Source: Acutalibacteraceae bacterium (GTDB lineage: Bacteria > Bacillota > Clostridia > Oscillospirales > Acutalibacteraceae). From it: a stretch of 44,456 nt of DNA. Below are positions 1-44,456 of this stretch, one piece after another. The stretch spans positions 1 to 44,456 of the forward strand of contig JAZQWD010000082.1 of NCBI GenBank assembly GCA_045632165.1. The letters are read 5' to 3'. Each line of letters begins with the position of its first letter. The stretch's first letter is position 1. Both the position numbers and the translations under genes were made by a program. The notes under the pieces are model-generated. The model was not told the origin of the DNA. It made no database searches and was given only the letters and a program-made list of their open reading frames with translations.

Positions 1-865
1 AACGGGTAATAAATTGCTCATCTACTGAAATTTTTCCAAACTTGTGATAATTCCAATAAATGCCGGGGCGCACAGCTTCCAACATAGCGGTTTGGTCCCA
101 ACTGCATCTTCCCTTGCCCTGGTTATGCAGCTGATAAGCAACGGCGACAGGGTCATTTTTGGGTGCTCTTTCAGGGTATCCTACCATAGTTTTAATATAT
201 ACGCCTATTTCAAAGCTGGAAAAAACCAATTCACCCGGCCATTTATCACAAACGGTTTGTGCTGCGGAAAGCCCACTTCCCTTAATATTCCATTCCCAAG
301 TAACAGGTTTGGTATTATCGCCATCACAATAAATATTCATAGGCCAGGTTTCAAAAAAACGGCCGCCCATTACAATAGTGCGATTTATCTTTCGCGATAT
401 AAGTTCTTTTCCCGTATACGGCGAAATTTCATCGGCTTGGCTGGTTAAAAGCTTAGCCATTGAAGTTAAAGCGCCTGTAACAACAAATGTTACGCTGCCA
501 TCTTCGGCATTGGCTAATGTTTTTCGCAATATTGTCAAAGTATCGGGCACACCGTTATCAACACCAAAATTTTCAGCCGGATAATCATTTGGAAAGTTTT
601 CGCATAAGATAGCGGCATAAACGCCCCTTTCATTCGGCATTAGAACTTCATAATTAATTCCAACAGGAACCCTTCTGCCAAAATATCCATTAATCGCATC
701 TATGCAACCGGCAACATAAGGTGTTGCAAAGCAGTGGGTAACTGCCAAAAGCTCGGCTTCGCCTTTATCACAAAGGCGATGAAGCATTGCCAATGTGCCC
801 GCATCGTCGCAATCACCACCAATGTCAGTGTCAAACAAAATTTTAACTTTGTTTTTTTTAGACAT
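1..865 (-). CDS. Inosine-uridine-preferring nucleoside hydrolase (IUNH) family protein, partial (C-terminus lies beyond the left edge)
   Basis: Hand translation of the minus strand from the ATG at 865 gives MSKKNKVKILFDTDIGGDCDDAGTLAMLHRLCDKGEAELLAVTHCF... This contains the DTDxGxDxDD signature of IUNH-type ribohydrolases. The frame stays open for all 288 codons down to position 2. A GGGGA RBS lies about 8 nt upstream. The ORF is absent from the track because it has no stop codon in the window. Confidence 0.8.
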   Translation of the reverse strand, partial: MSKKNKVKILFDTDIGGDCDDAGTLAMLHRLCDKGEAELLAVTHCFATPYVAGCIDAINGYFGRRVPVGINYEVLMPNERGVYAAILCENFPNDYPAENFGVDNGVPDTLTILRKTLANAEDGSVTFVVTGALTSMAKLLTSQADEISPYTGKELISRKINRTIVMGGRFFETWPMNIYCDGDNTKPVTWEWNIKGSGLSAAQTVCDKWPGELVFSSFEIGVYIKTMVGYPERAPKNDPVAVAYQLHNQGKGRCSWDQTAMLEAVRPGIYWNYHKFGKISVDEQFITR

Positions 866-880
866 ATTTAATATCCCCAT

Positions 881-1774
881 TTACCATACATTTTCTTTAA
901 AGCTTGAACCAAATTCCGACGGGGTCATCCCGACACGTTTTTTAAACAGTCTCGCAAAATAAGACGGATTTTGAAAGCCCAATTTGTCCGAAATTTGCGA
1001 AATGGTCATTTCACTTTCAGTTATAAGGCGTTTAGCCTCGTCAATTTTTAAATCTATAAAATAGTTTATTATTCCGCCTTGATGTGATTTTTGAAAGGTT
1101 TTTTTAAGCATTGACGGACTACAATTGAAATTATTTGAAATTTCTTTAATTGTAACGTTGTCACATATATGCTTTTCAAGATAGACTTCAACGTCGGCCA
1201 TAAAACGCTTATCAACTGCTTGCTTTGTATATGTGTCAAGTCTTTCGGGTGGGTTTGTGTTATCCTTTCGTAAAATAATTGAAACCAGTAAAAGTTGCAA
1301 TAAATTTTTTACAGTTTGTGAATAAAACACCGCTTCGTTGTTATTTGATTTTGCAGTTATACGGCCGGGTATAATTTTTGTTTTATACGCCTTTTGGGAA
1401 TAACGGTATGCGTCATATAAATAGTTGCGTTCCTGTGTGTTTAAAAAGAAAAAACCGTTTTCTAAAACTGACATTGCGGGACTTTGACAAGCAAAAGCAA
1501 CCACAAAATAATTTGCAGCAGTATTTTCATAAGCACAAACAGCGTGAAATTCATTCGGCTTATGAAATGCTATTTCGCCCGATTTTAATACATAATTATT
1601 ATCCCCCGCTGTAATCATTACCTTGCCCTTATCAACATATATCATTTCCCAAATGGGATGCTGTTCACCTATAACGCTAAAATTGCGTGGTGCCTTATGA
1701 TAAAACAAGCTAATAATATTTGTAATGTTTACTTCATCGTTAAGCGGATATCCCGAAAGCTTAAAATTTTCCAA
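881..1774 (-). CDS. AraC family transcriptional regulator (N-terminal cupin-like sensor plus C-terminal double HTH)
   Basis: The C-terminus (ISNNFNCSPSMLKKTFQ...ISQISDKLGFQNPSYFARLFKKRVGMTPSEF) is a typical AraC/XylS HTH pair. The TTG start is preceded by a GGGAGGA RBS. The stop lies 15 nt upstream of the nucleoside hydrolase start. Confidence 0.85.
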   Translation of the reverse strand: MENFKLSGYPLNDEVNITNIISLFYHKAPRNFSVIGEQHPIWEMIYVDKGKVMITAGDNNYVLKSGEIAFHKPNEFHAVCAYENTAANYFVVAFACQSPAMSVLENGFFFLNTQERNYLYDAYRYSQKAYKTKIIPGRITAKSNNNEAVFYSQTVKNLLQLLLVSIILRKDNTNPPERLDTYTKQAVDKRFMADVEVYLEKHICDNVTIKEISNNFNCSPSMLKKTFQKSHQGGIINYFIDLKIDEAKRLITESEMTISQISDKLGFQNPSYFARLFKKRVGMTPSEFGSSFKENVW

Positions 1775-1960
1775 AATAGCCGTTCCTCCCTAACATATAA
1801 ATGCCTATATTAACAATAGCACAAAAAGTCACAAAAGCCAAGAGAAAATATTACGGCGTGTCCGATAGTGTGATATTTGTGCCTAATAATTTCTTAAAAC
1901 ATATTGTGTTTTTTGATATGCTATAAGTATAAAAAAATCATTTTAAAAAGGTGATAAATT

Positions 1961-2791
1961 ATGAAAAAAGGTATAAGCATTTGGACATTTAATGACCGAA
2001 GCCCCGAAGCATGCTTTGCGTTGGCTAAAAAGTATGGCTTTGACGGTGTTGAGGTTGGACTTGGCAGCGTTGGCCCTCTACGTTATGATTCTACTGTAGA
2101 CGAAATTAAAGCATACAAGAAAGCTGCCGAAAGCTATGGAATTTCTTTTTACAGCCTTGTTTGTGACGACTGTTGGAAATATCCGCTTACATCCGATTCG
2201 CCCGAAATTCGCCAAAAGGGTGCTGAAATTGTTAAAAAGCAAATTGAGGTTGCGGCACTTTTGGGCTGTGATACAACCTTGGTTTTACCCGGTATGGTAC
2301 AGGGTCTCGCCCCCGACAGCGAGGTTATTCCTTATGATGTTGCCTACGACCGCGCCCTTACCGAAATGAAAAAACTCGCCAAAATTGCTGAAGAATATAA
2401 CGTAACACTTGGTGTTGAAAACGTTTGGAACAAGTTTTTACTTTCACCTTTAGAAATGCGTGATTTTATTGACCGTGTTGGCAGTCCGCGCGTTGCCGCA
2501 TATTTTGACGTTGGCAACGTTGTAATTAACGGTTTTCCTGAGCAGTGGATTAAAATTCTCGGCACTCGTATTGCTAAGGTGCATTTTAAAGACTTCAAAC
2601 GCAGTATTGGTACAGCCGACGGCTTTGTAGATATTTTAGACGGCGACGTAGATTATACTGCTGTTATGGCTGAGCTTGAAAAAGCAGGTTATAACGGTTG
2701 GGTAACAGCCGAAGTTTTCCCTCTTGACGGCGACACCGAAAAAACATTGGCGGTAAATTCAGCCGCTATGGATAAAATTTTAAATAGATAA
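1961..2791 (+). CDS. Sugar phosphate isomerase/epimerase (xylose isomerase-like TIM barrel) family protein
   Basis: The 276-aa length and the pattern ...LGCDTTLVLPG...LGVENVWNKFL...AAYFDVGN...HFKD... fit the AP-endonuclease-2/xylose-isomerase-like TIM barrel family. An AAGGTGA RBS is present. Confidence 0.75.
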   Translation: MKKGISIWTFNDRSPEACFALAKKYGFDGVEVGLGSVGPLRYDSTVDEIKAYKKAAESYGISFYSLVCDDCWKYPLTSDSPEIRQKGAEIVKKQIEVAALLGCDTTLVLPGMVQGLAPDSEVIPYDVAYDRALTEMKKLAKIAEEYNVTLGVENVWNKFLLSPLEMRDFIDRVGSPRVAAYFDVGNVVINGFPEQWIKILGTRIAKVHFKDFKRSIGTADGFVDILDGDVDYTAVMAELEKAGYNGWVTAEVFPLDGDTEKTLAVNSAAMDKILNR

Positions 2792-2803
2792 GGAGAAAAT
2801 AGT

Positions 2804-3811
2804 ATGATTAATGTTGCAATAATTGGTTTTGGCGGTATTGCAAAAGCCGCACACCTTAACCCATATTTACAACTACAAAAGGATGGCATTTTAAACCTTG
2901 TTGCAGTTTGTGATGTTTGTCCCGAACGATTTGAAGAAAAGGCTGAAATCAACATTGGCGAATCAGACTTAATGCTTGATGAAACCGTTAATAAATACAC
3001 CAATTATAAAGAAATGCTTGAAAAAGAAAGCATTGATATGGTGGATATTTGTCTTCCAACATATTTACACGCCGAGGCCACAATCTATGCCCTTAATGCA
3101 GGCTGTCACGTGCTTTGCGAAAAGCCTATGAGCTTAAACTTCGAGCTTTGCCAAAATATGATAAACGCCGCTAACAAAAACGGCAAAAAGCTTATGATTG
3201 GTCAATGCTTACGCTTCTTTAATATTTATAACTATTTAAGAGAGATTGTAGTAAATAAAACCTATGGTGATGTCAAGGGCGGCATATTCTTCCGCTCAAG
3301 CGCGCCACCAATTTGGGGCTGGGAAAACTGGTTTTTAGATTATGAAAAATCACACGGTTGCATTACAGATATGCATATACACGATATTGATATGGTTCGT
3401 TACACCTTTGGTGAACCTATGGCGGTTTCGTGTCACACACAAGATATTTATTCCAAAAAGGATGCCGCACATTCAACCCTAAAATACCCCGACTTTTCTA
3501 TTCTTGCTATTGGTGATTGGTCGCAGGAAGGCACCTCGTTCTCGTTCGGTTACCGCATTTCGCTTGAAAAGGCAATTGTTGACTGTGCAGGCGGCACAAT
3601 TACGGTATATCCCCGCGGTGGAGAAGCATATCAGCCGGAATTACCCACAGATGACTGTTACTTTAACGAAATTAAATTCTTTGTTGAAAGCATCGTAAAC
3701 GGTACCGAAAACCTTGCTAACCCACCCGAAAGTGCTGCTTTATCGATTAAGCTAATTAACAAGCTTATTGAAAGTTCGGACAAAAACGGTGAATATCTTA
3801 CCTTTGCTTAA
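2804..3811 (+). CDS. Gfo/Idh/MocA family oxidoreductase
   Basis: It has the N-terminal Rossmann motif VAIIGFGGIAKAAH and the HVLCEKP motif. An AAGGAG RBS is present, and the gap to the upstream gene is 12 nt. Confidence 0.85.
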   Translation: MINVAIIGFGGIAKAAHLNPYLQLQKDGILNLVAVCDVCPERFEEKAEINIGESDLMLDETVNKYTNYKEMLEKESIDMVDICLPTYLHAEATIYALNAGCHVLCEKPMSLNFELCQNMINAANKNGKKLMIGQCLRFFNIYNYLREIVVNKTYGDVKGGIFFRSSAPPIWGWENWFLDYEKSHGCITDMHIHDIDMVRYTFGEPMAVSCHTQDIYSKKDAAHSTLKYPDFSILAIGDWSQEGTSFSFGYRISLEKAIVDCAGGTITVYPRGGEAYQPELPTDDCYFNEIKFFVESIVNGTENLANPPESAALSIKLINKLIESSDKNGEYLTFA

Positions 3812-3834
3812 TATTTATAATTAAGGTGAATTAT

Positions 3835-5736
3835 ATGAATTTACGAGTTCCCGCAATACCTTTAATAACTATTGACCCATACTTTTCAGTTTGGGCAGGT
3901 AAATCATTACAGCAAAACACTATGCATTGGTCAAATAACCCCAACACAACCTGTGTTCAGGTTACAGTTGACGGCAACACCCTTCACGCCTTAGGTCATA
4001 AGCCCGAAGTGATTAAGGATATGCCTGATATGACAATCGAAAACGTTGATATGGACGCTTTTTCAACAATTATAACATATAAGACCGATGCGATTCGCTT
4101 AACCCTTAAATTCACATCTCCCCTTTTAGTTGAGGATTTATATTACGCTTCACGTCCTGTTTCATACTGTAAGGCCAGCTATGAAAGTCTAGACGGTAAA
4201 CCACACGAGGTTTCAGTTAAATTCATCTTAACCGAAGAGCTAGTGCTTTTTAAAAGAGGAGAAGGTCGCGCAATTGCCGATGTTGTAGAAATTGAAAATA
4301 TCTCCGCCATTAAGATGGGTGGCGGCGAACAAAAGGTTTTGGGCAGAAGCGGCGACAATATTTGCATAGACTGGGGCTATTTATATCTTTGTATAAAAGG
4401 CAACGGAAATGTAAAGCACACCTATTTTGACGGTATGTATGCCATAAGCGGTGAAGCAAAACTTAATGATGAAGCGTTATTTTTATTCGCTTATGACGAT
4501 ATTTACAGTATTCAGTACTTTAAAGAAAATTTAAAGGCATATTGGCGTAAGGACGGAAAAACTATCGAGCAAGCCATTATCGAAGCGGCTAACGATTACG
4601 ACAGTCTTATTATTAGATGTAAGGAATTTTCCGACAAGGTTAAAACCGAAGCCACAGAAAAGGGCAGCGAAAAATATGCCGAGCTTTTGCTTTTAGCTAT
4701 TCGTCAGGTTATGGCTGCCCATAAGCTTGTAGTTGATAACAAGGGTAATAATCTTTACATTTCCAAGGAATGTTGGTCGGACGGCTGCGCCGCAACGGTG
4801 GACGTAACCTACCCATCAGCGCCTATGTATTTAATTTATAATACTGAGCTTTTAAAGGGTATGCTTCGTCCTGTTATGGATTATGCATATTCTGACGAAT
4901 GGACCCCCGACTATGCCCCGCACGATTTGGGTGAATACCCGCTTTTAAACGGTCAGTTGTATGGTGTAACCCGCAACCCCGATGGCACAGTAGTAATTGA
5001 CCACAATATGCAAATGCCGGTTGAAGAATGTGGCAATATGATTATTTTATTTGCCGCTATTTGCGACGCCGATAACAACACTGACTTTGTGGCAGAGCAT
5101 ATTGACACCTTGCGTACTTGGTGTAAATATCTTATCAAATACGGTCTTGACCCCGAGCATCAACTTTGTACCGACGACTTTGCAGGTCACATGGCGCATA
5201 ACGTAAACCTTTCAATTAAAGCTATTATGGGTATTGCGGCATACAGCCGTATACTTAAACGACTTAGTATTGATGGTGAATCCGAGGAAATGATGCAAAA
5301 GGCCCGTGAATATGCAAAATCGGTTGTAACACGCGCCGCTAATACTGACGGCAGCTACCGTTTGGCTTATGACAAGCCCGACAGCTTTTCACTTAAATAT
5401 AACGCCGTTTGGGATAAAATTTGGAAAACAAACCTATTCCCTAAGGAATTTTACGAAGGTGAAATTAAGCGTTATAAAAAAGAAACACTACCCTATGGTG
5501 TGCCGCTTGACAGCCGTGAAAAATACACCAAATCGGACTGGTTATTGTGGGTGGCTTCAATAGCTGACAACAAGGAAGATTTTACCGCCCTTGTTGATCC
5601 TATGTGGAACGCCTTTAATACAATGCGTACACGCGTGCCTATGTCCGACTGGTATTATTGCGACACGTCAGATTCATGTATGTTCCAAAACAGAACAGTT
5701 CAAGCTGGTCTTTTCATAAGACTTATGTTAGATTAA
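3835..5736 (+). CDS. DUF4965/DUF1793 (glutaminase-A-like, presumed alpha/alpha-barrel glycoside-hydrolase-like) protein, cytoplasmic
   Basis: The conserved core EKYAELLLLAIRQVMAAHKLV...ISKECWSDGCAATVDVTYPSAPMYLIYN matches what I recall of the GtaA-like family. There is no signal peptide. The track starts the ORF at GTG 3826, but that GTG is part of an AAGGTG RBS. ATG 3835 (MNLRVPAIPLITIDPYF) is the better start. Confidence 0.65.
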   Translation: MNLRVPAIPLITIDPYFSVWAGKSLQQNTMHWSNNPNTTCVQVTVDGNTLHALGHKPEVIKDMPDMTIENVDMDAFSTIITYKTDAIRLTLKFTSPLLVEDLYYASRPVSYCKASYESLDGKPHEVSVKFILTEELVLFKRGEGRAIADVVEIENISAIKMGGGEQKVLGRSGDNICIDWGYLYLCIKGNGNVKHTYFDGMYAISGEAKLNDEALFLFAYDDIYSIQYFKENLKAYWRKDGKTIEQAIIEAANDYDSLIIRCKEFSDKVKTEATEKGSEKYAELLLLAIRQVMAAHKLVVDNKGNNLYISKECWSDGCAATVDVTYPSAPMYLIYNTELLKGMLRPVMDYAYSDEWTPDYAPHDLGEYPLLNGQLYGVTRNPDGTVVIDHNMQMPVEECGNMIILFAAICDADNNTDFVAEHIDTLRTWCKYLIKYGLDPEHQLCTDDFAGHMAHNVNLSIKAIMGIAAYSRILKRLSIDGESEEMMQKAREYAKSVVTRAANTDGSYRLAYDKPDSFSLKYNAVWDKIWKTNLFPKEFYEGEIKRYKKETLPYGVPLDSREKYTKSDWLLWVASIADNKEDFTALVDPMWNAFNTMRTRVPMSDWYYCDTSDSCMFQNRTVQAGLFIRLMLD

Positions 5737-5748
5737 AGGAGTAATAAA

Positions 5749-6576
5749 ATGAAGGTTGGTTGCGTAGTAGTTTACGGCAAAAAGGATATATTTGAAAGCT
5801 TTGCCGAGCTTAGAAAAAACGGTTTTGACAACTGTCAGCTTATTTGTTGGGATGCGATAAACGATTATACCGATAAAGAAGCTGAAAAAATTAATAAAGC
5901 CAAGGCCGAGTATGACATTGAGATTACAACCCTTTGGGCAGGCTGGTCAGGCCCCAAGATTTGGGATTTTTACGACGGACAGGAAACCCTTGGACTTTTA
6001 CCCGCGGCATACAGAGCTATGCGTGTTGAAGAACTTATAAAGGGTGCTGAATTTGCAACTAAAATTGGTGTAAACAGCATAACAACCCACGCGGGCTTTA
6101 TACCCGAAAATCCCCACAGTGCCGATTATCACGGTTTAATTTCCGCCTTAAAGGCTGTTGCCCAAAAAGCAAAGGAATTAGGCATTGAATTTCGTTTTGA
6201 AAGCGGACAGGAAACACCCATTACCTTGCTTCGCGCAATTCAGGACATTGGTACCGATAACCTTGGCATTAACCTTGACCCCGCAAACCTTATTGTTTAC
6301 GGTAAGGCAAACCCCTGCGATGCATTGATGACTATTGGCAAATATGTAAAGGGTGTGCACGCAAAGGATGGCAAATACCCCACCGACGGACGATTTTTAG
6401 GTGAAGAAACACCTTTGGGTGAAGGCCTTGTAAACTTCCCAAGACTTATCCCCTTGCTTAAAGAATGCGGTTATGACGGTCCCCTTACCATTGAACGCGA
6501 AATTGAAGGCGAACAGCAAATTATTGATATTATTAATGGCAAGAAGTTCTTAGAAGAAATTATTGCCGCAAGCTAA
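5749..6576 (+). CDS. Sugar phosphate isomerase/epimerase (xylose isomerase-like TIM barrel) family protein
   Basis: It is 275 aa. ...ITTHAGFIP...FRFESGQET...INLDPANL...HAKDG... is the typical metal-ligand pattern of this TIM-barrel family. An AAAGGAG RBS is present. Confidence 0.75.
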   Translation: MKVGCVVVYGKKDIFESFAELRKNGFDNCQLICWDAINDYTDKEAEKINKAKAEYDIEITTLWAGWSGPKIWDFYDGQETLGLLPAAYRAMRVEELIKGAEFATKIGVNSITTHAGFIPENPHSADYHGLISALKAVAQKAKELGIEFRFESGQETPITLLRAIQDIGTDNLGINLDPANLIVYGKANPCDALMTIGKYVKGVHAKDGKYPTDGRFLGEETPLGEGLVNFPRLIPLLKECGYDGPLTIEREIEGEQQIIDIINGKKFLEEIIAAS

Positions 6577-6591
6577 TTTAGGGAGATACTT

Positions 6592-7617
6592 ATGGAAAAA
6601 TTAAGAGTTTGTATAGCCGGCTGCGGAAATATTTTTACAATGCATTCAACCTCGGTTGCTTCCTTTAGCGATGCCGAACTTGTGGGTGTTTGTGATATTA
6701 AGCCCGAAAGAGCTATTGCCGCTGCCGAAAAATTCAACACCAAGGCATATACCGATTATAAAGTAATGCTTGCCGAACAAAAGCCCGACATTCTTCATGT
6801 ATGTCTACCCCACTATTTACATCCAATCGTATCCAAATATGCCATACAGCAAGGCATTAACGTACTTTGCGAAAAACCGATAAGCATAAATATGGACGAT
6901 GCAATCGAAAATGTAAGACTTGCAAAGGAAAAGGGCGTATTATACGGAATTATTTTCCAATGCAGATATAACACCGTTTCACAAACCGTTAAAAAATATA
7001 TTGAAAACGGTAAGCTTGGTAAGGTTTTAAGCGCGCGTTCAGTTCTGACCTGGTGTAAGCCCGACAGCTATTATTCCCTTTCAGACTGGAAGGGTACTTG
7101 GGATAAAGAGGGTGGCGGTGTTGTTATTGACCAAGCCATTCATTCAATGGACCTTGTGAATTGGTTTGTTGATTCCGAGCCGGCATCGGTTTACGCCCAT
7201 TATGACAACCGCGACCACGAAATAATGCAGGTGGATGATAGTGCCGAAGGTCTTATAAAATATAAGAACGGCGTAAATTACGGCTTTTGGGCGATGAACA
7301 ATTACGGCGTTGACGAGCCGATAGAAATTCGCCTTTTGTGTGAAAACGGTAAAGCCGTGCTTTCTTACGATGATATGACAATAACCCTTAATGACGGAAC
7401 AGTAATTACCGACGCACAGGATATGTCCGATGCGCTTAATTACGAAAATGGCAAGGATTATTGGGGTTTTCAGCACGTAAAGCAAATACGCCAATTTTAT
7501 AATAGCGTTCAGGGCAAGGAAGCGCTCGAAATATCTGCCGAAGAAGCGCTTAAAATTCAAAAAATCATCTGTGCAATTTATGAAAGCTCACGTCAAGGTA
7601 AACCCATAGAATTTTAA
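6592..7617 (+). CDS. Gfo/Idh/MocA family oxidoreductase
   Basis: It has the Rossmann motif VCIAGCGNIF and the NVLCEKP motif. A GGGAGA RBS is present. This is the last gene of the plus-strand block. Confidence 0.85.
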   Translation: MEKLRVCIAGCGNIFTMHSTSVASFSDAELVGVCDIKPERAIAAAEKFNTKAYTDYKVMLAEQKPDILHVCLPHYLHPIVSKYAIQQGINVLCEKPISINMDDAIENVRLAKEKGVLYGIIFQCRYNTVSQTVKKYIENGKLGKVLSARSVLTWCKPDSYYSLSDWKGTWDKEGGGVVIDQAIHSMDLVNWFVDSEPASVYAHYDNRDHEIMQVDDSAEGLIKYKNGVNYGFWAMNNYGVDEPIEIRLLCENGKAVLSYDDMTITLNDGTVITDAQDMSDALNYENGKDYWGFQHVKQIRQFYNSVQGKEALEISAEEALKIQKIICAIYESSRQGKPIEF

Positions 7618-7622
7618 AAATT

Positions 7623-7660
7623 AAAACCACGAAACAATTAAGTTTCGTGGTTTTTGCTTT
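7623..7660. terminator. Bidirectional rho-independent terminator between convergent genes
   Basis: There is a perfect 13-bp stem: aaaaccacgaaac (7623-7635) pairs with gtttcgtggtttt (7642-7654) around a 6-nt loop. T-rich runs flank it on both strands. It sits between the stop at 7617 (+) and the stop at 7662 (-). Confidence 0.75.
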
Positions 7661-7661
7661 T

Positions 7662-8306
7662 TTATTTAATTTTTTCAAAACCTTCAAGCCATTTTCTTTT
7701 AATGAGCTCGTGTCCCTTCGCTGTGGGATGCACACCGTCATAAGCCCAATATATCGAGGGAGCTTTTGTACATGCTTCATCAAAAGCAGCCTGTAAATCA
7801 ATATAAGTAAGGTCAAATTTTTCTGCAACTGATTTTGCTGCTTCGGCACGCTTTGCAACCTCGGTACTAAAACAATCAAATCTTGTAGGGTTTTCTTCAT
7901 TATTGCAGGTTGCCGGACCATTGAGAACATAAGGTAATAACAACATTATCTTAACATCAGGCAATTCGTCCTTAATTTCCTCAATCAGCATAGTGTATAT
8001 TTTTAAAAATTTTTTAGCCGAAACACCGTTTTGGCTACCAATTTCATGCCAAACATCATTAACACCAATAAGAATACTTAAATAATCCGGCTTAAGATTA
8101 ATTATATCGGATTTTATGCGGGCGTACATATCAACTATACGGTTGCCGTTTATACCACGATTTAAAAAGGTGTATTCTTCGGGATATTCATACCCCATTT
8201 GTGCTTCAACCATTCGAACATAGCCCAAACCTGAAAACATATCATTTTCACGGTTACGACCGCAATCAGTGATAGAATCACCCTGAAAAACAATAATTTT
8301 AGCCAT
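7662..8306 (-). CDS. SGNH/GDSL hydrolase family esterase (probable carbohydrate O-acetylesterase)
   Basis: The N-terminal block I motif is FQGDSITD. Later blocks are NRGINGN and GVNDVW, and there is a C-terminal DGVHPT (DxxH). There is no signal peptide. Its start overlaps the upstream AraC stop by 8 nt. Confidence 0.8.
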   Translation of the reverse strand: MAKIIVFQGDSITDCGRNRENDMFSGLGYVRMVEAQMGYEYPEEYTFLNRGINGNRIVDMYARIKSDIINLKPDYLSILIGVNDVWHEIGSQNGVSAKKFLKIYTMLIEEIKDELPDVKIMLLLPYVLNGPATCNNEENPTRFDCFSTEVAKRAEAAKSVAEKFDLTYIDLQAAFDEACTKAPSIYWAYDGVHPTAKGHELIKRKWLEGFEKIK

Positions 8307-9189
8307 AAATTTTCTCCTGTTCTAAATATTGTCGTGGAGTTAACCCCGTATGCCTTTTAAACACTGAGGAAAAATAATGTACACTTGCAAAACCTGTTTT
8401 TTCGGCAACTGTGCTTATAGAATAACCTTGTTTTTGCAATAACTCCTTAGCTTTTTCAATGCGCAAATCTGTAAGGTATGCAATAATCGAACAACCCATT
8501 TGCTGTGCAAAAATTCGTTTAAGCGTAGAAACACTTATATAATTACTTTTCGCCAAGTCATCAAGGGTTATTTTTTCGCTTATATGTTCCTTCATATAGG
8601 CTATAACCCTATGTGACAGCTCGGTTTGTGTTTGATGCGATGTAGAAGCAATCAGACGGTTTTCGGCTGAAATATTACGATTTCCGCGAATAGCCGATAT
8701 CATAAGTTCCTCCAAACGATTACAAATTATTTGTTCGCTTCCGTACGGAGTATCATTAAGCTTATCCATAGAAATCGCCGAGGCAGATTGTGCATAAAAA
8801 TTAGTGTACGTACTCTTAGCTTCACGTATAATTGCAGATACACACTGCCTTTCTTCACTATTAAGAATGGCTATATTTTTTTCAAAAATCTTCATATTTA
8901 CGCCTCTTACATCAAAGGCTAAAGTTAAAACCGAAGCATTCTTTCCTTGCCATACCCAACACCGATGAAAAACATTCGGCTTGCAAAAAATAATCTCGCC
9001 CGACTTTAACAAATACCTCTTATCATCCTGCTCGATTACTATTTGTCCGCGTTCAATATAGCTTAATTCCCAAAAATCGTGCGATTCTCCGGCAAATTCA
9101 AAATTTTCCGAAAAATTGTAATATGCAACATTAATTAATGACGTTACGCGAAAAACAGGGTCAATATTTTTATGTAAATACCCTTCCAC
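8299..9189 (-). CDS. AraC family transcriptional regulator embedded in the long minus-strand array
   Basis: The C-terminal double HTH reads LAKSNYISVSTLKRIFAQ...VAEKTGFASVHYFSSVFKRHTGLTPRQY. The N-terminus is cupin-like. The start is GTG. Confidence 0.85.
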   Translation of the reverse strand: MEGYLHKNIDPVFRVTSLINVAYYNFSENFEFAGESHDFWELSYIERGQIVIEQDDKRYLLKSGEIIFCKPNVFHRCWVWQGKNASVLTLAFDVRGVNMKIFEKNIAILNSEERQCVSAIIREAKSTYTNFYAQSASAISMDKLNDTPYGSEQIICNRLEELMISAIRGNRNISAENRLIASTSHQTQTELSHRVIAYMKEHISEKITLDDLAKSNYISVSTLKRIFAQQMGCSIIAYLTDLRIEKAKELLQKQGYSISTVAEKTGFASVHYFSSVFKRHTGLTPRQYLEQEKIYG

Positions 9190-9208
9190 CTATTTCACCA
9201 CTTGCAAA

Positions 9209-10120
9209 CTAATCTATTGTTATGTCATCACCATTAAAATGTAATTCTCCCTGCCAGAGATGAACAGTTTTCCACGAAAGCGGGTTTTCGTCCTTGTCCC
9301 ATGCATGAAAGAATACCGAATATTTACCGTCTTCCTCAATAACTGAACAATGACCCGCACCCTTTACAGTTTCATTAATTGAGAAAATGGGTTGCGGACG
9401 CTTTTCCCAACTGTTTTTATCAAGCGGGTTTTCACCTACAAGCTTAAGCGCTGTAATGCAGTAATTTTCACACCACGATCCTGCCGCAGAATATAAAATA
9501 TATGTATTACCATTATTATAAACCGCGAAAGGTCCCTCATTAATATGCGGTGACCCTATTTCACCGCGTGCGCCTAGCTTTTCCCAATCATATTCGGGGG
9601 TGGATATTAAAACTCGGTCAGAGCAAATTGTTAACGGGTCACTCATTTCGGCAATGTAAATATTTTGGCATATATTCACATTACCTTCCCAACCTGACCA
9701 CACAAAATACATTTTGCCGTCCAATTTAAGTATTGTACCGTCAATAGCCCAATGGTCGCTTTCGTCGGTAATTTTTCCCAGCATTTTATAGCAATTATCC
9801 ATTGGTTCGTTAGAATCGTTTGAAAGCACATACATACGGTGACTAACATTATGACCGGCATCTGCCGCAACATAAATATAGCTTTTACCGTCAATTATAT
9901 GTAGTTCAGGTGCCCAAACATCTGTAGAATATTCGCTGTTTTCTTCAGGTTTAAAGACAAGGGTTGCCTTAGCGTTTTGAAGTCCCTCTACAGTATCGGC
10001 ACAAGCAATACTAACCGATGCTGAATCATCGGTAAAGCAGTGGTAATACTTGCCGTTATGCTTTGTAATAAAGGGATCACGACACTTGGAATTATTGTTG
10101 TGCTGTATTATTTTTTTCAT
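9209..10120 (-). CDS. Glycoside hydrolase family 43 protein, cytoplasmic
   Basis: RDPFITKHNGKYY supplies the catalytic Asp block, WAPELH is present, and INEGPFAV supplies the catalytic Glu block. There is no signal peptide. The track start at 10129 is a GTG inside an AAGGTGA RBS, so ATG 10120 (MKKIIQH) is preferred. Confidence 0.8.
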   Translation of the reverse strand: MKKIIQHNNNSKCRDPFITKHNGKYYHCFTDDSASVSIACADTVEGLQNAKATLVFKPEENSEYSTDVWAPELHIIDGKSYIYVAADAGHNVSHRMYVLSNDSNEPMDNCYKMLGKITDESDHWAIDGTILKLDGKMYFVWSGWEGNVNICQNIYIAEMSDPLTICSDRVLISTPEYDWEKLGARGEIGSPHINEGPFAVYNNGNTYILYSAAGSWCENYCITALKLVGENPLDKNSWEKRPQPIFSINETVKGAGHCSVIEEDGKYSVFFHAWDKDENPLSWKTVHLWQGELHFNGDDITID

Positions 10121-10168
10121 ATTTATCACCTTATATAATTTGTTATTGAACCCTTTAGTTACCCTTAT

Positions 10169-10627
10169 TTATACCAAACGCACTTTTACAATAAGTTTTT
10201 TGGATTTCTTACTGTCACCAACAAGGCAATTTGGCTTGTGGGCATCTTCCGGCATAAATAAAGCAAACTCACCTGCCGACACTTTTAGCATATCAATATT
10301 TTCGCTATCCTCATAAAAAGCGATATCGTGTTCGGCATTATATTCTTCCTTAACAGTAAGGGTATCTGCGGGTGCATATTGCATACCCTCGCTTCCATAG
10401 GTAACCACCTGAATATCAGCATATTTTTTATGTGTTTCAAGCTTTGCCATATCGGGCGATACTAAATTAACCTCGCAAAAAAAGGCATATACCTGACTTC
10501 CATCAATTTCATATTTCTGTGGGGTCAAATCATCAAAATCGGTATTTTTCAAAAAATCTATAGCTTTTTTGAAATTTTCACCATATTTCAACAAGCAATC
10601 AATGTTTTTAAGTGAATCCTTTATCAT
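10169..10627 (-). CDS. YhcH/YjgK/YiaL (DUF386, EbgC-like beta-sandwich) family protein
   Basis: It is 152 aa. KYEIDGSQVYAF...LETHKKYADIQVV..GSE...FALFMPEDAHKP is the typical pattern of this family. Confidence 0.7.
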   Translation of the reverse strand: MIKDSLKNIDCLLKYGENFKKAIDFLKNTDFDDLTPQKYEIDGSQVYAFFCEVNLVSPDMAKLETHKKYADIQVVTYGSEGMQYAPADTLTVKEEYNAEHDIAFYEDSENIDMLKVSAGEFALFMPEDAHKPNCLVGDSKKSKKLIVKVRLV

Positions 10628-10642
10628 AAAACCACTCCGTTT

Positions 10643-11587
10643 TTAATTAAATATAAATTCACAAAATGCAATTTTCTTTCGTTTGTGGGTATAAACAATG
10701 TACGCTTTTTTACCCTTAGACACGATAGACGGATATGAAAATTCACCGTTTTCGGTTTCAAGGTCTAAGATTTTTTCAAAGGTTTTGCCATTATCATTTG
10801 ATAAAAACATCGTTAAGGGTGTTCGCTCTCCCCAATTTTTACCAATCGGGTTGCAAACCAATAAAAGCTTATCTTCAACCGTTACACAGTCGATACCACT
10901 GTTATTGTTTGGAATATCTATCGGATAGCATTGTGACCAGCTTTCACCATAATCAGCGGAATCACTACGGTATATGAAACCTTTGTTTGAACGAAGCAAG
11001 GCGTGAATATTGCCTTCTCCACTTGTCCATAAAGTTGGCTGAATAAGTCCAAGTCCTTCGTTATCACAAACGGGCATATCGCTTTTTTGCCATTTATCAC
11101 CGCTAAATATATCAACAAACGGCCGCCAAGCGCCCTGTTCGGTAGAAGCGGGCGCTAAAATTTTACCGTCAGCTAACCTTATTGGCTTGTTTTTAACGGG
11201 ACCGCGTCCACCAGAAGTGTCGTTTAACACCAATTCCCTAGCTTCAGACCAACTTTTGCCACCATCAAACGACTGCATAACATAGGTTTTCCAGTCGGAT
11301 ATTTTGTGGCCTACTTTATAAAAAAGCGTAAGGGTTTTGCCGTCGGGTGAGAATAAAACAGGGTTCCAATGAGGTATGCCATCGTTTGCAGTGAGCATTA
11401 TAGGCGCTTCCCAAATTTCATCCACACGGCGTGTAAACCAAATTGAAACGTCATCTTTTCCCTCTGCACTACCCGCAAACCAAGCGCTCGCTACAGTATT
11501 ATCATTAAGCACGACTACCGTTGCAGCGTGACATTGTGCAACGGTATCGTTAGTTTCAAATATAAATTGTTTATTAATTAAATCCAT
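10643..11587 (-). CDS. BNR/Asp-box sialidase-fold (BNR_2-like) beta-propeller protein, cytoplasmic
   Basis: Asp-boxes are SFDGGKSWS, SADYGESWS and SNDNGKTFE. There is no signal peptide and no F/YRIP motif. The gap to the upstream aldolase gene is 3 nt. Confidence 0.7.
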   Translation of the reverse strand: MDLINKQFIFETNDTVAQCHAATVVVLNDNTVASAWFAGSAEGKDDVSIWFTRRVDEIWEAPIMLTANDGIPHWNPVLFSPDGKTLTLFYKVGHKISDWKTYVMQSFDGGKSWSEARELVLNDTSGGRGPVKNKPIRLADGKILAPASTEQGAWRPFVDIFSGDKWQKSDMPVCDNEGLGLIQPTLWTSGEGNIHALLRSNKGFIYRSDSADYGESWSQCYPIDIPNNNSGIDCVTVEDKLLLVCNPIGKNWGERTPLTMFLSNDNGKTFEKILDLETENGEFSYPSIVSKGKKAYIVYTHKRKKIAFCEFIFN

Positions 11588-11590
11588 AAT

Positions 11591-12514
11591 TTAAAGCCAT
11601 TCCTTACGCAAACGGTTGGTAAGCGCAAAACGCTGTTCTAACTCGTAACGTTCGGCTTCTGAAACAATACCTTCAGGGCGCGCACGGGTAATGCATGCCT
11701 CAAAAGGTAGACCTTCTTTTTGAAGATATGCCTTTGCCGTAACAGGATAATTGCCATACGAAATACTTGAAAGTACACCTAATATATCCTGAAGCTCCTG
11801 AGCTTTTTCATAATCACCATTATCGGCAAGCTCCATAAGCTTTACGTAAAGGTCGGGATGATAGTTTGCCATAACACCGCAAAGACCTGCGGCGCCATCC
11901 TTAACGCTGTCGAGAAGTGTTGCGGAGTTTGCATTGAATATTTGAAATCTTGAACCCTTAACTGCCTCAAGTTTGGGCTTGATATCGGTAACTGAACAGC
12001 TTGTATCCTTCATAAACACAAATCGGTCGCTTTCAGCGCAAAAACGAAGCAATTCAGGGGATGCAAACTTTTGGTAAGGCACGGGGCATTCGTAAAGACC
12101 TAAATCTATATCGGGAATAGCCTTCATAACACTTTCCAAATTGCGTAAAATCACACTTTCATCATCGTTTTCTTCTGCTAAACGGCTTGTAATAAGCACC
12201 AAAGCCTTCGCACCTGTATCAGCCAAGGCTTTAAGCTCGTCGATACCCTTTGCGGTCGGAAGCATAGTATGTCCCGAAACAACAACATCCACACCCTTGG
12301 GTGCAGCTTCAACAGTGGTTTTTGAAATTAAAACTCTTTCTTCAAGCGAAAGACCAAAAATTTCACTTGAAAGACAGGAAGCAAAAATACCCTGACAGCC
12401 CTTATCGGCATACCATTGTGTCAATGCCTTAACACCGCCAACATCTACCCTGCCATCCTTGGTAAGTGGGGTAAGCATTGCGGGATAAATACCACGATTT
12501 ACAGTGTTTTTCAT
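11591..12514 (-). CDS. DHDPS/N-acetylneuraminate-lyase family class I aldolase, divergent clade
   Basis: By eye it aligns to DapA/NanA. AMLTPL matches the xxTP block, LYECP matches YN(I/V)P, and FMKDTS matches G(I/V)K(E/Q)(A/T)(S/T), which holds the Schiff-base Lys. The GxTGE block is replaced by CLSSE. Confidence 0.75.
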   Translation of the reverse strand: MKNTVNRGIYPAMLTPLTKDGRVDVGGVKALTQWYADKGCQGIFASCLSSEIFGLSLEERVLISKTTVEAAPKGVDVVVSGHTMLPTAKGIDELKALADTGAKALVLITSRLAEENDDESVILRNLESVMKAIPDIDLGLYECPVPYQKFASPELLRFCAESDRFVFMKDTSCSVTDIKPKLEAVKGSRFQIFNANSATLLDSVKDGAAGLCGVMANYHPDLYVKLMELADNGDYEKAQELQDILGVLSSISYGNYPVTAKAYLQKEGLPFEACITRARPEGIVSEAERYELEQRFALTNRLRKEWL

Positions 12515-12531
12515 AAAGCTATTTCTCCTTT

Positions 12532-13497
12532 TTATTCACCGGTAAGACCAGAACGTTCTATACCTTGTATAAATTGTTTTTGTAATAATGCGTATATAAG
12601 CAACACGGGAAGCACCACTATAAAGGTACCAGCCATTAAAACCGCGTTGTTAATTGTATTTGTGTCAGTAACACCATAATTGGTTTCCAAAACATCGGCG
12701 GAAAAAAGCCTCAAGGTGTCAGAAATGGCCTGTAAGCGCATAGAAAGCATTGCCATATCACTTTTATTAATGTACATGCTCGGCTCGAAGAAATCGCTCC
12801 AATGCCATACAAGTGCCAATACCAAAACCACGATATAAATTGAACGTGCAACAGGAAATACAATATACAAGAACGTGCGTATAAAGCCGCAGCCGTCAAC
12901 ACGGGCGGCTTCTTCGAGCTCACGCGGTTGACTTAAAAAGAATTGGCGGAAAATGTAAATAAACAATGCGCCCTTTAAGCCAAAACCAAAAAAAGCTGGT
13001 ATTGTAAGGGGAAAATATGTATTTAGCCAACCCATATTTGCATACAAAAGATATTGCGGAACAATTATTGTTTGAGGTGGTACAAGCATTGCCAAAATCA
13101 TAAAGAAAAATGCAAACTTGTGTCCAAAACTGTTATAGCGCGCTAAAGAATACCCCGCCATTGAACATGAGATTAACTGACCAAGCGTAGCAAGTGCAGT
13201 AACAAGCACCGTGTTTTTAATATTGTTCCAATAACCCATAATGGTTGCCGCCAGTTTATAATTGCTTAAATGAATACTGCGCGGTATCCACATTACAAGT
13301 GGGTTATTTAGGTCGGCATTACTTTTAATTGAGGTTATTACCATATAAAGAAACGGGTAAAGGAAAATGTAAGCCAAACCAAGCATTACAACATATAAAA
13401 GAACTTTAGGCAATATTTTGCAGACCTTCAGCCAAATATTATGCTTTGGCTTTAACAATGCAGCGCCACCCATGGTATGAAGTTTATTTATTTTCAT
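12532..13497 (-). CDS. Carbohydrate ABC transporter permease (CUT1, MalG-like), second pair
   Basis: It has multiple TM segments and the EAA loop LEEAARVDGCGFIRTFLYIVFPVARS. Confidence 0.85.
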   Translation of the reverse strand: MKINKLHTMGGAALLKPKHNIWLKVCKILPKVLLYVVMLGLAYIFLYPFLYMVITSIKSNADLNNPLVMWIPRSIHLSNYKLAATIMGYWNNIKNTVLVTALATLGQLISCSMAGYSLARYNSFGHKFAFFFMILAMLVPPQTIIVPQYLLYANMGWLNTYFPLTIPAFFGFGLKGALFIYIFRQFFLSQPRELEEAARVDGCGFIRTFLYIVFPVARSIYIVVLVLALVWHWSDFFEPSMYINKSDMAMLSMRLQAISDTLRLFSADVLETNYGVTDTNTINNAVLMAGTFIVVLPVLLIYALLQKQFIQGIERSGLTGE

Positions 13498-13503
13498 TAT
13501 AGC

Positions 13504-14388
13504 TTACCTCCCATACCCTTGGTTGTGTCGCACATAGCTACCGATTATAAGAATTATAAGACCGATAAGCACTAAAATAAACGCAAAATATACCCAACCC
13601 ATTGCCGAAGCATAGCCGTGCATACCGTATTTTATAGTCTGCTCAGAGATATACTCAAGCACCTGATTAGAACTGTCGGTAAATGAAGCAATAACCGTAT
13701 AAACCAAATTAAGCAGTACGATTGGCGAAACCATTGGAAGTGTAATTTTCCAAAAAATTTCATAAGCGTTTGCGCCGTCAATTTTTGCCGATTCATATAA
13801 TGCGGGTGAAATGCCAAGTATTGCCGACAAAAACAAAATTATTTGTACACTGCTTTGCCACAAAAGGCGAATAATTGAACTGAAAAGCATATCTAAAAGT
13901 TCTACAATACTGCTGCCAAGGTATAATAACCATTCACGCGGTATAATACTGCTGTTTGCAAGGGAAATAATTTGTTCATCAACACCCTGTGTCAAAAGCT
14001 GTGTCATTACCTCACCCGTACCAAGCACAAAGGGTAAAATAAATGCCACACGAAAAAAACCTTTACCACGGTCGATTTTACTTAACATAACCGCCAAAAT
14101 AAGTGAAAAAATCACTATTAAGGGTGAATTAATAAGTGTAGACTTAATAACCTCTAACAACCTTGGTACAAAATTTACATCTTCAAAAAACGCTTTTTTA
14201 TAATTTCCAAAGCCCTCAACTAAAATTGAAAAGCCAGTTTTGGTGGGATCTAAATCACCAAAGCTTAAAAGCAATGAAGAAATAACAGGAAATAGAAAAA
14301 ATATGCAAATACCTATCAAAAATGGTGACAGGTAAAACAAGCCTATAAGCTTATCCTTTGTTTGCCTTGAAATTTTTATTTGTTTCAT
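13504..14388 (-). CDS. Carbohydrate ABC transporter permease (CUT1, MalF-like), second pair
   Basis: It has the EAA loop LYESAKIDGANAYEIFWKITLPMVSP and the typical N-terminus LFYLSPFLIGICIFFLFPV. Confidence 0.85.
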   Translation of the reverse strand: MKQIKISRQTKDKLIGLFYLSPFLIGICIFFLFPVISSLLLSFGDLDPTKTGFSILVEGFGNYKKAFFEDVNFVPRLLEVIKSTLINSPLIVIFSLILAVMLSKIDRGKGFFRVAFILPFVLGTGEVMTQLLTQGVDEQIISLANSSIIPREWLLYLGSSIVELLDMLFSSIIRLLWQSSVQIILFLSAILGISPALYESAKIDGANAYEIFWKITLPMVSPIVLLNLVYTVIASFTDSSNQVLEYISEQTIKYGMHGYASAMGWVYFAFILVLIGLIILIIGSYVRHNQGYGR

Positions 14389-14416
14389 AAAACAAAGCTT
14401 TCTCCTTTCCTGTTAT

Positions 14417-16618
14417 TTATGCCGCCAATACAACATAATTTCTTGACGGTACGGTCTTACCTAAGATTTGAGTATCGGTATTACCGTAATTAATTAAAAC
14501 CTTATAACCGTTTTCGTATGTTAATGTAACCACATCGCCGTTACGCTCGTGCATAACTATAGACTGACCAATAACGTCATTTAAGCGACTGCTCATATCC
14601 TTATAAATCTTAAGCGCACGGTCTCCCCATTTGCTAAACTGACTTGAAAATAGCTTGTTATAGCTTGTATCAATAAGCTTTTTAGGACTGTTTTCAGTTA
14701 ATTCAAAGTAAGGCATAGCGCTGTGCTCTATCCACTGTAGACAAAGTAGCTGCAAATCGCCTGACTGATTACCTGCCGTTGTAGTATGGGGAATAACACC
14801 GCTTATAATCATTGAATACCAAGGTATTGCTTCATCGGTCATTTGTTGCATTGAACAAGTCATAGGAATATCATAAACCTGATTAACCGAAGAAAGCATA
14901 TATAAGTTACCGCCCTGACTAGCTGTAACATTTTTATTTTGGCTCATTTCTTGCCATAAAACCATTGTGTCGGTACGGGTAACTGTGCGTGACTTACTGT
15001 AATCGGGATAAACCTTACTACCAACCGACGCCAATGCAATTTCAATCGAATTATACTTTTTAAGCTTAGCAAGTGCACCATTCAACTTGTTTTTAGATAC
15101 TATAGGTGATAAAAGGTAAGCATCCTCGTCTTCGTTTGTAATCGGCATGGTTGATTCCTTAACCGCAACATAACGGTTTTTAGCCGATTCTAAAAGTTCA
15201 ATTTCAAGCAATACATTAAATCTGCTGTCCTTTTTAGCTAGGGCAGAAAGTTTTTTAAGTCCGCCGTTACCGCCTAATTGCGATGCCGGCTTAAAGGATT
15301 TATTAGCCGAAGCATAGCCACCCTTGTTCCAGCCGCGAAGTCTTACCTGAAGGTTTTGAACACCGTCATTTAAAAGGTCTTGACTTATACTTTCAACATA
15401 GTCGAAGCTAGTCATTTCAACAAAGGGGTTAATTAAGGCATTTTGCTTTTCAATACCCATAAACATATTAAGGTAAAGCCCCATTGTGTCAACCGAATTA
15501 TTTTCATTAACAAGCTTATTTGAAACCAAATAGTCACGGTAAGCATTTGCCATACCACTGTAATTTGCCTTGTCATCACGCAAAAGGAAATATGTAACCT
15601 CGCGGTCAAGGGGCAATGGCTTTTCATCAACCTTTACACCAAAGGTTTCATCACCGCCTACAGTACCCGTAATGCTTGATAAAAAGATTTTATACTCATT
15701 GCGGTATACCATTTCAAAGCCCGCACGGTGAATGGGAATTTCCGAATTTGAAACAGCGGTATTAACATTAATACGAGCGCTTTCGCTACCCTTTGTAATA
15801 GCTGCCATAATGCCTAAATCATTATTTTTAATGCCATAAATTGGCAACATTGCGGTTGCCGGCTTATCCTCTTCCAAAATTGTTTCAAGGTTAAGTGTAT
15901 CATAAATATCTAAGGCAATTGCCTGTGTATAGGCATGCTTTTCATCCGCTCTGTCAAAATAACTGATAGCACCGCTACCGTCGGGATAAACTATATAGCC
16001 GTCAGCATTACTAGCACTAGTTACAGCACTGAAAAATGGCAAAACATCAACCGATTTAATAACAAAATCGCCATTTTCTTTTATATCCTTTGAAGGAATA
16101 CTTGCAATAATACGTTCACCGTCTAATTTAATTTCAAGTGCCATTGTCACATCAATAACCTTAAAATCAATTTCAAATCGAATACCATTTTCAAACGAGA
16201 AAGCCTTTATACTATTAAAACCTTCAGCGGAATAGCTTTTCATATTGTTTGCGCGTGTTGCGTCACGCGCAATATAATTCACCGACAAAGCTGACTGCAT
16301 ATAGGACTTCCAAAGATTTGAAACTTCCTCCATACTGCCATAATTTTCTTCGGTCATGCCTGAAAACCACAAATGCTCATTTGTGTTAGCATCTGCAATA
16401 CAAAATATGTTACTTTGCGGATTTAACAATAATGAATAAAAAGAATTACGGCAAATTTCTATATAATTATCGCCCTGCTCAGCTATAGGGGCATACCTTA
16501 CACTTTCTACGGGCGCCTTAGCCATACCGTTAAGGCTTGATGCCTGAGTTGGTAATACCACAACCGCTAAAAGAACTGTCAAAACTATAGCAACACAGCG
16601 AACGTAACGGTTAAACAT
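14417..16618 (-). CDS. Secreted 733-aa protein of unknown function (possibly DUF5696-type; family name from memory only)
   Basis: The signal peptide is MFNRYVRCVAIVLTVLLAVVVLPTQA/SS. I recognise no catalytic motif. The gene lies between the NHL-Yip1 gene and the second permease pair. The coding call is strong (2.2-kb ORF with tight spacing), but the functional call is weak. Confidence 0.5.
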   Translation of the reverse strand: MFNRYVRCVAIVLTVLLAVVVLPTQASSLNGMAKAPVESVRYAPIAEQGDNYIEICRNSFYSLLLNPQSNIFCIADANTNEHLWFSGMTEENYGSMEEVSNLWKSYMQSALSVNYIARDATRANNMKSYSAEGFNSIKAFSFENGIRFEIDFKVIDVTMALEIKLDGERIIASIPSKDIKENGDFVIKSVDVLPFFSAVTSASNADGYIVYPDGSGAISYFDRADEKHAYTQAIALDIYDTLNLETILEEDKPATAMLPIYGIKNNDLGIMAAITKGSESARINVNTAVSNSEIPIHRAGFEMVYRNEYKIFLSSITGTVGGDETFGVKVDEKPLPLDREVTYFLLRDDKANYSGMANAYRDYLVSNKLVNENNSVDTMGLYLNMFMGIEKQNALINPFVEMTSFDYVESISQDLLNDGVQNLQVRLRGWNKGGYASANKSFKPASQLGGNGGLKKLSALAKKDSRFNVLLEIELLESAKNRYVAVKESTMPITNEDEDAYLLSPIVSKNKLNGALAKLKKYNSIEIALASVGSKVYPDYSKSRTVTRTDTMVLWQEMSQNKNVTASQGGNLYMLSSVNQVYDIPMTCSMQQMTDEAIPWYSMIISGVIPHTTTAGNQSGDLQLLCLQWIEHSAMPYFELTENSPKKLIDTSYNKLFSSQFSKWGDRALKIYKDMSSRLNDVIGQSIVMHERNGDVVTLTYENGYKVLINYGNTDTQILGKTVPSRNYVVLAA

Positions 16619-16654
16619 TCTTTAAATCGTCCTTTCCGAAAAATTTTGCAATAA

Positions 16655-18784
16655 CTATATAACAAATTGCGCTTCAATAATAATATCATTTACAAGTTGA
16701 ACGAGACATACAACCAAGGAATAAGCAAACAAAGCAACAAACCATATTAAAACAACCGCAACTAAGGTAACAAGGCAAACCGCTATTGTATGACCCAAAG
16801 TATAGTCGTTCAAATGCCTTACTGCGCGGAACAACAACCAAATCATCCAAATAGTTACACCGTTTACTAAAACGGCATAGAAGCCTGTTTCATTCCAACA
16901 CATAACCTGTGAAAACAAGTCTGCAAGTAAGGTAACTAAAATGTATGGTATTAAAGTAAATCCGCCTGCAATAAAGTTTTGCTTTAATGTAGATTCACCA
17001 TCAAACTGCGCTGAAATTAGAAAAACTGCGCCTATCCAAGTAAGAATTGGTAAAAGAAGCTTTACAAATTCCAAAAACAAGTTCATTTCATCAGGATCAA
17101 TATCCTGCATAGGATAATGCACCGTAAACACAAAGAAGATTCTAACAGCAAAGGCCAGAATAACAAGCACAGCAGGTACAGCCACACTAATACGACCTCT
17201 GTTATACTTTATAGCTTCAAATGTGCGAACGGGATGATTTAAAATATTCATACCAAAAAGCAGACTATCCTTAAAGCCAAGGGTATGCTTTCGGCCAAGT
17301 TCAAAATCAACCAAAACCTTTTTTGAAGAACCCATAACAAGCCTAAGTCCAACCACTAAGGCCACCGCAAAAGCAATTACTATAAGAGCGATAAGCCAAA
17401 AGTTTTGCTTTATTATTTCATAACGAAACTCCGAAAAAGCTTTTGAATATTCCAATCGGTCTTCGGAATATTTGAAATGCTCCATAGCGGTTTTCCAGTC
17501 CCCCGCCTTCATAGCGGTTAGACCCGCACCGAAGTGTGTCATAGGATAGGTTTCATCAATTTCAAGCACCGCTTTCCATAAAGCGTCAGCTTCCTCATAT
17601 TTGCCTTCGTTATAGGCAATGGTTGCTTTTTGTACTGTTGTGATAAAATTAGAAGGCTCTAATACCGTAATATTACCGTAGCTTTGGTCCAGAACATACA
17701 AGCGACCTTCATCATCCACTACCATAGATGACGGTAGATAGAATTCACCCTGATCAGTACCCTTGCCACCAAATACTGCAAGCAGATTTCCTTGCGCATC
17801 GTACTGATAAATTTTACAGGTATTGGCCTCGATAACAGTTACCGTACCATTTTTGTCAACGCAAATGTCGGCAAATATAGCAGGCATACCTTCTTCGGTA
17901 ACCTCACCGTAGGTAAAGCTTTTAGACTGAATATTACCGCTAAACAAACGGCTTACAAGGGTTTTAATGGCTTGCCAATCGTTAGCAAGTGTGCCGACCT
18001 TGCGATAAATATTATTACCAACAGTGTTTAAAACCTTAATTTGTCCTTCTTGAGTATCACGGCTAACAGCATAAATCATACCGCGGCTGTCAAGACAAAA
18101 ATTAGTGTAGGGGTCAGCGTTACGCTTTTCAATACTTTGCTTTTGTACATCAGATGCCACAAGGCGTAAAAGCCAGTCAGTAAAGTCAAAACCAATATCG
18201 GACTGACCAATAAAACCGCGGAAGGTATTTTGGCTGTCCAAAAGCATTATATTTTCTCCCATAAGTACATAAACCGCACCTGTGGCAGACATACCGATTT
18301 TAGTAGGTGAATAGGTTTGAACGTCCGAAAGCATGGGTGATTCAGGCATACCGTATGTATTAACAGTTTCACCCTTTGGATTTAACTGAACAATGCGCGA
18401 ATTGCCCGTATCGCTTATATAAAGGTCGCCCGTTTCGGAAACAAAAACACCCTGTGGTTCGTTAAATGCTATGCCGTCGCTTTCGGTAATTTGTGCTACA
18501 AATTCACCTTTTTTTGTCATTTTAACCACACGGTTATTTTTAGTATCAGCCACATATAAATAACCCTGATTATCCAAGAACAAGTCGGTCGGTTGGTTAA
18601 AATGGCTTATTTCACCATTATTTGTAACGGTGTTAATACTGTACGAATAGTCATACACTTCCGGTATTGCTATAATTTCGCCGTTATTAATCGTATAATT
18701 CGTTTCCTTTGCCGATACTGTAACCGAAAACAGTAACGAAAGTATACAAAGCAAAACTATAACCCTGCTTATTCGTTTCTTCAT
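16655..18784 (-). CDS. Exported NHL-repeat beta-propeller, TPR-like linker and C-terminal Yip1-type polytopic membrane domain, fused in one protein
   Basis: NHL-like blades include FNQPTDLFLDNQGYLYVADTKNNRVVKMTKKGE, FNEPQGVFVSETGDLYISDTGNSRIVQLNPKGE and FYLPSSMVVDDEGRLYVLDQSYGNITVL. A TPR-like stretch is YNEGKYEEADALWKAVLEID...AMKAGDWKTAMEHF. About 6 hydrophobic helices follow in the last 250 aa. I prefer the ATG at 18784 (MKKRISRVIV..., GGAAAGGA RBS) over the track start at 18808. Confidence 0.65.
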   Translation of the reverse strand: MKKRISRVIVLLCILSLLFSVTVSAKETNYTINNGEIIAIPEVYDYSYSINTVTNNGEISHFNQPTDLFLDNQGYLYVADTKNNRVVKMTKKGEFVAQITESDGIAFNEPQGVFVSETGDLYISDTGNSRIVQLNPKGETVNTYGMPESPMLSDVQTYSPTKIGMSATGAVYVLMGENIMLLDSQNTFRGFIGQSDIGFDFTDWLLRLVASDVQKQSIEKRNADPYTNFCLDSRGMIYAVSRDTQEGQIKVLNTVGNNIYRKVGTLANDWQAIKTLVSRLFSGNIQSKSFTYGEVTEEGMPAIFADICVDKNGTVTVIEANTCKIYQYDAQGNLLAVFGGKGTDQGEFYLPSSMVVDDEGRLYVLDQSYGNITVLEPSNFITTVQKATIAYNEGKYEEADALWKAVLEIDETYPMTHFGAGLTAMKAGDWKTAMEHFKYSEDRLEYSKAFSEFRYEIIKQNFWLIALIVIAFAVALVVGLRLVMGSSKKVLVDFELGRKHTLGFKDSLLFGMNILNHPVRTFEAIKYNRGRISVAVPAVLVILAFAVRIFFVFTVHYPMQDIDPDEMNLFLEFVKLLLPILTWIGAVFLISAQFDGESTLKQNFIAGGFTLIPYILVTLLADLFSQVMCWNETGFYAVLVNGVTIWMIWLLFRAVRHLNDYTLGHTIAVCLVTLVAVVLIWFVALFAYSLVVCLVQLVNDIIIEAQFVI

Positions 18785-18814
18785 ACCGAAAAATCCTTTC
18801 CGTTGCATTCCTAA

Positions 18815-19735
18815 TTATCCCTTAATACCAGAATGCACCATAGTTTGCATAACCTTTTTTTGCGAAATCATAAATAAAATAACCGTAGGTAGAGTCATAA
18901 GTAAGGTTGCCGCTGCAACCGCACCCGCACGTCCAATTGTGGCCGAGCCGCCCGAAATTGTATTAAGGGCAAGAGGTAAAGTTTTTAAAGCCTGGTCATT
19001 AAGATAAATTAACGGTGAGAAATAATCATTCCACGAGCTTACAAAGCTAAACACCATTAAGGTGGACCAAGCCGGTGTAAGTAAAGGCATTATAATCTGC
19101 CAATAAATACGCATTTCGCCACAGCCGTCAATACGCGCAGCTTCAATAAGCGTATTTGGAATTTGTTCAACAAACTGTTTTACAAGGAAAAAGTTATATG
19201 CCGTTGCAATTGAGGGAATGATAAGCGCCCAATAACTATTTATAAGCCCAACCGAATTAATAATTAAATAACGCGGTATTTGTGTAACAAAGGGCGATAT
19301 CATAAGCGCTGCCAAAATTATTTGAAACCATAGCTTACTTCCCGGTGGGTTGTGCTTGACCATACCATAAGCACCAAGTGTGCTTACAACAATGGTACCG
19401 GTAACCGTGCCAATTGTGACTAAAGCGCTGTTAAACACATAACGTGAAAAAGGCACCGCCGAGCTCGACATAGACAGTAGCAAATCGCTAAAGTTTTTTA
19501 AGGTTGGGTTACGCACAAAAAATTGCGGCGGAAATATAAATAATTCACTAAGGGGTTTGAAGGCGGTGCTTACCAAATAAACCAAGGGTAACATGGTAAA
19601 GCTAACCACCAATATCATTAAAGCATATACCGCGGCCCACGCGCCTTTTGAACGCAAGCGCGCTGCGGAAAGTGGGCGTTTTCTTTTAAATGTTGCCATT
19701 TCTTTTACCATCTTTCCATCATTATTCGCTTTCAC
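18815..19735 (-). CDS. Carbohydrate ABC transporter permease (CUT1, MalG-like), first pair
   Basis: It has the EAA loop LIEAARIDGCGEMRIYWQIIMPLLTP. The start is uncertain: GTG 19735, ATG 19711 and ATG 19699 are all possible. With the GTG start it overlaps the upstream permease by 14 nt. Confidence 0.85.
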   Translation of the reverse strand: MKANNDGKMVKEMATFKRKRPLSAARLRSKGAWAAVYALMILVVSFTMLPLVYLVSTAFKPLSELFIFPPQFFVRNPTLKNFSDLLLSMSSSAVPFSRYVFNSALVTIGTVTGTIVVSTLGAYGMVKHNPPGSKLWFQIILAALMISPFVTQIPRYLIINSVGLINSYWALIIPSIATAYNFFLVKQFVEQIPNTLIEAARIDGCGEMRIYWQIIMPLLTPAWSTLMVFSFVSSWNDYFSPLIYLNDQALKTLPLALNTISGGSATIGRAGAVAAATLLMTLPTVILFMISQKKVMQTMVHSGIKG

Positions 19736-20636
19736 TCAAAGCGTGTGTTACCACACGGCCTACAATAAAGGTAATAAGGAACAATACCGTTGCCACAGCT
19801 GATGCGTAACCCATTTGGAAGCGGATAAACGCATAGTCATAAAGATGGGCAACTATGGTATGACCTGCATAGCTCGGGCTTGGTAAACCCGAAACCGAAA
19901 CTGCAACATCAAAAGCGCCAAATGCATTTGTAACTGCAGTAATTGCACCAAAAAGAAGCTGCGGCTTCATTTGTGGCAGGGTTAAATATTTAAGCTCTTG
20001 AAAACGGCTTTTAACACCGTCAATTGCGCCCGCCTCGTAAAGCGATTTATCAACATTTTGAAGACCTGCCAAGAACACAAGGAAGCCTGTACCCATACTC
20101 ATCCAAACCGAAATTATAATAATAACGGGCAATATGGTTTTAGGGTTTTGCGTCCATAAAACAGGATCGTCAATAAGTCCCATGCTGATGAGCACATTAT
20201 TAATTAAGCCATATTGGTCGGATGAGAAAAAGTAAAGCCAAACCGAGCTCATAGCAACACCGCTTGTAATAGATGGTGCATAAAATGCCAAAGCAAAAGC
20301 GTTGCGCATTTTTAGTTGGTTTAAAACCCAAGCCACAAAAAAGCTCATTAAATAACCGACAGGGCCAACAATTACTGCAAAAATCAAGGTGTTTTTCATT
20401 GCGGTCCAAAATACCGAATCATCAACAAGCATAAGCTCGTAATTTTTAAGCCCAACAAAATGTGCTGTCTGAAACATATTATAGTCGGTAAAGCTTAAGC
20501 CAATAGCTATGGCCGCGGGGGCAAGTACAAATATTGTAAACAAAATTGCAAAAGGAAGTTGCATAGCGTAGCCAATCCAATTTTTGCGAACAAAGCGCAC
20601 TGCATTGGCTTTAAAACTGTTTTTTGATTTTGTCAT
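19722..20636 (-). CDS. Carbohydrate ABC transporter permease (CUT1, MalF-like), first pair
   Basis: It has the EAA loop LYEAGAIDGVKSRFQELKYLTLPQMKP. An AAAGGAGG RBS is present. Confidence 0.85.
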   Translation of the reverse strand: MTKSKNSFKANAVRFVRKNWIGYAMQLPFAILFTIFVLAPAAIAIGLSFTDYNMFQTAHFVGLKNYELMLVDDSVFWTAMKNTLIFAVIVGPVGYLMSFFVAWVLNQLKMRNAFALAFYAPSITSGVAMSSVWLYFFSSDQYGLINNVLISMGLIDDPVLWTQNPKTILPVIIIISVWMSMGTGFLVFLAGLQNVDKSLYEAGAIDGVKSRFQELKYLTLPQMKPQLLFGAITAVTNAFGAFDVAVSVSGLPSPSYAGHTIVAHLYDYAFIRFQMGYASAVATVLFLITFIVGRVVTHALSESE

Positions 20637-20651
20637 TTTGCAACCTCCTTT

Positions 20652-23582
20652 TTATTTTTTATTTGGTTTTACGTTGTATTCTTCTTGTTTGTTGCGTAGC
20701 TCACGGTTAATTTCCTTAACGGCATTTTCCAATGCATCACGGGGTGAAGACGCACCCGAAACAACAACGTCGGTAAAAGCGTTAGTAACATAACGACCCG
20801 TATAATAACCACCAAGCACTACAGGGGTTTCCTGTGCCCATTTCCATTGTTCTTGAATAACCGCAAGGTCGCCCTTGTTCCAGTCAAGCGATAAAAATGC
20901 ATTAACGTTTGCGGTATTCCAACGGGCTTCTACACCTACAAGCGCTTCCATTTCTCTTGCATAATCCATTTGGGTGGTTTCCTGACTCCACCACTTAAGG
21001 AATTCCCAACCCGCCTTATATTTGGGGTCGCGGTCGTTTTTAAGAAGCATATCACATTCGCCTGCAATACCGCCACATGAACGGTTTATACTGCCATCCT
21101 GTTGCTTGATACCCGGAAGCGGCGCAATAGCCCATTTACCGATAAGCTCGGGTGCCGAGGTGCAAAGCTGAATGTAAAGCGAATAGTTCCCCACGCCTAT
21201 TGGCATTTCACCTGTACGGAAACGGTTAAAGAAGTTTGCACTTACAGGCGAACTGTAATGGGTAAACATTTCGGTATATTCGCGGAATGCTAAGAATGCC
21301 TGTGGCGTATTAAGTGCCGAGGTATAGCCATCCTCACTGTAATAAGCACCGCCGTATTGATACAAAAACTGTGTAAAGTCCATATTTTGGTAATATGAGA
21401 GGCCGTTTTCAAACAACTGCGGTAAGGTATAGTCGTACAATTCCTGACGTGTATTGGGAAGCATTATGTTATACTTTTCAATTACATCGCTACGGTAGAA
21501 AAGACAACTGAAATTCATTGTTTCGGGCATAGCATAAACGCCGCCCTCGTATGTAAAGGGAGTAATAATTTGCGGAACAAAGCGTGATGCAATTTCCTTA
21601 TAATCGGAAAATTGTGTTAAATCTACTGCGGCATCACGAATTGCAAATTCAACAGGCGAGCCCGAAGCCACACCCATTGCCACGTCAGGCGCTGTGCCCG
21701 ACGTCATTGAAAGCATAAGCACGTTGGCGCTGCCCGCATTAAGCTGTGAAGCGGGTACAACGTTTACGTTTACTAAAATACCGGTTTTTGGGGTAAAGCT
21801 TTCGTCAGCCATTTCCTTAATTATTTCCGCCCATTCGTTACCGCGTGCAATCCAAACATCGATAGTTTCGGTGATTTCGGTATCCTCGCCTAAAATACCA
21901 CCAACGTTGTTATAGTCCTTAACAAAGGAAATAAGGAAGTTTTTAATTGTACTGCGAAGCTTTTGGAAGAAATTAGATTTTCTTACAGGTATTTTAACGT
22001 CGGCCGTAGCAACTGTAAATTCGTCAATAAGCAAGGGCTGTGACTGTAATTCAAGATACCACGAGCCAAGATTTGTTTGCGCTTGGGTAAGTTGGGAATA
22101 TTTTTTAGCGATGGAAAAGGGATTATCCCTCATTCTTTTCAGCTGTTGTATAATAGATATCAAGTTACTACCCATACTGGTCGATTTGCCTGAAATAGCA
22201 TAAATTCGGTCATACTGTTCCTGCAAATCAGTAATAAGACGGTTCATATCGTCTTCTAAAGTGGGAATAAACTTGAAAAATTGATAGTCATAGTTGGGGT
22301 CGGGGTCACTGCCTGTTAATTTTGTAATATCAAGCAGCATTTCCGACAAAATTGTCATATCGTCATAAAGGGTGTGTATAATATCAGTTAATTCACCCAT
22401 TGTGACAGTCATTGTCATTGTGTGAGGGCCTTCTTCAAGATAGAAAAGGTAGTCACCATTATCGTCACCCAAGGTAACGGTTTGCCAATCTGTGCTGTAA
22501 TCAAAGCAAATTGATTCGAGTTCACTAAATGGTATTTCATTATCGATTTTAATTGTACGGTAAGACGGAAGACCGTCATTCCAGGACTGCTTTACACGAA
22601 ATGCCATACGGTAAAGGCCTGTTTCTTTCACATTAAATTCATAAGTAATCAATTGATTACCCTGTCGCCAACGGTAACCGCCCACGGTATTAAATACACG
22701 GTATCCATAAGCTATAGGCTTAGTTTCGGGGTCGCCGTCACTTTCAAGACGAATGGTAGCATCGTTACGGTTTACCATACTGTCTTCTGCTTGAAATGTT
22801 AATAACTGCTCCTTAATTTGTGATTTAGGATATGAAGCCGAAACCTTCTGATAGCTTTCAACCGGTATGAATGGTTCAACTACCAATTCAGAAATTGCCA
22901 TATCCTGTGAAGCATAGCCAAGGGTTAAAGTATGTTCGCCTATAGTCAAGGGGAAAATTAGCGGCGTTGTATAAAAACCGCCACTATCGCGCAAATAATC
23001 CTGTTGCCAACAAGCTATCGTTTCAACCGAAGGGCGCACCTCATCACCGATACTGTTTACCCTAACCTCGCCCGAATCCTTGAACGAATGATAAAAAGGT
23101 ATTGTGTCAGCTTCAAAACAGGGTGTCTTGCCATCAATAAGTAAAGAGCGAACCGCCTTACTTCCCGAAGTCTCTAAAACTGTGTAATTGGCTTTTATTA
23201 TATACCAGCCTTCAGTATTAATGGTAAATTTCCATTGTATATCACCTGTTTTAGCATCGGATAGAATTGCCTTTTCAGCATTACCGTTAATATCACTTTT
23301 AAGGGTAATGCCATCTGCGGCGGACGCAGCCGCCGCAGATAAAACTACCTTGTCCGTACCTTTAACATACGGATTGTTTTTTAAAACCTCTGAAAGAAAG
23401 GGCGCGCGGGTTCCGTCATCACTTAGAGTAATGTTTGTGCTGTCACCTTTGTCGCCGACAGTCGCCGTATAGGCCTTATCCGCTGAAGCGGAAATTGATA
23501 CCATAGTCATTAGCATAGCAGCTACACAACCTACTGATATCAGGCGCCTTAGAAGAAAACGCCTTTCGGGACTTGCTTTCAT
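20652..23582 (-). CDS. Giant (976 aa) extracellular solute-binding protein: signal peptide, two CBM6/35-like beta-sandwich modules, a helical linker and a C-terminal family-1 SBP domain
   Basis: The signal peptide ends ...SISASA/DKA and has no lipobox. Two modules show the pattern WKFTINTEGWYIIKANY...LLIDGK...LTIGEHTLTLGY and ITYEFNVKETGLYRMAFRVKQ...IKIDNE...WQTVTL..LEEGPHTMTMTV, which is typical of galactose-binding-like CBMs. The last 400 aa or so look like a CUT1 SBP (...VWIARGNEWAEIIKE...YAMPETMNF...GKWAIAPLPG...). Confidence 0.7.
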   Translation of the reverse strand: MKASPERRFLLRRLISVGCVAAMLMTMVSISASADKAYTATVGDKGDSTNITLSDDGTRAPFLSEVLKNNPYVKGTDKVVLSAAAASAADGITLKSDINGNAEKAILSDAKTGDIQWKFTINTEGWYIIKANYTVLETSGSKAVRSLLIDGKTPCFEADTIPFYHSFKDSGEVRVNSIGDEVRPSVETIACWQQDYLRDSGGFYTTPLIFPLTIGEHTLTLGYASQDMAISELVVEPFIPVESYQKVSASYPKSQIKEQLLTFQAEDSMVNRNDATIRLESDGDPETKPIAYGYRVFNTVGGYRWRQGNQLITYEFNVKETGLYRMAFRVKQSWNDGLPSYRTIKIDNEIPFSELESICFDYSTDWQTVTLGDDNGDYLFYLEEGPHTMTMTVTMGELTDIIHTLYDDMTILSEMLLDITKLTGSDPDPNYDYQFFKFIPTLEDDMNRLITDLQEQYDRIYAISGKSTSMGSNLISIIQQLKRMRDNPFSIAKKYSQLTQAQTNLGSWYLELQSQPLLIDEFTVATADVKIPVRKSNFFQKLRSTIKNFLISFVKDYNNVGGILGEDTEITETIDVWIARGNEWAEIIKEMADESFTPKTGILVNVNVVPASQLNAGSANVLMLSMTSGTAPDVAMGVASGSPVEFAIRDAAVDLTQFSDYKEIASRFVPQIITPFTYEGGVYAMPETMNFSCLFYRSDVIEKYNIMLPNTRQELYDYTLPQLFENGLSYYQNMDFTQFLYQYGGAYYSEDGYTSALNTPQAFLAFREYTEMFTHYSSPVSANFFNRFRTGEMPIGVGNYSLYIQLCTSAPELIGKWAIAPLPGIKQQDGSINRSCGGIAGECDMLLKNDRDPKYKAGWEFLKWWSQETTQMDYAREMEALVGVEARWNTANVNAFLSLDWNKGDLAVIQEQWKWAQETPVVLGGYYTGRYVTNAFTDVVVSGASSPRDALENAVKEINRELRNKQEEYNVKPNKK

Positions 23583-23596
23583 AAAATTTCATCCTT

Positions 23597-24871
23597 TCAG
23601 ATAATGTCAGTTAATTTAACACGTGTTAATTCCATAACTTCTTTTTGTTTAGAATAGAAAATATACATATAATCGTCCTGAATTAAAACTTCAGGATAAG
23701 CATAATAACCGTTCTTTGCCCAGCCGCTTTGCTGAAGCTCGTACTTTTCGTCACGCAAGATATATTCACGGTCCCAGTTATAGCCGTCGTCAGAAATTTG
23801 AAGAACTAACGGATAGCGGTTAGAGCCATAGCGTGAGGTGCCTACAAAATAGAAACGACCGTCGGGCAAGCGACCAAAGTTAGCCATTGTAGCTTCGGTT
23901 GCAAAGTTTGTGGGGTAAACGTCGGTAAAGGTTTCGCCGTTGTCATAGCTTTCGGTCATCCAAATGCGATTGGTGTCACTGCGTATCATAACGTGAATAA
24001 CATAATCGTCGGTTTGATACCAAGAAGCTTCTTGAAGAATATTTGCGCCACGGTCAAAACCTGACTGCTCCTGTTCTTTGGTTAAGCGGCCCACCTTCCA
24101 CATAAGCGAGCCGATATCATCGGTGTATATAACACCTGTACCCGCGCCCGCAAAATAACGGCCTGTAAGCGATTTCTTAGGTGATTCGTTAGCGCCTATA
24201 GAGACAACTGCGGGTTTACTCCAGGTTTTGCCATCGGTAGTGGATACAACCTTTGAAACGTATTTATAATACTTAATAATTTGCTTTATCCAGGTACCGT
24301 CAGCGCGGAAGTTATCAGGACCAAAATGAGCTTCACGATAATAGTAATAAAGCTTATTGGGAGTTGATACGAAAAATCCGCCCTGGTTTGCAGTCATACC
24401 AAAACCGCCGTCAACCGAAGGTCCTACAACTACCGGCTTGCTCCAATTATAAAAATCAGACGAGCTTGAAATTACAACAGATTGACCGGGAGAATCCTCG
24501 TCCTTAGCTGCCTGACCCCAAGCGGCATAAAACTTACCCTTAAAGTAAGCAAAGCCCGGTTGATGCTTAAAGCCGTTTTCTGACTCAAAATCAGAAACGA
24601 CAACCTTTTCTGAAGCAATTTTTTTGCTGTTTTTAAGCGCCTTTGAATTATCAACCTTTACAGCCGACTGCTGTATTGTAAGCTTTGGTGTAACAGGAAA
24701 TGTATCCTTCCATTCTTCGGGATTATATGTAACGGTAGAGCCCGAAGGTGTATCCGATGGATTATCGCCATTTGAGCCCGAAGAATTACCGCCGCAGCCC
24801 GCCAATGCCGATAACACTAAAATCATTGCCAGTCCGCGAAGCGCCACGCCTTTAAAACTAATAGGTTTCAT
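23597..24871 (-). CDS. Surface lipoprotein with a BNR/Asp-box sialidase-fold beta-propeller
   Basis: The lipobox is LSALAGC, followed by a Gly/Ser/Asn-rich linker. Asp-boxes are STTDGKTWS, SYDNGETFT, ISDDGYNWD and a degenerate SSSDFYNWS. No F/YRIP motif is present. I prefer ATG 24871 (MKPISF...) because the track GTG at 24880 lies inside a GAAAGGTGA RBS. Confidence 0.7.
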   Translation of the reverse strand: MKPISFKGVALRGLAMILVLSALAGCGGNSSGSNGDNPSDTPSGSTVTYNPEEWKDTFPVTPKLTIQQSAVKVDNSKALKNSKKIASEKVVVSDFESENGFKHQPGFAYFKGKFYAAWGQAAKDEDSPGQSVVISSSSDFYNWSKPVVVGPSVDGGFGMTANQGGFFVSTPNKLYYYYREAHFGPDNFRADGTWIKQIIKYYKYVSKVVSTTDGKTWSKPAVVSIGANESPKKSLTGRYFAGAGTGVIYTDDIGSLMWKVGRLTKEQEQSGFDRGANILQEASWYQTDDYVIHVMIRSDTNRIWMTESYDNGETFTDVYPTNFATEATMANFGRLPDGRFYFVGTSRYGSNRYPLVLQISDDGYNWDREYILRDEKYELQQSGWAKNGYYAYPEVLIQDDYMYIFYSKQKEVMELTRVKLTDII

Positions 24872-24886
24872 TATTTTCACCTTTCT

Positions 24887-26410
24887 TTAAGAATTACATT
24901 CCTTAAGAATTTCTTCAACGCCAAGTTTTTTCATTTCAGCTAAGAAGCTGTCAAATTCGGTAAGGCTGCGTGTGCCCTTAACAAATTTGATAATTTGTTG
25001 CTTAGCATAGGTGTTAATAGTATCGTAACGGGCAATCTTTTCGATACCAATATCAGGCTTGGTTTCACGCTTAGTTTCAAAGTTGCCTGCTTCAAAGTCC
25101 TTATCGTAAATATTAGCGTATTTCTTATCTAATTCATCTGTTTCATAATCTTCCCAAACAACACCCATATTATCATAGAAAGGCGCGAAGCAAAGCTGAC
25201 CAAGGCCTAAATCAGACATCCACTGATAGTTGGGCTGTGCAGCCTTTTCGTACTTCTTCCAAACAGACTTCGGAACATAAGGGTTGCCGTCCTTGTCAAG
25301 CTTATAGGTTTCGTCAAGCTTACCGTAAGTGTTGATAAGCATAGCTTCTTCAGAATAGCACCAGTCCATAAATTCTAAAAGTCTGTCGGGATATTTTGCC
25401 TTTGCGCTAAGGCAGTACTGAGTACCATAGTTGGTAAGCTGTGTCCAAGCAAGACCTTCCTTCTTGCCAAAAGAGTTGGTCATAAGGGGTAATGAGTTAA
25501 TGGTTGCATAGGGGTTAGTTTTTCTTAACTGTTCGGTTTGCATACTTGCAAGCACGCCGTTGTCTATCCAGAAGAAAACGTTGCCTGCCTGTACCTTCTT
25601 TTCAAAGCTGCTAGAGTCTGACATATCAAACTTGGGGTCAAGAATACCTTCGTTATAGGTTCTGATCATAAACTGTAATACGGTACGGAATTCTTCTTCC
25701 ATAACACCGCTTACATATTTTTTAGAATCCTCATCATAATGGATAAGGTAGTTCATACCTAAAGCCTGTGTCCAGTATTCAAGCAAATAACTACCAGAGC
25801 GGGTTGCAAAAGGTGTGCTGTTGGGATAAAGCTTTTTAAGCTTTTTCATAGTTTCAAACCATTCATCCCAAGTTTTAGGTGCTTTAAGATTATGGTTATC
25901 AAGTGTATCGTAACGGATAGCTAATTGCAAAGGGGTATCGGGATAATCGATATGGTGTAAACCAAATCCTAAATATTTGCCGTCAACCTTAGTGGATTCA
26001 AGACCTTCAATATCCTTAGTAAGCTTCCAATAATTAGGGGTCTTCTCTTCCATAATATTTGTAAGGTCCATAAACAAAGCACTGTTAAAGGTTTGAAGCT
26101 CGGAATGGGTGAGCATTGTAATATCATACATTTGACCCGATGCGTTTGCCGCAGCAAGCTTGGTTTGTGCTTCAGTACCTACACCGATATCAACGTCAAG
26201 CGTTACGCCTGTTGCTTCAGTAATAAGATTCCACTTCATAGCATCTGTTTTAATGGGCTGATATACGTGTTCCTTTAAAAATACGGTATAGGTTACGGGC
26301 TTGTCGGTATAAGCCGCAGTGTTGCTGCCACCCTTTTCTCCACCGCCGCAGCCTGCAAAAATGCAAGCAACCAAGCACATAGCTAAAACTATCGAAAGTA
26401 TTCGTTTCAT
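24887..26410 (-). CDS. Extracellular solute-binding lipoprotein (large family-1 SBP, about 507 aa)
   Basis: The lipobox is IFAGCGG. The size and composition are typical of Firmicute oligosaccharide SBPs. An AGGAG RBS is present. Confidence 0.8.
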   Translation of the reverse strand: MKRILSIVLAMCLVACIFAGCGGGEKGGSNTAAYTDKPVTYTVFLKEHVYQPIKTDAMKWNLITEATGVTLDVDIGVGTEAQTKLAAANASGQMYDITMLTHSELQTFNSALFMDLTNIMEEKTPNYWKLTKDIEGLESTKVDGKYLGFGLHHIDYPDTPLQLAIRYDTLDNHNLKAPKTWDEWFETMKKLKKLYPNSTPFATRSGSYLLEYWTQALGMNYLIHYDEDSKKYVSGVMEEEFRTVLQFMIRTYNEGILDPKFDMSDSSSFEKKVQAGNVFFWIDNGVLASMQTEQLRKTNPYATINSLPLMTNSFGKKEGLAWTQLTNYGTQYCLSAKAKYPDRLLEFMDWCYSEEAMLINTYGKLDETYKLDKDGNPYVPKSVWKKYEKAAQPNYQWMSDLGLGQLCFAPFYDNMGVVWEDYETDELDKKYANIYDKDFEAGNFETKRETKPDIGIEKIARYDTINTYAKQQIIKFVKGTRSLTEFDSFLAEMKKLGVEEILKECNS

Positions 26411-26441
26411 AATAAAGCTCCTATCATATATTTTTCATAAT

Positions 26442-26478
26442 GCAGGAAAAGCAATACCTTGCCTTTCCTGCTTTTTTT
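26442..26478. other. Intercistronic stem-loop between the repeat-protein gene and the SBP gene
   Basis: The stem is 13 bp with one G-U pair: gcaggaaaagcaa (26442-26454) pairs with ttgcctttcctgc (26459-26471) around a 4-nt loop. The T7 run (26472-26478) follows the hairpin only on the plus strand. The surrounding genes are transcribed on the minus strand, where the hairpin is preceded by A7 and not followed by a U-tract. Confidence 0.4.
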
Positions 26479-26488
26479 AGTATTACTT

Positions 26489-29400
26489 TTAAGCGCGCTT
26501 TTTCTTAAAGATAATTATACCTGCTACTGTGCCGCCTGCTACAATTAAAATAGCTGCAACCACAATAATGGCAATAACTACAACGGGTAATTTACCCTTT
26601 TCCTTAACGTTGGTATCATCGTTCTTTTCGGTTTCATCATCGCTGCCTTCGGTAAGCTTGATATAATTTTCAATATCCTCTTCGCTTCTGAAAGCGCCTG
26701 CCCATTTAACGTAAACAGTGTCGCCTTCCTGCGCAAGTGTGTCAGAAACCAAGTCAAGCTTCAATGCGCTCCAATTGCCGTCAAAGAAGAATGCGGCAGT
26801 GGGGTCTGCAGTACAGTCAATAATAACGGTTTGCCATTCGCTTGTGGGATTATAGCCCAAAAGCTTAACCTGACAGTCAGCCGATTCAATATCGTCTGCA
26901 AGATATTTTTCAACTGAATAGGTTGTGCGGTAATGTGCCCAACCGCCTGTAAGACTATCCTTTGAAAGCTTAACACGTAATGCGATAAAGGGATAATCGG
27001 TTGCCTTAAGATTAGCATTAACAGGTATTTTATCTCCTAAAATGACACGACCTGGTGTAACAGTAACCGCGCCGTCTTCGTTAGTATCGGTTACAGTTAC
27101 CTTCATAGCATTAGCGGCAAAGTCATATTCAAACTTGGTGTCGCCTGCGACTGATACGTGGTTGTTTATAACGTCACCCTTTGAAAGATCCCAGAAGAAC
27201 TTTGTGGGTGCCTTGCCGTCGGGGTCAGTGGATGTGTTTTTCTTTGGATTTTCAATGCCCGCATATTCATAAGCATCATCAGCGCTTGCAAATACACCTG
27301 CCCATTGAATATAGAATACATCATCCTTTGTAGGAACAAGGTTAGTATCCATAAGCTTCATAATTAAGCCAAACCAAGTGCCTGTGTAGGCATCGTCATA
27401 AGCCTCATAGCCCTTGGCATCAATTATCATATATTGCCATTCATCAGTAGCGTTGTACTGTTCAATGGGAAGCTGTACACGGAATTTGGTAGGATATTTA
27501 GAATTTGTACCCGCCCAAACCGAATTAAGAACAGAGGAAACGTTCTTTGTCTTAATCTTCATTGCGAATACAGGATAATCAGCAACATTGATTGCTTCGC
27601 CACGATCATACAATGCAACAACACCTGCATTTTTATCCTTATAATTCTTAGGTTCTACCTTTAATGCTTTTTCGGTCTTGTCATAAGAAACCTTTGTGTT
27701 AGAGTTGCCGTCACCCGCTACGTCACCGTTTTCAATCCAACCTGTTGTGTCAAACGACTGTGTAAAGTTATAGAAGAAAGGCGAGGGGTTGGGGTCAACA
27801 TATTCGGGCGGTACTTCCATACCTGCATAGGTGTAAGCATCCTTTGCGGTTTTAAATGCGCCTGCCCATTTAATAAATACGTAATCCTTTTCAGTCGGAA
27901 CTGCTTTTTCACCCAAAAGTCTTAAAAGGAAGCCGTCCCAATTACCTGTATAATATTCATTTTTAAAGTTTGTACCGTCAAACAACAAAAGTTGCCATTC
28001 GTTGTTGTGCTTATAGGTCTTAAGCACGTTTGAAATCATAAACTTGCTTCCGCCGTCGGGACGGTCGGTACCGGGTAATAAGCCACCAAGTGCACGGTCG
28101 GGGTTATTAAGCTTAACCATAACCGCCATAACGGGATATTCCTTAACCGAAACGGTTGCGTTTGCAAGAATTGAAAGTCGGCCTGCCTTAATATTTTCAG
28201 TGTCGGCTGCGCCAAGCTTTAAGGCTTTTTCGGTATCGTCATAAGCAAATGCTGTATTAGAACCGCCTTCAGCAAAAATTATTTTATTACCAAGCCAAAC
28301 ATTTGTATCAATCTTATTTGAGAAATCATAGAAGAAAGGTGGTGTAAGTTCTTCTTCTTCAACAGGTTTTTCCATATCAGCATAAGCGTAAACATCGTCA
28401 ACAGTCTTAAATGCGCCTGCCCACTGAATCCAGAATGCTTCACCTTGAGTTGCTAACTCAGAGTCGGTAAGCAAACGGAAAAGCATCGCTTTCCATTGAC
28501 CCTTAAAACCCTTATTGCCTGCGTTATCAAGAATAATAAGTTGCCAATCGCCTGTGGTTGCGTGGGTTGATTGATTTAAAAGGTCAGGACCGGAATAAAC
28601 ATATTTTTCACCGCTGTTTTGGGTGCCTGCCCATATGCCTGCAAACCCTTCATTTTTGGTGTTAACCTTAATCTTAACCGCATAAATGGGATAATCTGCA
28701 GTGTTTGTGGTTGTATTATTAGCTTCAATTGCTAATCTTGCTGCTTGACCCTTTGTAAAATCTTGTGGTGAAATTTTAAGTGCACGTTTTACAGGGTCGT
28801 ATGTAAATACGGTATTACCGCCGCCTCCACTGTGAATCGGTATACCGGTTTTACTCTTTATGTATGATATAGTAGTAGCGTGGTCACTAAAGTTATAGAA
28901 AAATCCTGATGGATCTTCCTTTCCGCTACCGTCCCCTATTTCAGAAGTTTCGGCACCGTCAAGACCAAAGGACTTAATATAATACTGTTCGGCTTCTTCG
29001 GTTGTCTTAAATGCGCCTGCCCATTCTACCCAACAAACATCATCTTCGGTAGGAGTAACGTTATTCGCCATAAGACGAACAATCATACCGTACCATTGAC
29101 CCGAATAATATGTATCGGTTGATTTTCTTCCATCATATAAAAGTAATTCCCAATCACCTGTACGGCTGTAGGTTTGGCAAACATCCTTTGCCTTATACTT
29201 ACTTGAAGAGCCGTTATTGTAAGTACCCGGCCAAATGCCACCAAAAGGACGGGTTGTATTTTTAGTCTTAATTTTAATTGCAATTACGGGGTATTCCTTA
29301 ACCTCGATACCTGCATTGTTTGAACGAATTTCAAAACGCGCAGCATCAACTGCGGTTAAATCCTTAGGAGAAATTTTAACAGCGCCTTCGGTTGCATCGT

Positions 29401-30646
29401 AAGCAACTGTGGTGTTTTTACAGTCGCCTGCACCGATTTTGCCGTTTTTAATGTAAGCTGCAGCGTCATCAGCGTCGCTGAAATTATAAAGGAAGGGTGA
29501 TTCAGTTTCGCCGTAAGCGCAAGCTTCCTCAACTGTTTGGAAAACGCCTGCCCATTGAATCCACATAGCATCGCCTGCAGTTGCGGTAACATTATTGGCT
29601 GCTAAAGCACCAAGTATGGTGTTCCAAACGCCGCCATATTTCGGATTATTCATGCTTGAACCGTCAAATACAATTAACTGCCAATCGCCCGTTTCGGCAA
29701 TATCAGCTGCAACATAGCCTGTGCCGTAAATACTGCCGCCTTGACCGTGGTCACAGCCCGCAGCCATACCGCCGAAATTAAGGGCAGGGTTAGAAAATTT
29801 AACCTTCATAGCCATTACGGGGTATTTCGCAACTGTAGCCGCTTTGTTGCCGCCTGTAGGAATTCTGAAACGGTTAGCGTTTGTACCGGTTGATGTAATT
29901 TTAACTGCGCCTTCGTTTGTGTCGTAAGCAATGGTTGTACCGGCATCGTTAACAAGTCGGCCGTCTGCCATAAGCTTTTCAGCATCAGTTTTTTCAGTAA
30001 AATCATAAAAGAAAGGTGTGGGCGCCATTGAAGTATCATAAGCGTAAACCTCTTCAACCGACTTAAACACGCCTGCCCATTGAATCCAAGTATAGTCAGT
30101 ATCATTAGGAACATCGGCATCAGCCATTAAACGAACAATAATGCTGTCCCATTGGCCCTTATATCCTGCTCTGTCAGAATTTGTGCCATCATATATAATT
30201 AATTCCCAAGTACCTGTACGGTTGTATGTTGTACAAACATCACCGCTGGAATAAATGCTTGACTGACCGCTGTTTTTTGTGCCGGGCCAAATACCGCTGG
30301 TATTGCGGTTGCGGTTATTTGCCTTAACCTTAAATGCAATTACAGGGTAATCAGCCACGTTTGTGGTTTTGTTAGCCATACCCATTGTAAACTGACAAGC
30401 CTTGTTTTTTGTGATGTCTTTAGGTGAAACCTTAAGGGCTTGTTCCTGAGCATCATACTCAAACTTAGTGTTACCATTAAATTCAAGTATTCTAAGGCCA
30501 ACCCATTTGTCAGTTTCGGCTTTAGTTGTAAAATTATAAAGCGCGGGGGAAGTTGTAGCAGTTTCATTTGCAAACGTTGTAAAAGATACTGCGCAGCAGG
30601 TAGCAACTAATGCTACTACACATAAAATCGCTAATAGTTTTTTCAT
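26489..30646 (-). CDS. 1385-aa cell-surface protein: signal peptide, 7 tandem domains of about 175-200 aa from an unrecognised family, an acidic linker and a C-terminal TM anchor
   Basis: The signal peptide is MKKLLAILCVVALVATCCAVSFTTFA/NE. There are seven copies of a module with four recurring elements: PFFY(N/D)F at its start, YP(V/I)xAxK(V/I)K, W(E/Q)L(I/L)(I/L)(Y/F)DG, and a terminal W(I/V)(Q/E/K)WAG(V/A)F(K/Q)(S/T)xE(E/D)xYxY. The C-terminus is KEKGKLPVVVIAIIVVAAILIVAGGTVAGIIIFKKKRA. An AGGAGG RBS is present. Confidence 0.85.
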   Translation of the reverse strand: MKKLLAILCVVALVATCCAVSFTTFANETATTSPALYNFTTKAETDKWVGLRILEFNGNTKFEYDAQEQALKVSPKDITKNKACQFTMGMANKTTNVADYPVIAFKVKANNRNRNTSGIWPGTKNSGQSSIYSSGDVCTTYNRTGTWELIIYDGTNSDRAGYKGQWDSIIVRLMADADVPNDTDYTWIQWAGVFKSVEEVYAYDTSMAPTPFFYDFTEKTDAEKLMADGRLVNDAGTTIAYDTNEGAVKITSTGTNANRFRIPTGGNKAATVAKYPVMAMKVKFSNPALNFGGMAAGCDHGQGGSIYGTGYVAADIAETGDWQLIVFDGSSMNNPKYGGVWNTILGALAANNVTATAGDAMWIQWAGVFQTVEEACAYGETESPFLYNFSDADDAAAYIKNGKIGAGDCKNTTVAYDATEGAVKISPKDLTAVDAARFEIRSNNAGIEVKEYPVIAIKIKTKNTTRPFGGIWPGTYNNGSSSKYKAKDVCQTYSRTGDWELLLYDGRKSTDTYYSGQWYGMIVRLMANNVTPTEDDVCWVEWAGAFKTTEEAEQYYIKSFGLDGAETSEIGDGSGKEDPSGFFYNFSDHATTISYIKSKTGIPIHSGGGGNTVFTYDPVKRALKISPQDFTKGQAARLAIEANNTTTNTADYPIYAVKIKVNTKNEGFAGIWAGTQNSGEKYVYSGPDLLNQSTHATTGDWQLIILDNAGNKGFKGQWKAMLFRLLTDSELATQGEAFWIQWAGAFKTVDDVYAYADMEKPVEEEELTPPFFYDFSNKIDTNVWLGNKIIFAEGGSNTAFAYDDTEKALKLGAADTENIKAGRLSILANATVSVKEYPVMAVMVKLNNPDRALGGLLPGTDRPDGGSKFMISNVLKTYKHNNEWQLLLFDGTNFKNEYYTGNWDGFLLRLLGEKAVPTEKDYVFIKWAGAFKTAKDAYTYAGMEVPPEYVDPNPSPFFYNFTQSFDTTGWIENGDVAGDGNSNTKVSYDKTEKALKVEPKNYKDKNAGVVALYDRGEAINVADYPVFAMKIKTKNVSSVLNSVWAGTNSKYPTKFRVQLPIEQYNATDEWQYMIIDAKGYEAYDDAYTGTWFGLIMKLMDTNLVPTKDDVFYIQWAGVFASADDAYEYAGIENPKKNTSTDPDGKAPTKFFWDLSKGDVINNHVSVAGDTKFEYDFAANAMKVTVTDTNEDGAVTVTPGRVILGDKIPVNANLKATDYPFIALRVKLSKDSLTGGWAHYRTTYSVEKYLADDIESADCQVKLLGYNPTSEWQTVIIDCTADPTAAFFFDGNWSALKLDLVSDTLAQEGDTVYVKWAGAFRSEEDIENYIKLTEGSDDETEKNDDTNVKEKGKLPVVVIAIIVVAAILIVAGGTVAGIIIFKKKRA
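26660..30547 (-). repeat. Seven tandem protein-domain repeats (period 525-600 nt) inside the surface-protein gene
   Basis: The WxxWAG codon block (plus-strand gcctgcccaNNNNNNcca-like) occurs at 30071, 29546, 29015, 28415, 27860, 27296 and 26696. The spacings are 525, 531, 600, 555, 564 and 600 nt. Confidence 0.85.
30010..30646 (-). repeat. Left arm of an inverted duplication (5-prime end and first domain of the repeat-protein gene)
   Basis: The reverse complement aligns colinearly with 43098-43735. By eye, identity is roughly 80-88 percent. Exact runs of about 19-29 nt include atgaaaaaactattagcgattttatgt, gaaactgctacaacttcccccgcgcttta and ggtatggctaacaaaaccacaaa. Confidence 0.8.
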
Positions 30647-30667
30647 ATTTACGCCTCCTATTTTAAT

Positions 30668-31630
30668 TTATATGTAATTTGAAATATCGTGCTTGTTTTG
30701 TTTCATAAACGCAACTACATCTTCTATAATGGGCAGACTTGGTTGTGCACCCATACATGAAACGGTAATGCCTGCTGTGTGGTTAGCAAACAAAAGGGCT
30801 TGCTCTACCGTGTCACCAAGACAAATTGCGGTACAAAAAGCGCCCACAAAGCTGTCGCCTGCAGCGGTAGGGTCAACTGTTATGCCAAAATCGACAGATG
30901 GACTTGACCAAAAGTTGCCTTCATTTGCAAAAACTGCGCCCTGCTTACCCATTGTGATAAGCACGTTTTTAACACCTTTATCAAGTAAAATCTGTGCGGC
31001 CGCCTTCGCCGATGAAATATCCTTAACGGCAACACCCGTCATATCGGAAGCTTCATGCTCGTTAGGTGATATATATGTAAGGCATTTAAGCAGCTCATCA
31101 GGAAGCGGTGCCGACGGTGCCGAGTTGAGCATCACCGGAACACCCTTTTCAAAAGCTAACTTTGCCACTGCAACATTAACATCCATCGGTATTTCAAGCT
31201 GCAAAATCACCATATCATATTTTGAAATTATATCTTTCAAAAAACAAATTTCATCAGGTGTTATATCCATATTGGCACCGGGAATTACCATAATACGATT
31301 AGCTGTGCCATTTTCCGTAACTTCAAGCTGAATATTACCAACCGCGGTTGAGCAAGTGTCTGAAAATAATACGTTGCTTGTATCAACCTGTGAATCCTCT
31401 AGCGAACGTAATATTTGCCGTCCAAAATCATCACGGCCCAGCTTTCCAACCATAGATACTTTTGCACCAAGACGAGCCGCCTGTACAGCTTGATTAGCGC
31501 CTTTTCCACCGGGGGCAGTTGCAAAGCTTGTGCCCAGTACCGTTTCACCGCTTTGCGGAAAACGGCTTGCAGAACAAATCAAGTCCATCACAAAACTGCC
31601 AACCACTAATATTTTAGGAGATTTTTTCAA
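30668..31630 (-). CDS. rbsK: Ribokinase (PfkB family)
   Basis: It closely resembles E. coli RbsK along its whole length. Matching blocks are GSFVMDL...FPQSGETVLG..F..APGGKGANQAVQAARLG, NSAP, ISPNEHEA and DPTAAGDSFVGAF. The start is TTG with a GGGGGAG RBS. This is the first gene of the long minus-strand array, 21 nt upstream of the repeat-protein gene. Confidence 0.8.
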   Translation of the reverse strand: MKKSPKILVVGSFVMDLICSASRFPQSGETVLGTSFATAPGGKGANQAVQAARLGAKVSMVGKLGRDDFGRQILRSLEDSQVDTSNVLFSDTCSTAVGNIQLEVTENGTANRIMVIPGANMDITPDEICFLKDIISKYDMVILQLEIPMDVNVAVAKLAFEKGVPVMLNSAPSAPLPDELLKCLTYISPNEHEASDMTGVAVKDISSAKAAAQILLDKGVKNVLITMGKQGAVFANEGNFWSSPSVDFGITVDPTAAGDSFVGAFCTAICLGDTVEQALLFANHTAGITVSCMGAQPSLPIIEDVVAFMKQNKHDISNYI

Positions 31631-31688
31631 ATCAAATTCACTCCCCCATCGTTATTTTATTCAAATATACCATATTTTCGCAAAAAAG

Positions 31689-31703
31689 TCTCGCCATTAT
31701 GCA
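31689..31703 (-). promoter_or_regulatory. Candidate shared operator or promoter element TGCATAATGGCGAGA (read on the minus strand), upstream of the ribokinase-led array
   Basis: The same sequence, GCA(A/T)AATGGCGAGA with 13/14 identical, occurs in the matching orientation at 40727-40740, upstream of the SIS/FucU/BNR/repeat-protein operon. It is GC-rich against an AT-rich intergenic background. Confidence 0.3.
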
Positions 31704-31710
31704 ACTAATG

Positions 31711-31739
31711 ATGGACATTTTTTGTCTTTTGTGTTATAA
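31711..31739 (+). promoter_or_regulatory. Sigma-A-type promoter for the AraC gene (TGGACA, 17-nt spacer, TATAAT, with a TGn extension)
   Basis: tggaca (31711-31716) is followed by a 17-nt spacer ending in tgt, then tataat (31734-31739). The GAGGTGA RBS and TTG start lie just downstream. Confidence 0.45.
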
Positions 31740-31758
31740 TGCACTTGAGGTGAAAGAT

Positions 31759-32670
31759 TTGGCAATACAAGAAATAAGACAATACCAAAACAATTTTGAA
31801 GTTTGGCACTCAATCTATACGAATATGACTTTTTTAGCACACCAACACACTGAAGTTGAACTAATTCGTGTGCGTTCGGGTACATCATGCATAACTGTGA
31901 ATAATCAGGTGTTTTCCCTCAAAGAAGGTGACCTGCTTTTATGCCAAAGCGGAAGTATTCATTTTAGCGATTCTACTGAGGTTAAAAACGAACTTGAATT
32001 TTTGATTTTTAACCCCGCACTTGTTAAAAGCCGACATGCGACTTTATCACTATCTACGCGTCTTTTCACTGCGGAAAAACTTAAAAGATATAATATGCTG
32101 ACTGCCACCCAGAAACTTTTCAGCGAGATTTCTTCAGAACTTGCTGCGCGTGATGTTTTTTATGAAAAAATCGTACTCAACACACTTCAAACCTTTTTAT
32201 GTAAATTACAACGTTATTCGCCTGTTTTATCATCAGATGAAACTGAAACACTGGTTAAACATTCCCCTTTTATATCAGAAGCCATACATTATATGGAAGC
32301 ACACCTTTCCGAAGAACTCACTCTTGAACAAGTAGCAGCAAACATTAATCTTGAAGCTGGCTATTTTTCGCGTATTTTCAAGCAGTATGTTGGTTTGAAT
32401 TTTGTAAAATATCGCAACCTACTGCGAATCAATAATGCAATACTTTTACTACAAGAAACAAATAAATCAATAAGCGATATTGCATATGATTGCGGTTTCC
32501 AAAACATACGAACCTTTAACAGAGTTTTCTTACAATACACCCAAAAAAATCCAATGGATTTTCGCCGCGATCCAGAACTTGTTTGCCCCGTTAATCTTCA
32601 CCCGCACAAGAAAAACTCGGTTTCAATTGAGGTTATTGGCGATTCGCCAGTTGTTATGTTTGATAATTAA
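31759..32670 (+). CDS. AraC family transcriptional regulator, divergent from the 24-kb array
   Basis: The C-terminal HTH pair reads VAANINLEAGYFSRIFKQYVGLNF...ISDIAYDCGFQNIRTFNRVFLQYTQKNPMDF. I prefer TTG 31759 (GAGGTGA RBS 5 nt upstream) over the track ATG at 31699, which would lie upstream of the predicted -10 element. Confidence 0.8.
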   Translation: MAIQEIRQYQNNFEVWHSIYTNMTFLAHQHTEVELIRVRSGTSCITVNNQVFSLKEGDLLLCQSGSIHFSDSTEVKNELEFLIFNPALVKSRHATLSLSTRLFTAEKLKRYNMLTATQKLFSEISSELAARDVFYEKIVLNTLQTFLCKLQRYSPVLSSDETETLVKHSPFISEAIHYMEAHLSEELTLEQVAANINLEAGYFSRIFKQYVGLNFVKYRNLLRINNAILLLQETNKSISDIAYDCGFQNIRTFNRVFLQYTQKNPMDFRRDPELVCPVNLHPHKKNSVSIEVIGDSPVVMFDN

Positions 32671-32675
32671 GCACA

Positions 32676-32717
32676 AAAGCCAAGACGAAAAAATTGTCTT
32701 GGCTTTAATTAATTTTT
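32676..32717 (+). terminator. Rho-independent terminator after the AraC gene
   Basis: The stem is 11 bp: aaagccaagac (32676-32686) pairs with gtcttggcttt (32696-32706). It is followed by aattaattttt. Confidence 0.55.
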
Positions 32718-32831
32718 GACACAAAAATCTTGATTTGTTCGAATTTTCCTTATATAAGTGTTGCGCTTGGTTTGACAATTCATCATAACTATATGTGCTA
32801 TAAAAAGGTCTAATATTGAATATCGATTCAC

Positions 32832-32860
32832 TTGTAAAGCTATTTTTGTTATGCTATAAT
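32832..32860 (+). promoter_or_regulatory. Sigma-A-type promoter for the amino-sugar operon (TTGTAA, 17-nt spacer, TATAAT, with a TGn extension)
   Basis: ttgtaa (32832-32837) is followed by a 17-nt spacer, and tgc precedes tataat (32855-32860). It lies about 22 nt upstream of the GGAGG RBS. Confidence 0.5.
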
Positions 32861-32894
32861 TCAACTGTAAAAATGTACGGTGGAGGTCCTTAGA

Positions 32895-33923
32895 TTGAGC
32901 TTTGATAACCGTGGAATTATTATAGCAGGCAATATTATAACCGATGTTGTTAAAACCGTTGACTGTTATCCTCAAATCGGTATGCTTGCCAATATTTCAA
33001 GCGTTAGTCGTGCGGTTGGCGGTTGTGTTCCCAATACAGCAATTGACCTTAAAAAAATTGACGATAATATAAAGGTTTCGGCCATAGGTAAAATCGGTAA
33101 CGATGATAGCGGCGAGTATATACTTTCACAGTTTAAACGCTATGGAATTTTGTTTGACAAGGTTAAGCGTTCTCAAACAAAACCGACAAGCTTTAGCGAT
33201 GTAATAAGTTTACCATCAGGTGAACGCACCTTCTTTCACGCAAGGGGTGCTAATGCTGAGTTTTCACCCAAGGATATTGATTTAGACAACCTCGAATGCG
33301 ATATTTTTCATATTGGTTACATACTCTTACTTGACAGTATGGACAAAGCTGACAATGAATATGGTACCGCTATGGCGCGTCTTTTAAAGTCTGTTCAGGA
33401 AAAAGGAATTAAAACCTCTATTGATGTTGTAAGTGACAGTACTGCCGATTATAAAGCAAAAATCGTTCCTGCGCTTAAATATAGTAATTATGCCATTATG
33501 AACGAGGTTGAAAGCTGTATGCTGTCAGATTTAAGCCCATATAATGCCGACAAATCAATAAATACCGAAAATATTCGCAAAACAATGGAAGCTATGGCCG
33601 AATACGGTGTTAAGGACAAAGTTATTATACACTGTAAGGATGCCGGTTTTTGCTATGATGTACAGTCTCAAAGCTTTACTGCTGTTTCCTCTTTGAATAT
33701 TCCGAAAGAGGAAATCCTTGGCAGTGTTGGAGCTGGTGATGCATTTTGTGCAGGTGCACTTTACGGTATTTATAACCATTTTACAGATTATGAAATTTTA
33801 AACTTTGCTTCAGCCGCCGCTGCTTGCAATTTGTTTTGCGAAAATTCAGTTGATGGTATGAAGTCAAGAGAAGAAATTTATAAAATTGCTAAAAAATATG
33901 GCAGGAAAGAGGATGTATTATGA
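32895..33923 (+). CDS. PfkB family carbohydrate (ketose or ketose-phosphate) kinase
   Basis: The nucleotide-site motif is GSVGAGDAFCAGALYG. The N-terminal sugar-site block is GGCVPNTAIDL...IGKIGNDDSG. I prefer TTG 32895, 8 nt after GGAGG, over the track GTG at 32880. Confidence 0.75.
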   Translation: MSFDNRGIIIAGNIITDVVKTVDCYPQIGMLANISSVSRAVGGCVPNTAIDLKKIDDNIKVSAIGKIGNDDSGEYILSQFKRYGILFDKVKRSQTKPTSFSDVISLPSGERTFFHARGANAEFSPKDIDLDNLECDIFHIGYILLLDSMDKADNEYGTAMARLLKSVQEKGIKTSIDVVSDSTADYKAKIVPALKYSNYAIMNEVESCMLSDLSPYNADKSINTENIRKTMEAMAEYGVKDKVIIHCKDAGFCYDVQSQSFTAVSSLNIPKEEILGSVGAGDAFCAGALYGIYNHFTDYEILNFASAAAACNLFCENSVDGMKSREEIYKIAKKYGRKEDVL

Positions 33924-34756
33924 TAGTAAATCTCAACGATGTGCTTAAAAAAGCGCAAGCCGAGCATTATGGTGTGGGTCTTTTCAATACTACAGATACC
34001 GATATGGCTGAAGCGGTAATTTCTGCAGCTGAAGAAATGAATTCACCCGTTATAATCGGTACTGCTGAAGTGCTTTTGCCTTATGGCGAATTAAAACTCA
34101 TTGCACCTTCAATTCGTGCGTTAGCTGAACGAGCAAAGGTTCCCGTTGTGCTACATTACGACCACGGTTTAACCTTTGACCGTTGTATTGAGGCCTTAAA
34201 ACTTGGCTTTTCAAGTATTATGTTTGATGGTTCTGCAGGGGACAGCAAACAAAATATTGCCAACACAGCCGAAATAGTTAAAATTGCACATTCCTTTGGT
34301 GCTTCGGTTGAAGGCGAAATCGGTCATGTTGGTCAGGCTTCAAGCGGTGATGGCGAGCTTACAAACATGTATACCACACCCGAAGAAGCTAGAGCTTTTG
34401 TTGAAGCAACCGGTGTTGATGCTTTGGCTGTTGCAATAGGTACGGCTCACGGTATTTATAAAACAAAACCTCGTTTGGATATTGAAAGACTTAAAGAAAT
34501 TCGCGCTGCTATTGATACTCCTTTGGTGCTTCATGGCGGTTCAGGGTTAAGTGATGACGATTTCAGAAATACAATTGCAGGCGGTATTGCCAAGGTTAAT
34601 ATATTTACTGATCTTTGTGTTGCCGGTGTTCGCGCTATGGAGAAGGGTATTGCCGAGAATAAAGACTACCTTGAAATACGCAATATGAAGGTTTTAGAAA
34701 TCAAAAATACCGTAATGAAAAAAATGGAGCTTTTTGGCTCTAAAGATAAGGCATAA
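33920..34756 (+). CDS. Class II (metal-dependent) ketose-bisphosphate aldolase (FBA/tagatose-bisphosphate aldolase family)
   Basis: Supporting motifs are HYDHG, FDGS, EGEIGHVG and VLHGGSG. The ATGA start/stop overlap with the kinase gene implies translational coupling. Confidence 0.85.
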   Translation: MIVNLNDVLKKAQAEHYGVGLFNTTDTDMAEAVISAAEEMNSPVIIGTAEVLLPYGELKLIAPSIRALAERAKVPVVLHYDHGLTFDRCIEALKLGFSSIMFDGSAGDSKQNIANTAEIVKIAHSFGASVEGEIGHVGQASSGDGELTNMYTTPEEARAFVEATGVDALAVAIGTAHGIYKTKPRLDIERLKEIRAAIDTPLVLHGGSGLSDDDFRNTIAGGIAKVNIFTDLCVAGVRAMEKGIAENKDYLEIRNMKVLEIKNTVMKKMELFGSKDKA

Positions 34757-34786
34757 ATAAGATATTATTTTTAAGGAGAATGAACT

Positions 34787-35734
34787 ATGGATTTTAACTC
34801 AACTGTAAAAGGTTCAGCACTCGAAGGCTTTTATCCTGCAGGGTGGGACTTTGAAAAAATTGATGCTTGTATTGATACCCCTGAAACTATTACCGAACAT
34901 CAAGCACATTGGAATAAGGATTTTACACCCATTAAGTGCGACAGTCTTGGTGAATTTGAGACCTATATGGGTCACGAAATTGCAATGCAAATAAAGCTTG
35001 CCAAAGAAAGAAATGAAAAAATCGCTTTCATTTTACCCGTTGGCCCTATGGGTATGTATAAATGGGTTGTATATTTCTTAAAAGCTTGGAATGTTTCTTG
35101 CAATCATGTTTACACCTTTAATATGGATGAATGGGCCGATGGTGAAGGAAACACACTTCCTTCGGATAATACAGGATCCTTTAAATATGCTATGGAACAA
35201 GCATTGTTTGGCCCTTTGGGTGAGCTTACCGTTCCTGAAAATCAACGTAACTTTGCCCTTAAGGATAATCTTCCTACATACCCTGAAAAAATTGCTAAAT
35301 TAAAGGCCGAAGGCGCAAAGCTTGTTTTAGTTTATGGTATTGGCAGAATGTGCCATATAGCTTTCTGGGAACCCACCTTTGCGGCCGATTATAACACTGC
35401 TGAAGAATGGGAAGCAGCACCTTATAGGATTGGTGCTAAAATTCATCCCTTAACTGTTGAGCAAAACGCTTTAACAAGCTTTAAATCAAGAACACCGCTT
35501 GTTCCTTGCCGAGCAAATACAATTGGCCCCGGCATATTCTTAAAGGCCGATTATGCAATTGGTGGTGCGGATGGTATACTTGGTCGCGGAATGCAATGGC
35601 AAGGTCTTTCACTTTGGATGACACTTCGCCACGAAAAAACCCCTTGGATTACTTCGACATATATTCCCACAATTCCCGGCAAGCTTTTCTTCCTTAAAGA
35701 GCTTGCAGGTCCACTTGAAGCTGAATGTAACTAA
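34787..35734 (+). CDS. NagB/AgaI-like sugar-6-phosphate deaminase/isomerase family protein (atypical, 315 aa)
   Basis: FILPVGPMG matches LGLPTGGTP, TFNMDEW matches TFNMDEY, and [13 protein letters not shown] matches GVGNDGHIAFNEP of E. coli NagB. The Asp/His/Glu positions are conserved. There is an extra N-terminal region of about 70 aa. Confidence 0.7.
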
Positions 35735-35767
35735 ATATAACTATCATACTGCAAAGGAGTATATTAA

Positions 35768-36490
35768 ATGAATGTTTTAGCAATTGGTTGTCATCCTGAT
35801 GACGTAGAATGTGGTTGTAGCGGTACACTTGCAAAATGCGTAAAACGCGGCGACAAGGTTATTGTTTGTCATGCATCAACCGGCAATTTGGGACATGTTG
35901 TAATCCCACCCGAAGAACTGATTAAAATTCGTGCAAACGAAGCCAAAAAAGCAGGCTCACTTGCAGGTATTGAGGTTATTTGTGCAGGCTTTAACGACCT
36001 TGAACTTTATGACAACAATAAAGAAGCCCGCGACAAGATTGTTGATATTATTCGTTACGCTAACCCCGATTTTATAATTACACAAAACCCAGACGATTAT
36101 ATGCCTGACCATACGGCAATTTCGCGCTTGGTTTTTGACGCCAGCTTTGCCGCTACCCTTCCTAATTATAAATATAAGGCGCACTTCAGCAATCCCAATG
36201 ACCCGCCCGCAAAATTAGTGCCTATTTTTTATATGGACCCCACCGCAGGCGTTAATTTCGTGCCTGAATTTTTTGTTGATATAAGTGAAGAAATCGATTT
36301 AAAAATGGAAATGCTTGAGTGTCACGAAAGTCAGCTTGTTTGGATGCGTGACCACGACAACATCGACTTTGCTGACTTTATAAAAACCTGCTCACGTTTC
36401 CGCGGTTATCAATGCGGTGCCGAATACGCTGAAGGCTTCCGTCAATGCAAGGCATACCTTAAAGGCACAACCGAAAGATTATTACCTTAA
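35768..36490 (+). CDS. PIG-L/LmbE family N-acetyl-sugar deacetylase
   Basis: VLAIGCHPDDVECGCSG is the (A/C)HPDDxE zinc motif. A downstream MPDHTA motif is also present. Confidence 0.85.
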   Translation: MNVLAIGCHPDDVECGCSGTLAKCVKRGDKVIVCHASTGNLGHVVIPPEELIKIRANEAKKAGSLAGIEVICAGFNDLELYDNNKEARDKIVDIIRYANPDFIITQNPDDYMPDHTAISRLVFDASFAATLPNYKYKAHFSNPNDPPAKLVPIFYMDPTAGVNFVPEFFVDISEEIDLKMEMLECHESQLVWMRDHDNIDFADFIKTCSRFRGYQCGAEYAEGFRQCKAYLKGTTERLLP

Positions 36491-36496
36491 AAATTT

Positions 36497-36547
36497 AAAA
36501 ATCAGATACATTATTCTTTTGAAAAAATGTATCTGATTTTTTTATTT
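36497..36547 (+). terminator. Rho-independent terminator after the amino-sugar operon
   Basis: The stem is 15 bp: aaaatcagatacatt (36497-36511) pairs with aatgtatctgatttt (36526-36540). It is followed by tttatttt. Confidence 0.75.
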
Positions 36548-36673
36548 TCAATGAACAAAATTAGCTCTGATAAAAAAATGAGCTAATTTTATAAAAACGA
36601 GCCTATTTTCTAAAGACAAATTTTTGTTATTGTGTTATTTTAATAATGTAAAAACATAAAAGGAGAGATTTTT

Positions 36674-38581
36674 ATGAAGCTTCGTCCCCCCGCTTATCCG
36701 TTAATTACAGTTGACCCTTATTTTAATATTTGGGCAATGAACGACAAACTTAATGCCGACCACACGCGTTTTTGGACCGGTGATCGAACAATGTTGCTTG
36801 GGAAAGCAACCATTGACGAGAAAACCTTTGTTTTTATGGGTTCGGCCGAAGAAATGCAATTACCCCCTATGAACCAAGTAAGTGTAGATGTCACAACCTT
36901 CACAACAAAATACATTTTTGAAGCTGCAGGCGTAATGCTAACTGCCACCTTCACAACCCCAATTTTGCCTGATGACCTAGCACTTGCTTCTCGCCCCGTT
37001 TCTTATTTACATATAGAAGTAGGTTCTACTGACGGTAAAAACCATACCGTATCAGTTGAGGTTAAAGCTTCCGAAGAGTTTTGTATGGAAAATTATGAAG
37101 ATCTTGGTGTAAACGTTAACCAAATAAAAGTCTCCCCTTCTATTTCTGCTATGCGTATTGGCGGTATTGAGCAAGCAATTCTCGGAAAATCAGGTGATGG
37201 CATTGGAATTGACTGGGGATATTTTTATCTTGCAATTAAAGATGGTGAACTATCAACCGATGAAGAATTCAAACGCGTTTTCGTTTCCGCTAAAAAATCA
37301 CTTGATACAAATGAAAATCAAACTGCTTTATTTGCTTTTGCTTACGATGATATTAAATCTATCGTGTACTTCGGCAACCAACTTGATGCCTATTGGAAGT
37401 CACAAGGCAAAACCATTGAACAAGAAATTGAAGCTGCTTTTTTAGAATATGAATCACTTATGCTTCGTACAAAAGCATTTCACGACAAACTTTTTTCAGA
37501 TGCAACCACTGCCGGTGGTGAAAAATATGCCGAACTTCTTGTTTTAGCACTTCGCCAAGTTATGGCAGCACATAAATTAGTGGTGGATACTGAAGGTAAA
37601 TTACTTTTCATTTCAAAAGAGTGCTTTTCTAACGGATGTGCCGCCACCACTGACGTAAGTTATCCTTCTATTCCTTTGTTCTTAATTTATAATACCGAGC
37701 TAGCAAAGGGTATTATGCGACCGATTATGCATTATTCCGCAAGTGAACATTGGCCCTATCCCTTCGCTCCACATGATGTGGGTAGATATCCTATTCTTAA
37801 CGGTCAAGCCTATAGCCGTGGCACAAAACCTGCATGGCAAATGCCGGTTGAAGAATGCGGAAATATGCTTTTGATGGCCTCTGCTGTAGCTTTAGCCGAA
37901 AAAAATACCGATTTCGTCACAGAACATAAGGAATTGCTTGATAAATGGGCTGAATATTTAGTTGAAAACGGATTAGATCCGGAAAGTCAAGTAACCTCTG
38001 ATGACTTTGCAGGCCATATCGCTCACAACTGTAATCTATCGCTTAAAGCATTAATGGCGCTTGGCGGATATGCAAAGATTTGCGAAATAATGAATGAACC
38101 CGATAAATCTCAAAAATACCGTAGCGCCGCCGAAGAAATGGCAAAATTTTGGATTGAAAACGCCGCAAACGGTGACGGCAGTTTCCGTTTAGCATTTGAC
38201 CGCCCCGATAGCTTTAGTATGAAATATAACGCTGTTTGGGATAAAATTTTCGGCTTAAGTCTTTTACCAAAAGACGCAATACAATCAGAACTCAATAGCT
38301 ATGTGCAAAAAGCAAATCCTTATGGTATACAACTAATTGACACTTCAGATTTCACAAATTCAGGTTGGATTGCATGGACCGCCACTATGGCTGATACACA
38401 AGAATTATTTAGCAAATTAATGGACCCCGTGTGGCTTTGCTTCCATATTTCACCCTCTCGCGTGCCCTTGGCGGACTGGTATTCATCAGTTACATCTATT
38501 AAGCTTGCAGGACAAAACCGTACTGTTCAAGGCGCATTATTTATGAAATTATTAGATTATAAGAAAATTTGTCACTTTTAA
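36674..38581 (+). CDS. DUF4965/DUF1793 (glutaminase-A-like) protein, paralogue of 3835-5736, cytoplasmic
   Basis: It is colinear with the first copy. EKYAELLVLALRQVMAAHKLVVD..ISKECFSNGCAATTDVSYPSIPLFLIYNTEL is about 70 percent identical in the core. An AAGGAGAG RBS is present. Confidence 0.65.
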   Translation: MKLRPPAYPLITVDPYFNIWAMNDKLNADHTRFWTGDRTMLLGKATIDEKTFVFMGSAEEMQLPPMNQVSVDVTTFTTKYIFEAAGVMLTATFTTPILPDDLALASRPVSYLHIEVGSTDGKNHTVSVEVKASEEFCMENYEDLGVNVNQIKVSPSISAMRIGGIEQAILGKSGDGIGIDWGYFYLAIKDGELSTDEEFKRVFVSAKKSLDTNENQTALFAFAYDDIKSIVYFGNQLDAYWKSQGKTIEQEIEAAFLEYESLMLRTKAFHDKLFSDATTAGGEKYAELLVLALRQVMAAHKLVVDTEGKLLFISKECFSNGCAATTDVSYPSIPLFLIYNTELAKGIMRPIMHYSASEHWPYPFAPHDVGRYPILNGQAYSRGTKPAWQMPVEECGNMLLMASAVALAEKNTDFVTEHKELLDKWAEYLVENGLDPESQVTSDDFAGHIAHNCNLSLKALMALGGYAKICEIMNEPDKSQKYRSAAEEMAKFWIENAANGDGSFRLAFDRPDSFSMKYNAVWDKIFGLSLLPKDAIQSELNSYVQKANPYGIQLIDTSDFTNSGWIAWTATMADTQELFSKLMDPVWLCFHISPSRVPLADWYSSVTSIKLAGQNRTVQGALFMKLLDYKKICHF

Positions 38582-38600
38582 TTGTGTAAAGGAGTAAAAA

Positions 38601-39716
38601 ATGTCTAAAAAATTACTTAGATTTGGTATCGTAGGCATCGGTGGTAGACCAAAAGCTTTTTTAAGCGCTTTTGAAAAAAGCGGCAAAGCGTGCCTTGCTG
38701 CTGTATGTGATCTTAACCGTGAAATAATGGATGAAAACACAGCCGATATTCCAAATTTGCTTAAATTTACTGATTATGAAGAAATGCTTGAGAAAGCTAA
38801 CCTGGACGCAGTAATTGTGGGTACTCCCATACATTTACACGTACCTCAATCAATAGCAGCACTTAAAAGAAACATTCATGTTTTCAGCGAAGTTACGGCT
38901 GGAATTTCAATCGAAGAATGCAAACAATTAGTCGATGCTTGTAAAAATTCAAAAGCAAAATATATGTTAGGCGAAAATTGCAATTATTTGCGTTCTAATA
39001 TGATTGTTGCCAATATGATAAAAGACGGCAAATTCGGCGAGCTTTGCTATGCTGAGGGTGAATATAACCACGACTGCCGTAACCTTATACCCAAAACCCC
39101 TTGGCGTAAAAAATATGTATTTGATGTGGCGGGTATAACCTATGGTACACATTCGTTAGGACCGATTCTTTCTTGGCTTGGAGACGACCGAGTTACATCG
39201 GTTTGTTGTGCAGGAAGCAATAGCGCAACAACTGATTTGGATGGAAATCCATTTGAAACTTCAACCTGTTATATTATGCTTTGCAAAACCGAAAAAGGTC
39301 GCCTTATTAAAATTAAAAACAATATGCTTTCCCCCCGTCCTTACGGCTTGAATTATTCTTTAGAAGGTAGCAAAGCGGCTTTCCAAAGTTTTCGTTTAGA
39401 AGACCAAACTGACAACCCCGACTATATTTGGTTTGACGGTAAATCACCTAAAACTCGTTGGGAGGATATCGCAATTTACGAAGAAGGTTACGTACCTGAA
39501 ATTTGGAAAAAGCATTCAAATGAAAACAACGCAAAAGGTCACGAAGGTGCCGATGTTATTACAATGATTGACTTCATTGACGCAATTTACGACGGAAAAG
39601 AATCCCCCATTGATGTTCACAAGGCAATGGATATGACCTTACCCGGCCTTATCAGTCAGCAGTCTGTTAAAAACGGTGGGATTTGGCTAGACGTTCCAAA
39701 TTCGCGTGATTGGTAA
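38601..39716 (+). CDS. Gfo/Idh/MocA family oxidoreductase-like protein with an altered EKP motif
   Basis: The Rossmann motif is FGIVGIGGRP. The position of the conserved (C)EKP motif reads HVFSEVT, so Lys is replaced by Val. Confidence 0.75.
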   Translation: MSKKLLRFGIVGIGGRPKAFLSAFEKSGKACLAAVCDLNREIMDENTADIPNLLKFTDYEEMLEKANLDAVIVGTPIHLHVPQSIAALKRNIHVFSEVTAGISIEECKQLVDACKNSKAKYMLGENCNYLRSNMIVANMIKDGKFGELCYAEGEYNHDCRNLIPKTPWRKKYVFDVAGITYGTHSLGPILSWLGDDRVTSVCCAGSNSATTDLDGNPFETSTCYIMLCKTEKGRLIKIKNNMLSPRPYGLNYSLEGSKAAFQSFRLEDQTDNPDYIWFDGKSPKTRWEDIAIYEEGYVPEIWKKHSNENNAKGHEGADVITMIDFIDAIYDGKESPIDVHKAMDMTLPGLISQQSVKNGGIWLDVPNSRDW

Positions 39717-39752
39717 TAAACTGAACTTTAATAATTTTGAAAAAGGTGTTTT

Positions 39753-40607
39753 GTGGGAATTTTATTAATATTTTTAAGTGTTTGTTCCAATTTATTGGAA
39801 GGCGTAATCGTTAAGAAAAACGGCCAAAAAAACGAAACAAATGTATTTTGGTTTAATGCATTAATGGCATTAGCTTCAATGCTGTTTTTCGCAGTTACTG
39901 AAACAGATGGTTTTGCCATTCCAGCTGAATTGTGGCTTTATGCAATACCATCGGCCTGTTGTTATTGCAGTGCGCTTATTTGCACCTATTTTGCTTTGGC
40001 AGAAGGGTCGTTTGCGATTTCAATGATGGTTATATCCTATTCAATTGTTTTACCGGTTGTATATGGTATGGCCTTTTTAAAGGAACCGGTTTCTTGGTTA
40101 ACTTGCATTGCGTTGGTCATAATGCTTGCTTCACTATATTTAACAAGAGAAGATACATCTAAAGATAGCAACAAATTTTCATTTAAATGGCTCATTTTGA
40201 TAACTCTAGCAACCGTAGGAAGCGGCTTCTTTGCAATTTTCAAAAAAATGCAGCAACTACGCTTTGAAGAAAAATGTAATAACGAATTTATGATTTTATC
40301 ACTTGGCATAACCGTGCTAGTACTTTTTGTGCTTGGCCTTCTCAAGAGGAAGAAAAACGCAAAAAGCATTAATGCAAAAACTGTTTTAATTGCATTGGGT
40401 GCAGGGTTTTCCAACGGCATTACCAATATGCTTACACTGCTAATCAACACTGTTATGGAATTGTCGATTTCCTCCCCCATTAGTACCGGTATGCGAATAG
40501 TTCTTTCATTTATAGTTTCTAACCTTTTCTTGCACGAAAGGTTTTTAAGACGACAAATTGTTGGTGTTATATTAGGTGCCGTTTCACTTTTAATGTTAAG
40601 TATATAA
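39753..40607 (+). CDS. DMT superfamily (EamA-like) membrane transporter, about 10 TM
   Basis: The 284-aa protein is strongly hydrophobic and has two similar halves. The GTG start follows an AAAGGTG RBS. Confidence 0.6.
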   Translation: MGILLIFLSVCSNLLEGVIVKKNGQKNETNVFWFNALMALASMLFFAVTETDGFAIPAELWLYAIPSACCYCSALICTYFALAEGSFAISMMVISYSIVLPVVYGMAFLKEPVSWLTCIALVIMLASLYLTREDTSKDSNKFSFKWLILITLATVGSGFFAIFKKMQQLRFEEKCNNEFMILSLGITVLVLFVLGLLKRKKNAKSINAKTVLIALGAGFSNGITNMLTLLINTVMELSISSPISTGMRIVLSFIVSNLFLHERFLRRQIVGVILGAVSLLMLSI

Positions 40608-40626
40608 ATCACCAGATTATTTTAAA

Positions 40627-40661
40627 AAAGAAAGCCTCTTTAAAAGAAGCTTTCTTTTTTT
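40627..40661 (+). terminator. Rho-independent terminator after the DMT transporter gene
   Basis: aaagaaagc (40627-40635) pairs with gctttcttt (40649-40657), with extra inner pairs. A T-run follows. Confidence 0.65.
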
Positions 40662-40726
40662 ATTAAGAATAAAACCAAAAGCGAGCATTTAAGTCATATA
40701 AAAACAAAAAATGTCCATCACAAGTA

Positions 40727-40740
40727 GCAAAATGGCGAGA
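40727..40740 (+). promoter_or_regulatory. Second copy of the GCA(A/T)AATGGCGAGA element
   Basis: gcaaaatggcgaga lies immediately upstream of the predicted promoter of the SIS-led operon. It matches the minus-strand copy at 31689-31702. Confidence 0.3.
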
Positions 40741-40744
40741 ATAT

Positions 40745-40773
40745 TTGAAAAAAATATGTTATATTTGTATAAA
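40745..40773 (+). promoter_or_regulatory. Sigma-A-type promoter (TTGAAA, 17-nt spacer, TATAAA) for the SIS/FucU/BNR/repeat-protein operon
   Basis: ttgaaa (40745-40750) is followed by a 17-nt spacer and tataaa (40768-40773). Confidence 0.4.
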
Positions 40774-40850
40774 AGATAATGTATCAATTAGACTTTCAAC
40801 CAAATTTGCTTTGGTATGAAATTCTATTTTTCAAAAAAAGGGTGATGTTT

Positions 40851-41447
40851 ATGTCTTGTTTTGAAACGTTTAAAAACACCATTGCAACCGAAATGGATGC
40901 TGCTCTTGCCAATATAAACGAAGATATATTTCTTCCGGCAGCCCAAATCATTTGGGATGCTGAAAAAAACGGCAACCGAATACATATAACCGGTATAGGT
41001 AAGCCTGCCCACATTGCAGGCTATATATCATCACTAATGTCTTCAACTGGCACACCAACATATTTTTTACATGGTACCGAAGCTGTTCACGGCTCTTGTG
41101 GTCAGTTACGCGAAGGCGACGTTGTAATTTGTATTTCAAACAGTGGTGAAACTGCCGAGCTTAAAGCAACTGCTTTGGCTATAAGAAATAATGGCTGCAA
41201 GGTTATTGGCGTTACAGGTAATCCGCAATCATGGTTGGCACAATTTGCCGATGCGCATTTAACTGCCGCAATTACTAATGAAGGCGGTCCATTGAACCGT
41301 GCACCACGTGCATCAATTTTAGTAGAAACACTTATACTTCAGGCACTTTCAGTTATTTTACAGGAAAAGCGCGCCATTACCCCACAAGAATATGTTAAAC
41401 GCCATCCCGGCGGCGCACTTGGTCAGCTTCGTGAAAACGAAAAGTAG
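40851..41447 (+). CDS. KdsD/KpsF/GutQ-family sugar-phosphate isomerase (arabinose-5-phosphate-isomerase-like), SIS domain only with no CBS pair
   Basis: [41 protein letters not shown] and the C-terminal [10 protein letters not shown] match the E. coli KdsD blocks [41 protein letters not shown] and SHPGGALGRKLL. The protein ends right after the SIS domain. I prefer ATG 40851 (GGGTGA RBS) over the track start at 40779. Confidence 0.7.
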   Translation: [198 protein letters not shown]

Positions 41448-41459
41448 GGAGAGATAGAT

Positions 41460-41891
41460 ATGCTTAAAGGAATTCCAACCGTACTAAACCCCGAACTTTT
41501 AAAAATTCTTATGGAAATGGGTCACGGCGATACATTAGTTATCGGCGATGGAAACTTTCCCGCTGCAACCTATGCAAAAAGACTTGTAAGATGCGACGGT
41601 CAAACCGTACCCCAAATGCTTGATGCTATTTTAAAGCTTTTCCCACTTGATACACCCGATACCCAGCCTGTTTGCGTAATGCAAACTTCCGACGGTATGG
41701 AAACTCCACCCGTATGGGCTGATTTTAAAGCAGTCATTGAAAAGCACGAGCCCAACGGCCGAGAATTGACCGAAATTGAACGCTTTGCATTTTATGAAAA
41801 AGCCAAAAATGCTTATGCGATTGTCACAACAGGCGAAACCGCCCTTTTTGCAAACATACCCATTAAAAAAGGTGTTGTTATTGAAAAATAA
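41460..41891 (+). CDS. fucU: RbsD/FucU family sugar mutarotase/pyranase (FucU-like)
   Basis: MLKGIPTVLNPELLKILMEMGHGDTLVIGDGNFPA...ERFAFYEKAKNAYAIVTTGE closely parallels E. coli FucU (..[27 protein letters not shown]...RFAFYERAQKAFAIVITGE). Confidence 0.75.
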   Translation: MLKGIPTVLNPELLKILMEMGHGDTLVIGDGNFPAATYAKRLVRCDGQTVPQMLDAILKLFPLDTPDTQPVCVMQTSDGMETPPVWADFKAVIEKHEPNGRELTEIERFAFYEKAKNAYAIVTTGETALFANIPIKKGVVIEK

Positions 41892-41947
41892 TTTCAACAC
41901 CTACACATATAATTATATAATATCCCGAAAGGCTTTGGTGAAGCACT

Positions 41948-43072
41948 ATGGAAAACGAAGTTAAAAAAGAAGTCAAAGTCCGCGAAATTACCATTTTTGA
42001 TGGTAACGAGGGTTGGGTACATAATGATCATATGTACCGCCTTGCCTGTGCAGTGCAAATTGTTCAGGCACCCGACGGCTCGTTAATTGCGGGTTGGATG
42101 ACAGGCGGTAACATGGAACCCGCTGACGACCACATTGCAGTTTGCGCCCGTTCTTATGACGGTGGTGAAACCTGGACCGAGCCCGAAGTTTTACTCGGCG
42201 AAGGCGATGGAAACGGTGCAGCTGGTATTTTTGAAATTGATGGTCGCCTTTACCAAATGGCAGCCCGTTGGGAAGATAATTACGGCGTTTGGAAATATGT
42301 TCGCCGCGAATCGCTTGACAACGGTAAAACTTGGATTAATGAAGTGCCCGTTAAAATTATTGAAGGCGAAGGACTTTCATCATCATTAGGCAATTTCATC
42401 CGTTTGCAAAACGGTGAACTTATATGTGCAGTAAACACAATGCAGCTTCGCGATAAGCCCCTTGAGGCAGGTGTTGAACGCTTAGTTTACGCTAAAACCG
42501 AAGAAGAAGCTGCTGCAATGTCACCCCGTACCGAAGACGAAACACACGCACTTTGGATGGATAAGTACATCTACGGTATGGCAACTGCATTAGTTAGTGA
42601 AGATTTAACAAAATTTACCCCATTGGGTGGTTTTGCTAACCGTCCGCTCGGCCTGCTGGAAGGTCAGATAATCCAGCTTAAGAACGGAAACCTTGCTATG
42701 ATAGTAAGAGCTGAATGGGGTGGATTCCTTTGGAGAAGCGACAGTACCGATAACGGACGTACCTGGTGCGACGCTTATCCGCTTGATATTCCTAACCCCA
42801 GTACCCTTGCAACCGTACTTCGCCTGCCCGATGGCAGAATTGCTTTGTTCCACAATGCAATTGGCGAATTCGGTAAAAAGTCCAGCCGAAACAGACTTTC
42901 AATTTGGGTCAGCAACGACGAAATGGAAAGCTGGTACATCAAAACTGATGTTATTTTTGGCGGACAAAACGCATACCCCTGCCCCTACGTCCTTCAGGAC
43001 GGCCGCGTAGTCTTTACCTATGATAAGGACAGACGCATGGCAAAATTTGTCGAGGTTACAATACCCGATTAA
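41948..43072 (+). CDS. BNR/Asp-box sialidase-fold beta-propeller protein, cytoplasmic
   Basis: Asp-boxes are SYDGGETWT, SLDNGKTWI, STDNGRTWC and a degenerate SNDEMESWY. There is no signal peptide and no F/YRIP motif. Confidence 0.7.
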   Translation: MENEVKKEVKVREITIFDGNEGWVHNDHMYRLACAVQIVQAPDGSLIAGWMTGGNMEPADDHIAVCARSYDGGETWTEPEVLLGEGDGNGAAGIFEIDGRLYQMAARWEDNYGVWKYVRRESLDNGKTWINEVPVKIIEGEGLSSSLGNFIRLQNGELICAVNTMQLRDKPLEAGVERLVYAKTEEEAAAMSPRTEDETHALWMDKYIYGMATALVSEDLTKFTPLGGFANRPLGLLEGQIIQLKNGNLAMIVRAEWGGFLWRSDSTDNGRTWCDAYPLDIPNPSTLATVLRLPDGRIALFHNAIGEFGKKSSRNRLSIWVSNDEMESWYIKTDVIFGGQNAYPCPYVLQDGRVVFTYDKDRRMAKFVEVTIPD

Positions 43073-43097
43073 CAAAAAATTATTGGAGGTTTTTATT

Positions 43098-43735
43098 ATG
43101 AAAAAACTATTAGCGATTTTATGTACAATAGCATTAATTGCTACCTGCTGCGCAGTTTCCTTCACCGCGTTTGCAGCTGAAACTGCTACAACTTCCCCCG
43201 CGCTTTACAATTTTACTACTAAAGCTGAAACTGATAAATGGGTTGGTCTTAGAATACTTGAATTTAACGGTAACACCAAATTCGAGTATGATGCCGAACA
43301 ACAAGCCCTTAAGGTTTCACCTAAGGATATTACAAAACCCAAAGCTTGCCAATTTACACTTGGTATGGCTAACAAAACCACAAATGTATCTGACTATCCT
43401 GTAATTGCTTTTAAGGTTAAGGCAAATAACCGTACCCGTAACACCTGCGGTATTTGGCCGGGTACAAAGGTTGAGGGCAGAAGCATTTATTCCTGTGGTG
43501 ATGTTTGCACATTCTATGACCGCACAGGTAACTGGGATTTAATTATTTATGATGGCTCAAAGGCAAACCTTGCAGGCTATGAAGGTAAATGGGACAGCAT
43601 TATTGTTCGCTTAATGAGCGATTCTGAAATCCCCAACGAAACCGACTACACTTGGATTCAATGGGCAGGCGTATTTAAGAGCGTTGAAGACGTTTACGCT
43701 TATGATACCAGCATGGCACCTTCCCCCTTCTTCTA
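43098..43735 (+). repeat. Right arm of the inverted duplication (pairs with 30010-30646)
   Basis: See the left arm. The first domain is about 80-85 percent identical at protein level. Identity drops to roughly 55-60 percent in the second domain. Confidence 0.8.
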
Positions 43736-44456
43736 TGATTTCAGAGATGCTACTGAAGGTCAAAACCTTATTGCTGACGGTCGTGTTTACAGCGACGGCA
43801 ATACCAATACTGCTATATCATACGATACAAATGAAAATGCTGTAAAAATTGCTTCTAAAGGCACTAACGCAAACAGATTCTTCTTCGATAGTAAAATCAA
43901 TACAACAAGAGGCGCAACCGTTGCCGATGTTAAAAAATACCCTGTTTTTGCTATGAAGGTTAAGTTTTCTAACCCAAGTCTTAACTTCGGCGGTATCGTA
44001 CCCGGTACCTGTAGCTCGGCCGGTGAACTTTGCGGATATGTTGCTACCGATACAGTTGAAACCGGTGCTTACCAAATTATTGTTTGGGATGGTTCAAATT
44101 ATTCACATAACCGCTGGAACAATGCTTGGAAGCGTGTTCTTGGTGCATTAGCGCCCAATGGCACAACCCCAACTACCAATGACTGTATGTGGGTTCAGTG
44201 GGCAGGTGTATTTGAGAGTGTTGAAGATGCTTACGCTTACGATACCGATTGCGCATCTCCCTACTTCTACAATTACGAAGATGAAACCGATATACAAAAA
44301 TTAATGGCTAAAAAATACATCATAGCTGAAAATAATGTTGCTTTTAGCTATAACGCAACAGAACAAGCATTAGAAATTAATCCAACCGATGTTGGTGCCA
44401 AATCTAACCATCGTTTCTCTGTTATTCCTACCGCCCGCACAACACCTGTTGCAACT
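43098..44456 (+). CDS. Paralogue of the tandem-repeat surface protein, partial (453 codons, continues beyond the right edge)
   Basis: An ATG follows the GGAGG RBS. Translation gives MKKLLAILCTIALIATCCAVSFTAFAAETATTSPALYNFTTKAETDKWVGLRILEFNG... and the frame stays open to the window end. The WIQWAG and WVQWAG motifs are at 43653 and 44190. The ORF is not in the track because it has no stop in the window. Confidence 0.85.
   Translation, partial: MKKLLAILCTIALIATCCAVSFTAFAAETATTSPALYNFTTKAETDKWVGLRILEFNGNTKFEYDAEQQALKVSPKDITKPKACQFTLGMANKTTNVSDYPVIAFKVKANNRTRNTCGIWPGTKVEGRSIYSCGDVCTFYDRTGNWDLIIYDGSKANLAGYEGKWDSIIVRLMSDSEIPNETDYTWIQWAGVFKSVEDVYAYDTSMAPSPFFYDFRDATEGQNLIADGRVYSDGNTNTAISYDTNENAVKIASKGTNANRFFFDSKINTTRGATVADVKKYPVFAMKVKFSNPSLNFGGIVPGTCSSAGELCGYVATDTVETGAYQIIVWDGSNYSHNRWNNAWKRVLGALAPNGTTPTTNDCMWVQWAGVFESVEDAYAYDTDCASPYFYNYEDETDIQKLMAKKYIIAENNVAFSYNATEQALEINPTDVGAKSNHRFSVIPTARTTPVAT

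Follow-up and report, generated by a model that had tools for sequence, protein, structure and literature searches.

A five-gene operon of an Acutalibacteraceae bacterium as a possible Gram-positive variant of the 3-keto glycoside route

Two xylose-isomerase-like TIM barrels and two Gfo/Idh/MocA oxidoreductases surround a GtaA-like protein in a 44,456-nucleotide stretch of Acutalibacteraceae DNA (GCA_045632165.1, JAZQWD010000082.1:1-44456), henceforth referred to as the window. A sequence-only reading had proposed that these five genes form a dedicated intracellular module for oxidative deglycosylation. The question is whether they act together at all and, if they do, whether they cleave a glycoside through a 3-keto sugar, remodel it before hydrolysis, or degrade a released monosaccharide.

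Operon layout, regulation and distribution

The relevant features of the window are as follows.

881..1774, minus strand: AraC1, AraC-family regulator (Pfam HTH_AraC/HTH_18 and AraC_binding/cupin), divergent from the operon
1913..1941, plus strand: promoter-like site TTGATA-17-AATCAT (consensus scan), within the 186-nt AraC1/TIM1 intergenic region
1961..2791, plus strand: TIM1, metal-dependent xylose-isomerase-like TIM barrel (Pfam AP_endonuc_2, PF01261, E 3.5e-47)
2804..3811, plus strand: GFO1, Gfo/Idh/MocA NAD(P)-dependent oxidoreductase (PF01408 and PF22725)
3835..5736, plus strand: GTA1, GtaA-like putative glycoside hydrolase (Pfam DUF4964, DUF5127 and GtaA_6_Hairpin; the ORF opens with GTG at 3826)
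5749..6576, plus strand: TIM2, metal-dependent xylose-isomerase-like TIM barrel, 3tva family (Pfam AP_endonuc_2, PF01261, E 3.7e-31)
6592..7617, plus strand: GFO2, Gfo/Idh/MocA oxidoreductase, pyranoside C3-dehydrogenase group (GFO_IDH_MocA and C-terminal domain; PDB matches)
7623..7654, both strands: bidirectional intrinsic terminator (13-bp stem, 5 G-C pairs, T-runs on both strands)
32880..39716, plus strand: second locus, comprising a PfkB kinase, a class II ketose-bisphosphate aldolase, a NagB-like protein, a PIG-L (BshB1-like) deacetylase, GTA2 and GFO3 (Pfam, NCBIfam)

The co-directional order TIM1, GFO1, GTA1, TIM2, GFO2 was confirmed by ORF and Pfam analysis, as was the tight spacing described in the sequence-only reading, although the gaps given there as 11-14 nt are in fact 12, 14 or 23 (depending on the GTA1 start), 12 and 15 nt. 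The five genes are a single transcription unit. The terminator lies directly 3' of the GFO2 stop codon and closes both the operon and a convergent 24-kb minus-strand gene array. The promoter-like site is a consensus match of a kind that shuffled sequence yields as often. AraC1 is the probable regulator of the operon; AraC1-like genes are likewise divergent at the sister-species locus (L042) and beside TIM1-Gfo units at L082, L088, L089, L091, L092 and L095. No signal peptides were found in the operon's proteins.

The arrangement is not due to chance. The 1.78-Mb genome (89% complete) contains 9 PF01261 genes and 5-6 PF01408 genes, and its only two TIM-Gfo adjacencies are both in this operon. 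In the sister species all five genes are intact at 85-91% identity. Many families of the order show TIM-Gfo coupling, with a GFO1-like gene directly 3' of the TIM1 orthologue in 15 of 20 loci and Gfo coupling at 7 of 20 TIM2 loci; L091 has the arrangement TIM1-GFO1-TIM2 and L099 the arrangement Gfo-TIM-TIM-Gfo. The glycosidase-type neighbours of these modules vary (GH78-like at L098, GH20 at L079, BNR_2 at L092, GtaA-like plus GH29 at L096), and the majority of the order's modules have no adjacent glycosidase. Among the GtaA-bearing genomes of the order, the sister species and one of 51 others link a GtaA-like gene to Gfo and TIM genes. This link is lineage-specific, and the wider co-occurrence of DUF4965 genes with Gfo and TIM pairs that had been anticipated did not emerge.

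The sequence-only reading also described one pair found twice. Two TIM-Gfo adjacencies are indeed present, but a description as four mutually distant enzymes is more apt: BLAST gives no similarity between TIM1 and TIM2, and GFO1 is 29% identical to GFO2. Such distances would be expected for four different steps. The operon resembles a fusion between modules found apart elsewhere under their own AraC regulators. That history, together with the restriction of the GtaA link to this lineage, would suit five unrelated sugar-metabolism genes joined by rearrangement and merely co-transcribed. Such an origin without a common pathway is nevertheless very improbable given the tight spacing, the one promoter region and one terminator, the intact sister-species operon, the recurrence of TIM-Gfo adjacency, and the independent appearance in another genome (G137) of a GtaA-like gene, there of the GTA2 type, followed by TIM1-Gfo.

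Family placement of the five proteins

GFO2 gave the clearest assignment. Its best PDB matches were 8tdi (3e-40), the P2B11 glucuronide-3-dehydrogenase, followed by the WlbA-type UDP-GlcNAcA 3-dehydrogenases 3q2k (2e-37) and 3q2i (1e-35) and by DgpA (3e-29). All five top solved relatives (8tdi, 3q2k, 3q2i, 7xr9 and 9m3d) catalyse C3 oxidation of a pyranose that carries an anomeric substituent, and the best solved relatives of the GFO2-like gene of L099 are likewise pyranoside C3-dehydrogenases. By homology, oxidation by GFO2 would take place at C3. Identity to 8tdi is ~35% over 237 residues, and three of six pocket residues, numbered as in the P2B11 paper (Nasseri et al., bioRxiv 10.1101/2024.03.25.586180), are identical (Trp179, Tyr185, His209) while three are changed (Arg181 to Lys, Asn205 to Asp, Asn147 to Gln). 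The placement of GFO1 is ambiguous by sequence, with 3cea (1e-24) and DgpA (7xr9/9m3d, 3e-23) as its best PDB relatives. Both proteins fell under the NCBIfam cut-offs for BT_2158_fam (glycoside 3-dehydrogenase, 750 bits), at 30.1 bits for GFO1 and 44.7 for GFO2, and for BT_2159_fam (disaccharide 3-dehydrogenase, 650 bits), at 26.3 and 40.2 bits, respectively.

Both TIM barrels retain an invariant Glu/Asp/His/Glu set (E153, D183, H208 and E251 in TIM1; E151, D177, H204 and E249 in TIM2). The TIM1 profile matched MJ1311 (1e-17), UlaE (1e-15), ketose 3-epimerases (~1e-10) and DgpB/C (2e-3) in the PDB, with AL1/BT1 (8tcd/8tcs) absent from the matches. The best Foldseek matches of its AF2 model (pLDDT 94) were epimerases and UlaE at TM 0.82-0.85. 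By profile and predicted fold, TIM1 is nearest to the ketose and ketose-phosphate 3-epimerases and UlaE. TIM2 is closest to 3tva, itself an uncharacterised protein, both by profile (7e-62) and by comparison of its AF2 model (pLDDT 95; Z 37). Its other profile matches were MJ1311 (6e-16), Art22 and AtHYD (8ro4; both 2e-5), YcjR (6wn6; 5e-4) and AL1/BT1 (8tcd/8tcs; 3e-3), and its remaining structural matches lay close together at Z ~24-27, with epimerases, AtHYD (Z 24.5) and YcjR (Z 23.9) tied.

Hydroxypyruvate isomerase, UlaE/SgbU and ketose 3-epimerase equivalogs were rejected as assignments for both barrels on NCBIfam cut-offs, even though the TIM1 fold is still closest to them: TIM1 scored 77.7 against 200 bits for PRK13210, 35 against 353 for OH-pyruv-isom and 48 against 300 for psicose epimerase, and TIM2 scored at most 31 bits on every NCBIfam model tried, these equivalogs included. 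The comparison with DgpB/C and 3-keto-glycoside lyases to which the sequence-only reading pointed did not turn out in its favour, as DgpB/C, AL1/BT1 and AtHYD were not ahead of epimerases for either barrel; the known lyases (8tcd/8tcs, 7bvr/7xrf, 8qvc) likewise ranked above epimerases for neither. The characterised eliminases are unrelated to one another in sequence, so that the weak resemblance of TIM1 and TIM2 to known lyases does not weigh heavily against a 3-keto route.

The earlier description of the middle protein as glutaminase-A-like holds, since three GtaA-family Pfam domains exceed their gathering scores: PF16335 (GtaA_6_Hairpin, formerly DUF4965; E 6e-124) at 414 against 24.9 bits, PF16334 at 102 against 28 and PF17168 at 39 against 30.7. 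The ATG at 3835 is the likelier start because database homologues have 633 aa. GTA1 has no signal peptide, in contrast to its Bacteroidetes homologues, and the label "cytoplasmic" is therefore right. Thirteen acidic residues are invariant. No solved relative was found by sequence, and the ESM Atlas groups GTA1 with GtaA clusters and, with a score of 0.96, GH52. A GtaA family member has been labelled by a glycosidase probe, and a bacterial homologue showed weak beta-galactosidase and no glutaminase activity (PMC9668830). The GtaA (DUF4964-DUF5127-DUF4965-DUF1793) family thus appears to be glycosidase-like and not a glutaminase family. GTA1 has the DUF4964, DUF5127 and six-hairpin domains in common with Aspergillus glutaminase A, Phchr2|3002168 and Streptomyces WP_074995790, but at 633 aa it is cytoplasmic and lacks a DUF1793 match, whereas members from fungi, actinobacteria and Bacteroidetes are longer and secreted. 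Most likely it is a cytoplasmic glycoside hydrolase of ordinary type, recruited to the operon in this lineage.

Comparison with known glycoside-cleavage systems

Sets of Gfo and TIM-barrel enzymes are, as the sequence-only reading stated, the core of non-hydrolytic deglycosylation routes, and a content of two oxidoreductases and two TIM barrels is canonical among characterised systems. In the Agrobacterium tumefaciens GlycDH-AtOGE-AtHYD-Gfo, strain PUE DgpA/DgpBC and Bacillus smithii Lgd operons, these four enzymes accomplish oxidation, elimination, hydration and reduction (Bitter et al. 2023, PMC10628242). The operon matches them, and P2B11, in content. Both GFO1 and GFO2 have DgpA among their top solved relatives, and AtHYD is among the nearer characterised matches of TIM2. 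Unlike the Gfo candidates here, the A. tumefaciens oxidase is GlycDH; the small DgpC-like subunit gene of Dgp is absent here, DgpB/C matching the TIM1 profile at only ~2e-3; and none of the three operons has a GtaA-like gene.

In the P2B11 cluster (Iso1-Oxido1-Oxido2-Iso2; Nasseri et al., bioRxiv 10.1101/2024.03.25.586180), which comes from a Gram-positive bacterium of the gut, Oxido1 (PDB 8tdi) is the best solved match of GFO2; the sequence comparison rests on Oxido1, with Iso1, Iso2 and Oxido2 likened by gene content. Like the operon, the cluster combines two Gfo/Idh/MocA proteins with two "sugar-phosphate isomerase" TIM barrels and lacks a DUF1080 protein, but its order is Iso-Oxi-Oxi-Iso instead of TIM-Gfo-X-TIM-Gfo with an embedded GtaA-like gene, and no AraC regulator lies nearby. 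BT2156-2160 of Bacteroides thetaiotaomicron and AL1-AL5 of Alistipes follow the same logic, pairing a Gfo C3-dehydrogenase that holds NAD tightly with a TIM-barrel 3-keto-glucoside 1,2-lyase. Their enzymes, among them a DUF1080 lyase/hydratase, work in the periplasm (Sec, lipoprotein or Tat signals), whereas no DUF1080 protein was found in the window by Pfam. The operon probably represents a Gram-positive version of a recently described route, 3-keto glycoside cleavage, and not a system of a new kind.

The reading that we favour, at a probability of roughly 0.45, is that this AraC-controlled cytoplasmic operon processes a glycoside via a keto-sugar intermediate by oxidation, beta-elimination, hydration and reduction. 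A Gfo enzyme with bound NAD+, for which GFO2 is the best candidate, would oxidise the C3-OH of a sugar that still bears its anomeric substituent. A metal-dependent TIM barrel would then eliminate the aglycone by exploiting the acidified C2-H, a TIM barrel would hydrate the resulting 2-hydroxy-3-keto-glycal, and a Gfo enzyme would reduce the 3-keto sugar and regenerate NAD+, with GTA1 trimming the oligosaccharide after import, either ahead of oxidation or following it. The lyase and hydratase roles of TIM1 and TIM2 and the order of the steps are those we infer. Because each pair occurs alone elsewhere, two self-contained "two-component glycosidases" of differing specificity are possible besides one four-step pathway. 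The proposal of an oxidative deglycosylation module is partly supported by the relatives of GFO2 and the 2+2 content; its weak parts are the TIM barrels, which stand apart from known lyases and hydratases, and a GtaA link that is not general. The ambiguity of GFO1, the three changed pocket residues and the BT_2158/BT_2159 scores of 26-45 bits also count against a 3-keto route.

The closeness of TIM1 to epimerases gives weight to a second reading, in which a Gfo enzyme would oxidise C3 of a glycoside, a TIM barrel would epimerise the neighbouring carbon, as YcjR does at C4, and the keto group would be re-reduced, with no elimination. A sugar of unusual configuration would in this way become cleavable by the GtaA-like hydrolase. 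The E. coli ycj cluster combines YcjS (a Gfo 3-dehydrogenase), YcjR (TIM barrel), YcjQ (a second dehydrogenase) and a GH65 phosphorylase. As in the operon, a Gfo and a TIM barrel there adjoin a glycoside-cleaving enzyme, and YcjR (6wn6), a 3-keto-glucoside 4-epimerase, is among the TIM2 matches; the GH65/GH13 phosphorylase and the MDR-type second dehydrogenase are absent here. Such remodelling would make the embedded glycosidase-like gene essential and would suit the varied glycosidases beside TIM/Gfo modules elsewhere, and the nearest relatives of TIM1 by profile and fold are 3-epimerases (UlaE; D-tagatose, D-psicose and L-ribulose 3-epimerases). The C3-dehydrogenase relatives of GFO2 suit epimerase and lyase readings equally. 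We nevertheless consider remodelling unlikely: the epimerase similarities are all remote (17-22% identity) in a superfamily with one metal site in common, YcjR is the top match of neither barrel and resembles TIM2 no more than many epimerases do, and the rarity of the GtaA link, like the lack of a glycosidase neighbour at most modules of the order, runs counter to it.

The second GtaA locus and the substrate

The second locus is probably linked to the five-gene operon. GTA2 is 47% identical to GTA1, and GFO3 is a GH109_C-like Gfo. At 5 of 20 TIM1 loci (L077, L088, L089, L090 and L093; Oscillospirales), TIM1-Gfo shares one operon with genes for a PIG-L deacetylase and a NagB-like protein and, in addition, for a PfkB kinase and/or a class II aldolase, and two more TIM1 loci have a NagB-type gene.

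This frequent linkage to kinase and aldolase genes fits monosaccharide, probably amino-sugar, catabolism equally well. GTA1 would then hydrolyse the glycoside. Much as in iol pathways, the Gfo and TIM enzymes would act on the free sugar by oxidation and by isomerisation, epimerisation or dehydration, and so lead it toward the PfkB kinase and class II aldolase near GTA2. Inositol operons are built from the same families, namely Gfo, two TIM barrels, PfkB and class II aldolase; TIM1 matches the IolO and IolI models weakly, and PfkB2 matches the IolC N-domain model. An inositol or hydroxypyruvate assignment, which the sequence-only reading had named as contrary to its own, was looked for and failed: the iol and hydroxypyruvate-isomerase equivalog cut-offs were all missed widely, with 104 and 128 bits for the Gfo proteins against 355 for IolG and 38 against 290 bits for IolE (NCBIfam). 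The 89%-complete genome gave no IolD match, and its sole IolB-family gene, located on a different contig, belongs to an unrelated cluster that has neither Gfo nor TIM genes. Ordinary myo-inositol catabolism was rejected on these grounds. The top solved relatives of GFO2 use anomerically substituted pyranoses and not free sugars, which counts against catabolism of a released monosaccharide. This reading is unlikely, yet it and epimerisation are live rivals to the 3-keto route. A kinase and an aldolase are required after any of the three routes and are therefore non-discriminating.

The presence of PIG-L, NagB-like, PfkB and aldolase genes beside TIM1-Gfo elsewhere and beside GTA2 here hints at an amino-sugar substrate; the glycoside processed could possibly be that of an N-acetyl-amino-sugar or a uronic one.

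Organization and conservation of the operon

The gene order read from the sequence alone (TIM barrel, oxidoreductase, DUF4965 protein, TIM barrel, oxidoreductase) is real and not a product of chance, as judged from the open reading frames and Pfam matches below, from conservation in a sister species, and from the rarity of such adjacencies in the genome.

881-1774, divergent strand, upstream of the operon: AraC gene (AraC1)
1961-2791, plus strand: gene 1, TIM1, xylose-isomerase-like TIM barrel (Pfam PF01261)
2804-3811, plus strand: gene 2, GFO1, Pfam Gfo/Idh/MocA oxidoreductase
3826-5736, plus strand: gene 3, open reading frame of GTA1, with Pfam DUF4964, DUF5127 and GtaA_6_Hairpin (the present name of DUF4965)
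5749-6576, plus strand: gene 4, TIM2, xylose-isomerase-like TIM barrel (Pfam PF01261)
6592-7617, plus strand: gene 5, GFO2, Pfam Gfo/Idh/MocA oxidoreductase
7623-7654: bidirectional terminator with a 13-bp stem, directly 3' of the last stop codon

The 186-nt spacer between the AraC gene and TIM1 holds a promoter-like site (a sequence match only), and no convincing terminator was found within the operon. ATG 3835 is the likelier predicted start of GTA1 because database homologues are 633 aa long; with this start the intergenic gaps are 12, 23, 12 and 15 nt. The window's genome, a 1.78-Mb metagenome-assembled genome (MAG) that is 89% complete, carries nine PF01261 and five to six PF01408 genes, and its only TIM-Gfo adjacencies are the two in the operon. 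The sister-species MAG Oscillospiraceae SIG584 contains all five genes in the same order (85-91% protein identity), preceded by an AraC gene and followed by GDSL, AraC and GH43 genes. A recent tandem duplication of the two TIM-Gfo pairs was ruled out, as BLAST detects no similarity between TIM1 and TIM2; GFO1 and GFO2 are only 29% identical.

Directly downstream of AraC1 lies a truncated inosine-uridine nucleoside hydrolase-like gene (2-880, minus strand; PF01156, 44 bits), and a weak match of this type was also observed near TIM1-GFO1 in locus L092. An SGNH/GDSL esterase gene is located at 7662-8306 (minus strand). Such genes, also present in loci L025, L026, L097 and L091, recurrently adjoin GtaA-like genes, GFO2 orthologues and the TIM1-GFO1-TIM2 module, which hints at an O-acetylated substrate.

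Oxidoreductases, TIM barrels and the proposed chemistry

The closest solved structure to GFO2 is 8tdi (3e-40; ~35% identity over 237 residues, counted from the HMMER alignment), the glucuronide 3-dehydrogenase Oxido1 of the Gram-positive P2B11 cluster. It is followed by the WlbA-type UDP-GlcNAcA 3-dehydrogenases 3q2k and 3q2i and then by DgpA; all five best solved relatives oxidise C3 of a pyranose with an anomeric substituent. Six pocket residues of Oxido1 were named by its authors (bioRxiv 10.1101/2024.03.25.586180), of which Trp179, Tyr185 and His209 are kept in GFO2 while Arg181 is replaced by Lys, Asn205 by Asp and Asn147 by Gln. The two best relatives use uronic pyranosides, a further hint on the substrate that is weaker than the amino-sugar one given below. 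The best solved matches of GFO1 are the unverified 3cea and DgpA; assignment of GFO1 as a NanOx/YjhC-type enzyme was ruled out, as those matches are weaker than DgpA. With both oxidoreductases, scores fell far below the NCBIfam equivalog cut-offs (glycoside 3-dehydrogenase, inositol dehydrogenase, levoglucosan dehydrogenase).

An invariant Glu/Asp/His/Glu set is present in both TIM barrel families, as seen in alignments of orthologues drawn from other genomes (A1 for TIM1, A2 for TIM2).

Profile and fold comparisons of the two TIM barrels
TIM1, best PDB profile matches: MJ1311 (1e-17), UlaE (1e-15), ketose 3-epimerases, IolI
TIM1, profile matches to 3-keto-glycoside enzymes: DgpB/C (~2e-3), AtHYD (0.05)
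TIM1, AlphaFold model (pLDDT 94), top of fold search: epimerases and UlaE (TM 0.82-0.85)
TIM2, best PDB profile matches: uncharacterised 3tva (7e-62), then MJ1311
TIM2, profile matches to related enzymes: Art22 and AtHYD (2e-5), YcjR (5e-4), AL1/BT1 lyases (3e-3)
TIM2, AlphaFold model (pLDDT 95), fold search: 3tva (Z 37), then a flat list (Z 24-27) with Art22, UlaE, epimerases, AtHYD and YcjR tied

The comparison with known lyases that had been proposed from sequence placed neither barrel among them, because the profile and fold rankings favour epimerases (TIM1) or tie (TIM2); beyond 3tva, Foldseek and VIA-align did not separate lyases, hydratases and epimerases. This placement is weak counter-evidence to a 3-keto route, since AtOGE and the C-glycoside eliminase catalyse the same chemistry while being 'unrelated in sequence', and since the P2B11 authors expect distant similarities and varied architectures (bioRxiv 10.1101/2024.03.25.586180). 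A literature search on 2-hydroxy-3-keto-glucal hydratase and Art22 returned nothing informative. In another genome, four TIM1-like paralogues, 32-35% identical to TIM1, stand head to tail (G310:C23:87923-91315).

The content of the operon fits a 3-keto glycoside route of oxidation, elimination, hydration and reduction, a reading to which a probability of about 0.45 is assigned. The sequence-only reading had proposed such a deglycosylation operon; its TIM/Gfo pairs, its match in content to the known route and the proximity of GFO2 to C3-dehydrogenases hold up, but the TIM barrels do not group with known lyases and the operon is not centred on DUF4965. The position of TIM1 near epimerases would also suit a Ycj-like route, in which a 3-keto intermediate is epimerised and passed on to the hydrolase; this reading is considered unlikely. 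Under the 3-keto glycoside route, a single TIM-Gfo pair could be a self-sufficient unit, because the lyases of known systems double as hydratases and the product serves to recycle the dehydrogenase; this would account for the occurrence of each pair alone elsewhere.

Modularity and the GtaA-like protein

In 15 of 20 loci the gene directly after the TIM1 orthologue is a Gfo gene, often with an AraC1-like gene in front of the pair; TIM2 orthologues adjoin a Gfo gene in 7 of 20 loci. As TIM1-Gfo pairs span about ten families and TIM2 orthologues occur in roughly one-fifth of 300 sampled Oscillospirales genomes, this chemistry is suggested to be widespread among gut and rumen Firmicutes as part of sugar metabolism in the cytoplasm. 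One genome (G118) carries AraC, GFO2-TIM2 and then a GH78-like six-hairpin protein; another (G230) carries AraC followed by TIM1-GFO1-TIM2-NagB-SGNH esterase. A further 2+2 arrangement, Gfo-TIM-TIM-Gfo without a GtaA gene, was found at L099 (G212:C49:6693-10536, minus strand). The GFO2-like protein encoded there has WlbA and DgpA as its nearest matches and resembles 8tdi (1e-39) no more than GFO2 does, which gives no sign that L099 is of the P2B11 type. Because the units occur on their own elsewhere, the operon looks like a fusion of AraC with TIM1-Gfo, a Gfo/TIM2 unit, and AraC with GtaA. The hydrolase partners of the modules appear to be interchangeable. Glycosidase-type genes (GH78-like six-hairpin, GH20, BNR_2, and GH29 with GtaA-like) stand beside the modules in L098 (G118:C18), L079, L092 and L096.

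Same-genus orthologues of GTA1 (66-69% identity) have an AraC neighbour and neither a TIM nor a Gfo neighbour. Among 38 GtaA-like loci (flanks of ~9 kb or less), only that of the sister species places the TIM/Gfo set beside the GtaA-like gene, and one other has an adjacent Gfo. Contigs of GtaA matches in 51 other genomes of the 300 sampled were crossed with TIM1, TIM2 and GFO2 matches, and adjacency was found only in G137, where a GTA2-type gene precedes TIM1, GFO1, TatD and GH29; these neighbourhood counts do not include the contexts of the nearer GTA1 homologues P0003-P0005 (77-80% identity). A metagenome scan with GTA1 gave only distant Bacteroidetes-type loci (36-41% identity). Co-occurrence of DUF4965 with Gfo/TIM pairs is thus not general, and the dedicated module envisaged around this protein gives way to a lineage-specific addition of a GtaA-like gene. 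The gene cluster is real; most likely it represents the known 3-keto glycoside route in a modular form that is cytoplasmic and Gram-positive and carries that addition.

A PDB sequence search with GTA1 returned no solved relative at E ≤ 0.01; in a protein language-model atlas it falls among GtaA clusters, with a more distant link to GH52. A fungal family member was labelled by a retaining-glycosidase probe, and a bacterial homologue showed weak beta-galactosidase and no glutaminase activity (PMC9668830). In GTA1, its 47% identical paralogue GTA2 and all Firmicute relatives, the conserved N-terminal motif stands at the very start of the protein and no signal peptide precedes it; Bacteroidetes homologues do have one. 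Thirteen acidic residues are invariant among 20 diverse members; the invariant acids of GTA1 include E312, D323, D364, E397/E398, D447/D448, D527 and E543. Only a handful of papers on DUF4965, DUF5127 or DUF1793 were found in the open literature.

The second GtaA locus and its substrate hints

31699-32670: AraC gene upstream of the second locus
32880-40607, plus strand: second GtaA-like locus, with PfkB kinase, class II ketose-bisphosphate aldolase, 315-aa protein, PIG-L (BshB1-like) deacetylase, GTA2, Gfo with a GH109-type C-terminal domain, and EamA transporter
40779-41447: KpsF/GutQ-like SIS gene after the locus

The 315-aa protein has no Pfam match and is a distant NagB relative by NCBIfam. 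In five TIM1 loci of other Oscillospirales (L077, L088, L089, L090, L093), TIM1-Gfo shares one operon with the PIG-L deacetylase and the 315-aa protein, plus PfkB and/or class II aldolase, in what looks like an undescribed amino-sugar route tied to keto-sugar enzymes; L088 has a mannitol-dehydrogenase-family gene in addition. In the window, the same four genes (32880-36490) lie directly upstream of GTA2 and the GH109_C-like Gfo. Since genes tied to TIM1-Gfo elsewhere adjoin GTA2 here, the two GtaA loci probably serve one pathway, whose substrate may contain an N-acetyl-amino sugar.

This linkage to kinase and aldolase genes would equally suit catabolism of a released, probably amino, sugar; the relatives of GFO2, the missed iol cut-offs and the failure to find IolD in the 89%-complete genome count against it, and it is regarded as unlikely. 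Common to all three readings, the favoured 3-keto glycoside route included, is a keto-sugar intermediate, formed by oxidation, on which a metal-dependent TIM barrel acts; this core is likely. It is a long shot that GTA1 takes part in catalysis as an integral component of a 3-keto route in the cytoplasm, such as in the lyase/hydratase place held by DUF1080 in Bacteroides systems, and that with PIG-L, NagB-like, PfkB and aldolase proteins the two loci form a pathway, so far undescribed, by which Gram-positive gut bacteria oxidatively process glycosides of N-acetyl-amino sugars (possibly uronic). If so, it would be the first physiological role for the DUF4965 family.

Oxidative, non-Koshland glycoside cleavage was described recently, and its worked examples are nearly all periplasmic and Gram-negative; the only Gram-positive one is P2B11. 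The operon, of a kind common in Oscillospirales together with its separately occurring modules, offers definite candidates for cloning. The GtaA-like protein to which it is physically linked, and the PIG-L/NagB-like genes to which comparison links it, provide testable hints on the substrate and on what a large, uncharacterised family of glycosidase-like proteins does.

Elsewhere in the window's genome, a locus (G000:C122:323-5560, L112) holds PfkB, IolB/KduI, FGGY kinase, an unknown gene and an amidohydrolase, with the IolB/KduI protein above the IolB cut-off. A BNR_2 protein in the window (23597-24880, minus strand), inside a long minus-strand transporter array, also matches the BT_1020-like N-terminal beta-propeller PF24067.

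Follow-up and report, generated by a model that had tools for sequence, protein, structure and literature searches.

Our analysis of a 44,456-nt stretch of DNA from an Acutalibacteraceae bacterium (hereafter "the window", at its full length) reveals seven minus-strand genes that belong to a real, strictly conserved module that is very widespread in Gram-positive bacteria. On balance, we favor the view that the seven genes, together with an orphan lipoprotein solute-binding protein (SBP), form one co-inherited functional module, a carbohydrate ABC-import apparatus for Gram-positive-type envelopes, having two complete type I translocators (F1G1 and F2G2). We infer that the module is best read as a chassis for glycan import that includes a scaffold and a glycosidase-like accessory and draws its power from an ATPase in trans, and that the chassis is substrate-agnostic, since its core is kept while the receptor and the enzymes change.

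A tightly packed seven-gene array

The seven open reading frames (ORFs) are present on the minus strand exactly at the coordinates, and in the order, listed in an earlier sequence-only reading of the window (Table 1). The successive intergenic gaps from the giant SBP to G2, computed from the coordinates, are 15, −14, 6, 36, 28, and 6 nt, reproducing the range of −14 to 36 nt given in that reading. The seven genes are part of a minus-strand array that extends from 31630 to 7662 and is tightly packed over its whole length. The proposed domain search of the seven proteins was run with Pfam and recovered DUF5696, Yip1, SBP, and permease domains.

Table 1. Features of the module and its neighbors in the window
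Feature	Coordinates	Strand	Length (aa)	Evidence and remarks
AraC-type regulator	8299..9189
G2, MalG/GlcU-type permease	12532..13497	-	321	EAA loop EAARVDG at aa 196
F2, divergent MalF/UgpA-type permease	13504..14388	-	294	EAA loop ESAKIDG at aa 199
DUF5696 protein, GH129/GH101-like fold	14417..16618	-	733	Pfam, AF2, Foldseek
NHL beta-propeller/TPR/Yip1 membrane protein	16655..18808	-	717	Pfam, TM scan, AF2
G1, MalG/UgpE-type permease	18815..19735	-	306	EAA loop EAARIDG at aa 198
F1, MalF/UgpA-type permease	19722..20636	-	304	EAA loop EAGAIDG at aa 201
Giant SBP	20652..23582	-	976	First in conserved order
BNR_2/BT_1020-like beta-propeller lipoprotein	23597..24880	-	427	Lipobox LAGC
Orphan lipoprotein SBP	24887..26410	-	507	SBP_bac_1 (Pfam); lipobox FAGC at N-terminus
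AraC-type regulator	31699..32670

Module order is conserved across distant lineages

Neighborhood scans were seeded independently with DUF5696 (80 genome loci) and with NHL-Yip1 (80 metagenome loci). Both scans reveal the same gene order: giant SBP, F1, G1, NHL (with Yip1, fused or split), DUF5696, F2, and G2. The full canonical order is present in 62 of the 80 DUF5696-seeded genome loci, with all but four of the others truncated by contig ends, and every NHL-seeded metagenome locus having a Yip1 part falls in the same module (25 full loci plus truncated loci). In all, 87 full loci with the seven- or eight-gene order, and dozens of partial loci, were found across distant lineages, with median intergenic gaps of −14 to +18 nt. 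The recurrence in Clostridia and Paenibacillus that the sequence-only reading had suggested is borne out and extends further: the order is kept in Clostridia, Lachnospiraceae, Paenibacillus, and Cohnella, and single genomes of Spirochaetales, Chloroflexota, Dictyoglomaceae, and Limnochordales have it as well. Even the DUF5696 homologs that were most distant among those tested (24–27% identity) lie inside the module, and, in two cases, a single MAG contains two divergent module copies (28–33% identity). The survey thus shows that NHL-Yip1 and DUF5696 are conserved together with the giant SBP and the two permease pairs, as that reading had proposed. Recurring in >120 independent loci, the seven-gene arrangement is far beyond chance.

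A conserved giant SBP is accompanied by a variable orphan SBP and variable enzymes

The giant SBP contains the family-1 solute-binding protein of a CUT1 importer. Specifically, SBP_bac_8 (residues 594–876) is its only Pfam domain, and a profile of its orthologs matches Lin1841 (5ysb; E = 3.6e-35) and many other sugar SBPs. The protein comprises an SPase-I-type signal, two tandem beta-sandwich domains (residues ~100–400), a helical region (residues ~400–560), and the CUT1 SBP domain (residues 570–976); a lipobox is rare, being present at 7 of 60 loci. Two beta-sandwich-like segments are related by internal duplication (E = 6e-4). The "CBM" label that had been given to the N-terminal 560 residues needs qualifying, since its only basis is this duplication, a profile match to CITase 5x7g in its CBM35 region (E = 2.6e-7), and sub-threshold similarity to Golvesin_C in 21 of 29 orthologs and to CBM_35 in 8 of 29. 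Mean pairwise identity of the giant-SBP domain is 46–47% across loci with differing CAZymes, a degree of conservation that would be more in keeping with a ligand common to the loci, or with a structural role, than with capture specific to each locus.

The orphan lipoprotein SBP is located <400 nt from the module in 44 of 60 canonical complete loci, with a lipobox in 40 of the 44. The seven genes of the sequence-only reading therefore stand, but as part of a larger functional unit that takes in this protein. The mean pairwise identity of the orphan SBP is 0.22, versus 0.47 for the giant-SBP domain; extra permease genes occur near only 2 of 37 loci with an orphan SBP, and a nearby orphan SBP is absent from 10 of 47 well-flanked loci. 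Judged from these comparisons, the orphan SBP is a variable, probably specificity-giving receptor that accompanies the module; it could, instead, be a sensor for adjacent AraC-type regulators. The BNR_2 protein, encoded between the orphan SBP and the giant SBP, is a predicted window-specific surface enzyme outside the conserved core. It is also present in an 88%-identical relative (L081), and similar ORFs occur in few other loci, never at the position held in the window.

The flanking genes differ from locus to locus. SBPs account for 35 of 97 immediate flank genes, with the others including GH30, GH26, GH10, GH53, GH5, pectinesterase, and sulfatase genes; PL11 lies beside some modules, and GH43/GH51/GH127 beside others. 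In the window, the neighbors of the module encode BNR/sialidase-like proteins, a DHDPS-family lyase, YhcH, GH43, a GDSL esterase, and ribokinase. With GH43, two BNR_2 proteins, the GDSL esterase, and AraC regulators in a same-strand array, the window has the composition of a Gram-positive polysaccharide utilization locus (PUL). This is not true of every module copy. In particular, two copies (L162 and L166) lie among housekeeping genes, with neither CAZymes nor an orphan SBP nearby (L162 beside LytR_cpsA_psr, nadD, and leuS; L166 beside a ribosomal protein operon), and therefore fit a pure PUL-chassis picture poorly.

These two copies, and the strong conservation of the giant-SBP domain and F1/G1 irrespective of flanking enzymes (mean identity 0.46–0.53), are points in favor of a module that imports one common substrate in all hosts, either recycled glycopolymer of the host's own wall or capsule or a ubiquitous plant oligosaccharide, with the CAZyme neighbors being incidental. 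We consider this unlikely, given that divergent paralogous copies with 28–33% identity occur in one MAG, that modules form operon-like arrays with differing polysaccharide-specific enzymes (PL11, GH26, GH10, GH53, and GH43/51/127), and that a hypervariable orphan SBP is attached to the module.

The NHL-TPR-Yip1 protein combines an extracellular propeller with a membrane bundle

Pfam identifies NHL repeats (68 bits), a TPR, and Yip1 (PF04893) in the 717-aa protein. The Yip1 match, at residues 521–692, scores 46.2 bits against a cut-off of 28.6, and the membrane domain had thus been named correctly. The protein has a signal or anchor (residues 5–27), an extracellular propeller (residues 38–385), a TPR (residues 387–447), a TM helix (residues ~470–488), a cytoplasmic segment, and a five-helix Yip1 bundle (residues 543–716), the last corresponding to five hydrophobic helices after residue 542. 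The AF2 model has a pLDDT of 84.5. PDB profile searches and Foldseek return NHL propellers (TRIM71 and PknD) and TPRs only; the assignment as a six-bladed NHL propeller is based on profile matches to Pizza, TRIM71, and PknD and on Foldseek TMt values of 0.75–0.79 to NHL domains. The NHL and Yip1 parts form one fused protein in 35 canonical loci, whereas 52 encode them as separate NHL (~485 aa) and Yip1 (~208 aa) proteins. In the loci surveyed, Yip1-type proteins occurred only within the module, and Pfam detected no MacB/FtsX or MFP domain in the module. All non-permease parts of the module have an extracytoplasmic or membrane location.

NHL propellers also serve as sensor domains, as in the matched PknD (1rwi), which raises the question of whether the propeller and the SBPs constitute a sensing device that detects extracellular glycans, with the transporter-like part acting as a transceptor that controls AraC-type regulators. 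Many loci are flanked by regulators of the AraC family or by hybrid regulators (32 AraC-like ORFs); AraC-type regulators are also present in this window, and the orphan SBP often adjoins regulators. We nevertheless regard a sensing device as quite improbable: NHL-Yip1 has no recognizable cytoplasmic output domain, only a segment of ~50 residues between TM helices; selection maintains both full translocators, with their EAA loops intact, in >120 loci; and several modules have no nearby regulator.

DUF5696 has a GH129-like fold with a variable nucleophile position

The 733-aa protein matches DUF5696 (PF18952) over profile positions 9–612 of 612, with 435.4 bits against a cut-off of 25.6, in agreement with the assignment made in the sequence-only reading. 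The family comprises ~4,000 clusters at 50% identity. The protein is exported, as the sequence-only reading had it, but is not freely secreted: orthologs are membrane-tethered, through a TM anchor or a lipobox (14/60).

In the AF2 model (pLDDT 85, pTM 0.87), the N-terminal anchor or signal is followed by a beta-sandwich, then a (beta/alpha)8 barrel, and finally a C-terminal beta domain. Foldseek places 5opq first (E = 1.6e-30) and 5wzn second (E = 1.3e-25), followed by GH101, GH36, and GH31 enzymes, and the TM scores of 0.61–0.70 to 5opq and 5wzn indicate the three-domain GH129 fold, composed of a beta-sandwich, a TIM barrel, and an Ig-like domain. DagB has three domains: a distorted beta-sandwich at the N-terminus, a TIM barrel in the center, and a C-terminal beta domain (PMC5698469). 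An HMM search against the PDB detects 5wzn at 1e-6, and GH129 fragments carry precomputed PF18952 matches.

The active site is less clearly preserved. The canonical nucleophile (NagBb D435, equivalent to DagB D486), the one catalytic Asp that these two enzymes have in common, is aligned opposite S531 in the window, in an HMM alignment of low posterior confidence; the column is Asp in 54 of 199 homologs (27%). Residues D213, D539, D595, N617, D621, and E631 are conserved in DUF5696 homologs, and D539 (86% conserved), which is near S531, could potentially substitute for the aligned nucleophile. The role in glycan "processing" that had been proposed thus finds support in the GH129/GH101 glycosidase fold, but not in the canonical nucleophile, which is not conserved. 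Hydrolytic processing by DUF5696 may not occur, since the aligned catalytic Asp is Ser here and is variable in the family.

Two permease pairs and an ATPase presumably encoded elsewhere

All four permeases match BPD_transp_1 in Pfam, F2 weakly (28 bits), and all four EAA loops reported as intact were located (Table 1). The best NCBIfam matches are UgpA/GlcT-like for F1 and F2 (F-type), UgpE-like for G1, and GlcU-like for G2 (G-type). The F and G membrane subunits, defined by BPD_transp_1 and an EAA loop, are thus present twice, as F1/G1 and F2/G2. F1 scores 479 bits against the F1 HMM, compared with 73–188 bits for other CUT1 F permeases of the same loci, and F2 scores 353 bits against the F2 HMM, compared with 69 bits against the F1 HMM. 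More generally, module permeases typically score ~270–525 bits against their own HMMs, and neighboring ordinary CUT1 permeases 73–212 bits. These scores place all four permeases in module-specific clades, apart from the ordinary CUT1 permeases of the same loci.

The components of the module diverge together, with the pairwise-identity matrices of nine components correlating at r = 0.83–0.94. Rare circular permutations (L032, L072, L089, and L110) split the block comprising the giant SBP, F1, and G1 from the block comprising NHL-Yip1, DUF5696, F2, and G2; the permuted L072 is the only complete locus in which DUF5696 does not adjoin an F2-type gene. Although either half, taken alone, looks like a normal SBP-F-G or X-F-G unit, and these permutations separate the halves, a chance juxtaposition of two ordinary, independent CUT1 transporters with two unrelated exported proteins, all uncoupled, is contradicted by the comparative data and highly improbable, in view of the tiny gaps and the order shared by 87 full loci of distant lineages, the co-divergence of all components, the module-specific permease clades, the near-constant DUF5696–F2 adjacency, and the restriction of the Yip1-type protein to the module.

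No ABC ATPase gene of the MalK/MsmX type, or any other, is present anywhere in the 44-kb window, and a MalK-sized ATPase gene lies beside the module in only one of ~125 loci. CUT1 systems share ATPases of the MsmX/MsmK type. That the operon lacks an ATPase gene is consistent with a shared ATPase, and the ATPase for the module is presumed to be encoded elsewhere and to act in trans.

Proposed mechanism

In the glycan-import chassis that we favor, the module proteins would act as one physical machine for capture, processing, and import. Locus-specific surface enzymes, in the window the BNR lipoprotein and possibly a 1385-aa repeat protein, would cut the polysaccharide, and the resulting oligosaccharides would be captured by the variable lipoprotein SBP and by the conserved giant SBP, whose helical stalk bears two CBM-like domains. 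Both SBPs would hand cargo to the two translocators, energized by a shared MsmX/MsmK-type ATPase encoded elsewhere. Membrane-tethered DUF5696 would be positioned at the translocators, trimming cargo or, where the nucleophile is lost, serving as a non-catalytic receptor. By analogy to YknW, NHL-TPR-Yip1 may be a scaffold in the membrane, on which the parts, the non-lipidated giant SBP among them, are assembled and held in place.

A more specific version, which we advance only tentatively and consider rather doubtful, is a single membrane supercomplex in which Yip1 bridges the translocators, NHL-TPR docks the giant SBP, and DUF5696, a pseudo-glycosidase in most lineages, serves as a second, non-SBP receptor that feeds F2G2. 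The DUF5696 gene lies ahead of F2-G2, in the place that an SBP gene would take. If true, the supercomplex would be a monoderm functional counterpart of SusCD and would allow the uptake of unusually large or branched glycan fragments.

Comparison with known systems

In the library searched, no paper contained "DUF5696" or "PF18952" and nothing described the module; no characterized homologous system emerged, in accord with the statement of the sequence-only reading that the combination lacked experimental characterization. A common route of complex-carbohydrate uptake in these bacteria may therefore still be unstudied.

The module resembles CUT1 importers (MalEFG, MsmEFG, and LplABC) in having a family-1-fold SBP, F/G permeases with EAA loops, and no operon ATPase. 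It differs in having two translocators rather than one; in the size of its SBP (~980 aa), which is extended at the N-terminus by ~560 aa and usually lacks a lipid anchor; and in having obligatory NHL-TPR-Yip1 and DUF5696 genes between its permease pairs. The layout is thus not the classical three-gene SBP-F-G unit, as the sequence-only reading had recognized: the conserved core has seven or eight genes, including both permease pairs together with two non-transporter genes.

DUF5696 shares with GH129, GH129-like, and GH101 enzymes (NagBb 5wzn, DagB ZGAL_3152 5opq, EngBF, and SpGH101), its top Foldseek matches (E = 1e-30 to 1e-17), a distorted beta-sandwich, a TIM barrel, and a C-terminal beta domain. 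Identity to these enzymes is 11–12%; unlike them, DUF5696 has another conserved acidic set (D213, D539, D595, D621, and E631), is always encoded within an ABC-transporter module, and is membrane-tethered.

Bacillus YknW, a Yip1-family protein, is encoded with the YknXYZ ABC transporter and is needed for, or modulates, assembly of that complex (PMC4887032). The module likewise encodes a Yip1-family membrane protein with an ABC transporter. However, YknYZ, which protects against a peptide toxin, is an exporter of the MacB type with a membrane-fusion protein, whereas the partners in the module are type I importer permeases with BPD_transp_1 domains, so the four-component YknWXYZ arrangement is not reproduced; furthermore, a large NHL-TPR ectodomain is either fused to the Yip1 domain of the module or paired with it.

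By analogy only, the module resembles SusC/SusD in combining a conserved transport core with differing CAZymes and a fast-evolving surface glycan-binding lipoprotein, and in occurring as more than one divergent copy per MAG (two cases). The two are not homologous: SusC is a TonB-dependent transporter of the outer membrane, whereas the module is a cytoplasmic-membrane ABC system of monoderm-type envelopes. The alginate "superchannel" of Sphingomonas sp. A1, in which the AlgM1M2SS importer takes up very large glycans with two SBPs (AlgQ1/Q2) and extra envelope proteins, is Gram-negative, has a single translocator and its own co-encoded ATPase, and has no Yip1, NHL, or GH129-like parts. Its analogy with the module lies in an ABC importer that works with two SBPs and extra envelope proteins.

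Two permease pairs within one seven-gene module

The ORF positions confirm the seven contiguous minus-strand genes proposed in the sequence-only reading. They encode a giant solute-binding protein (SBP), two MalF-type permeases (F1 and F2), two MalG-type permeases (G1 and G2), an NHL-TPR-Yip1 protein, and a DUF5696 protein. The genes are separated by 15, −14, 6, 36, 28, and 6 nt, and they belong to a more extended, closely packed array on the minus strand that runs from 31630 down to 7662. An EAA loop is present in all four permeases. A promoter and terminator scan of positions 12001–32000 found sites no more numerous than in shuffled sequence.

Features of the module and of neighbouring genes in the window
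Feature	Position	Strand	Annotation
GtaA_6_Hairpin/DUF5127/DUF4964 protein	3826-5736	+	within 1961-7617
GDSL esterase	7662-8306		
YhcH	10169-10627		
BNR_2 protein	10643-11587	-	sialidase-like propeller; no signal peptide
DHDPS-family lyase	11591-12514		
G2	12532-13497	-	BPD_transp_1 (Pfam), G-type; NCBIfam best match GlcU
F2	13504-14388	-	BPD_transp_1 (Pfam), F-type; NCBIfam best match UgpA
DUF5696 protein	14417-16618	-	733 aa; full-length DUF5696 member, 435 bits (Pfam)
NHL-TPR-Yip1 protein	16655-18808	-	717 aa; NHL repeats, TPR, Yip1 domain (Pfam); N-terminal signal/anchor; extracellular NHL propeller aa 38-385; TPR aa 387-447, immediately above TM helix ~aa 470-488; short cytoplasmic segment; five-helix Yip1 bundle aa 543-716
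G1	18815-19735	-	BPD_transp_1 (Pfam), G-type; NCBIfam best match UgpE
F1	19722-20636	-	BPD_transp_1 (Pfam), F-type; NCBIfam best match UgpA
Giant SBP	20652-23582	-	976 aa; SBP_bac_8 confined to last 400 residues (Pfam)
BNR_2 lipoprotein	23597-24880	-	sialidase-like propeller; between orphan SBP and giant SBP
Orphan SBP	24887-26410	-	lipoprotein
1385-aa protein	26489-30646	-	N-terminal signal, C-terminal TM anchor
Ribokinase	30668-31630		
GtaA_6_Hairpin/DUF5127/DUF4964 protein	36674-38581	+	within 36674-39716
Putative dehydrogenase	38601-39716	+	weak BT_2158-like glycoside 3-dehydrogenase similarity
RbsD/FucU	41460-41891		
BNR_2 protein	41948-43072	+	sialidase-like propeller

Conservation of the module across genomes

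We scanned one genome per species with a DUF5696 homolog profile, which returned at least 551 confirmed relatives, and took the best 80 of these loci with 10-kb flanks, labelling their ORFs by the window proteins. Because ORF calling in related loci was mechanical, start codons and some gap values there are approximate. The full same-strand order (giant SBP, F1, G1, NHL(+Yip1), DUF5696, F2, G2) is present in 62 of these best 80 loci, with NHL and Yip1 encoded by a single gene in 27 and by two adjacent genes in 35. Apart from four exceptions, the other loci are clipped by a contig end yet consistent with this order; the exceptions comprise two circular permutations and two F1 relocations. Carriers among the best 80 loci are Lachnospiraceae and other Clostridia, Paenibacillus, Cohnella, and Caldicoprobacter, plus a single genome each labelled Limnochordales, Spirochaetales, Chloroflexota, and Dictyoglomaceae.

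A reverse survey of metagenomes, seeded on 16 closer NHL-Yip1 sequences, recovered the same module at every locus having a Yip1-containing match (25 complete, two permuted, and the rest incomplete); the remaining matches were generic NHL proteins lacking Yip1. Three DUF5696 homologs that rank among the most distant (24–27% identity) also lie within the module. Pairwise-identity matrices for nine components across 60 complete loci co-diverge, with r of 0.83–0.94, and HMMs of the module permeases score their own clade at typically ~270–525 bits, versus 73–212 bits for ordinary CUT1 (type I ABC sugar importer) permeases of the same loci. The order surveys, the co-divergence, and the permease clades thus place the NHL-Yip1 and DUF5696 genes in one co-conserved set with the two permease pairs; the contrary possibility, which the sequence-only reading had named as fatal to its proposal, fails in the neighbourhood surveys.

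Co-inheritance extends to two complete type I importer membrane units, a giant SBP, a membrane-tethered glycosidase-fold protein, and a propeller-TPR-Yip1 protein, and we regard it as virtually certain that the seven genes constitute one conserved functional unit. At 50% identity and E ≤ 1e-30, the DUF5696 family resolves into ~3,955 clusters. Two single metagenome-assembled genomes (MAGs) each contain two modules, with DUF5696 pairs 28% and 33% identical; since many loci come from MAGs, such per-genome copy counts carry a binning caveat.

Neighbours of the module

The module lacks an ATPase of its own and is usually accompanied by a hypervariable lipoprotein SBP. ABC ATPase motifs almost never occur beside it (one MalK-sized ORF in ~125 loci), and no ABC ATPase is encoded in the window. 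The only such module locus is L088, in which a 374-aa MalK/MsmX-sized ABC ATPase (3902–5026, plus strand) lies directly upstream of the giant SBP, making it a candidate pointer to the cognate ATPase family.

Family-1 SBPs account for 35 of the 97 immediate same-strand neighbours of the module, and of 47 well-flanked loci, 35 have an additional SBP immediately next to the module. Extra permease genes are nearby in only 2 of the 37 loci having an extra SBP within three genes. An orphan SBP lies within 400 nt of the module in 44 of 60 loci (23 upstream, 21 downstream), and 40 of these 44 orphan SBPs carry a lipobox. Their mean pairwise identity is 0.22; the corresponding value for the giant protein's SBP domain is 0.47. 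In the window, a BNR_2 lipoprotein separates the orphan from the giant SBP, and the same holds at L081, a locus whose DUF5696 protein is 88% identical.

Other neighbours vary by locus and include GH30, GH26, GH10, GH53, GH5, pectinesterase, sulfatase, beta-helix pectate-lyase-like proteins, and GH43/GH51/GH127, with a PL11 rhamnogalacturonan lyase beside the module in one Lachnospiraceae clade. Module-bearing loci include ones directed at pectin, mannan, xylan, galactan, arabinan, and host-type glycans. A few modules lie amid housekeeping genes. Two copies are outside any CAZyme cluster: in Caldanaerobius fijiensis DSM 17918 (L162), a rearranged module, in which a 970-aa SBP follows F2 and two 468-aa SBPs lie upstream, is flanked by nadD-like, LytR_cpsA_psr, and leuS genes, and at L166 the module, with a 1013-aa DUF5696 protein, immediately precedes the ribosomal protein S10 operon. 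These two contexts are hard to reconcile with a role purely bound to polysaccharide utilisation loci (PULs).

In the window, GH43 is also among the neighbours, and the BNR_2 proteins and nearby genes, taken together, hint that a nonulosonic, keto-deoxy, or furanose-containing glycan is catabolised. A PDB sequence search with the cytoplasmic BNR_2 protein at 10643–11587 returned no match. Repeated gene pairs of a xylose-isomerase-like TIM-barrel protein and a GFO_IDH_MocA oxidoreductase lie beside the first GtaA_6_Hairpin protein, and a GFO_IDH_MocA/GH109_C oxidoreductase lies beside the second, an arrangement suggesting that glycosides may be cleaved oxidatively, by a 3-keto-glycoside route, in parallel with the ABC module. 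The 1385-aa protein is outside the conserved module. It comprises seven tandem repeats of ~175–200 aa, each terminating in WAG[AV]F, and has no match in Pfam, NCBIfam, or the PDB; the equivalent-position gene at L081, clipped at the locus end, encodes a 1387-aa product with a faint DUF4979 match. The 1385-aa protein is possibly a locus-specific glycan binder at the cell surface.

Fold and candidate catalytic residues of the DUF5696 protein

The structural model of the DUF5696 protein (pLDDT 85, pTM 0.87) comprises a beta-sandwich, a (beta/alpha)8 barrel, and a C-terminal beta domain, the same three-part architecture reported for the GH129-like enzyme DagB (ZGAL_3152, 5opq; PMC5698469). The DUF5696 family profile matches the GH129 enzyme NagBb (5wzn) by sequence with an E-value of 1e-6, and lower-ranked matches in a fold search include GH101, GH36, GH31, and GH97. 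Asp435/Asp486 is the sole catalytic residue common to NagBb and DagB (PMC5698469). In an HMM alignment to DagB, which is of low confidence and covers the nucleophile only, Ser531 of the window protein is opposite this Asp, and the column contains Asp in 54 of 199 homologs. Residues D213, D539, D595, N617, D621, and E631 are 85–99% conserved in the same 199 homologs. The DUF5696 protein thus has a glycosidase-like fold, and any catalysis by it is putative.

We considered and rejected assignment to GH129: membership is not demonstrable, because the nucleophile test failed despite the common fold. A search seeded with a NagBb fragment and aimed at a GH129 profile returned short fragments only. 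GH129 NagBb-like fragments (P0377–P0407) have precomputed matches to both PF18952 (DUF5696) and PF12905 (GH101), so there is already overlap between the Pfam DUF5696 model and GH129. The label "domain of unknown function" conceals a relationship to the glycosidase superfamily.

DUF5696 proteins are ~730–770 aa in many Clostridia loci and ~850–910 aa in many Paenibacillus/Cohnella loci (within L047–L060) and some Clostridia loci; one metagenome locus (L100) has an ORF of 1930 aa starting at 10001. This size range implies lineage-specific extra domains.

The NHL-TPR-Yip1 protein and the giant SBP

The AlphaFold model of the NHL-TPR-Yip1 protein (pLDDT 84.5) and a hydropathy scan agree on its layout. 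Sequence and fold searches found solved relatives, such as TRIM71 and PknD, for the propeller and TPR only, and the Yip1 membrane domain matched no solved structure by sequence or fold. Both the Yip1 and the NHL domain are genuine members of their families.

The N-terminal 560 residues of the giant SBP contain two mutually similar beta-sandwich-like segments followed by a helical region. The segments resemble CBM35/Golvesin_C at sub-threshold level only; the sequence-only reading's firm call of a "CBM-fused SBP" is accordingly reduced to "CBM35/Golvesin_C-like, sub-threshold". The signal peptide is of the SPase-I type, and only 7 of 60 orthologs have a lipobox; DUF5696 orthologs, by contrast, have a TM anchor or lipobox.

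A model for module function

We propose a composite explanation, to which we give slightly better than even credence, comprising an import chassis, a variable SBP, a scaffold, and a DUF5696 accessory. Two observations lead us to infer that the module may import oligosaccharides: the kinship between its SBP domain and CUT1 oligosaccharide binders, and the location of most copies within CAZyme loci. Following the MsmX/MsmK paradigm, a shared ATPase would act in trans. Specificity would come from the variable lipoprotein SBP, with the core as a reusable chassis. The NHL-TPR-Yip1 protein would be an assembly scaffold and may hold the non-lipidated giant SBP in place, and DUF5696 may act at the second translocator to trim or hold cargo. 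Two sub-units are suggested by the parallel between the gene orders DUF5696-F2-G2 and SBP-F1-G1, and by the rare permutations, which split the module exactly between [SBP F1 G1] and [NHL-Yip1 DUF5696 F2 G2].

A sensing device would fit the regulators that often adjoin the module and the capacity of NHL propellers for a sensor role, but the NHL-Yip1 protein lacks an output domain, and the two translocators have both stayed intact. The high conservation of the core and the housekeeping neighbours of some copies would suit a system for a common substrate or for recycling; against this stand the paralogous copies, the range of CAZyme contexts, and the hypervariable SBP. Chance adjacency of two ordinary transporters is contradicted by the comparative data, being ruled out by the two independent neighbourhood surveys.

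Significance and comparison with known systems

ABC importers are the main route of complex-carbohydrate uptake in Gram-positive gut and soil bacteria and are conventionally viewed as simple SBP-F-G units. The module is a strictly conserved and very common seven- to nine-gene variant in which two obligatory accessory proteins accompany two translocators. If the module acts as a single machine, the annotation of Gram-positive PULs changes, with DUF5696, Yip1, and the giant SBP becoming marker genes, as susC/susD are for Bacteroidota PULs; the bacterial Yip1 and DUF5696 families gain a function; and large-oligosaccharide import by monoderms gains a testable model. The module is amenable to direct testing in cultivable Paenibacillus.

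The literature searched contained no mention of DUF5696 or PF18952 and, judged on titles and abstracts, no published description of the module. The only precedent found there was YknW, the Yip1-family accessory of the ABC transporter YknXYZ (PMC4887032), and the module is not an exporter of the YknWXYZ type. It probably works like a CUT1 ABC importer, having the SBP and permeases of that family, but differs in lacking a local ATPase and the three-gene layout. Its likeness to SusCD is by analogy only, namely a chassis with a variable lipoprotein that recurs beside different CAZymes. We classify the module as a putative ABC-importer-based glycan uptake system of conserved, multi-component, and unprecedented architecture.

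Follow-up and report, generated by a model that had tools for sequence, protein, structure and literature searches.

Results

The DNA analyzed here (the window, 44,456 nucleotides in full) derives from an Acutalibacteraceae bacterium. The target gene is the ORF 16655..18808 on the minus strand, which encodes a protein of 717 amino acids and ends with the stop codon at 16655-16657. It belongs to an array of 17 genes on the same strand, and all coordinates given below are of minus-strand features. On its upstream side lie the genes for permease A (19722..20636), a MalF-like ABC importer subunit found in a conserved position, and the MalG-like permease B (18815..19735), which stops 6 nt short of the target. 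On its downstream side, after a gap of 36 nt and the gene for a DUF5696 protein, lie those for permease C (13504..14388), a divergent MalF-like protein, and the MalG-like permease D (12532..13497). The 4 permeases match BPD_transp_1 (permease C at 28 bits), and the E[AS][AG]x[IV]DG motif required for ATPase coupling is intact in all 4 (EAG-AIDG, EAARIDG, ESAKIDG, and EAARVDG in permeases A to D, respectively). An ATP-binding subunit (ABC_tran) was not found among the window ORFs scanned. The lack of a local ATPase gene is usual where shared MsmK/MsiK-type ATPases are used, and we assume that the ATPase for these permeases is likewise shared and encoded elsewhere. The Pfam scan of the neighboring ORFs in the window did not reveal a MacB/FtsX or HlyD-type protein.

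Upstream of permease A, the window encodes a giant solute-binding protein (SBP) of 976 amino acids (20652..23582). Its C-terminal part contains SBP_bac_8 (aa 594-876) and matches Lin1841 over aa 571-882 (6e-14), identifying it as a CUT1-type sugar-binding domain, and it is preceded by an N-terminal extension of approximately 530 amino acids of which the fold was not recognized. A tandem duplication of 2 binding domains was considered and rejected, because comparison of the N- and C-terminal halves gave an hhalign probability of 0.1. Inspection of the N-termini showed that a canonical lipobox is absent from this protein and from most related giant SBPs. Some giant SBPs (in the related loci L047, L048, and L052) are anchored in the membrane by their own N-terminus. 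In addition, the window encodes an SBP of ordinary size (24887..26410, 507 aa, SBP_bac_1), which is a lipoprotein with the lipobox FAGC. This protein is a candidate partner of the second permease pair, and an ordinary SBP of this kind adjoins the cassette described below in many related loci, though not in all. A 1385-aa protein encoded upstream gave no match in Pfam or to PDB sequences.

The gene immediately downstream of the target (14417..16618) encodes the DUF5696 protein (733 aa, PF18952 at 4.7e-130), and a DUF5696 gene always occupies this position in related loci. According to hydropathy and the AlphaFold2 model (pLDDT 89.3), its sole membrane attachment is a helix at the N-terminus, which is either a signal or an anchor, and the protein adopts a GH129/GH101/GH36-like fold of 3 domains, namely a beta-sandwich, a TIM-barrel, and a second beta-sandwich. 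Foldseek matched this model to DagB (5opq; E 5e-31, TM-scores 0.63/0.69) and NagBb (5wzn; 8e-27), and comparison of the DUF5696 profile with sequences retrieved the same 2 enzymes (5e-5 and 1.2e-6, respectively). The catalytic nucleophile of GH129 enzymes is an aspartate, D435 in NagBb and D486 in DagB (PMC5698469). In our alignment, DagB D486 falls in a low-confidence part and corresponds to A530/S531 of the DUF5696 protein, a non-conserved position occupied by E in 14 of 39 sequences and by A, S, or G in the others. Other acidic residues are conserved, E631 being invariant and D595 and D621 nearly so.

The domain architecture of the target was analyzed with Pfam, hydropathy profiles, an AlphaFold2 model (pLDDT 86.6, pTM 0.75), and a family profile (A1) built from 46 sequences. 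The protein starts with a signal peptide (aa 1-33; 18710..18808), recognizable from the hydrophobic residues 13-31, after which comes VSA|KE. Translation probably begins at Met9, the second ATG (codon 9, at 18784), 24 nt downstream of the called start, because homologues are approximately 709 to 712 amino acids long, versus 717 for the ORF as called, and because a better-placed AAAGGA ribosome-binding site precedes this codon. The signal peptide is followed by a six-bladed NHL beta-propeller (aa 34-386; 17651..18709). The original prediction had deduced both elements, the second from repeated YVADxxNxRVxK/L-type motifs, and these motifs are present, as in LYVADTKNNRVVKM (aa 83-96) and LYISDTGNSRIVQL (aa 128-141). 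NHL (PF01436) scored 68 bits (E-value 4.2e-19; cut-off 20), and 2 stretches passed individually. In the AlphaFold2 model, strands occupy aa 38-385, and the blades, which have a pLDDT of about 90, form a six-bladed fold that Foldseek matched to the six-bladed NHL domains of TRIM71, Lin41, Thin, and Brat (target TM-scores 0.76 to 0.80). Profile A1 matched NHL structures of natural proteins with E-values down to 1e-42, and the best natural bacterial sequence match was the NHL sensor domain of PknD (7.7e-34). The propeller contains a conserved two-helix insert (aa 201-232) that is gap-free across the family, and a second insert (aa 273-310) that is variable and modeled with low confidence. Its conserved positions are mainly residues of the NHL repeat motif, including the invariant aspartates D88, D133, and D374, and also comprise the aromatic residues Y38, Y52, Y180, F196, Y246, Y336, and F346. 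The family alignment showed no conserved histidine or metal-binding-type residue set in the propeller, and Pfam detected no carbohydrate-binding family in the target.

A short TPR-like region had been anticipated after the propeller, and one was found at aa 387-468 (17405..17650). The single-sequence Pfam search placed TPR_2 at aa 394-420 with 24.7 bits, just under the cut-off of 27, while consensus TPR proteins matched profile A1 with an E-value of 4.9e-33. In the AlphaFold2 model, the region consists of 5 paired helices, which amount to about 2 repeats at most and form a membrane-proximal stalk that continues straight into a long helix (aa 470-503). This helix belongs to a linker transmembrane segment (aa 469-503, hydrophobic core aa 470-488; 17300..17404), and the remainder of the protein (aa 504-717; 16658..17299) comprises a linker and a five-helix Yip1 membrane domain. 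Yip1 (PF04893) scored 46.2 bits at aa 521-692 (E-value 5.9e-12; cut-off 28.6) over positions 2 to 172 of the 173 in the profile, and hydropathy located its 5 hydrophobic helices at aa 542-693. Besides the signal peptide, the target therefore has 6 membrane helices, 1 in the linker and 5 in Yip1, in agreement with the 6 or so that had been expected, and the HMM searches support the NHL and the Yip1 assignments alike. The linker helix leads from the extracellular stalk into the cytoplasm, and the propeller faces outward. The N-terminus of the Yip1 domain is placed in the cytoplasm because the loop ahead of its helices is rich in K/R and because Yip1 proteins encoded by separate genes (see below) begin there, after the K/R-rich tail of the preceding gene product. 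The cytoplasmic portion consists of a linker of approximately 50 amino acids, and neither Pfam nor the AlphaFold2 model revealed a kinase or other output domain. Residues P526, G604, P621, S633, E640, W654, and E712 are conserved in the Yip1 part, and conserved residues also lie in its cytoplasmic loops FDGE (aa 602-605) and NDY (aa 667-669). Conservation across the family is similar in the propeller, the TPR region, and Yip1.

The combination of these domains had been regarded as an unusual fusion, which it is not within its family: more than 100 full-length fused homologues were found, and split forms are about equally common. In the split form, which roughly half of the related loci have, an NHL-TPR-anchor gene is accompanied by a separate Yip1 gene; among the 52 loci found through the target, the Yip1 part is a gene of its own (approximately 205 to 220 aa) in 19. 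The break point lies in the cytoplasmic linker, at about residues 483-521 of the query, and the product of the first gene ends in the anchor helix followed by the K/R-rich tail. Consistent with the 2 forms, the lengths of the relatives retrieved in an exhaustive search of representative sequences are bimodal. When the Yip1 part alone was used as query in a word-indexed homologue search, only 4 fragments were retrieved. The Yip1 module with its 5 helices is retained throughout, including where it has a gene of its own. Because the split leaves an anchored NHL-TPR protein and a Yip1 protein, both parts work together whether fused or not.

We then compared the gene order of related loci. The target is part of a cassette in which the genes for the giant SBP (approximately 970 aa), permease A, permease B, the NHL-TPR and Yip1 parts (as 1 gene or 2), the DUF5696 protein, permease C, and permease D follow each other, and this order is kept in 52 of 52 loci found through the target, wherever the contig allows. 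The original prediction was thus right about the permease pairs and missed the DUF5696 protein and the giant SBP with its extension, which belong to the same unit. In the opposite search direction, NHL-TPR and Yip1 genes were found directly upstream in all 50 metagenome loci selected independently through DUF5696 and counted only when at least 2.6 kb of upstream sequence was available, and these loci share the cassette order. Distant DUF5696 homologues have the same upstream neighbors, and at least 506 metagenomic DUF5696 relatives were found. The target is therefore strictly co-conserved with the transporter genes in both search directions, which rules out their co-location by chance. Three reduced variants (L006, L007, and L041) have a single permease on each side and keep both accessory genes and the giant SBP. 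Up to 4 copies occur in one genome. In a locus scan based on the 18 closest sequences, each of the paralogous cassettes within a genome had its own NHL-TPR-Yip1 copy, which points to partner-specific interfaces.

Where named, the carriers are all Bacillota (Oscillospiraceae, Ruminococcaceae, Lachnospiraceae, Paenibacillus, and Caldanaerobius), that is, Gram-positive bacteria of gut and soil. The locus in the window is embedded among glycan-degrading genes, and the flanking enzymes vary widely between related loci. The regulators encoded at these loci are distinct proteins, either of the AraC type or two-component systems that have binding proteins to themselves. Between positions 12000 and 31800 of the window, neither internal promoters (64 versus 52 +/- 7 in shuffled sequence) nor terminators (24 versus 21 +/- 5) exceeded expectation, and therefore no internal transcription signals can be claimed.

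Discussion

A Gram-positive ABC sugar importer is usually viewed as 1 SBP, 2 permeases, and a shared ATPase. The cassette described here is a widespread alternative layout in Bacillota, with 3 obligatory extra modules: the propeller-TPR-Yip1 protein, the GH129-like DUF5696 protein, and the approximately 530-aa extension of the SBP. It resembles known CUT1 systems (MalEFGK2-like, e.g., the Lin1841 sophoro-oligosaccharide system) in its EAA-x-DG permeases, its CUT1-type binding domain, the lack of a local ATPase, and its glycan-degrading context, and differs from them in having 4 permeases, a giant SBP, and the 2 accessory proteins in a fixed order. Our literature searches found no paper that describes the seven-gene cassette or its 3 extra modules, none that mentions DUF5696, and none that links bacterial Yip1 with NHL and ABC permeases or a "YIP1 family protein" with SBPs.

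We tentatively favor the interpretation that the target is a dedicated accessory or scaffold subunit, without catalytic activity of its own, of a composite ABC oligosaccharide-import machine. After cleavage of the signal peptide, the propeller and the TPR stalk would stand on the outer face of the membrane, connected by the single linker helix to the cytoplasm. The 5 helices of Yip1 would form a bundle embedded beside the permeases that docks laterally on the permease dimers. The stalk and propeller would then offer an extracellular platform at the height at which binding proteins dock. Because most giant SBPs lack a lipobox and the DUF5696 protein has only its N-terminal signal or anchor helix, both need a means of staying at the transporter, and the platform may retain or position these 2 proteins over the transporter mouths, so that capture, any trimming, and uptake of glycans would be coupled at the cell surface. 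Since some giant SBPs have their own N-terminal anchor, such tethering is not always needed. The physical association, the identity of these partners, and the absence of catalysis are inferred, and among docking, sensing, gating, and ligand or glycan binding by the propeller, a docking or scaffolding role seems best supported.

A precedent for the proposed lateral docking exists. The original prediction held bacterial Yip1 proteins to be essentially uncharacterized, which is true in part: 2 reports describe YknW, a Yip1-family accessory protein, as the fourth component of the YknWXYZ ABC transporter of Bacillus subtilis and B. amyloliquefaciens, and as associating with YknXYZ and modulating its assembly (PMC4887032, PMC4338810). 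YknW is, like the target, a polytopic protein encoded in an ABC-transporter operon of Bacillota, and the target matches the same Pfam family (PF04893). YknW is small and has neither propeller nor TPR, and it works with an exporter of the MacB type, which includes a membrane-fusion protein and counters the SDP toxin, whereas the target accompanies a type I sugar importer.

It is possible, though doubtful, that the whole cassette forms a stable supercomplex in the cytoplasmic membrane, in which Yip1 bundles would nucleate 1 or 2 ABC importers and the NHL-TPR part would hold the giant SBP and the DUF5696 protein over the permeases, the latter acting either as a GH129-like enzyme or as a binding module that derives from an enzyme and has lost its activity. 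In this way, the hydrolysis of large glycans would be linked physically to their uptake, and the bacterial Yip1 domain would have its first mechanistic role in an importer. Such a complex would be a Gram-positive counterpart of the SusCD utilisome of Bacteroidota, a stable surface complex of glycan binding, glycosidase, and transporter in which SusD is made of TPR-like helices. This comparison is a functional analogy without homology, since the utilisome is built around an outer-membrane TonB-dependent transporter in a diderm and the cassette encodes an ABC importer of the cytoplasmic membrane.

The scaffold interpretation has to be weighed against a direct role of the propeller in glycan capture, in which it would bind oligo- or polysaccharides like a lectin and pass them to the SBPs, with Yip1 as a mere anchor. 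This is unlikely in our view. The extracellular position beside sugar transporters, the conserved aromatic residues, and the presence of an own copy in each paralogous cassette agree with it, and ligand binding at the top face is common among beta-propellers. However, one helix would suffice as an anchor and is already present; all loci nevertheless retain Yip1 with its 5 helices, which has conserved residues of its own. Moreover, the flanking enzymes vary widely while the conserved propeller positions are mostly those of the NHL structural motif, and the lack of a Pfam carbohydrate-binding match also argues against capture. A conserved small ligand would account just as well for the conserved residues of the propeller, which would speak against the scaffold.

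We consider it rather improbable that the target, instead of being a stoichiometric subunit as the scaffold interpretation has it, helps only transiently in folding, inserting, or oligomerizing the 4 permeases and the large exoproteins. Two points favor such an assembly factor: chaperone-like adaptors often contain TPR modules, and YknW is reported to affect the oligomeric state and assembly of YknX/YknYZ (PMC4338810). The strict conservation of one target per cassette, including in multi-copy genomes, fits a specific stable partner somewhat better than a general factor. The genomic data do not distinguish the two models.

Catalysis by the propeller, which would modify the substrate before import in the manner of an SMP-30/SGL lactonase, virginiamycin B lyase, or peptidyl-hydroxyglycine lyase, is very unlikely. 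The Pfam matches are weak, with 30.4 bits for SGL (cut-off 26.3, passed by no single stretch) and 16.3 bits for Vgb_lyase (cut-off 50), and streptogramin B lyase (2qc5) is among the Foldseek matches; the best structure and sequence matches are, however, non-catalytic NHL domains and the PknD sensor, and the propeller has no invariant histidine or metal-ligand set, its invariant aspartates being those of the NHL motif.

Equally improbable is a sensor or gate, in which the propeller would detect substrate outside and Yip1 would open or close the permeases allosterically or signal to a regulator. The extracellular sensor domain of PknD is the closest natural bacterial sequence match, and the conserved residues of the FDGE and NDY loops could touch the ATPase or the coupling region of the permeases. 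Signal transduction by the target is unlikely, however, because it has no cytoplasmic output domain, and the regulators at the loci are separate proteins. PknD of Mycobacterium tuberculosis (PDB 1rwi) has a six-bladed NHL propeller tethered by a membrane helix outside a Gram-positive-type cell, as proposed for the target, but couples it to a cytoplasmic Ser/Thr kinase where the target ends in the Yip1 bundle; a PknD-type sensor kinase is rejected because Pfam detects no kinase domain. Eukaryotic Yip1/Yif1 proteins, which act in Golgi/ER trafficking and have Rab GTPases as interaction partners, belong to the same Pfam family and share the five-helix membrane domain and cytoplasmic N-terminus. 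Their function cannot be transferred to the target because bacteria lack such Rab partners, and the locus encodes no Rab-type or vesicle-trafficking partner.

If the 3 modules form a complex, this would explain how surface processing of glycans is coupled to uptake in bacteria without an outer membrane, and bacterial Yip1 domains would gain a first function in import. Because the cassette is carried by cultured bacteria, namely Paenibacillus contaminans CKOBP-6, P. eucommiae DSM 26048, P. solisilvae, and Caldanaerobius fijiensis DSM 17918, the question is directly testable.

Architecture and topology of the NHL-TPR-Yip1 protein

The ORF at 16655..18808 (minus strand; 717 codons from the reported start, from which residues are numbered) belongs to the NHL and Yip1 Pfam families. 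Pfam searches gave an NHL match (E 4.2e-19, 68 bits, cut-off 20) and a near-complete match to the Yip1 profile (PF04893) at amino acids 521-692 (E 5.9e-12, 46.2 bits, cut-off 28.6), both above the family cut-offs. A family profile built from an alignment of 46 sequences matched natural NHL domains, including the PknD sensor domain (1rwi, 7.7e-34). The AlphaFold2 model obtained from the same alignment (pLDDT 86.6, pTM 0.75) comprises beta strands at amino acids 38-385, five helices at 387-468, a long helix at 470-503, and the Yip1 helices up to the C-terminus, and Foldseek related the strand region to six-bladed NHL domains (target TM-scores of approximately 0.8). Hydropathy analysis identified a signal peptide followed by VSA|KE, a membrane helix at amino acids 470-488, and five further helices within 542-693. 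The predicted signal peptide, propeller, and Yip1 domain were thus all recovered, and the expected count of about 6 membrane helices was right, being made up of one linker helix and five Yip1 helices. The TPR-like region is less clear-cut: the family profile matched consensus TPR proteins (4.9e-33) and the model places helices at 387-468, although the single sequence scored slightly under the Pfam cut-off for TPR_2 (amino acids 394-420, 24.7 bits, cut-off 27). The loop after the first membrane helix is rich in K/R and the predicted outward loops are acidic or uncharged, as would be expected if the propeller and TPR lie outside the membrane and Yip1 begins on its inner side. Translation probably begins at the second ATG (codon 9, at 18784), the annotated ATG at 18808 being less likely; an AAAGGA ribosome-binding site lies 8 nt upstream of the former, better placed than that for the latter, and homologue lengths of 709-712 amino acids agree with this start.

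Fused and split forms of the protein

The fusion had been singled out as unusual. Instead, searching a collection of 5.8 billion proteins turned up over 100 full-length homologues, roughly 700 amino acids long, with identities down to 23%. Nearly all come from Clostridia metagenome bins, and the few named entries are labelled 'YIP1 family protein'. The same collection also contained homologues of about 480-500 amino acids without Yip1, and in their loci a separate Yip1 gene of about 205 amino acids lies immediately 3'. The split falls within the cytoplasmic linker in 19 of the 52 loci collected via the target: the membrane helix plus a K/R tail closes the first gene, and the second opens with the conserved HP-containing Yip1 start. 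With only the Yip1 part as query, exhaustive phmmer searching of 1.84 billion representatives gave 895 clusters at E <= 1e-3, and most of the best 150 are either about 200-215 or about 680-730 amino acids long. Judged by these sequences, the two parts form a unit that commonly occurs either fused or split, which is good evidence for joint action of the ectodomain and the Yip1 bundle.

Co-inheritance with an importer cassette

The gene belongs to a run of 17 genes that share its strand and are separated by short gaps (31630 down to 7662, minus strand). Near the target the order is a lipoprotein binding protein (507 aa), a lipoprotein BNR_2 protein, the 976-aa giant binding protein, permeases A (19722..20636) and B (18815..19735), the target, a DUF5696 protein (14417-16618; 733 aa), permeases C (13504..14388) and D (12532..13497), a DHDPS-family lyase, a BNR_2 protein, YhcH, GH43, and an AraC regulator. 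The predicted position between two permease pairs was thus borne out, with A/B before the gene and C/D after DUF5696. The EAA-x-DG ATPase-coupling motif is intact in all four permeases, indicating on sequence grounds two genuine importer pairs. Despite four importer permeases and two binding proteins, no scanned ORF of the 44-kb window contains an ABC ATPase domain, from which we infer that the energising subunit must be encoded outside it.

To the 8 loci from exact-protein look-ups we added 44 from a scan of one genome per species, and compared the ORFs of these 52 loci with the window proteins by sequence search. Wherever the flank sufficed, the order was giant binding protein, permA, permB, NHL-TPR-Yip1 (fused or split), DUF5696, permC, permD. 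Only two variants occurred: locus L037, in which the first trio is shifted behind, and a form from biogas and anaerobic-digester metagenomes (L006, L007, L041) with one permease before and one after the accessory genes, which keeps the giant binding protein, NHL-TPR, and Yip1 and has a shorter DUF5696 protein (632 aa). The synteny also held from the other side. Scanning metagenomes with the DUF5696 profile gave at least 506 relatives; in the 80 loci kept, NHL-TPR and Yip1, fused or split, lie immediately upstream of DUF5696 in all 50 with at least 2.6 kb upstream, two permeases follow directly 3' in 55 of the 62 with downstream room, and the giant binding protein and permA/permB are present in nearly all with about 7 kb upstream. 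Three distant DUF5696 homologues (26-33% identity; one from Caldanaerobius fijiensis DSM 17918) sit directly 3' of NHL-TPR and Yip1. Co-conservation with the transporter genes is therefore strong, and NHL-TPR-Yip1 is, as far as gene order tells, obligatorily co-inherited with the giant binding protein, the GH129-like exoprotein, and the importer permeases. The cassette can be described from its sequence as a CUT1-type importer that has three additional, obligatory modules; the literature searched made no mention of DUF5696 or of the combination of NHL, Yip1, and ABC permeases. Median identities to the window proteins were 64% for permA, 60% for permB, 47% for permD, 43% for permC, 39% for NHL-Yip1, and 32% for DUF5696; to our surprise, the giant binding protein (49%) was better conserved than the accessory proteins.

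DUF5696 and the binding proteins

DUF5696, a Pfam family of 'unknown function', carries a signal or anchor helix at its N-terminus, and its three-domain, GH129/GH101/GH36-like fold is confidently modelled (pLDDT 89.3, pTM 0.88). Foldseek matched it to the GH129-like 3,6-anhydro-D-galactosidase DagB (E 5e-31) and the GH129 enzyme NagBb, then to GH101, GH36, and GH31, and its sequence profile detected NagBb (1.2e-6) and DagB (5e-5). The nucleophile common to both enzymes (NagBb D435, DagB D486; PMC5698469) falls in a column that is not conserved in DUF5696 (A530/S531 in the window protein), within a low-confidence stretch of the alignment. E181, D213, and E631 are invariant, and D595 and D621 nearly so. 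DUF5696 may form a new family of glycosidases, may be an enzyme whose catalytic set has shifted, or may act as an inactive binding module.

The giant binding protein (20652-23582, minus strand; 976 aa) carries a CUT1-type sugar-binding domain at about amino acids 565-960 (Lin1841, 6e-14). Its N-terminal region of about 530 amino acids is retained in related cassettes and had no Pfam or PDB sequence match; comparison of the two protein halves ruled out a second, duplicated binding domain. Across loci, the N-termini are signal-peptide-like or single anchors, mostly without a lipobox, and the window protein has no canonical one; lipoboxes are present in the smaller binding protein and the BNR_2 lipoprotein. 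Further upstream, a 1385-aa protein (26489-30646, minus strand) combines a signal peptide with a membrane anchor at its C-terminus, ending KKKRA, and has no LPXTG motif, Pfam or NCBIfam domain, or PDB sequence match; homologous ORFs sit upstream of the cassette in two related loci (L009, L016).

Proposed role of NHL-TPR-Yip1

The data show a single protein, or a pair, that combines a Yip1 bundle with an outward-facing propeller carried on a membrane-proximal TPR stalk. The original interpretation is partly supported, in that co-conservation with the transporter genes is strong; a docking, sensing, or gating role in the importers is hypothetical. From conservation, synteny, and YknW, we tentatively favour a non-catalytic scaffold subunit, in which the Yip1 bundle would dock onto the permeases and the ectodomain would position the giant binding protein and the DUF5696 exoprotein over the transporter. 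This reading is suggested because Yip1 is always retained though one anchor helix already exists, because each paralogous cassette has its own NHL-TPR-Yip1 copy, and because both accessory genes persist in the variant reduced to one permease pair. It also draws on the about equal conservation of the three regions across the family and on the two-helix propeller insert, which is free of gaps throughout. Glycan capture by the propeller is a less likely alternative. According to two reports (PMC4887032, PMC4338810), YknW, the only studied bacterial Yip1 protein, modulates ABC transporter assembly, which also points to a scaffold; a transient assembly factor is rather less probable still. YknW appears closest to the target in mode of working; its partner, as described there, is a MacB-type exporter, whereas those of the target are importer permeases, so this is not a YknW-type system. 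Finally, the conserved propeller residues are chiefly NHL structural-motif positions and the family alignment holds no conserved histidine or metal-ligand set in the propeller, which again argues for the scaffold and leaves an enzymatic propeller improbable; a sensor or gate is equally doubtful. The propeller resembles the PknD sensor ectodomain, but the target lacks a kinase.

Carriers, flanking genes, and candidate substrates

Named carriers are all Bacillota (Oscillospiraceae, Candidatus Avimonas, Acutalibacteraceae, Ruminococcaceae, Lachnospiraceae, Anaerocolumna, Paenibacillus, Caldanaerobius), and the window is 89% identical to Oscillospiraceae MAG SIG584. Some genomes hold two to four divergent whole cassettes, fused and split (MAG DAOSDD01 with L019, L024, L028, and L029; L034 with L043; L014 with L037), a pattern suggesting that the cassettes have multiplied to serve different substrates, much as polysaccharide-utilisation loci do. 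Flanking genes vary: sialidase-like and lyase genes occur near the window's relatives, GH38 and SASA in another locus, and GH95 and GH141 in a third. The window has three BNR_2 sialidase-like proteins, one a lipoprotein with a BT_1020-like (GH143-type) propeller match, plus the DHDPS-family lyase and YhcH (23597-24880, 10643-11587, 11591-12514, and 10169-10627, minus strand; 41948-43072, plus strand); these genes suggest a sialic-acid-like or other ulosonic-acid (Kdo/DHA) glycan as candidate substrate of its cassette. Two paralogues of about 635 amino acids (3826-5736 and 36674-38581, plus strand) share a DUF4964, DUF5127, and GtaA six-hairpin domain set and adjoin GFO_IDH_MocA oxidoreductases, the first also being flanked by xylose-isomerase-like TIM-barrel proteins; they look like two further sugar-processing modules. 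In Paenibacillus contaminans (L040) and P. solisilvae (L008), a YesM/YesN-type histidine kinase, an AraC-type response regulator, and an extra binding protein are encoded after the cassette, with no other carbohydrate-active enzyme nearby; both are cultured strains suited to experiments.

Follow-up and report, generated by a model that had tools for sequence, protein, structure and literature searches.

What does a 1385-aa protein built of seven copies of one module do, when that module matches no curated family at threshold? The question is raised by a gene inside a catabolic operon in the window analysed here, a 44,456-nt stretch of an Acutalibacteraceae contig; NCBI holds the identical protein sequence without a name, and its cluster mates are called 'hypothetical protein'. 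Our preferred answer, which we hold as probable with some reserve, is that the modules are a candidate new CBM-type family and form a multivalent surface glycan-capture protein serving a propeller enzyme and ABC importers.

Anatomy and age of the module array

The ORF list and translation place a 1385-aa ORF, from ATG to stop, at 26489-30646 on the minus strand. The preliminary description had these coordinates right but left the strand unstated; the plus-strand translation of the interval is riddled with stops. Its observation of a seven-module surface protein held up in the ORF, translation, hmmsearch and blastp analyses. The signal peptide, acidic linker, single TM helix, KKKRA tail and AGGAGG site it described are all present, a regex search found no LPXTG in the protein, and the gene is indeed second in its array, the ribokinase gene 21 nt upstream coming first. 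The features are as follows, module boundaries being those of the hmmsearch domains.

26489-30646, minus strand: whole gene of the seven-module protein (ORF list and translation; stop codon at 26489-26491)
30654-30659, minus strand: AGGAGG ribosome-binding site, 7 nt 5' of the ATG (upstream sequence)
30569-30646, minus strand: signal peptide, aa 1-26, MKKLLAILCVVALVATCCAVSFTTFA (sequence reading; probable cleavage after TFA)
30020-30550, minus strand: module R1, distal type, aa 33-209 (hmmsearch)
29501-30019, minus strand: module R2, distal type, aa 210-382 (hmmsearch, orthologue identity, dN/dS)
28961-29500, minus strand: module R3, distal type, aa 383-562, the modelled module (hmmsearch, AlphaFold2, Foldseek)
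28361-28909, minus strand: module R4, distal type, aa 580-762, preceded by a 17-aa Gly/Asp/Glu-rich linker (hmmsearch)
27806-28342, minus strand: module R5, distal type, aa 769-947 (hmmsearch, orthologue identity, dN/dS)
27242-27784, minus strand: module R6, distal type, aa 955-1135 (hmmsearch, orthologue identity, dN/dS)
26642-27205, minus strand: module R7, anchor-proximal subtype, aa 1148-1335 (clustering and blastp)
26591-26641, minus strand: acidic linker, aa 1336-1352, DDETEKNDDTNVKEKGK (sequence reading)
26492-26590, minus strand: C-terminal TM helix, aa 1353-1380, and basic tail KKKRA, aa 1381-1385 (sequence reading)

The signal peptide is common to orthologues and paralogues, and aa 1-16 give a weak NCBIfam lipoprotein-signal match. 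The C-terminal TM segment is a 28-residue hydrophobic helix, and 40 family members have the same type of anchor after their last module. Read from these two elements, the protein would be type I membrane-anchored, with surface location as the natural reading.

The modules, of about 180 aa, are 25-46% identical to one another, a similarity far beyond chance since every pair is significant (blastp E 1e-12 to 1e-52). The motifs first proposed for them are roughly right but idealised. Indeed, the closing W-[IV]-x-W-A-G-[VA]-F is strict in four of seven modules, R5-R7 starting with F or Y instead, and the opening motif varies (PALYNF in R1, GFFYNF in R4, KFFWDL in R7). The residues invariant among 37 diverse modules are A40, W160, G162 and F164 (R3 numbering). 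As these are non-catalytic residue types, the module carries no catalytic signature that can be read from its sequence, and its most conserved residues look core-like rather than like a ligand site.

Seven modules are present, but they are not equivalent copies: six are of a distal type and one, R7, is distinct. R7 is just 26-30% identical to R1-R6 (blastp) and clusters with 18 other copies, each the last of its own protein, the ten nearest being 40-46% identical to it; 16 of the 19 copies in this cluster, R7 included, directly precede the TM anchor. By this clustering R7 is a separate, anchor-proximal subtype, which is a new point.

The array had been described as old and maintained, and this is borne out. 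Tandem Repeats Finder detected no DNA-level tandem repeats in the array gene and blastn between modules gave only short patches at conserved motifs, which fits an old array. Furthermore, the modules map one-to-one by position onto those of the closest orthologues, with 76-98% identity as against 25-45% between paralogous modules, and dN/dS is 0.03-0.11 in every module; R1, for example, shares 94-95% identity with its R1 counterparts in P0001 and P0002, with dN/dS of 0.03-0.04. By these measures purifying selection acts on every module, and each has its orthologue at the same position, a second new point. In R4, dS reaches 1.6-1.9, against 0.46-0.8 in the other modules, which suggests that R4 may have been exchanged by module-level recombination.

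Module family and predicted fold

The preliminary description called the domain unrecognised and proposed profile, distribution and structure searches, which we ran. At threshold, the module had no match among the curated families of Pfam, NCBIfam or PDB, nor did it hit any CBM, cohesin, SLH or Ig family of characterised function, and a PDB profile search with it returned no match at E<=10. The word 'unrecognised' should nevertheless be softened, given a sub-threshold match of R3 to the uncharacterised Pfam family PF16351 (DUF4979; E 0.0018; 19 bits, the gathering cut-off being 28.9), aligned nearly full length to profile positions 48-163 of 165. DUF4979 is the sole curated family that any module touches, but the score lies under the cut-off, matches at E<=10 are limited to 3 of 37 modules, and the whole 1385-aa protein gives none against Pfam; among the close homologues, roughly one in two has a faint or weak precomputed match on record. 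In metagenomic data DUF4979 is noted as a domain often found attached to glycoside hydrolases (PMC6626019); as it has no known function, the link explains nothing about the module. The family is rare, with 182 clusters among 1.84 billion representatives, the named members being Clostridia or Oscillospiraceae MAG proteins, and arrays reach nine copies per protein among close homologues.

The AlphaFold2 model of R3 is confident (pLDDT 95.6, pTM 0.91) and is a beta-sandwich (beta-jelly-roll) with N- and C-terminal helices. Its nearest solved folds in Foldseek are mostly CBMs, namely CBM86 (6sgf), CBM29 (1wcu), CBM27 (1of4) and CBM30 (1wmx), with further matches to CBM4, CBM22 and BT0996-C. The Foldseek probability is about 1.0 for most CBM matches, yet TM-scores are just 0.4-0.55 and identities 10-16%, so the likeness of the predicted module to established CBMs is at the level of fold only. 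Viral matches include phage tail and receptor-binding proteins, and among beta-jelly-rolls there are also spacers, protein binders resembling lectins and the receptor-binding domains of phages. Like our module, CBM86 of Roseburia intestinalis Xyn10A and the CBM29, 27, 30, 4 and 22 domains are non-catalytic jelly-rolls of similar size, and both kinds occur as appendages of carbohydrate-active enzymes in gut Clostridia, in proteins attached to the cell. However, these CBMs show no sequence relationship to the module, which differs from them in its extra terminal helices, its own W-x-G-x-F signature in the C-terminal strand and the long arrays of its close homologues.

Operon context and fusion partners

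Three further genes of the window are relevant here.

24887-26410, minus strand: next gene, a 507-aa solute-binding lipoprotein of an ABC importer in the same operon (Pfam SBP_bac_1; lipobox FAGC)
23597-24880, minus strand: partner, a lipoprotein of 427 aa (lipobox LAGC) carrying a six-bladed propeller of sialidase fold (Pfam hits BNR_2 and Beta-prop_BT_1020)
43098-44456, plus strand: second family member, cut off by the window end (translation, hmmsearch)

Besides the secreted 427-aa propeller, the operon encodes two ABC importers together with solute-binding lipoproteins, and cytoplasmic BNR_2, GH43, DHDPS-family aldolase, YhcH and ribokinase enzymes; the aldolase gene does not qualify as a NanA equivalog. 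Three other assemblies share the synteny, that of the 507-aa lipoprotein gene being kept in L001 and L003. In the second family member, preceded by a cytoplasmic BNR_2 gene, a signal peptide is followed by two complete modules and the beginning of another; it is 64% identical to aa 1-440 of the seven-module protein and 91% to P0009.

The propeller gene lies two genes downstream of the seven-module gene. Its product (AF2 pLDDT 90.6) has GH33 sialidases and BT_1020 as best Foldseek matches, is 12-17% identical to GH33 sialidases and BT_1020/GH143, forms a separate clade, and is matched by no NCBIfam model. In 17 representative relatives the module is fused to a propeller 33-53% identical to it over about 370 aa (blastp), and a domain scan of nine relatives showed this fusion in eight. 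P0034 joins a module resembling R6 (44%) and one resembling R7 (40%) to a propeller that shares 53% identity with the 427-aa lipoprotein; its first module is the nearest outside module to R6 (40-44%). The R1-R6-type cluster occurs in 22 proteins, P0034 being the one with a catalytic-domain fusion. From these architectures, a Rosetta-stone argument ties the seven-module protein functionally to the propeller lipoprotein, which is also new.

Other relatives join the module to SGNH esterases, a GH106 rhamnosidase, dockerins or choline-binding repeats, or pair it with LRR or 3-keto-disaccharide-hydrolase-like lectin folds. Dockerins occur in at least ten members (confirmed by Pfam in P0039, P0058 and P0064; read from sequence in P0013-15, P0020, P0041, P0042 and P0050), and P0072, P0076, P0079 and P0081 carry a single module plus an enzyme. 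Taken with the CBM-like predicted fold, the fusions to the propeller, SGNH esterases, GH106 and dockerins lend real support to a putative glycan-related role. The module-propeller architecture recalls the GH33 sialidases (NanJ, NanH, the Micromonospora sialidase), whose CBM40 and CBM32 are likewise non-catalytic beta-sandwiches attached to a six-bladed sialidase-fold propeller. But CBM40 is absent from the top 50 fold matches of R3, CBM32 matches only weakly and generically (2w1s at rank 42), Pfam detects neither of them in the module, the partner propeller is of another clade, and in the window modules and propeller are separate polypeptides.

Competing readings and a proposed role

Could the modules be purely structural, either as rigid, non-binding units of a stalk spanning the thick Gram-positive wall or as X-module-like spacers positioning propeller, esterase or dockerin? 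The core-like W, G, F and A would suit this, as would the R7-type copies that adjoin a TM anchor or catalytic domain whatever sits upstream, and in some relatives the LRR or lectin-like parts could supply the binding. We nonetheless find it unlikely. The window protein presents nothing besides modules, which would leave a stalk with no functional head to display; simple spacers, as a rule, either homogenise or are free to vary, whereas six divergent modules are here each under strong purifying selection with positional orthology; and the majority of nearest folds are CBMs. Decidedly unlikely, too, is an adhesin with which the cell would colonise or co-aggregate by binding mucus or host tissue, particles of feed or fellow microbes, and which would not supply the neighbouring transport and catabolic system: the gene lies within a conserved catabolic operon, directly before solute-binding and enzyme genes, and the module's fusions are to carbohydrate-active domains. 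In favour of an adhesin, Gram-positive adhesins typically have long, repetitive ectodomains anchored to membrane or wall, the viral fold matches include phage tail and receptor-binding proteins, and some relatives have choline-binding or LRR parts; were the adhesion to a glycan substrate, it would amount to the mechanism that we favour.

A cohesin-like scaffold, whose modules dock dockerin proteins, some of them module-bearing paralogues, into a cell-anchored enzyme complex, seems highly improbable. The dockerins of the family speak for it, as does the lineage of the window protein, Oscillospiraceae, which includes cellulosome producers; tandem beta-sandwiches with a cell anchor do resemble an anchoring scaffoldin. 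However, no Pfam cohesin match appeared even at E<=1, nor any cohesin among the top 50 PDB fold matches, the single-module-plus-enzyme proteins follow the CBM and not the cohesin pattern, and R1-R7 are far more divergent than the cohesins of one scaffoldin usually are. Cellulosomal scaffoldins and sortase-anchored repeat adhesins likewise have long, cell-tethered ectodomains of repeated beta-sandwiches, but the seven-module protein has neither a cohesin nor an LPXTG signature, and its repeats are divergent and leave no tandem repeat in the DNA that Tandem Repeats Finder detects.

For the glycan-capture reading a parallel is offered by SusE, SusF and SGBP-B (7kwb, rank 43 among the R3 fold matches) of Bacteroidota PULs, which are also non-catalytic surface proteins of tandem CBM-like beta-sandwiches encoded in a glycan-utilisation locus beside a transporter and a surface enzyme. 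These are diderm outer-membrane lipoproteins working with SusC/D TonB-dependent transporters, whereas the protein studied here belongs to a monoderm host and has a C-terminal TM anchor, ABC importers and seven modules; the resemblance is one of apparent functional analogy only.

We therefore picture the ectodomain as a string of seven putatively non-catalytic beta-jelly-roll modules, of a rare, uncatalogued CBM-like family, on the cell of an uncultured, Gram-positive Oscillospiraceae bacterium of gut or rumen, perhaps reaching beyond the cell wall. R1-R6, each diverged and individually conserved, would make multivalent contact with a complex glycan and keep it bound to the cell, while R7, almost always anchor-adjacent, would link the array with the zone of the anchor or wall. 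The propeller's substrate is probably also the ligand, possibly a glycan with a 2-keto-3-deoxy (ulosonic or sialic-type) sugar acid, an identification that follows from a propeller itself just 12-17% identical to GH33 and BT_1020. The captured polymer would then be processed by the co-encoded 427-aa sialidase-fold lipoprotein, after which the operon's two ABC importers would take in the products and its cytoplasmic enzymes would finish them.

Anatomy and genomic setting of the seven-module protein

The gene at 26489-30646 is a single ATG-to-stop reading frame of 1385 aa that, according to the ORF list and its translation, fills this interval on the minus strand; the plus-strand translation is broken by many stops, so that this second reading is ruled out. 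The ORF and a repeat HMM confirm the seven-repeat gene of the preliminary description, to which we add the strand. Its product begins with a long hydrophobic signal peptide, MKKLLAILCVVALVATCCAVSFTTFA; at the C-terminus, an acidic linker leads into a hydrophobic helix of 28 residues and then KKKRA. The hydrophobic segment and the KKKRA tail are both there, but the regular expression LP.T[GAS] finds no LPXTG, and SLH and LPXTG anchoring are ruled out on sequence (by Pfam and by this expression, respectively). The protein itself carries no catalytic domain. It is secreted, is anchored in the membrane by its C-terminus and consists of nothing but seven modules of predicted CBM fold.

Modules of the 1385-aa protein, delimited with an HMM built from the repeats
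aa 33-209: R1
aa 210-382: R2
aa 383-562: R3
aa 580-762: R4
aa 769-947: R5
aa 955-1135: R6
aa 1148-1335: R7, next to the anchor

All 21 module pairs are significant in plain blastp (E 1e-12 to 1e-52, 26-46% identity). At the DNA level, Tandem Repeats Finder detects no tandem repeat in the gene, and blastn between module DNAs returns short patches only, over the conserved motifs. The consensus motifs first quoted are approximately right, but the strict W-x-x-W-A-G-(V/A)-F signature occurs in only four modules of the array. Positions A40, W160, G162 and F164 do not vary across 37 diverse modules, and W-x-G-x-F is retained in 215 of the 310 module instances of the wider family; conserved aromatics, in R3 numbering, include W92, a Y/F near 104, and W136. 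In a six-frame hmmsearch of the window, module copies are confined to this gene and to a second gene at 43098, which rules out further copies hidden in the 976-aa binding protein of the operon or in other ORFs.

As previously proposed, the gene is the second of its cluster, a long minus-strand operon divergent from an AraC regulator gene: it starts 21 nt after a ribokinase gene, with AGGAGG 7 nt upstream of its ATG. The gene order is kept in three other assemblies.

Features of the operon downstream of the seven-module gene, and the second family member
26442-26471, minus: hairpin with a perfect 13-bp stem and a 4-nt loop, in the 78-nt gap between the stop of the seven-module gene and the next gene
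first five genes, minus: solute-binding lipoprotein; propeller lipoprotein of 427 aa (23597-24880; Pfam BNR_2, 4e-23, and Beta-prop_BT_1020, 5e-11); 976-aa binding protein; two permeases
next, minus: NHL/Yip1 membrane protein; DUF5696 protein; two further permeases; DHDPS-family aldolase
last, minus: cytoplasmic BNR_2 protein; YhcH-family protein; GH43; AraC; GDSL esterase
43098-44456, plus: second family member, directly after a cytoplasmic BNR_2 gene (41948-43072), running off the window end

The hairpin (dG -21.7 kcal/mol, z -4.2), which immediately follows the stop codon, lacks a U tract; a 9-bp version is retained in the orthologous locus of another assembly (L001). Its function may be that of an intercistronic stabiliser or attenuator, and it could modulate relative expression. 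Of the operon products read at the N-terminus, only the binding proteins, the 427-aa propeller and the NHL/Yip1 and DUF5696 proteins have signal sequences, besides the seven-module protein. The secreted 976-aa protein (20652-23582, minus) matches SBP_bac_8 only C-terminally, at aa 594-876, and its first ~590 residues match no Pfam family. The NHL-repeat/TPR/Yip1 membrane protein (717 aa) and the DUF5696 protein (733 aa) lie between the permease pairs (14417-18808, minus), in an order conserved in L001 and in a further related locus, L003; we found no paper on DUF5696.

The second family member and the main gene have in common the signal peptide and the initial modules: they agree at 64% of residues over aa 1-440 and at 77% of nucleotides over a 900-nt stretch. 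P0009, a relative in which three modules precede a C-terminal domain of no known type, is 91% identical to the second family member, and a close relative of P0009, P0008, has additional Cys-rich repeats in this C-terminal region. A BNR_2 gene followed by a family member is found in the same arrangement in another MAG. The plus-strand flanks (1961-7617 and 32880-43072) encode two GtaA_6_Hairpin/DUF5127/DUF4964 proteins (636 and 635 aa), three GFO/IDH/MocA oxidoreductases, one of them GH109-like, two xylose-isomerase-like TIM-barrel proteins, a PIG-L deacetylase, a class II aldolase, a second PfkB kinase, and SIS and RbsD/FucU proteins, the last two assignments being taken from the syntenic locus L002 and not from the window ORF scan. 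Together these flank genes look like a catabolic set of the oxidative or 3-keto-glycoside type.

Family and predicted fold of the module

The domain had been described as unrecognised, and the database searches largely bear this out. The whole protein has no Pfam match at E<=1, NCBIfam returns noise only, and a profile of the 37 modules finds none of the PDB chain sequences at E<=10. Taken alone, R3 aligns nearly full-length with Pfam DUF4979 (PF16351) at 19.0 bits (E 0.0018), under the gathering threshold of 28.9 bits, which neither the whole protein nor R3, its best module, attains; only three of the 37 modules match DUF4979 at E<=10. DUF4979 is mentioned as an uncharacterised non-catalytic domain often attached to glycoside hydrolases (PMC6626019), the only literature on it that we found.

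Structure prediction on one module, a check suggested at the outset, gave a confident beta-sandwich. The AlphaFold2 model of R3 built from the 37-module alignment (pLDDT 95.6, pTM 0.91) has nine strands with a helix at either end, the N-terminal one short, and places the W-x-x-W-A-G-x-F signature in the last strand. With Foldseek, its PDB matches are mostly CBMs (CBM86, CBM29, CBM27, CBM30, CBM4, CBM22, CBM6 and BT0996-C), together with the calreticulin lectin domain, at TM scores of only 0.4-0.55 and 8-16% identity. We saw no similarity by sequence to the CBM families with solved structures (86, 29, 27, 30, 4, 22, 6, 32, 40 and others), a comparison that covered the CAZy families having a solved structure or a Pfam model. 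Since the fold matches are mostly CBMs but at low TM and identity, the model indicates a CBM-type jelly-roll fold belonging to no structurally known family. The matches to viral structures are uninformative because they are generic only (jelly-roll, tail-fibre and esterase-appended domains, TM<=0.56). A catalytic GH16-like jelly-roll is ruled out: laminarinase folds rank low, at a match probability of 0.63-0.75, and no acidic residue is invariant.

CAZy describes a CBM as a contiguous, discrete and autonomously folding module that occurs within carbohydrate-active enzymes and has demonstrated carbohydrate-binding activity. The compact predicted beta-sandwich is consistent with the first of these properties, and the second is observed in the relatives. 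Indeed, eight of the nine distant relatives scanned combine the module with a BNR_2/BT_1020-like propeller, and fusions to SGNH esterases, dockerins and choline-binding repeats also occur; three of the weak matches fuse it to a GH106 rhamnosidase. By analogy, these distant relatives appear to use the module as CBMs are used.

An old array of two module types

Clustering of the 310 module instances separates the array into two types. R1-R6 share one cluster (80 instances from 22 proteins), no member of which stands beside a membrane anchor. R7 falls in another (19 instances from 19 proteins), each closing the module series of its protein; R7 is among the 16 of these 19 instances that lie directly before a TM anchor. 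It shares 40-46% identity with the final modules of P0010, P0016, P0018, P0019, P0022, P0023, P0027 and P0051, relatives otherwise very different from the main protein, against only 26-30% with its own R1-R6 in blastp. The array thus has seven modules, as first described, but these are not seven like copies: six are distal and one is anchor-proximal.

The modules pair one-to-one by position with those of the closest orthologues, at 76-98% identity, and dN/dS against two orthologous genes is 0.03-0.11 in every module. The positional orthology and the low dN/dS argue that the array is old and maintained, as had been supposed; with the negative Tandem Repeats Finder result, they rule out a recent tandem duplication. 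Two nine-module orthologues are collinear over the R3-R7 part and differ in the N-terminal part. Against the same two orthologous genes, R4 (28361-28909, minus) shows a dS of 1.6-1.9 and a dN of 0.16, compared to 0.46-0.8 and 0.01-0.09 in the other modules, with dN/dS remaining near 0.1 throughout. This two- to three-fold excess of dS suggests recombination at the level of the module, and R4 looks, from these sequences, like a single module replaced or recombined between lineages.

A word-indexed search of 5.8 billion proteins returned 17 relatives, and an exhaustive profile search of 1.84 billion representatives returned 182 clusters at E<=0.001 and 50 at E<=1e-30. The family is accordingly rare, and its copy number ranges from one to at least nine modules in the proteins examined. 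Its named members are MAG proteins of bacteria assigned to Clostridia, Oscillospiraceae or Ruminococcaceae; they carry the label 'hypothetical protein' or, in the case of the enzyme fusions, 'exo-alpha-sialidase'. The closest genome record is an Oscillospiraceae MAG (87% identity), and the search for related loci with the full protein gave two loci only, both from one Oscillospiraceae MAG.

A TM helix with a basic tail ends 40 family members; others end in dockerins, choline-binding repeats or Cys-rich repeats. In two relatives, P0052 and P0063, ~1100 aa of leucine-rich-repeat-like sequence come before a single module or a pair of modules and a TM anchor of the same kind, and in P0031, P0032 and P0045 this position is taken by repeats and an SGNH esterase; the repeats of P0031, the one scanned of these three, match a 3-keto-disaccharide-hydrolase-like (DUF1080) family. 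Such different N-terminal parts ahead of the same module and anchor suggest that the anchor-proximal module is a reusable 'module plus anchor' cassette. In P0013-P0015 and P0020, which are close paralogues encoded by related organisms, four modules are followed by a ~200-aa domain of no known type and a sequence that reads as dockerin-like, with no Pfam match in P0013. These ends would imply cohesin-bearing partners in the lineage.

The propeller partner and the possible role of the array

The propellers of 17 module fusions are 33-53% identical over ~370 residues to the 427-aa lipoprotein whose gene is the second one downstream of the seven-module gene, and by this similarity they belong to the same clade. 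In P0034, the cleanest case, an R6-like module (44%) and an R7-like module (40%) precede a propeller 53% identical to the lipoprotein. This fusion, of the Rosetta-stone kind, links the seven-module protein functionally to the lipoprotein. The AlphaFold model of the latter (pLDDT 90.6) is a six-bladed propeller of the sialidase superfamily. Foldseek matches it to NanA (9e-16) and BT_1020 (1e-14) with TM 0.62-0.66, and the structures that come nearest overall are GH33 sialidases, Dfer_1899 and BT_1020 (TM 0.61-0.66, only 12-17% identity). With phmmer against the PDB, E is 1e-5 for 'exo-alpha-sialidase' entries (8axs and related) and 6e-5 for BT_1020; no NCBIfam model matches. The protein carries four Asp-box-like motifs, and numerous columns of the clade alignment are invariant Arg, Tyr, Glu or Asp. 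It falls in a clade of its own among the sialidase-fold propellers and may stand for a glycosidase family not yet described. Two BNR_2 paralogues in the window have no signal peptide (10643-11587, minus; 41948-43072, plus).

The seven-module protein is thus encoded with ABC importers and with a secreted sialidase-fold enzyme to which it is evolutionarily fused. In the mechanism that we propose, multivalent binding by R1-R6 would keep a complex glycan on the cell surface, R7 would link the array with the region of the anchor or wall, and the lipoprotein enzyme would trim the captured polymer, the products being taken in by the ABC systems. The divergence of R1-R6 combined with their positional conservation suggests different epitopes or affinities. 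By a rough estimate, seven modules of ~4 nm with their linkers would reach ~30 nm when extended, enough to cross a Gram-positive wall. The propeller fold and the aldolase, YhcH and kinase genes lead us to the weak guess that the ligand carries a 2-keto-3-deoxy acid of the ulosonic or sialic type.

A purely structural stalk is possible, but it would leave the protein with nothing to display, and such strong conservation of each of six divergent modules would not be expected. An adhesin function overlaps with glycan capture unless its target differs from the substrate of the operon. The dockerins borne by relatives recall a cohesin-like scaffold; this reading is disfavoured, as architectures of a single module plus an enzyme exist, and as cohesin is rejected on sequence (no Pfam cohesin at E<=1) and is absent from the top 50 PDB fold matches.

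As a glycan-capturing array, the protein would work most like the tandem-CBM surface glycan-binding proteins, and SusE/F and SGBP-B of Bacteroidota would be its functional analogues. However, proteins of the SusE/F type are outer-membrane lipoproteins encoded beside a SusC/SusD pair, whereas this locus has no SusC/D genes and encodes ABC transporters, in a host of an Oscillospiraceae MAG lineage. The protein also resembles, though not by sequence, the CBMs on cell-bound enzymes of gut Clostridia (e.g. CBM86) and the lectin modules of sialidases (CBM40, CBM32). We found no papers on a new CBM family associated with a sialidase or on tandem-CBM surface proteins of Oscillospiraceae. What would be new here is a candidate CBM-type family, an unusual two-subtype array and a defined enzyme partner.

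Uncultured Oscillospiraceae have a major but poorly understood part in glycan degradation in the rumen and gut, and surface polymer capture is far less well described for Gram-positive bacteria than for Bacteroidota. Tentatively, and with the balance somewhat against the proposal as a whole, the module could found a new CBM family that co-evolved with a new sialidase-fold glycosidase clade, possibly a new GH family, in these rumen and gut bacteria. The seven-module protein would then be a Gram-positive counterpart of the SusE/F type, its six tuned modules reading different epitopes of one ulosonic-acid-bearing glycan and its seventh coupling the array to the membrane anchor or wall.

The locus offers a well-delimited, confidently foldable, uncatalogued and rare module that is CBM-like in its genomic behaviour, and its fusion to a specific sialidase-fold enzyme clade gives a ligand hypothesis open to testing. 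The natural series of architectures (from one to at least nine modules, with TM anchor, dockerin, choline-binding repeats or enzyme) is well suited to the dissection of multivalency. The protein is no surprise in kind, and either outcome would be incremental and not field-changing. If binding proves false, the module would be a new structural element of Gram-positive surface proteins; if it proves true, the work would add a CBM family and would probably help to assign the partner enzyme family.

What the first reader, a model, noticed from the sequence alone, without database searches (positions are those of the whole stretch)
40851..43072. API-like SIS isomerase, FucU/RbsD pyranase and a sialidase-fold protein, with rbsK and the aldolase elsewhere: a possible Kdo to D-arabinose to pentose-phosphate route
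The SIS protein matches the KdsD/KpsF arabinose-5-phosphate isomerase blocks (STGTPxxF(L/V)HxxEAx[15 protein letters not shown]) but lacks the CBS pair, and here it sits in a catabolic context. The pieces combine into a coherent hypothetical pathway.
- A sialidase-fold hydrolase would release a 2-keto-3-deoxy sugar acid. Kdo hydrolases are known to use this fold.
- The DHDPS-family aldolase (11591-12514) would split it into pyruvate plus an aldose. Kdo aldolase activity, EC 4.1.2.23, yields D-arabinose.
- An RbsD/FucU-type pyranase would supply the furanose form.
- The ribokinase homologue (30668-31630) would phosphorylate O5.
- The API-like enzyme would convert arabinose-5-P to ribulose-5-P.
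The rbsK-led and SIS-led operons also share the GCA(A/T)AATGGCGAGA element. This is inference from gene content only. A ribose-based or sialic-acid-like alternative is not excluded.
Basis: inference. Interest (0 to 1): 0.65.

Follow-up and report, generated by a model that had tools for sequence, protein, structure and literature searches.

The report
Predicted Kdo and D-arabinose catabolic genes
Three adjacent genes of a gut Clostridia sugar-utilisation locus, plus an altered ribokinase and an aldolase elsewhere in the window, form a gene set that stays together across many related genomes and most likely breaks down D-arabinose released from the acid sugar Kdo, a route whose genes I found described nowhere.

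Summary
40851-43072 encodes three proteins:
- a 198-aa SIS-only protein of the KpsF/GutQ/KdsD type, with all five KdsD active-site residues and no CBS pair;
- an RbsD/FucU-family protein;
- a cytoplasmic protein with a GH33 sialidase fold and catalytic set.

Comparative genomics now supports its core. In 80 species-level genomes carrying the SIS protein:
- the ribokinase-like gene lies directly upstream in 76;
- an RbsD/FucU gene lies downstream in 52;
- a distinctive DHDPS aldolase lies nearby in 37;
- a SiaP-like TRAP transporter lies nearby in 27;
- YhcH lies nearby in 18.

Three separate signs point to D-arabinose:
- GH172 genes, a family with proven D-arabinofuranosidases, precede the pair in 9 genomes;
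- fucose/D-arabinose isomerase follows the same aldolase type in 5 other loci;
- the kinase family has replaced ribokinase's ribose-contacting Asn14.

In the window the ancestral operon was duplicated in inverted orientation and split.

Still inferred: that the acid sugar is Kdo, and that the sialidase-like protein releases it. That gene is linked only in close relatives, and the aldolase family usually lies away from kinase and SIS. Ten literature searches found no published gene assignment.

The parts
40700..40774 (+). Promoter/operator region of the SIS operon.
   Evidence: Inverted repeat I3, 75 nt, 83%. The same region is conserved upstream of SIS in L012 and upstream of the kinase in L011. 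The motif occurs 2 times against 0.08 expected.
40851..41447 (+). SIS-only KpsF/GutQ/KdsD-type sugar-phosphate isomerase, 198 aa. Predicted D-arabinose-5-phosphate to D-ribulose-5-phosphate isomerase working in the catabolic direction.
   Evidence: Pfam SIS only. TIGR00393 131 bits over the SIS part. PDB 5uqi, 3etn, 2xhz. K59, H88, E111, E152 and H193 (KdsD numbering) invariant in 59/59 family members.
41460..41891 (+). RbsD/FucU-family protein, FucU-like. Predicted pyranase/mutarotase supplying the ring form used by the kinase.
   Evidence: PF05025 144 bits. FucU model 118 bits (cut-off 141) and RbsD model 42 bits (cut-off 93). An RbsD/FucU gene follows SIS in 52/80 genomes. Where the window's FucU-like query detected it directly downstream, it is RbsD-like in 28 and FucU-like in 5.
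41948..43072 (+). Cytoplasmic six-bladed propeller with the GH33 sialidase catalytic set. Candidate exo-ulosonidase (Kdo-ase or similar). Its substrate is not shown.
   Evidence: BNR_2. Model pLDDT 95. Best fold matches are GH33 sialidases, TM 0.7, 14-18% identity. R31 (46/54), D61, E238, R254, R314 (54/54) and Y343 (53/54) conserved. R31, E238 and R254 align with the YRIP, LTE and FMR segments of NanI. No signal peptide.
43098..44456 (+). 5' part of a secreted repeat protein, cut by the window end. Paralogue of 26489-30646.
   Evidence: Inverted repeats I1, I2, I4: 372 nt at 87%, 334 nt at 75%. Signal-peptide-like N-terminus. No Pfam hit.
39753..40607 (+). EamA / RbsU-GlcU-type sugar permease just upstream. 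It is followed by a weak hairpin and a T-run seen by eye.
   Evidence: PF00892, and PF06800 'Sugar transport protein' at 27.6 bits. Conserved upstream of SIS in L001-L003 and L012. The hairpin was not picked up by the terminator scan.
31655..31729 (-). Promoter/operator region of the kinase-led operon. It overlaps the divergent araC promoter.
   Evidence: I3. TTGCGA-18-TAAAAT on the minus strand and TGGACA-17-TATAAT (11/12) on the plus strand.
30668..31630 (-). Ribokinase-family kinase with an altered sugar pocket. Predicted D-arabinose 5-kinase.
   Evidence: TIGR02152 301.5 bits against a cut-off of 299.65. About 40% identity to solved ribokinases. Asn14 is Val here and Val/Met/Gly in 54/54 family members. 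Arg109 is invariant. D16, G41, G42, K43, N46, E143 and D255 are kept. Directly upstream of SIS in 76/80 genomes.
31699..32670 (+). AraC-family regulator, divergent from the kinase. Probable regulator of both promoter copies.
   Evidence: Pfam HTH_18, HTH_AraC, AraC_binding. An AraC gene lies within 9 kb in 11/80 genomes, usually divergent from the kinase, including L011.
26489..30646 (-). Secreted 1385-aa repeat protein directly downstream of the kinase.
   Evidence: Internal repeats D1-D3 of 525-600 nt, and inverted repeats to 43097-43996. No Pfam hit.
11591..12514 (-). DHDPS-family class I aldolase of a distinct 'type A' subfamily. Predicted ulosonic-acid (Kdo) aldolase giving pyruvate plus D-arabinose.
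   Evidence: PF00701. No equivalog threshold reached. Tyr141 and Schiff-base Lys169 kept, with the C-x-S-S-E, SGHT and YECP motifs shared with aldolases directly upstream of kinase-SIS. Nearest tree neighbour is L014, which is kinase-SIS-adjacent.
10643..11587 (-). Second cytoplasmic BNR_2 propeller (314 aa) next to the aldolase. Two Arg, the Tyr and the Asp are kept, Glu is replaced by Gln, and the first Arg is not conserved.
   Evidence: PF13088 222 bits. Residue comparison. Homologues next to type A aldolases in L014, L024, L058 and in 11/61 metagenome loci.
10169..10627 (-). YhcH/YjgK/YiaL protein, of the N-acetylneuraminate-anomerase type.
   Evidence: PF04074 143 bits. NF040884 103 bits, cut-off 160. 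Present in 18/80 SIS loci and 11/61 aldolase loci.
12532..14388 (-). Two ABC permease genes upstream of the aldolase.
   Evidence: BPD_transp_1. The same order perm-perm-aldolase occurs in L014, L091, L094, L096-L098.
23597..24880 (-). Lipoprotein with a BNR_2 / BT_1020-like propeller (extracellular) inside the kinase-led gene string.
   Evidence: PF13088 and PF24067. Lipoprotein signal ...LSALAGCGG.

Best explanation
The three genes are the downstream half of a split catabolic operon of a ruminant-gut Oscillospiraceae bacterium.

Proposed sequence of steps:
1. Oligosaccharides carrying a terminal ulosonic acid are imported by the ABC systems of the locus.
2. A cytoplasmic sialidase-type propeller (41948-43072 and/or 10643-11587) frees the acid sugar.
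3. YhcH supplies its open form.
4. The type A DHDPS aldolase (11591-12514) cleaves it to pyruvate plus D-arabinose. That makes the acid sugar Kdo.
5. The RbsD/FucU protein (41460-41891) interconverts ring forms.
6. The altered ribokinase (30668-31630) makes D-arabinose 5-phosphate.
7. The CBS-less KpsF-type SIS protein (40851-41447) isomerises it to D-ribulose 5-phosphate for the pentose-phosphate pathway. This is Kdo biosynthesis run backwards.

Both operon halves keep a copy of one AraC-associated promoter region and are probably co-regulated.

Shown here: gene identities, catalytic residues, conserved gene order, and the duplication.
Inferred: every substrate, the order of steps, and the regulation.

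My confidence by tier:
- Kinase and SIS form one pentose-phosphate-feeding module: about 0.85.
- Its sugar is D-arabinose: about 0.7.
- In this window it is fed by Kdo cleavage: about 0.5.
- The 374-aa propeller is the Kdo-releasing enzyme: about 0.3.
For: Gene linkage:
- In 80 GTDB species genomes with a SIS homologue (58-85% identity), the kinase lies directly upstream on the same strand in 76, with gaps of 4-202 nt.
- Within 9 kb: RbsD/FucU 52, DHDPS aldolase 37, TRAP DctM 27, YhcH 18, IclR 16, DUF2961/GH172 9.
- The close relative L011 has the unsplit order araC< kinase-SIS-FucU-BNR-big protein.

Enzyme features:
- SIS keeps K59, H88, E111, E152 and H193 in 59/59 members. Its closest solved relatives are two SIS-only proteins and the KdsD SIS domain.
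- The kinase family has lost ribokinase Asn14 (Val/Met/Gly in 54/54) but keeps the catalytic Asp255 and the rest of the pocket.

Signs of D-arabinose:
- GH172 contains proven exo-alpha-D-arabinofuranosidases (PMC10115798, PMC10509167).
- In 5 metagenome loci the same aldolase type is followed by, or lies in one operon with, an L-fucose/D-arabinose isomerase (all three FucI domains). It takes the place of kinase-SIS.
- FucI was found in none of the 80 SIS loci.

Signs of an ulosonic acid, and of Kdo:
- YhcH matches the N-acetylneuraminate anomerase model below its cut-off.
- The TRAP binding protein is named SiaP by NCBI. It is closest to PDB 4PF6 (40-45% identity), then to the SiaPs.
- GH78 and GH106 rhamnosidases sit next to type A aldolases. 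RG-II chain C is alpha-L-Rha-1,5-Kdo (PMC12282258).

Window-specific:
- Aldolase subtype and tree position.
- Duplicated promoter and tail.
- Short metatranscriptome contigs cover the SIS and FucU-like genes.
Against: - No biochemical datum exists for any of these proteins.
- The reverse test is weak. In 61 metagenome loci of 8 kb or more centred on type A aldolases, the kinase was seen once and SIS never. One aldolase clade sits among valS, folC and sigma-factor genes. The aldolase family may therefore hold several specificities, or its partner genes usually lie elsewhere.
- The 374-aa propeller is next to SIS only in near relatives. Homologues at 50-56% identity sit with other propellers and GFO/IDH/MocA genes instead.
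- The 314-aa propeller next to the aldolase lacks the Glu partner of the nucleophile and the first Arg.
- The SIS clade has invariant changes near the active site, including two new arginines (D90S, L91C, L158R, T161R). These could mean a substrate other than A5P.
- The kinase still scores as 'ribokinase' at the NCBIfam cut-off.
- FucI next to the aldolase could serve L-fucose from the same glycan rather than D-arabinose.
- GH172 also contains fructofuranosidases (my recollection).
Confidence: 0.55

Rival explanations
1. D-arabinose module not fed by Kdo in this organism. Kinase, SIS and FucU handle D-arabinose, or D-arabinofuranosides, taken up as such. The RbsU-like permease at 39753-40607 would do the uptake. 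The aldolase-BNR-YhcH genes 18-29 kb away process a different acid sugar whose aldose product goes elsewhere.
For: More than half of the 80 SIS loci have no aldolase within 9 kb. Some have GH172, or a monosaccharide-type ABC transporter with LacI, as in L042. Type A aldolases are mostly found without kinase-SIS. A sugar permease lies just upstream of SIS.
Against: The kinase heads the same co-directional gene string that contains the aldolase, the 314-aa BNR protein and YhcH. The window's aldolase is nearest to one that sits directly upstream of kinase-SIS. There is no GH172 gene in the window.
Confidence: 0.2
2. Another ulosonic acid pathway (Kdn, Neu5Ac, Dha or an unknown acid sugar). The kinase and SIS protein would act on the corresponding aldose and aldose phosphate, for example mannose and mannose 6-phosphate.
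For: The sialidase catalytic set, YhcH and the SiaP-like TRAP protein are all sialic-acid-type parts. SIS clade-specific changes near the active site. A BT_1020-like propeller is present in the locus; I recall that family as the Dha-releasing GH143. Some type A aldolases are followed by a 2-hydroxyacid dehydrogenase instead.
Against: No ROK-type kinase, NanE, NagA or NagB appears in the window. The kinase is of the pentose (ribokinase) type and SIS is of the A5P-isomerase type. GH172 and FucI both point to D-arabinose. Dha cleavage would give a C4 acid, not a kinase substrate of this type.
Confidence: 0.12
3. Ordinary ribose utilisation (RbsK plus RbsD), with the SIS protein as an unrelated passenger or a regulator-like sensor.
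For: The kinase reaches the ribokinase equivalog cut-off (301.5 against 299.65). RbsD/FucU is the classical partner of RbsK. Some loci carry a ribose-type ABC transporter.
Against: SIS is adjacent in 76/80 genomes and has no DNA-binding domain. Ribose 5-phosphate needs no KpsF-type isomerase. Asn14 is never kept. Other family members score below the ribokinase cut-off (287.6). RbsD/FucU scores fall below both equivalog cut-offs. The aldolase, TRAP and YhcH linkage is unexplained by ribose.
Confidence: 0.08
4. Biosynthetic or regulatory A5P isomerase. The SIS protein would make A5P for a cell-surface glycan or as a signal, as proposed for other APIs outside LPS synthesis.
For: All characterised KpsF/GutQ/KdsD enzymes work in, or next to, biosynthetic or regulatory settings (my knowledge). 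The reaction is freely reversible.
Against: No KdsA, KdsB, KdsC, glycosyltransferase or capsule genes are nearby in the window. The recurring neighbours in the 80 loci are transporters, hydrolases, an aldolase and sugar-responsive regulators.
Confidence: 0.03

Closest known systems
Sialic acid (nan) catabolic systems: sialidase, SiaPQM or NanT uptake, YhcH/NanQ anomerase, NanA aldolase, NanK kinase, NanE epimerase
   Same: Same logic and several homologous parts. A GH33-type propeller is present, together with a SiaP-like TRAP binding protein, YhcH and a DHDPS-family class I aldolase. The released aldose is then phosphorylated and converted to a central sugar phosphate.
   Different: The aldolase is a separate DHDPS subfamily (C-x-S-S-E, YECP) that reaches no NanA or DapA threshold. 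The kinase is ribokinase-type, not ROK. The last enzyme is a KpsF-type SIS isomerase, not NanE. An RbsD/FucU protein is added. No NagA or NagB is present.
SIS-only arabinose-5-phosphate isomerases: E. coli CFT073 c3406 (which I take to be PDB 5uqi), Bacteroides fragilis API (which I take to be 3etn) and Clostridium tetani CtAPI (Cech et al. 2017, J Bacteriol 199:e00246-17; reference seen, paper not readable here)
   Same: Single SIS domain of about 200 aa without CBS. Same active-site residues as KdsD. E 1e-26 to 1e-28 to 5uqi and 3etn.
   Different: This clade has invariant D90S, L91C, L158R and T161R. It is fixed next to a ribokinase-like gene in catabolic operons. Whether CtAPI belongs to this clade, or has the same neighbours, could not be checked. 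The assignment of these PDB codes to c3406 and the B. fragilis enzyme, their API activity, and CtAPI's unknown physiological role are from my memory.
rbsDACBK / rbsUDK ribose operons
   Same: A PfkB ribokinase-family kinase plus an RbsD-family pyranase. In some loci there is a ribose-type ABC transporter or an RbsU-like permease.
   Different: A KpsF-type isomerase is always present. The ribose-contacting Asn14 is replaced. The frequent partners are an aldolase, a TRAP system and YhcH.
Kinase-first D-arabinose fermentation of Propionibacterium pentosaceum: D-arabinokinase EC 2.7.1.54 and phosphoarabinoisomerase EC 5.3.1.13 (Volk, about 1960-62; from memory, not verified here)
   Same: Exactly the two reactions proposed for the kinase and the SIS protein.
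   Different: Known only as enzyme activities. My searches found no gene assigned to a bacterial D-arabinose 5-kinase.
Isomerase-first D-arabinose catabolism via L-fucose isomerase (E. coli; Dysgonomonas gadei PUL42, PMC10115798)
   Same: Same substrate. FucI appears behind the same aldolase type in 5 metagenome loci.
   Different: Non-homologous enzymes and a different order of steps. FucI is absent from the window and from all 80 SIS loci.
Kdo aldolase, EC 4.1.2.23 (Ghalambor and Heath 1966)
   Same: The reaction proposed for 11591-12514: Kdo to pyruvate plus D-arabinose.
   Different: A 2023 paper notes that no Kdo aldolase is annotated in the E. coli BW25113 genome (PMC10619137). The link to this DHDPS subfamily is my inference.
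GH33 exo-sialidases, KDNases and Kdo hydrolases
   Same: Six-bladed propeller, three Asp-boxes, and candidate Arg triad, Tyr/Glu pair and Asp.
   Different: Only 14-18% identity to any solved member. Cytoplasmic. No NCBIfam model matches. Substrate unknown. That Kdo hydrolases share this fold is from memory.

Membership tests
KpsF/GutQ/KdsD arabinose-5-phosphate isomerase (EC 5.3.1.13) | SIS domain most similar to the KpsF/GutQ subfamily | tested here: met
   PF01380 73.8 bits. The top NCBIfam hits are TIGR00393, KdsD and GutQ over the SIS part. PDB 5uqi, 3etn and 2xhz at E 1e-25 to 1e-28.
KpsF/GutQ/KdsD arabinose-5-phosphate isomerase (EC 5.3.1.13) | Active-site residues K59, H88, E111, E152 and H193 (E. 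coli KdsD numbering; the residue list is from memory) | tested here: met
   All five are present in the window protein and invariant in 59/59 family members.
KpsF/GutQ/KdsD arabinose-5-phosphate isomerase (EC 5.3.1.13) | Full-length family score / C-terminal CBS pair | tested here: not met
   131.5 bits against a cut-off of 203.7. Only profile positions 2-151 of 268 are matched. No CBS hit. The solved relatives 5uqi (198 aa) and 3etn (220 aa) are of SIS-only length too, so this feature is not needed for the fold.
KpsF/GutQ/KdsD arabinose-5-phosphate isomerase (EC 5.3.1.13) | Interconverts A5P and Ru5P | not testable with these tools
   Needs an enzyme assay. The clade-specific changes D90S, L91C, L158R and T161R leave room for a different substrate.
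Ribokinase (RbsK, TIGR02152) | Equivalog score | tested here: inconclusive
   The window protein scores 301.5 against a cut-off of 299.65. The family member from L084 scores 287.6, below the cut-off.
Ribokinase (RbsK, TIGR02152) | Ribose-contacting residues Asn14, Asp16, Gly42, Lys43, Asn46, Glu143 and catalytic Asp255 (list from memory of the E. coli structure) | tested here: not met
   Asn14 is Val in the window and Val 42 / Met 11 / Gly 1 among 54 members. The other residues are kept. There is an extra invariant Arg109.
RbsD/FucU (PF05025) | Family domain with the GHGD motif | tested here: met
   144 bits over the full length. MGHGDTLVIGDGNFP is in the translation.
L-fucose mutarotase FucU / D-ribose pyranase RbsD equivalogs | NCBIfam equivalog cut-offs | tested here: not met
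   FucU 118.2 against 141. RbsD 42.2 against 93. The commoner operon partner scores RbsD 57 and FucU 29.
GH33 sialidase-type exo-ulosonidase | Six-bladed beta-propeller with Asp-boxes | tested here: met
   Model pLDDT 95, pTM 0.92. Top 50 fold matches include solved sialidases and KDNases, TM 0.61-0.71. Asp-boxes SYDGGETW, SLDNGKTW and STDNGRTW are in the sequence.
GH33 sialidase-type exo-ulosonidase | Arg triad, nucleophile Tyr with Glu, and acid/base Asp | tested here: met
   R31 (46/54), D61, E238, R254, R314 (54/54) and Y343 (53/54). R31, E238 and R254 align with the YRIP, LTE and FMR segments of NanI. The other three are assigned by spacing only.
GH33 sialidase-type exo-ulosonidase | Hydrolyses a ketosidic bond of Neu5Ac, Kdn or Kdo | not testable with these tools
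   Needs assays on Kdo-, Kdn- and Neu5Ac-glycosides.
DHDPS/NanA class I pyruvate aldolases | Family domain with the Schiff-base Lys and the catalytic Tyr | tested here: met
   PF00701 84 bits. Y141 and K169 are invariant in the type A alignment.
N-acetylneuraminate lyase (NanA) or DapA equivalogs | Equivalog cut-offs and the G-x-T-G-E carboxylate motif | tested here: not met
   NanA models score 40.8 against 281 and 27.5 against 382. DapA scores 72.6 against 206. The motif is C-L-S-S-E.
Canonical nan sialic-acid cluster | NanK (ROK kinase) and NanE (ManNAc-6-P epimerase) | tested here: not met
   Neither appears among the Pfam hits of any window ORF.
Kdo biosynthesis cluster (KdsD with KdsA, KdsC, KdsB) | KdsA, KdsB or KdsC nearby | tested here: not met
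   None in the window, and none among the recurring neighbour families of the 80 loci that I scanned.

The most novel reading that the evidence does not exclude
This operon family supplies the missing genes for bacterial Kdo catabolism and for the kinase-first D-arabinose route: Kdo aldolase EC 4.1.2.23, D-arabinose 5-kinase EC 2.7.1.54, and a catabolic role for the CBS-less arabinose-5-phosphate isomerases of Gram-positive bacteria. It would imply that many gut Clostridia scavenge Kdo, shed from Gram-negative lipopolysaccharide and capsules or released from plant RG-II chain C, through a sialic-acid-like uptake and cleavage system.
Probability: 0.4. Interest if true: 0.8.

Novelty: new variant of a known kind. 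Interest (0 to 1): 0.68.

Why it matters
Kdo is in the lipopolysaccharide of nearly all Gram-negative bacteria and in plant rhamnogalacturonan II, so it is released constantly in guts. Yet ten full-text searches found no gene-level catabolic pathway for it.

- A 2023 paper still notes that no Kdo aldolase is annotated in the E. coli BW25113 genome (PMC10619137).
- The physiological role of arabinose-5-phosphate isomerases in bacteria without LPS has, as far as I recall, been open since CtAPI in 2017.

The gene set defined here gives testable candidates for each step. It occurs in at least 113 species-level genomes of gut Clostridia, including cultured strains. It would add Kdo and D-arabinose to the nutrients that shape gut communities. 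It would also correct widespread annotations such as 'ribokinase', 'SiaP', 'exo-alpha-sialidase' and 'dihydrodipicolinate synthase family'.

Tried and rejected
- Exact look-up of the FucU-like protein in the assembly index found nothing.
- Literature: ten full-text searches found no Kdo catabolic gene cluster and no bacterial D-arabinose 5-kinase gene. The CtAPI paper, Ndeh et al. 2017 and Vetting et al. 2015 are not held. CtAPI's clade and neighbours therefore could not be checked.
- PDB 4PF6: I recall that it holds bound KDO. I spent the last protein search, a structure model (pLDDT only 69) and a fold search to read the entry title, but the title is cut before the ligand. This stays unverified and carries no weight.
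- Riboswitch or other RNA upstream of SIS: no Rfam family and no tRNA in the window.
- The terminator scan did not pick up the hairpin after 40607.
- Reverse association from the aldolase: the kinase appeared in 1 of 61 loci and SIS in none. I therefore dropped the idea that type A aldolases are always partnered with kinase-SIS.
- Considered and rejected: a plain ribose operon; a canonical nan cluster; a biosynthetic KdsD; and L-rhamnose non-phosphorylative catabolism as the reason for rhamnosidase-aldolase linkage. For the last, no dehydrogenase/lactonase/dehydratase set was seen, and YhcH, BNR_2 and SiaP-like parts fit an ulosonic acid better.
- Transcript evidence is thin: a few 151-265-nt metatranscriptome contigs.

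Full report
WHAT IS THERE. The window is a 44-kb, roughly 40% G+C carbohydrate-utilisation locus. Its closest relatives are Oscillospiraceae/Clostridia genomes assembled from metagenomes of ruminant guts, and it recurs in bovine, goat and pig gut metagenomes.

The finding's coordinates hold three co-directional genes.
- 40851-41447 encodes a 198-aa protein, counted from the ATG behind a GGGTGA ribosome-binding site. Pfam finds only a SIS domain. Its best NCBIfam hits are KpsF/GutQ, KdsD and GutQ over the SIS part. Its closest solved relatives are the SIS-only proteins 5uqi and 3etn and the KdsD SIS domain 2xhz.
- 41460-41891 is an RbsD/FucU-family protein. It is closer to FucU than to RbsD but below both equivalog cut-offs.
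- 41948-43072 is a BNR_2 protein without a signal peptide.

THE DECISIVE EVIDENCE IS GENE ORDER ELSEWHERE. A scan of one genome per GTDB species with the SIS protein gave 113 relatives. The best 80 (58-85% identical) were fetched with flanks. They come from Oscillospiraceae, Acutalibacteraceae, Lachnospiraceae, Ruminiclostridium, Lawsonibacter, Oscillibacter and others. tblastn with window proteins and with cluster representatives shows the following.
- A homologue of the window's kinase lies directly upstream of SIS, on the same strand, in 76 of 80 loci. Gaps are 4-202 nt. Of the four exceptions, one contig starts just upstream of SIS (L025) and one has the split arrangement of the window (L012).
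- Within 9 kb there is an RbsD/FucU gene in 52, a DHDPS-family gene in 37, TRAP transporter genes in 27, YhcH in 18, IclR in 16, LacI in 20 and a DUF2961 gene in 9.
- The recurrent full operon is (YhcH) IclR DctP DctQ DctM aldolase kinase SIS RbsD (YhcH).

Their linkage is therefore real rather than accidental.

WHY THE WINDOW LOOKS SCATTERED. The near relative L011 has the unsplit order araC< kinase SIS FucU BNR big-protein. The window holds an inverted duplication.
- 31655-31729 matches 40700-40774 (75 nt, 83%).
- 29927-30647 matches 43097-43814 (372 nt at 87%, then 334 nt at 75%).

These segments are the promoter region and the 5' part of a large secreted repeat protein. One copy of this operon frame kept the kinase. 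The other kept SIS, FucU and BNR.

The region is also conserved upstream of SIS in L012 and upstream of the kinase in L011. It overlaps a strong divergent araC promoter. Co-regulation by the AraC protein at 31699-32670 is a reasonable inference, not a result.

WHICH SUGAR. Several independent lines point to D-arabinose.
1. The SIS family keeps all five KdsD active-site residues in 59 of 59 members.
2. The kinase family keeps the catalytic Asp255 and most of the ribokinase sugar pocket. It never keeps Asn14, which is Val in 42, Met in 11 and Gly in 1 of 54 members, and it has an invariant Arg109. Asn14 is a ribose contact in E. coli ribokinase (my memory). D-arabinose is the C2 epimer of D-ribose.
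3. In 9 genomes the pair is preceded by a DUF2961 gene. That family is GH172, in which exo-alpha-D-arabinofuranosidases have been demonstrated (PMC10115798, PMC10509167).
4. In metagenome loci found with the aldolase, five carry an L-fucose isomerase with all three domains, directly downstream of the aldolase in four and in the same operon in L149. [quoted passage not shown] FucI is absent from all 80 SIS loci. Kinase-SIS and FucU thus look like alternative fates of one aldolase product.
5. The slot after SIS is filled by either an RbsD-like or a FucU-like member of one family. D-arabinose is the C6-less analogue of L-fucose.

WHY AN ULOSONIC ACID, AND WHY KDO.
- The aldolase of the window and those upstream of the kinase share an unusual subfamily signature: C-x-S-S-E in place of G-x-T-G-E, plus SGHT, YECP and K-D-T. 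The Schiff-base Lys and the Tyr are intact, and no NanA or DapA threshold is reached.
- In a neighbour-joining tree the window's enzyme sits next to that of L014, which lies directly upstream of kinase-SIS.
- These aldolases travel with YhcH, which matches the N-acetylneuraminate anomerase model below its cut-off.
- They also travel with BNR_2 propellers and with a TRAP binding protein that NCBI names SiaP. Its closest solved relatives are 4PF6 (40-45% identity) and then the sialic-acid-binding SiaPs.
- Some loci add GH78 or GH106 alpha-L-rhamnosidases. RG-II chain C is alpha-L-Rha-1,5-Kdo (PMC12282258).

A carboxylated, ring-forming 2-keto-3-deoxy sugar whose aldol cleavage yields D-arabinose is Kdo. 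This step is inference.

I recall that 4PF6 was solved with bound KDO, but the entry title is cut off, so I give it no weight.

THE SIALIDASE-FOLD PROTEIN.
- With a 54-sequence alignment the model is confident (pLDDT 95). Its best fold matches are GH33 sialidases and KDNases (TM about 0.7, 14-18% identity).
- R31, D61, E238, R254, R314 and Y343 have the spacing of the sialidase Arg triad, acid/base Asp, Glu and nucleophile Tyr, and they are conserved.
- Three of them align with the corresponding sequence segments of C. perfringens NanI.
- It is therefore a credible cytoplasmic exo-ulosonidase.
- Its linkage to SIS holds only in close relatives. Homologues at 50-56% identity sit among other BNR_2/BT_1020-like propellers and GFO/IDH/MocA genes.
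- The 314-aa BNR_2 protein next to the aldolase is linked more widely. However, it has Gln for the Glu and no conserved first Arg.

Which of the two, if either, frees Kdo is open.

WHAT WEAKENS THE CASE.
- Starting from the aldolase, 80 metagenome loci were fetched. Among the 61 of 8 kb or more, the kinase was seen once and SIS never.
- The subfamily also occurs next to 2-hydroxyacid dehydrogenases, and in one clade among valS, folC and sigma-factor genes.
- Aldolases linked to kinase-SIS, to FucI and to rhamnosidases are interspersed in the tree. That fits one function with partner genes often elsewhere, as in this window, but it does not prove it.
- The SIS clade has four invariant substitutions near the active site, two of them new arginines.
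- No enzyme here has been assayed.

WHAT IS KNOWN.
- The three reactions exist as enzyme activities: Kdo aldolase EC 4.1.2.23 (Ghalambor and Heath 1966, cited), and D-arabinokinase and phosphoarabinoisomerase of Propionibacterium (my memory).
- Ten full-text searches found no gene cluster for Kdo catabolism and no bacterial D-arabinose 5-kinase gene.
- A 2023 paper states that no Kdo aldolase is annotated in E. coli BW25113.
- Published D-arabinan loci use, or are predicted to use, an isomerase and a kinase.

VERDICT. I rate this a new variant of a known kind: a sialic-acid-style catabolic system rebuilt around a ribokinase-type kinase and a CBS-less A5P isomerase. The kinase-SIS-pyranase-aldolase linkage and D-arabinose are well supported. 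Kdo and the role of the 374-aa propeller are plausible but unproven. Interest 0.68.

Noticed in passing
window 29927-30647 and 31655-31729 versus 43097-43814 and 40700-40774: Inverted duplication of an operon frame: the promoter region plus the 5' part of a big secreted protein. Genes were then lost reciprocally. One copy keeps the kinase and the other keeps SIS-FucU-BNR. L011 has the unsplit order.
   Followed up: yes
window 26489-30646 (-) and 43098-44456 (+): Large secreted paralogues built of 5-7 internal repeats of 525-600 nt, with a conserved core coding for WIQWAGVF. There is no Pfam hit. Homologues in relatives carry BT_1020-like/BNR_2 propellers or a faint DUF4979 hit.
   Followed up: partly
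window 1961-7617 (+) and 36674-39716 (+): Two sets of GtaA-like six-hairpin proteins (DUF4964-DUF5127) occur with GFO/IDH/MocA or GH109-like oxidoreductases. The first set also has xylose-isomerase-like TIM barrels. This resembles NAD-dependent, keto-intermediate glycoside cleavage modules. The two GtaA genes share stretches of 79-91% nucleotide identity.
   Followed up: no
window 32880-36490 (+): A second, divergent PfkB kinase, a class II ketose-bisphosphate aldolase, a 315-aa protein with no family hit and a PIG-L deacetylase lie downstream of the AraC gene. This may be a separate amino-sugar or ketose branch. It is absent from the relative L002, which has a HAD hydrolase there.
   Followed up: no
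window 40851-41447 and loci L011-L090: The SIS clade has invariant D90S, L91C, L158R and T161R (KdsD numbering) beside an otherwise intact API active site. The two extra arginines are unexplained.
   Followed up: partly
L113, L133, L139, L148, L164, L168, L170 and others: One clade of the same YECP-type DHDPS aldolase lies among valS, folC and a sigma-factor gene in human-gut contigs, far from any sugar genes. It may have a different role.
   Followed up: no
L101-L103, L106, L116, L123, L127: Type A aldolase is followed by a D-2-hydroxyacid dehydrogenase and IclR. It is often preceded by a second, canonical DHDPS aldolase and a GH78 rhamnosidase. This could be a branch for another acid sugar such as Dha.
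   Followed up: no
L008 1-11149: Seven tandem genes for BNR_2 / BT_1020-like propellers sit in one Clostridia contig, including two homologues of the 374-aa protein. This is an expansion of this hydrolase type.
   Followed up: no
window 31699-31762: The first ATG of the AraC ORF lies inside the conserved 75-nt region and upstream of a near-consensus promoter (TGGACA-17-TATAAT, 31712-31740). The real start is probably about 20 codons further down, matching the 302-aa homologue in L002.
   Followed up: partly
window 16655-18808 (-) and 14417-16618 (-): An NHL-repeat/TPR/Yip1 membrane protein and a DUF5696 protein are embedded between two ABC permease pairs in the kinase-led gene string. Their functions are unknown.
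   Followed up: no
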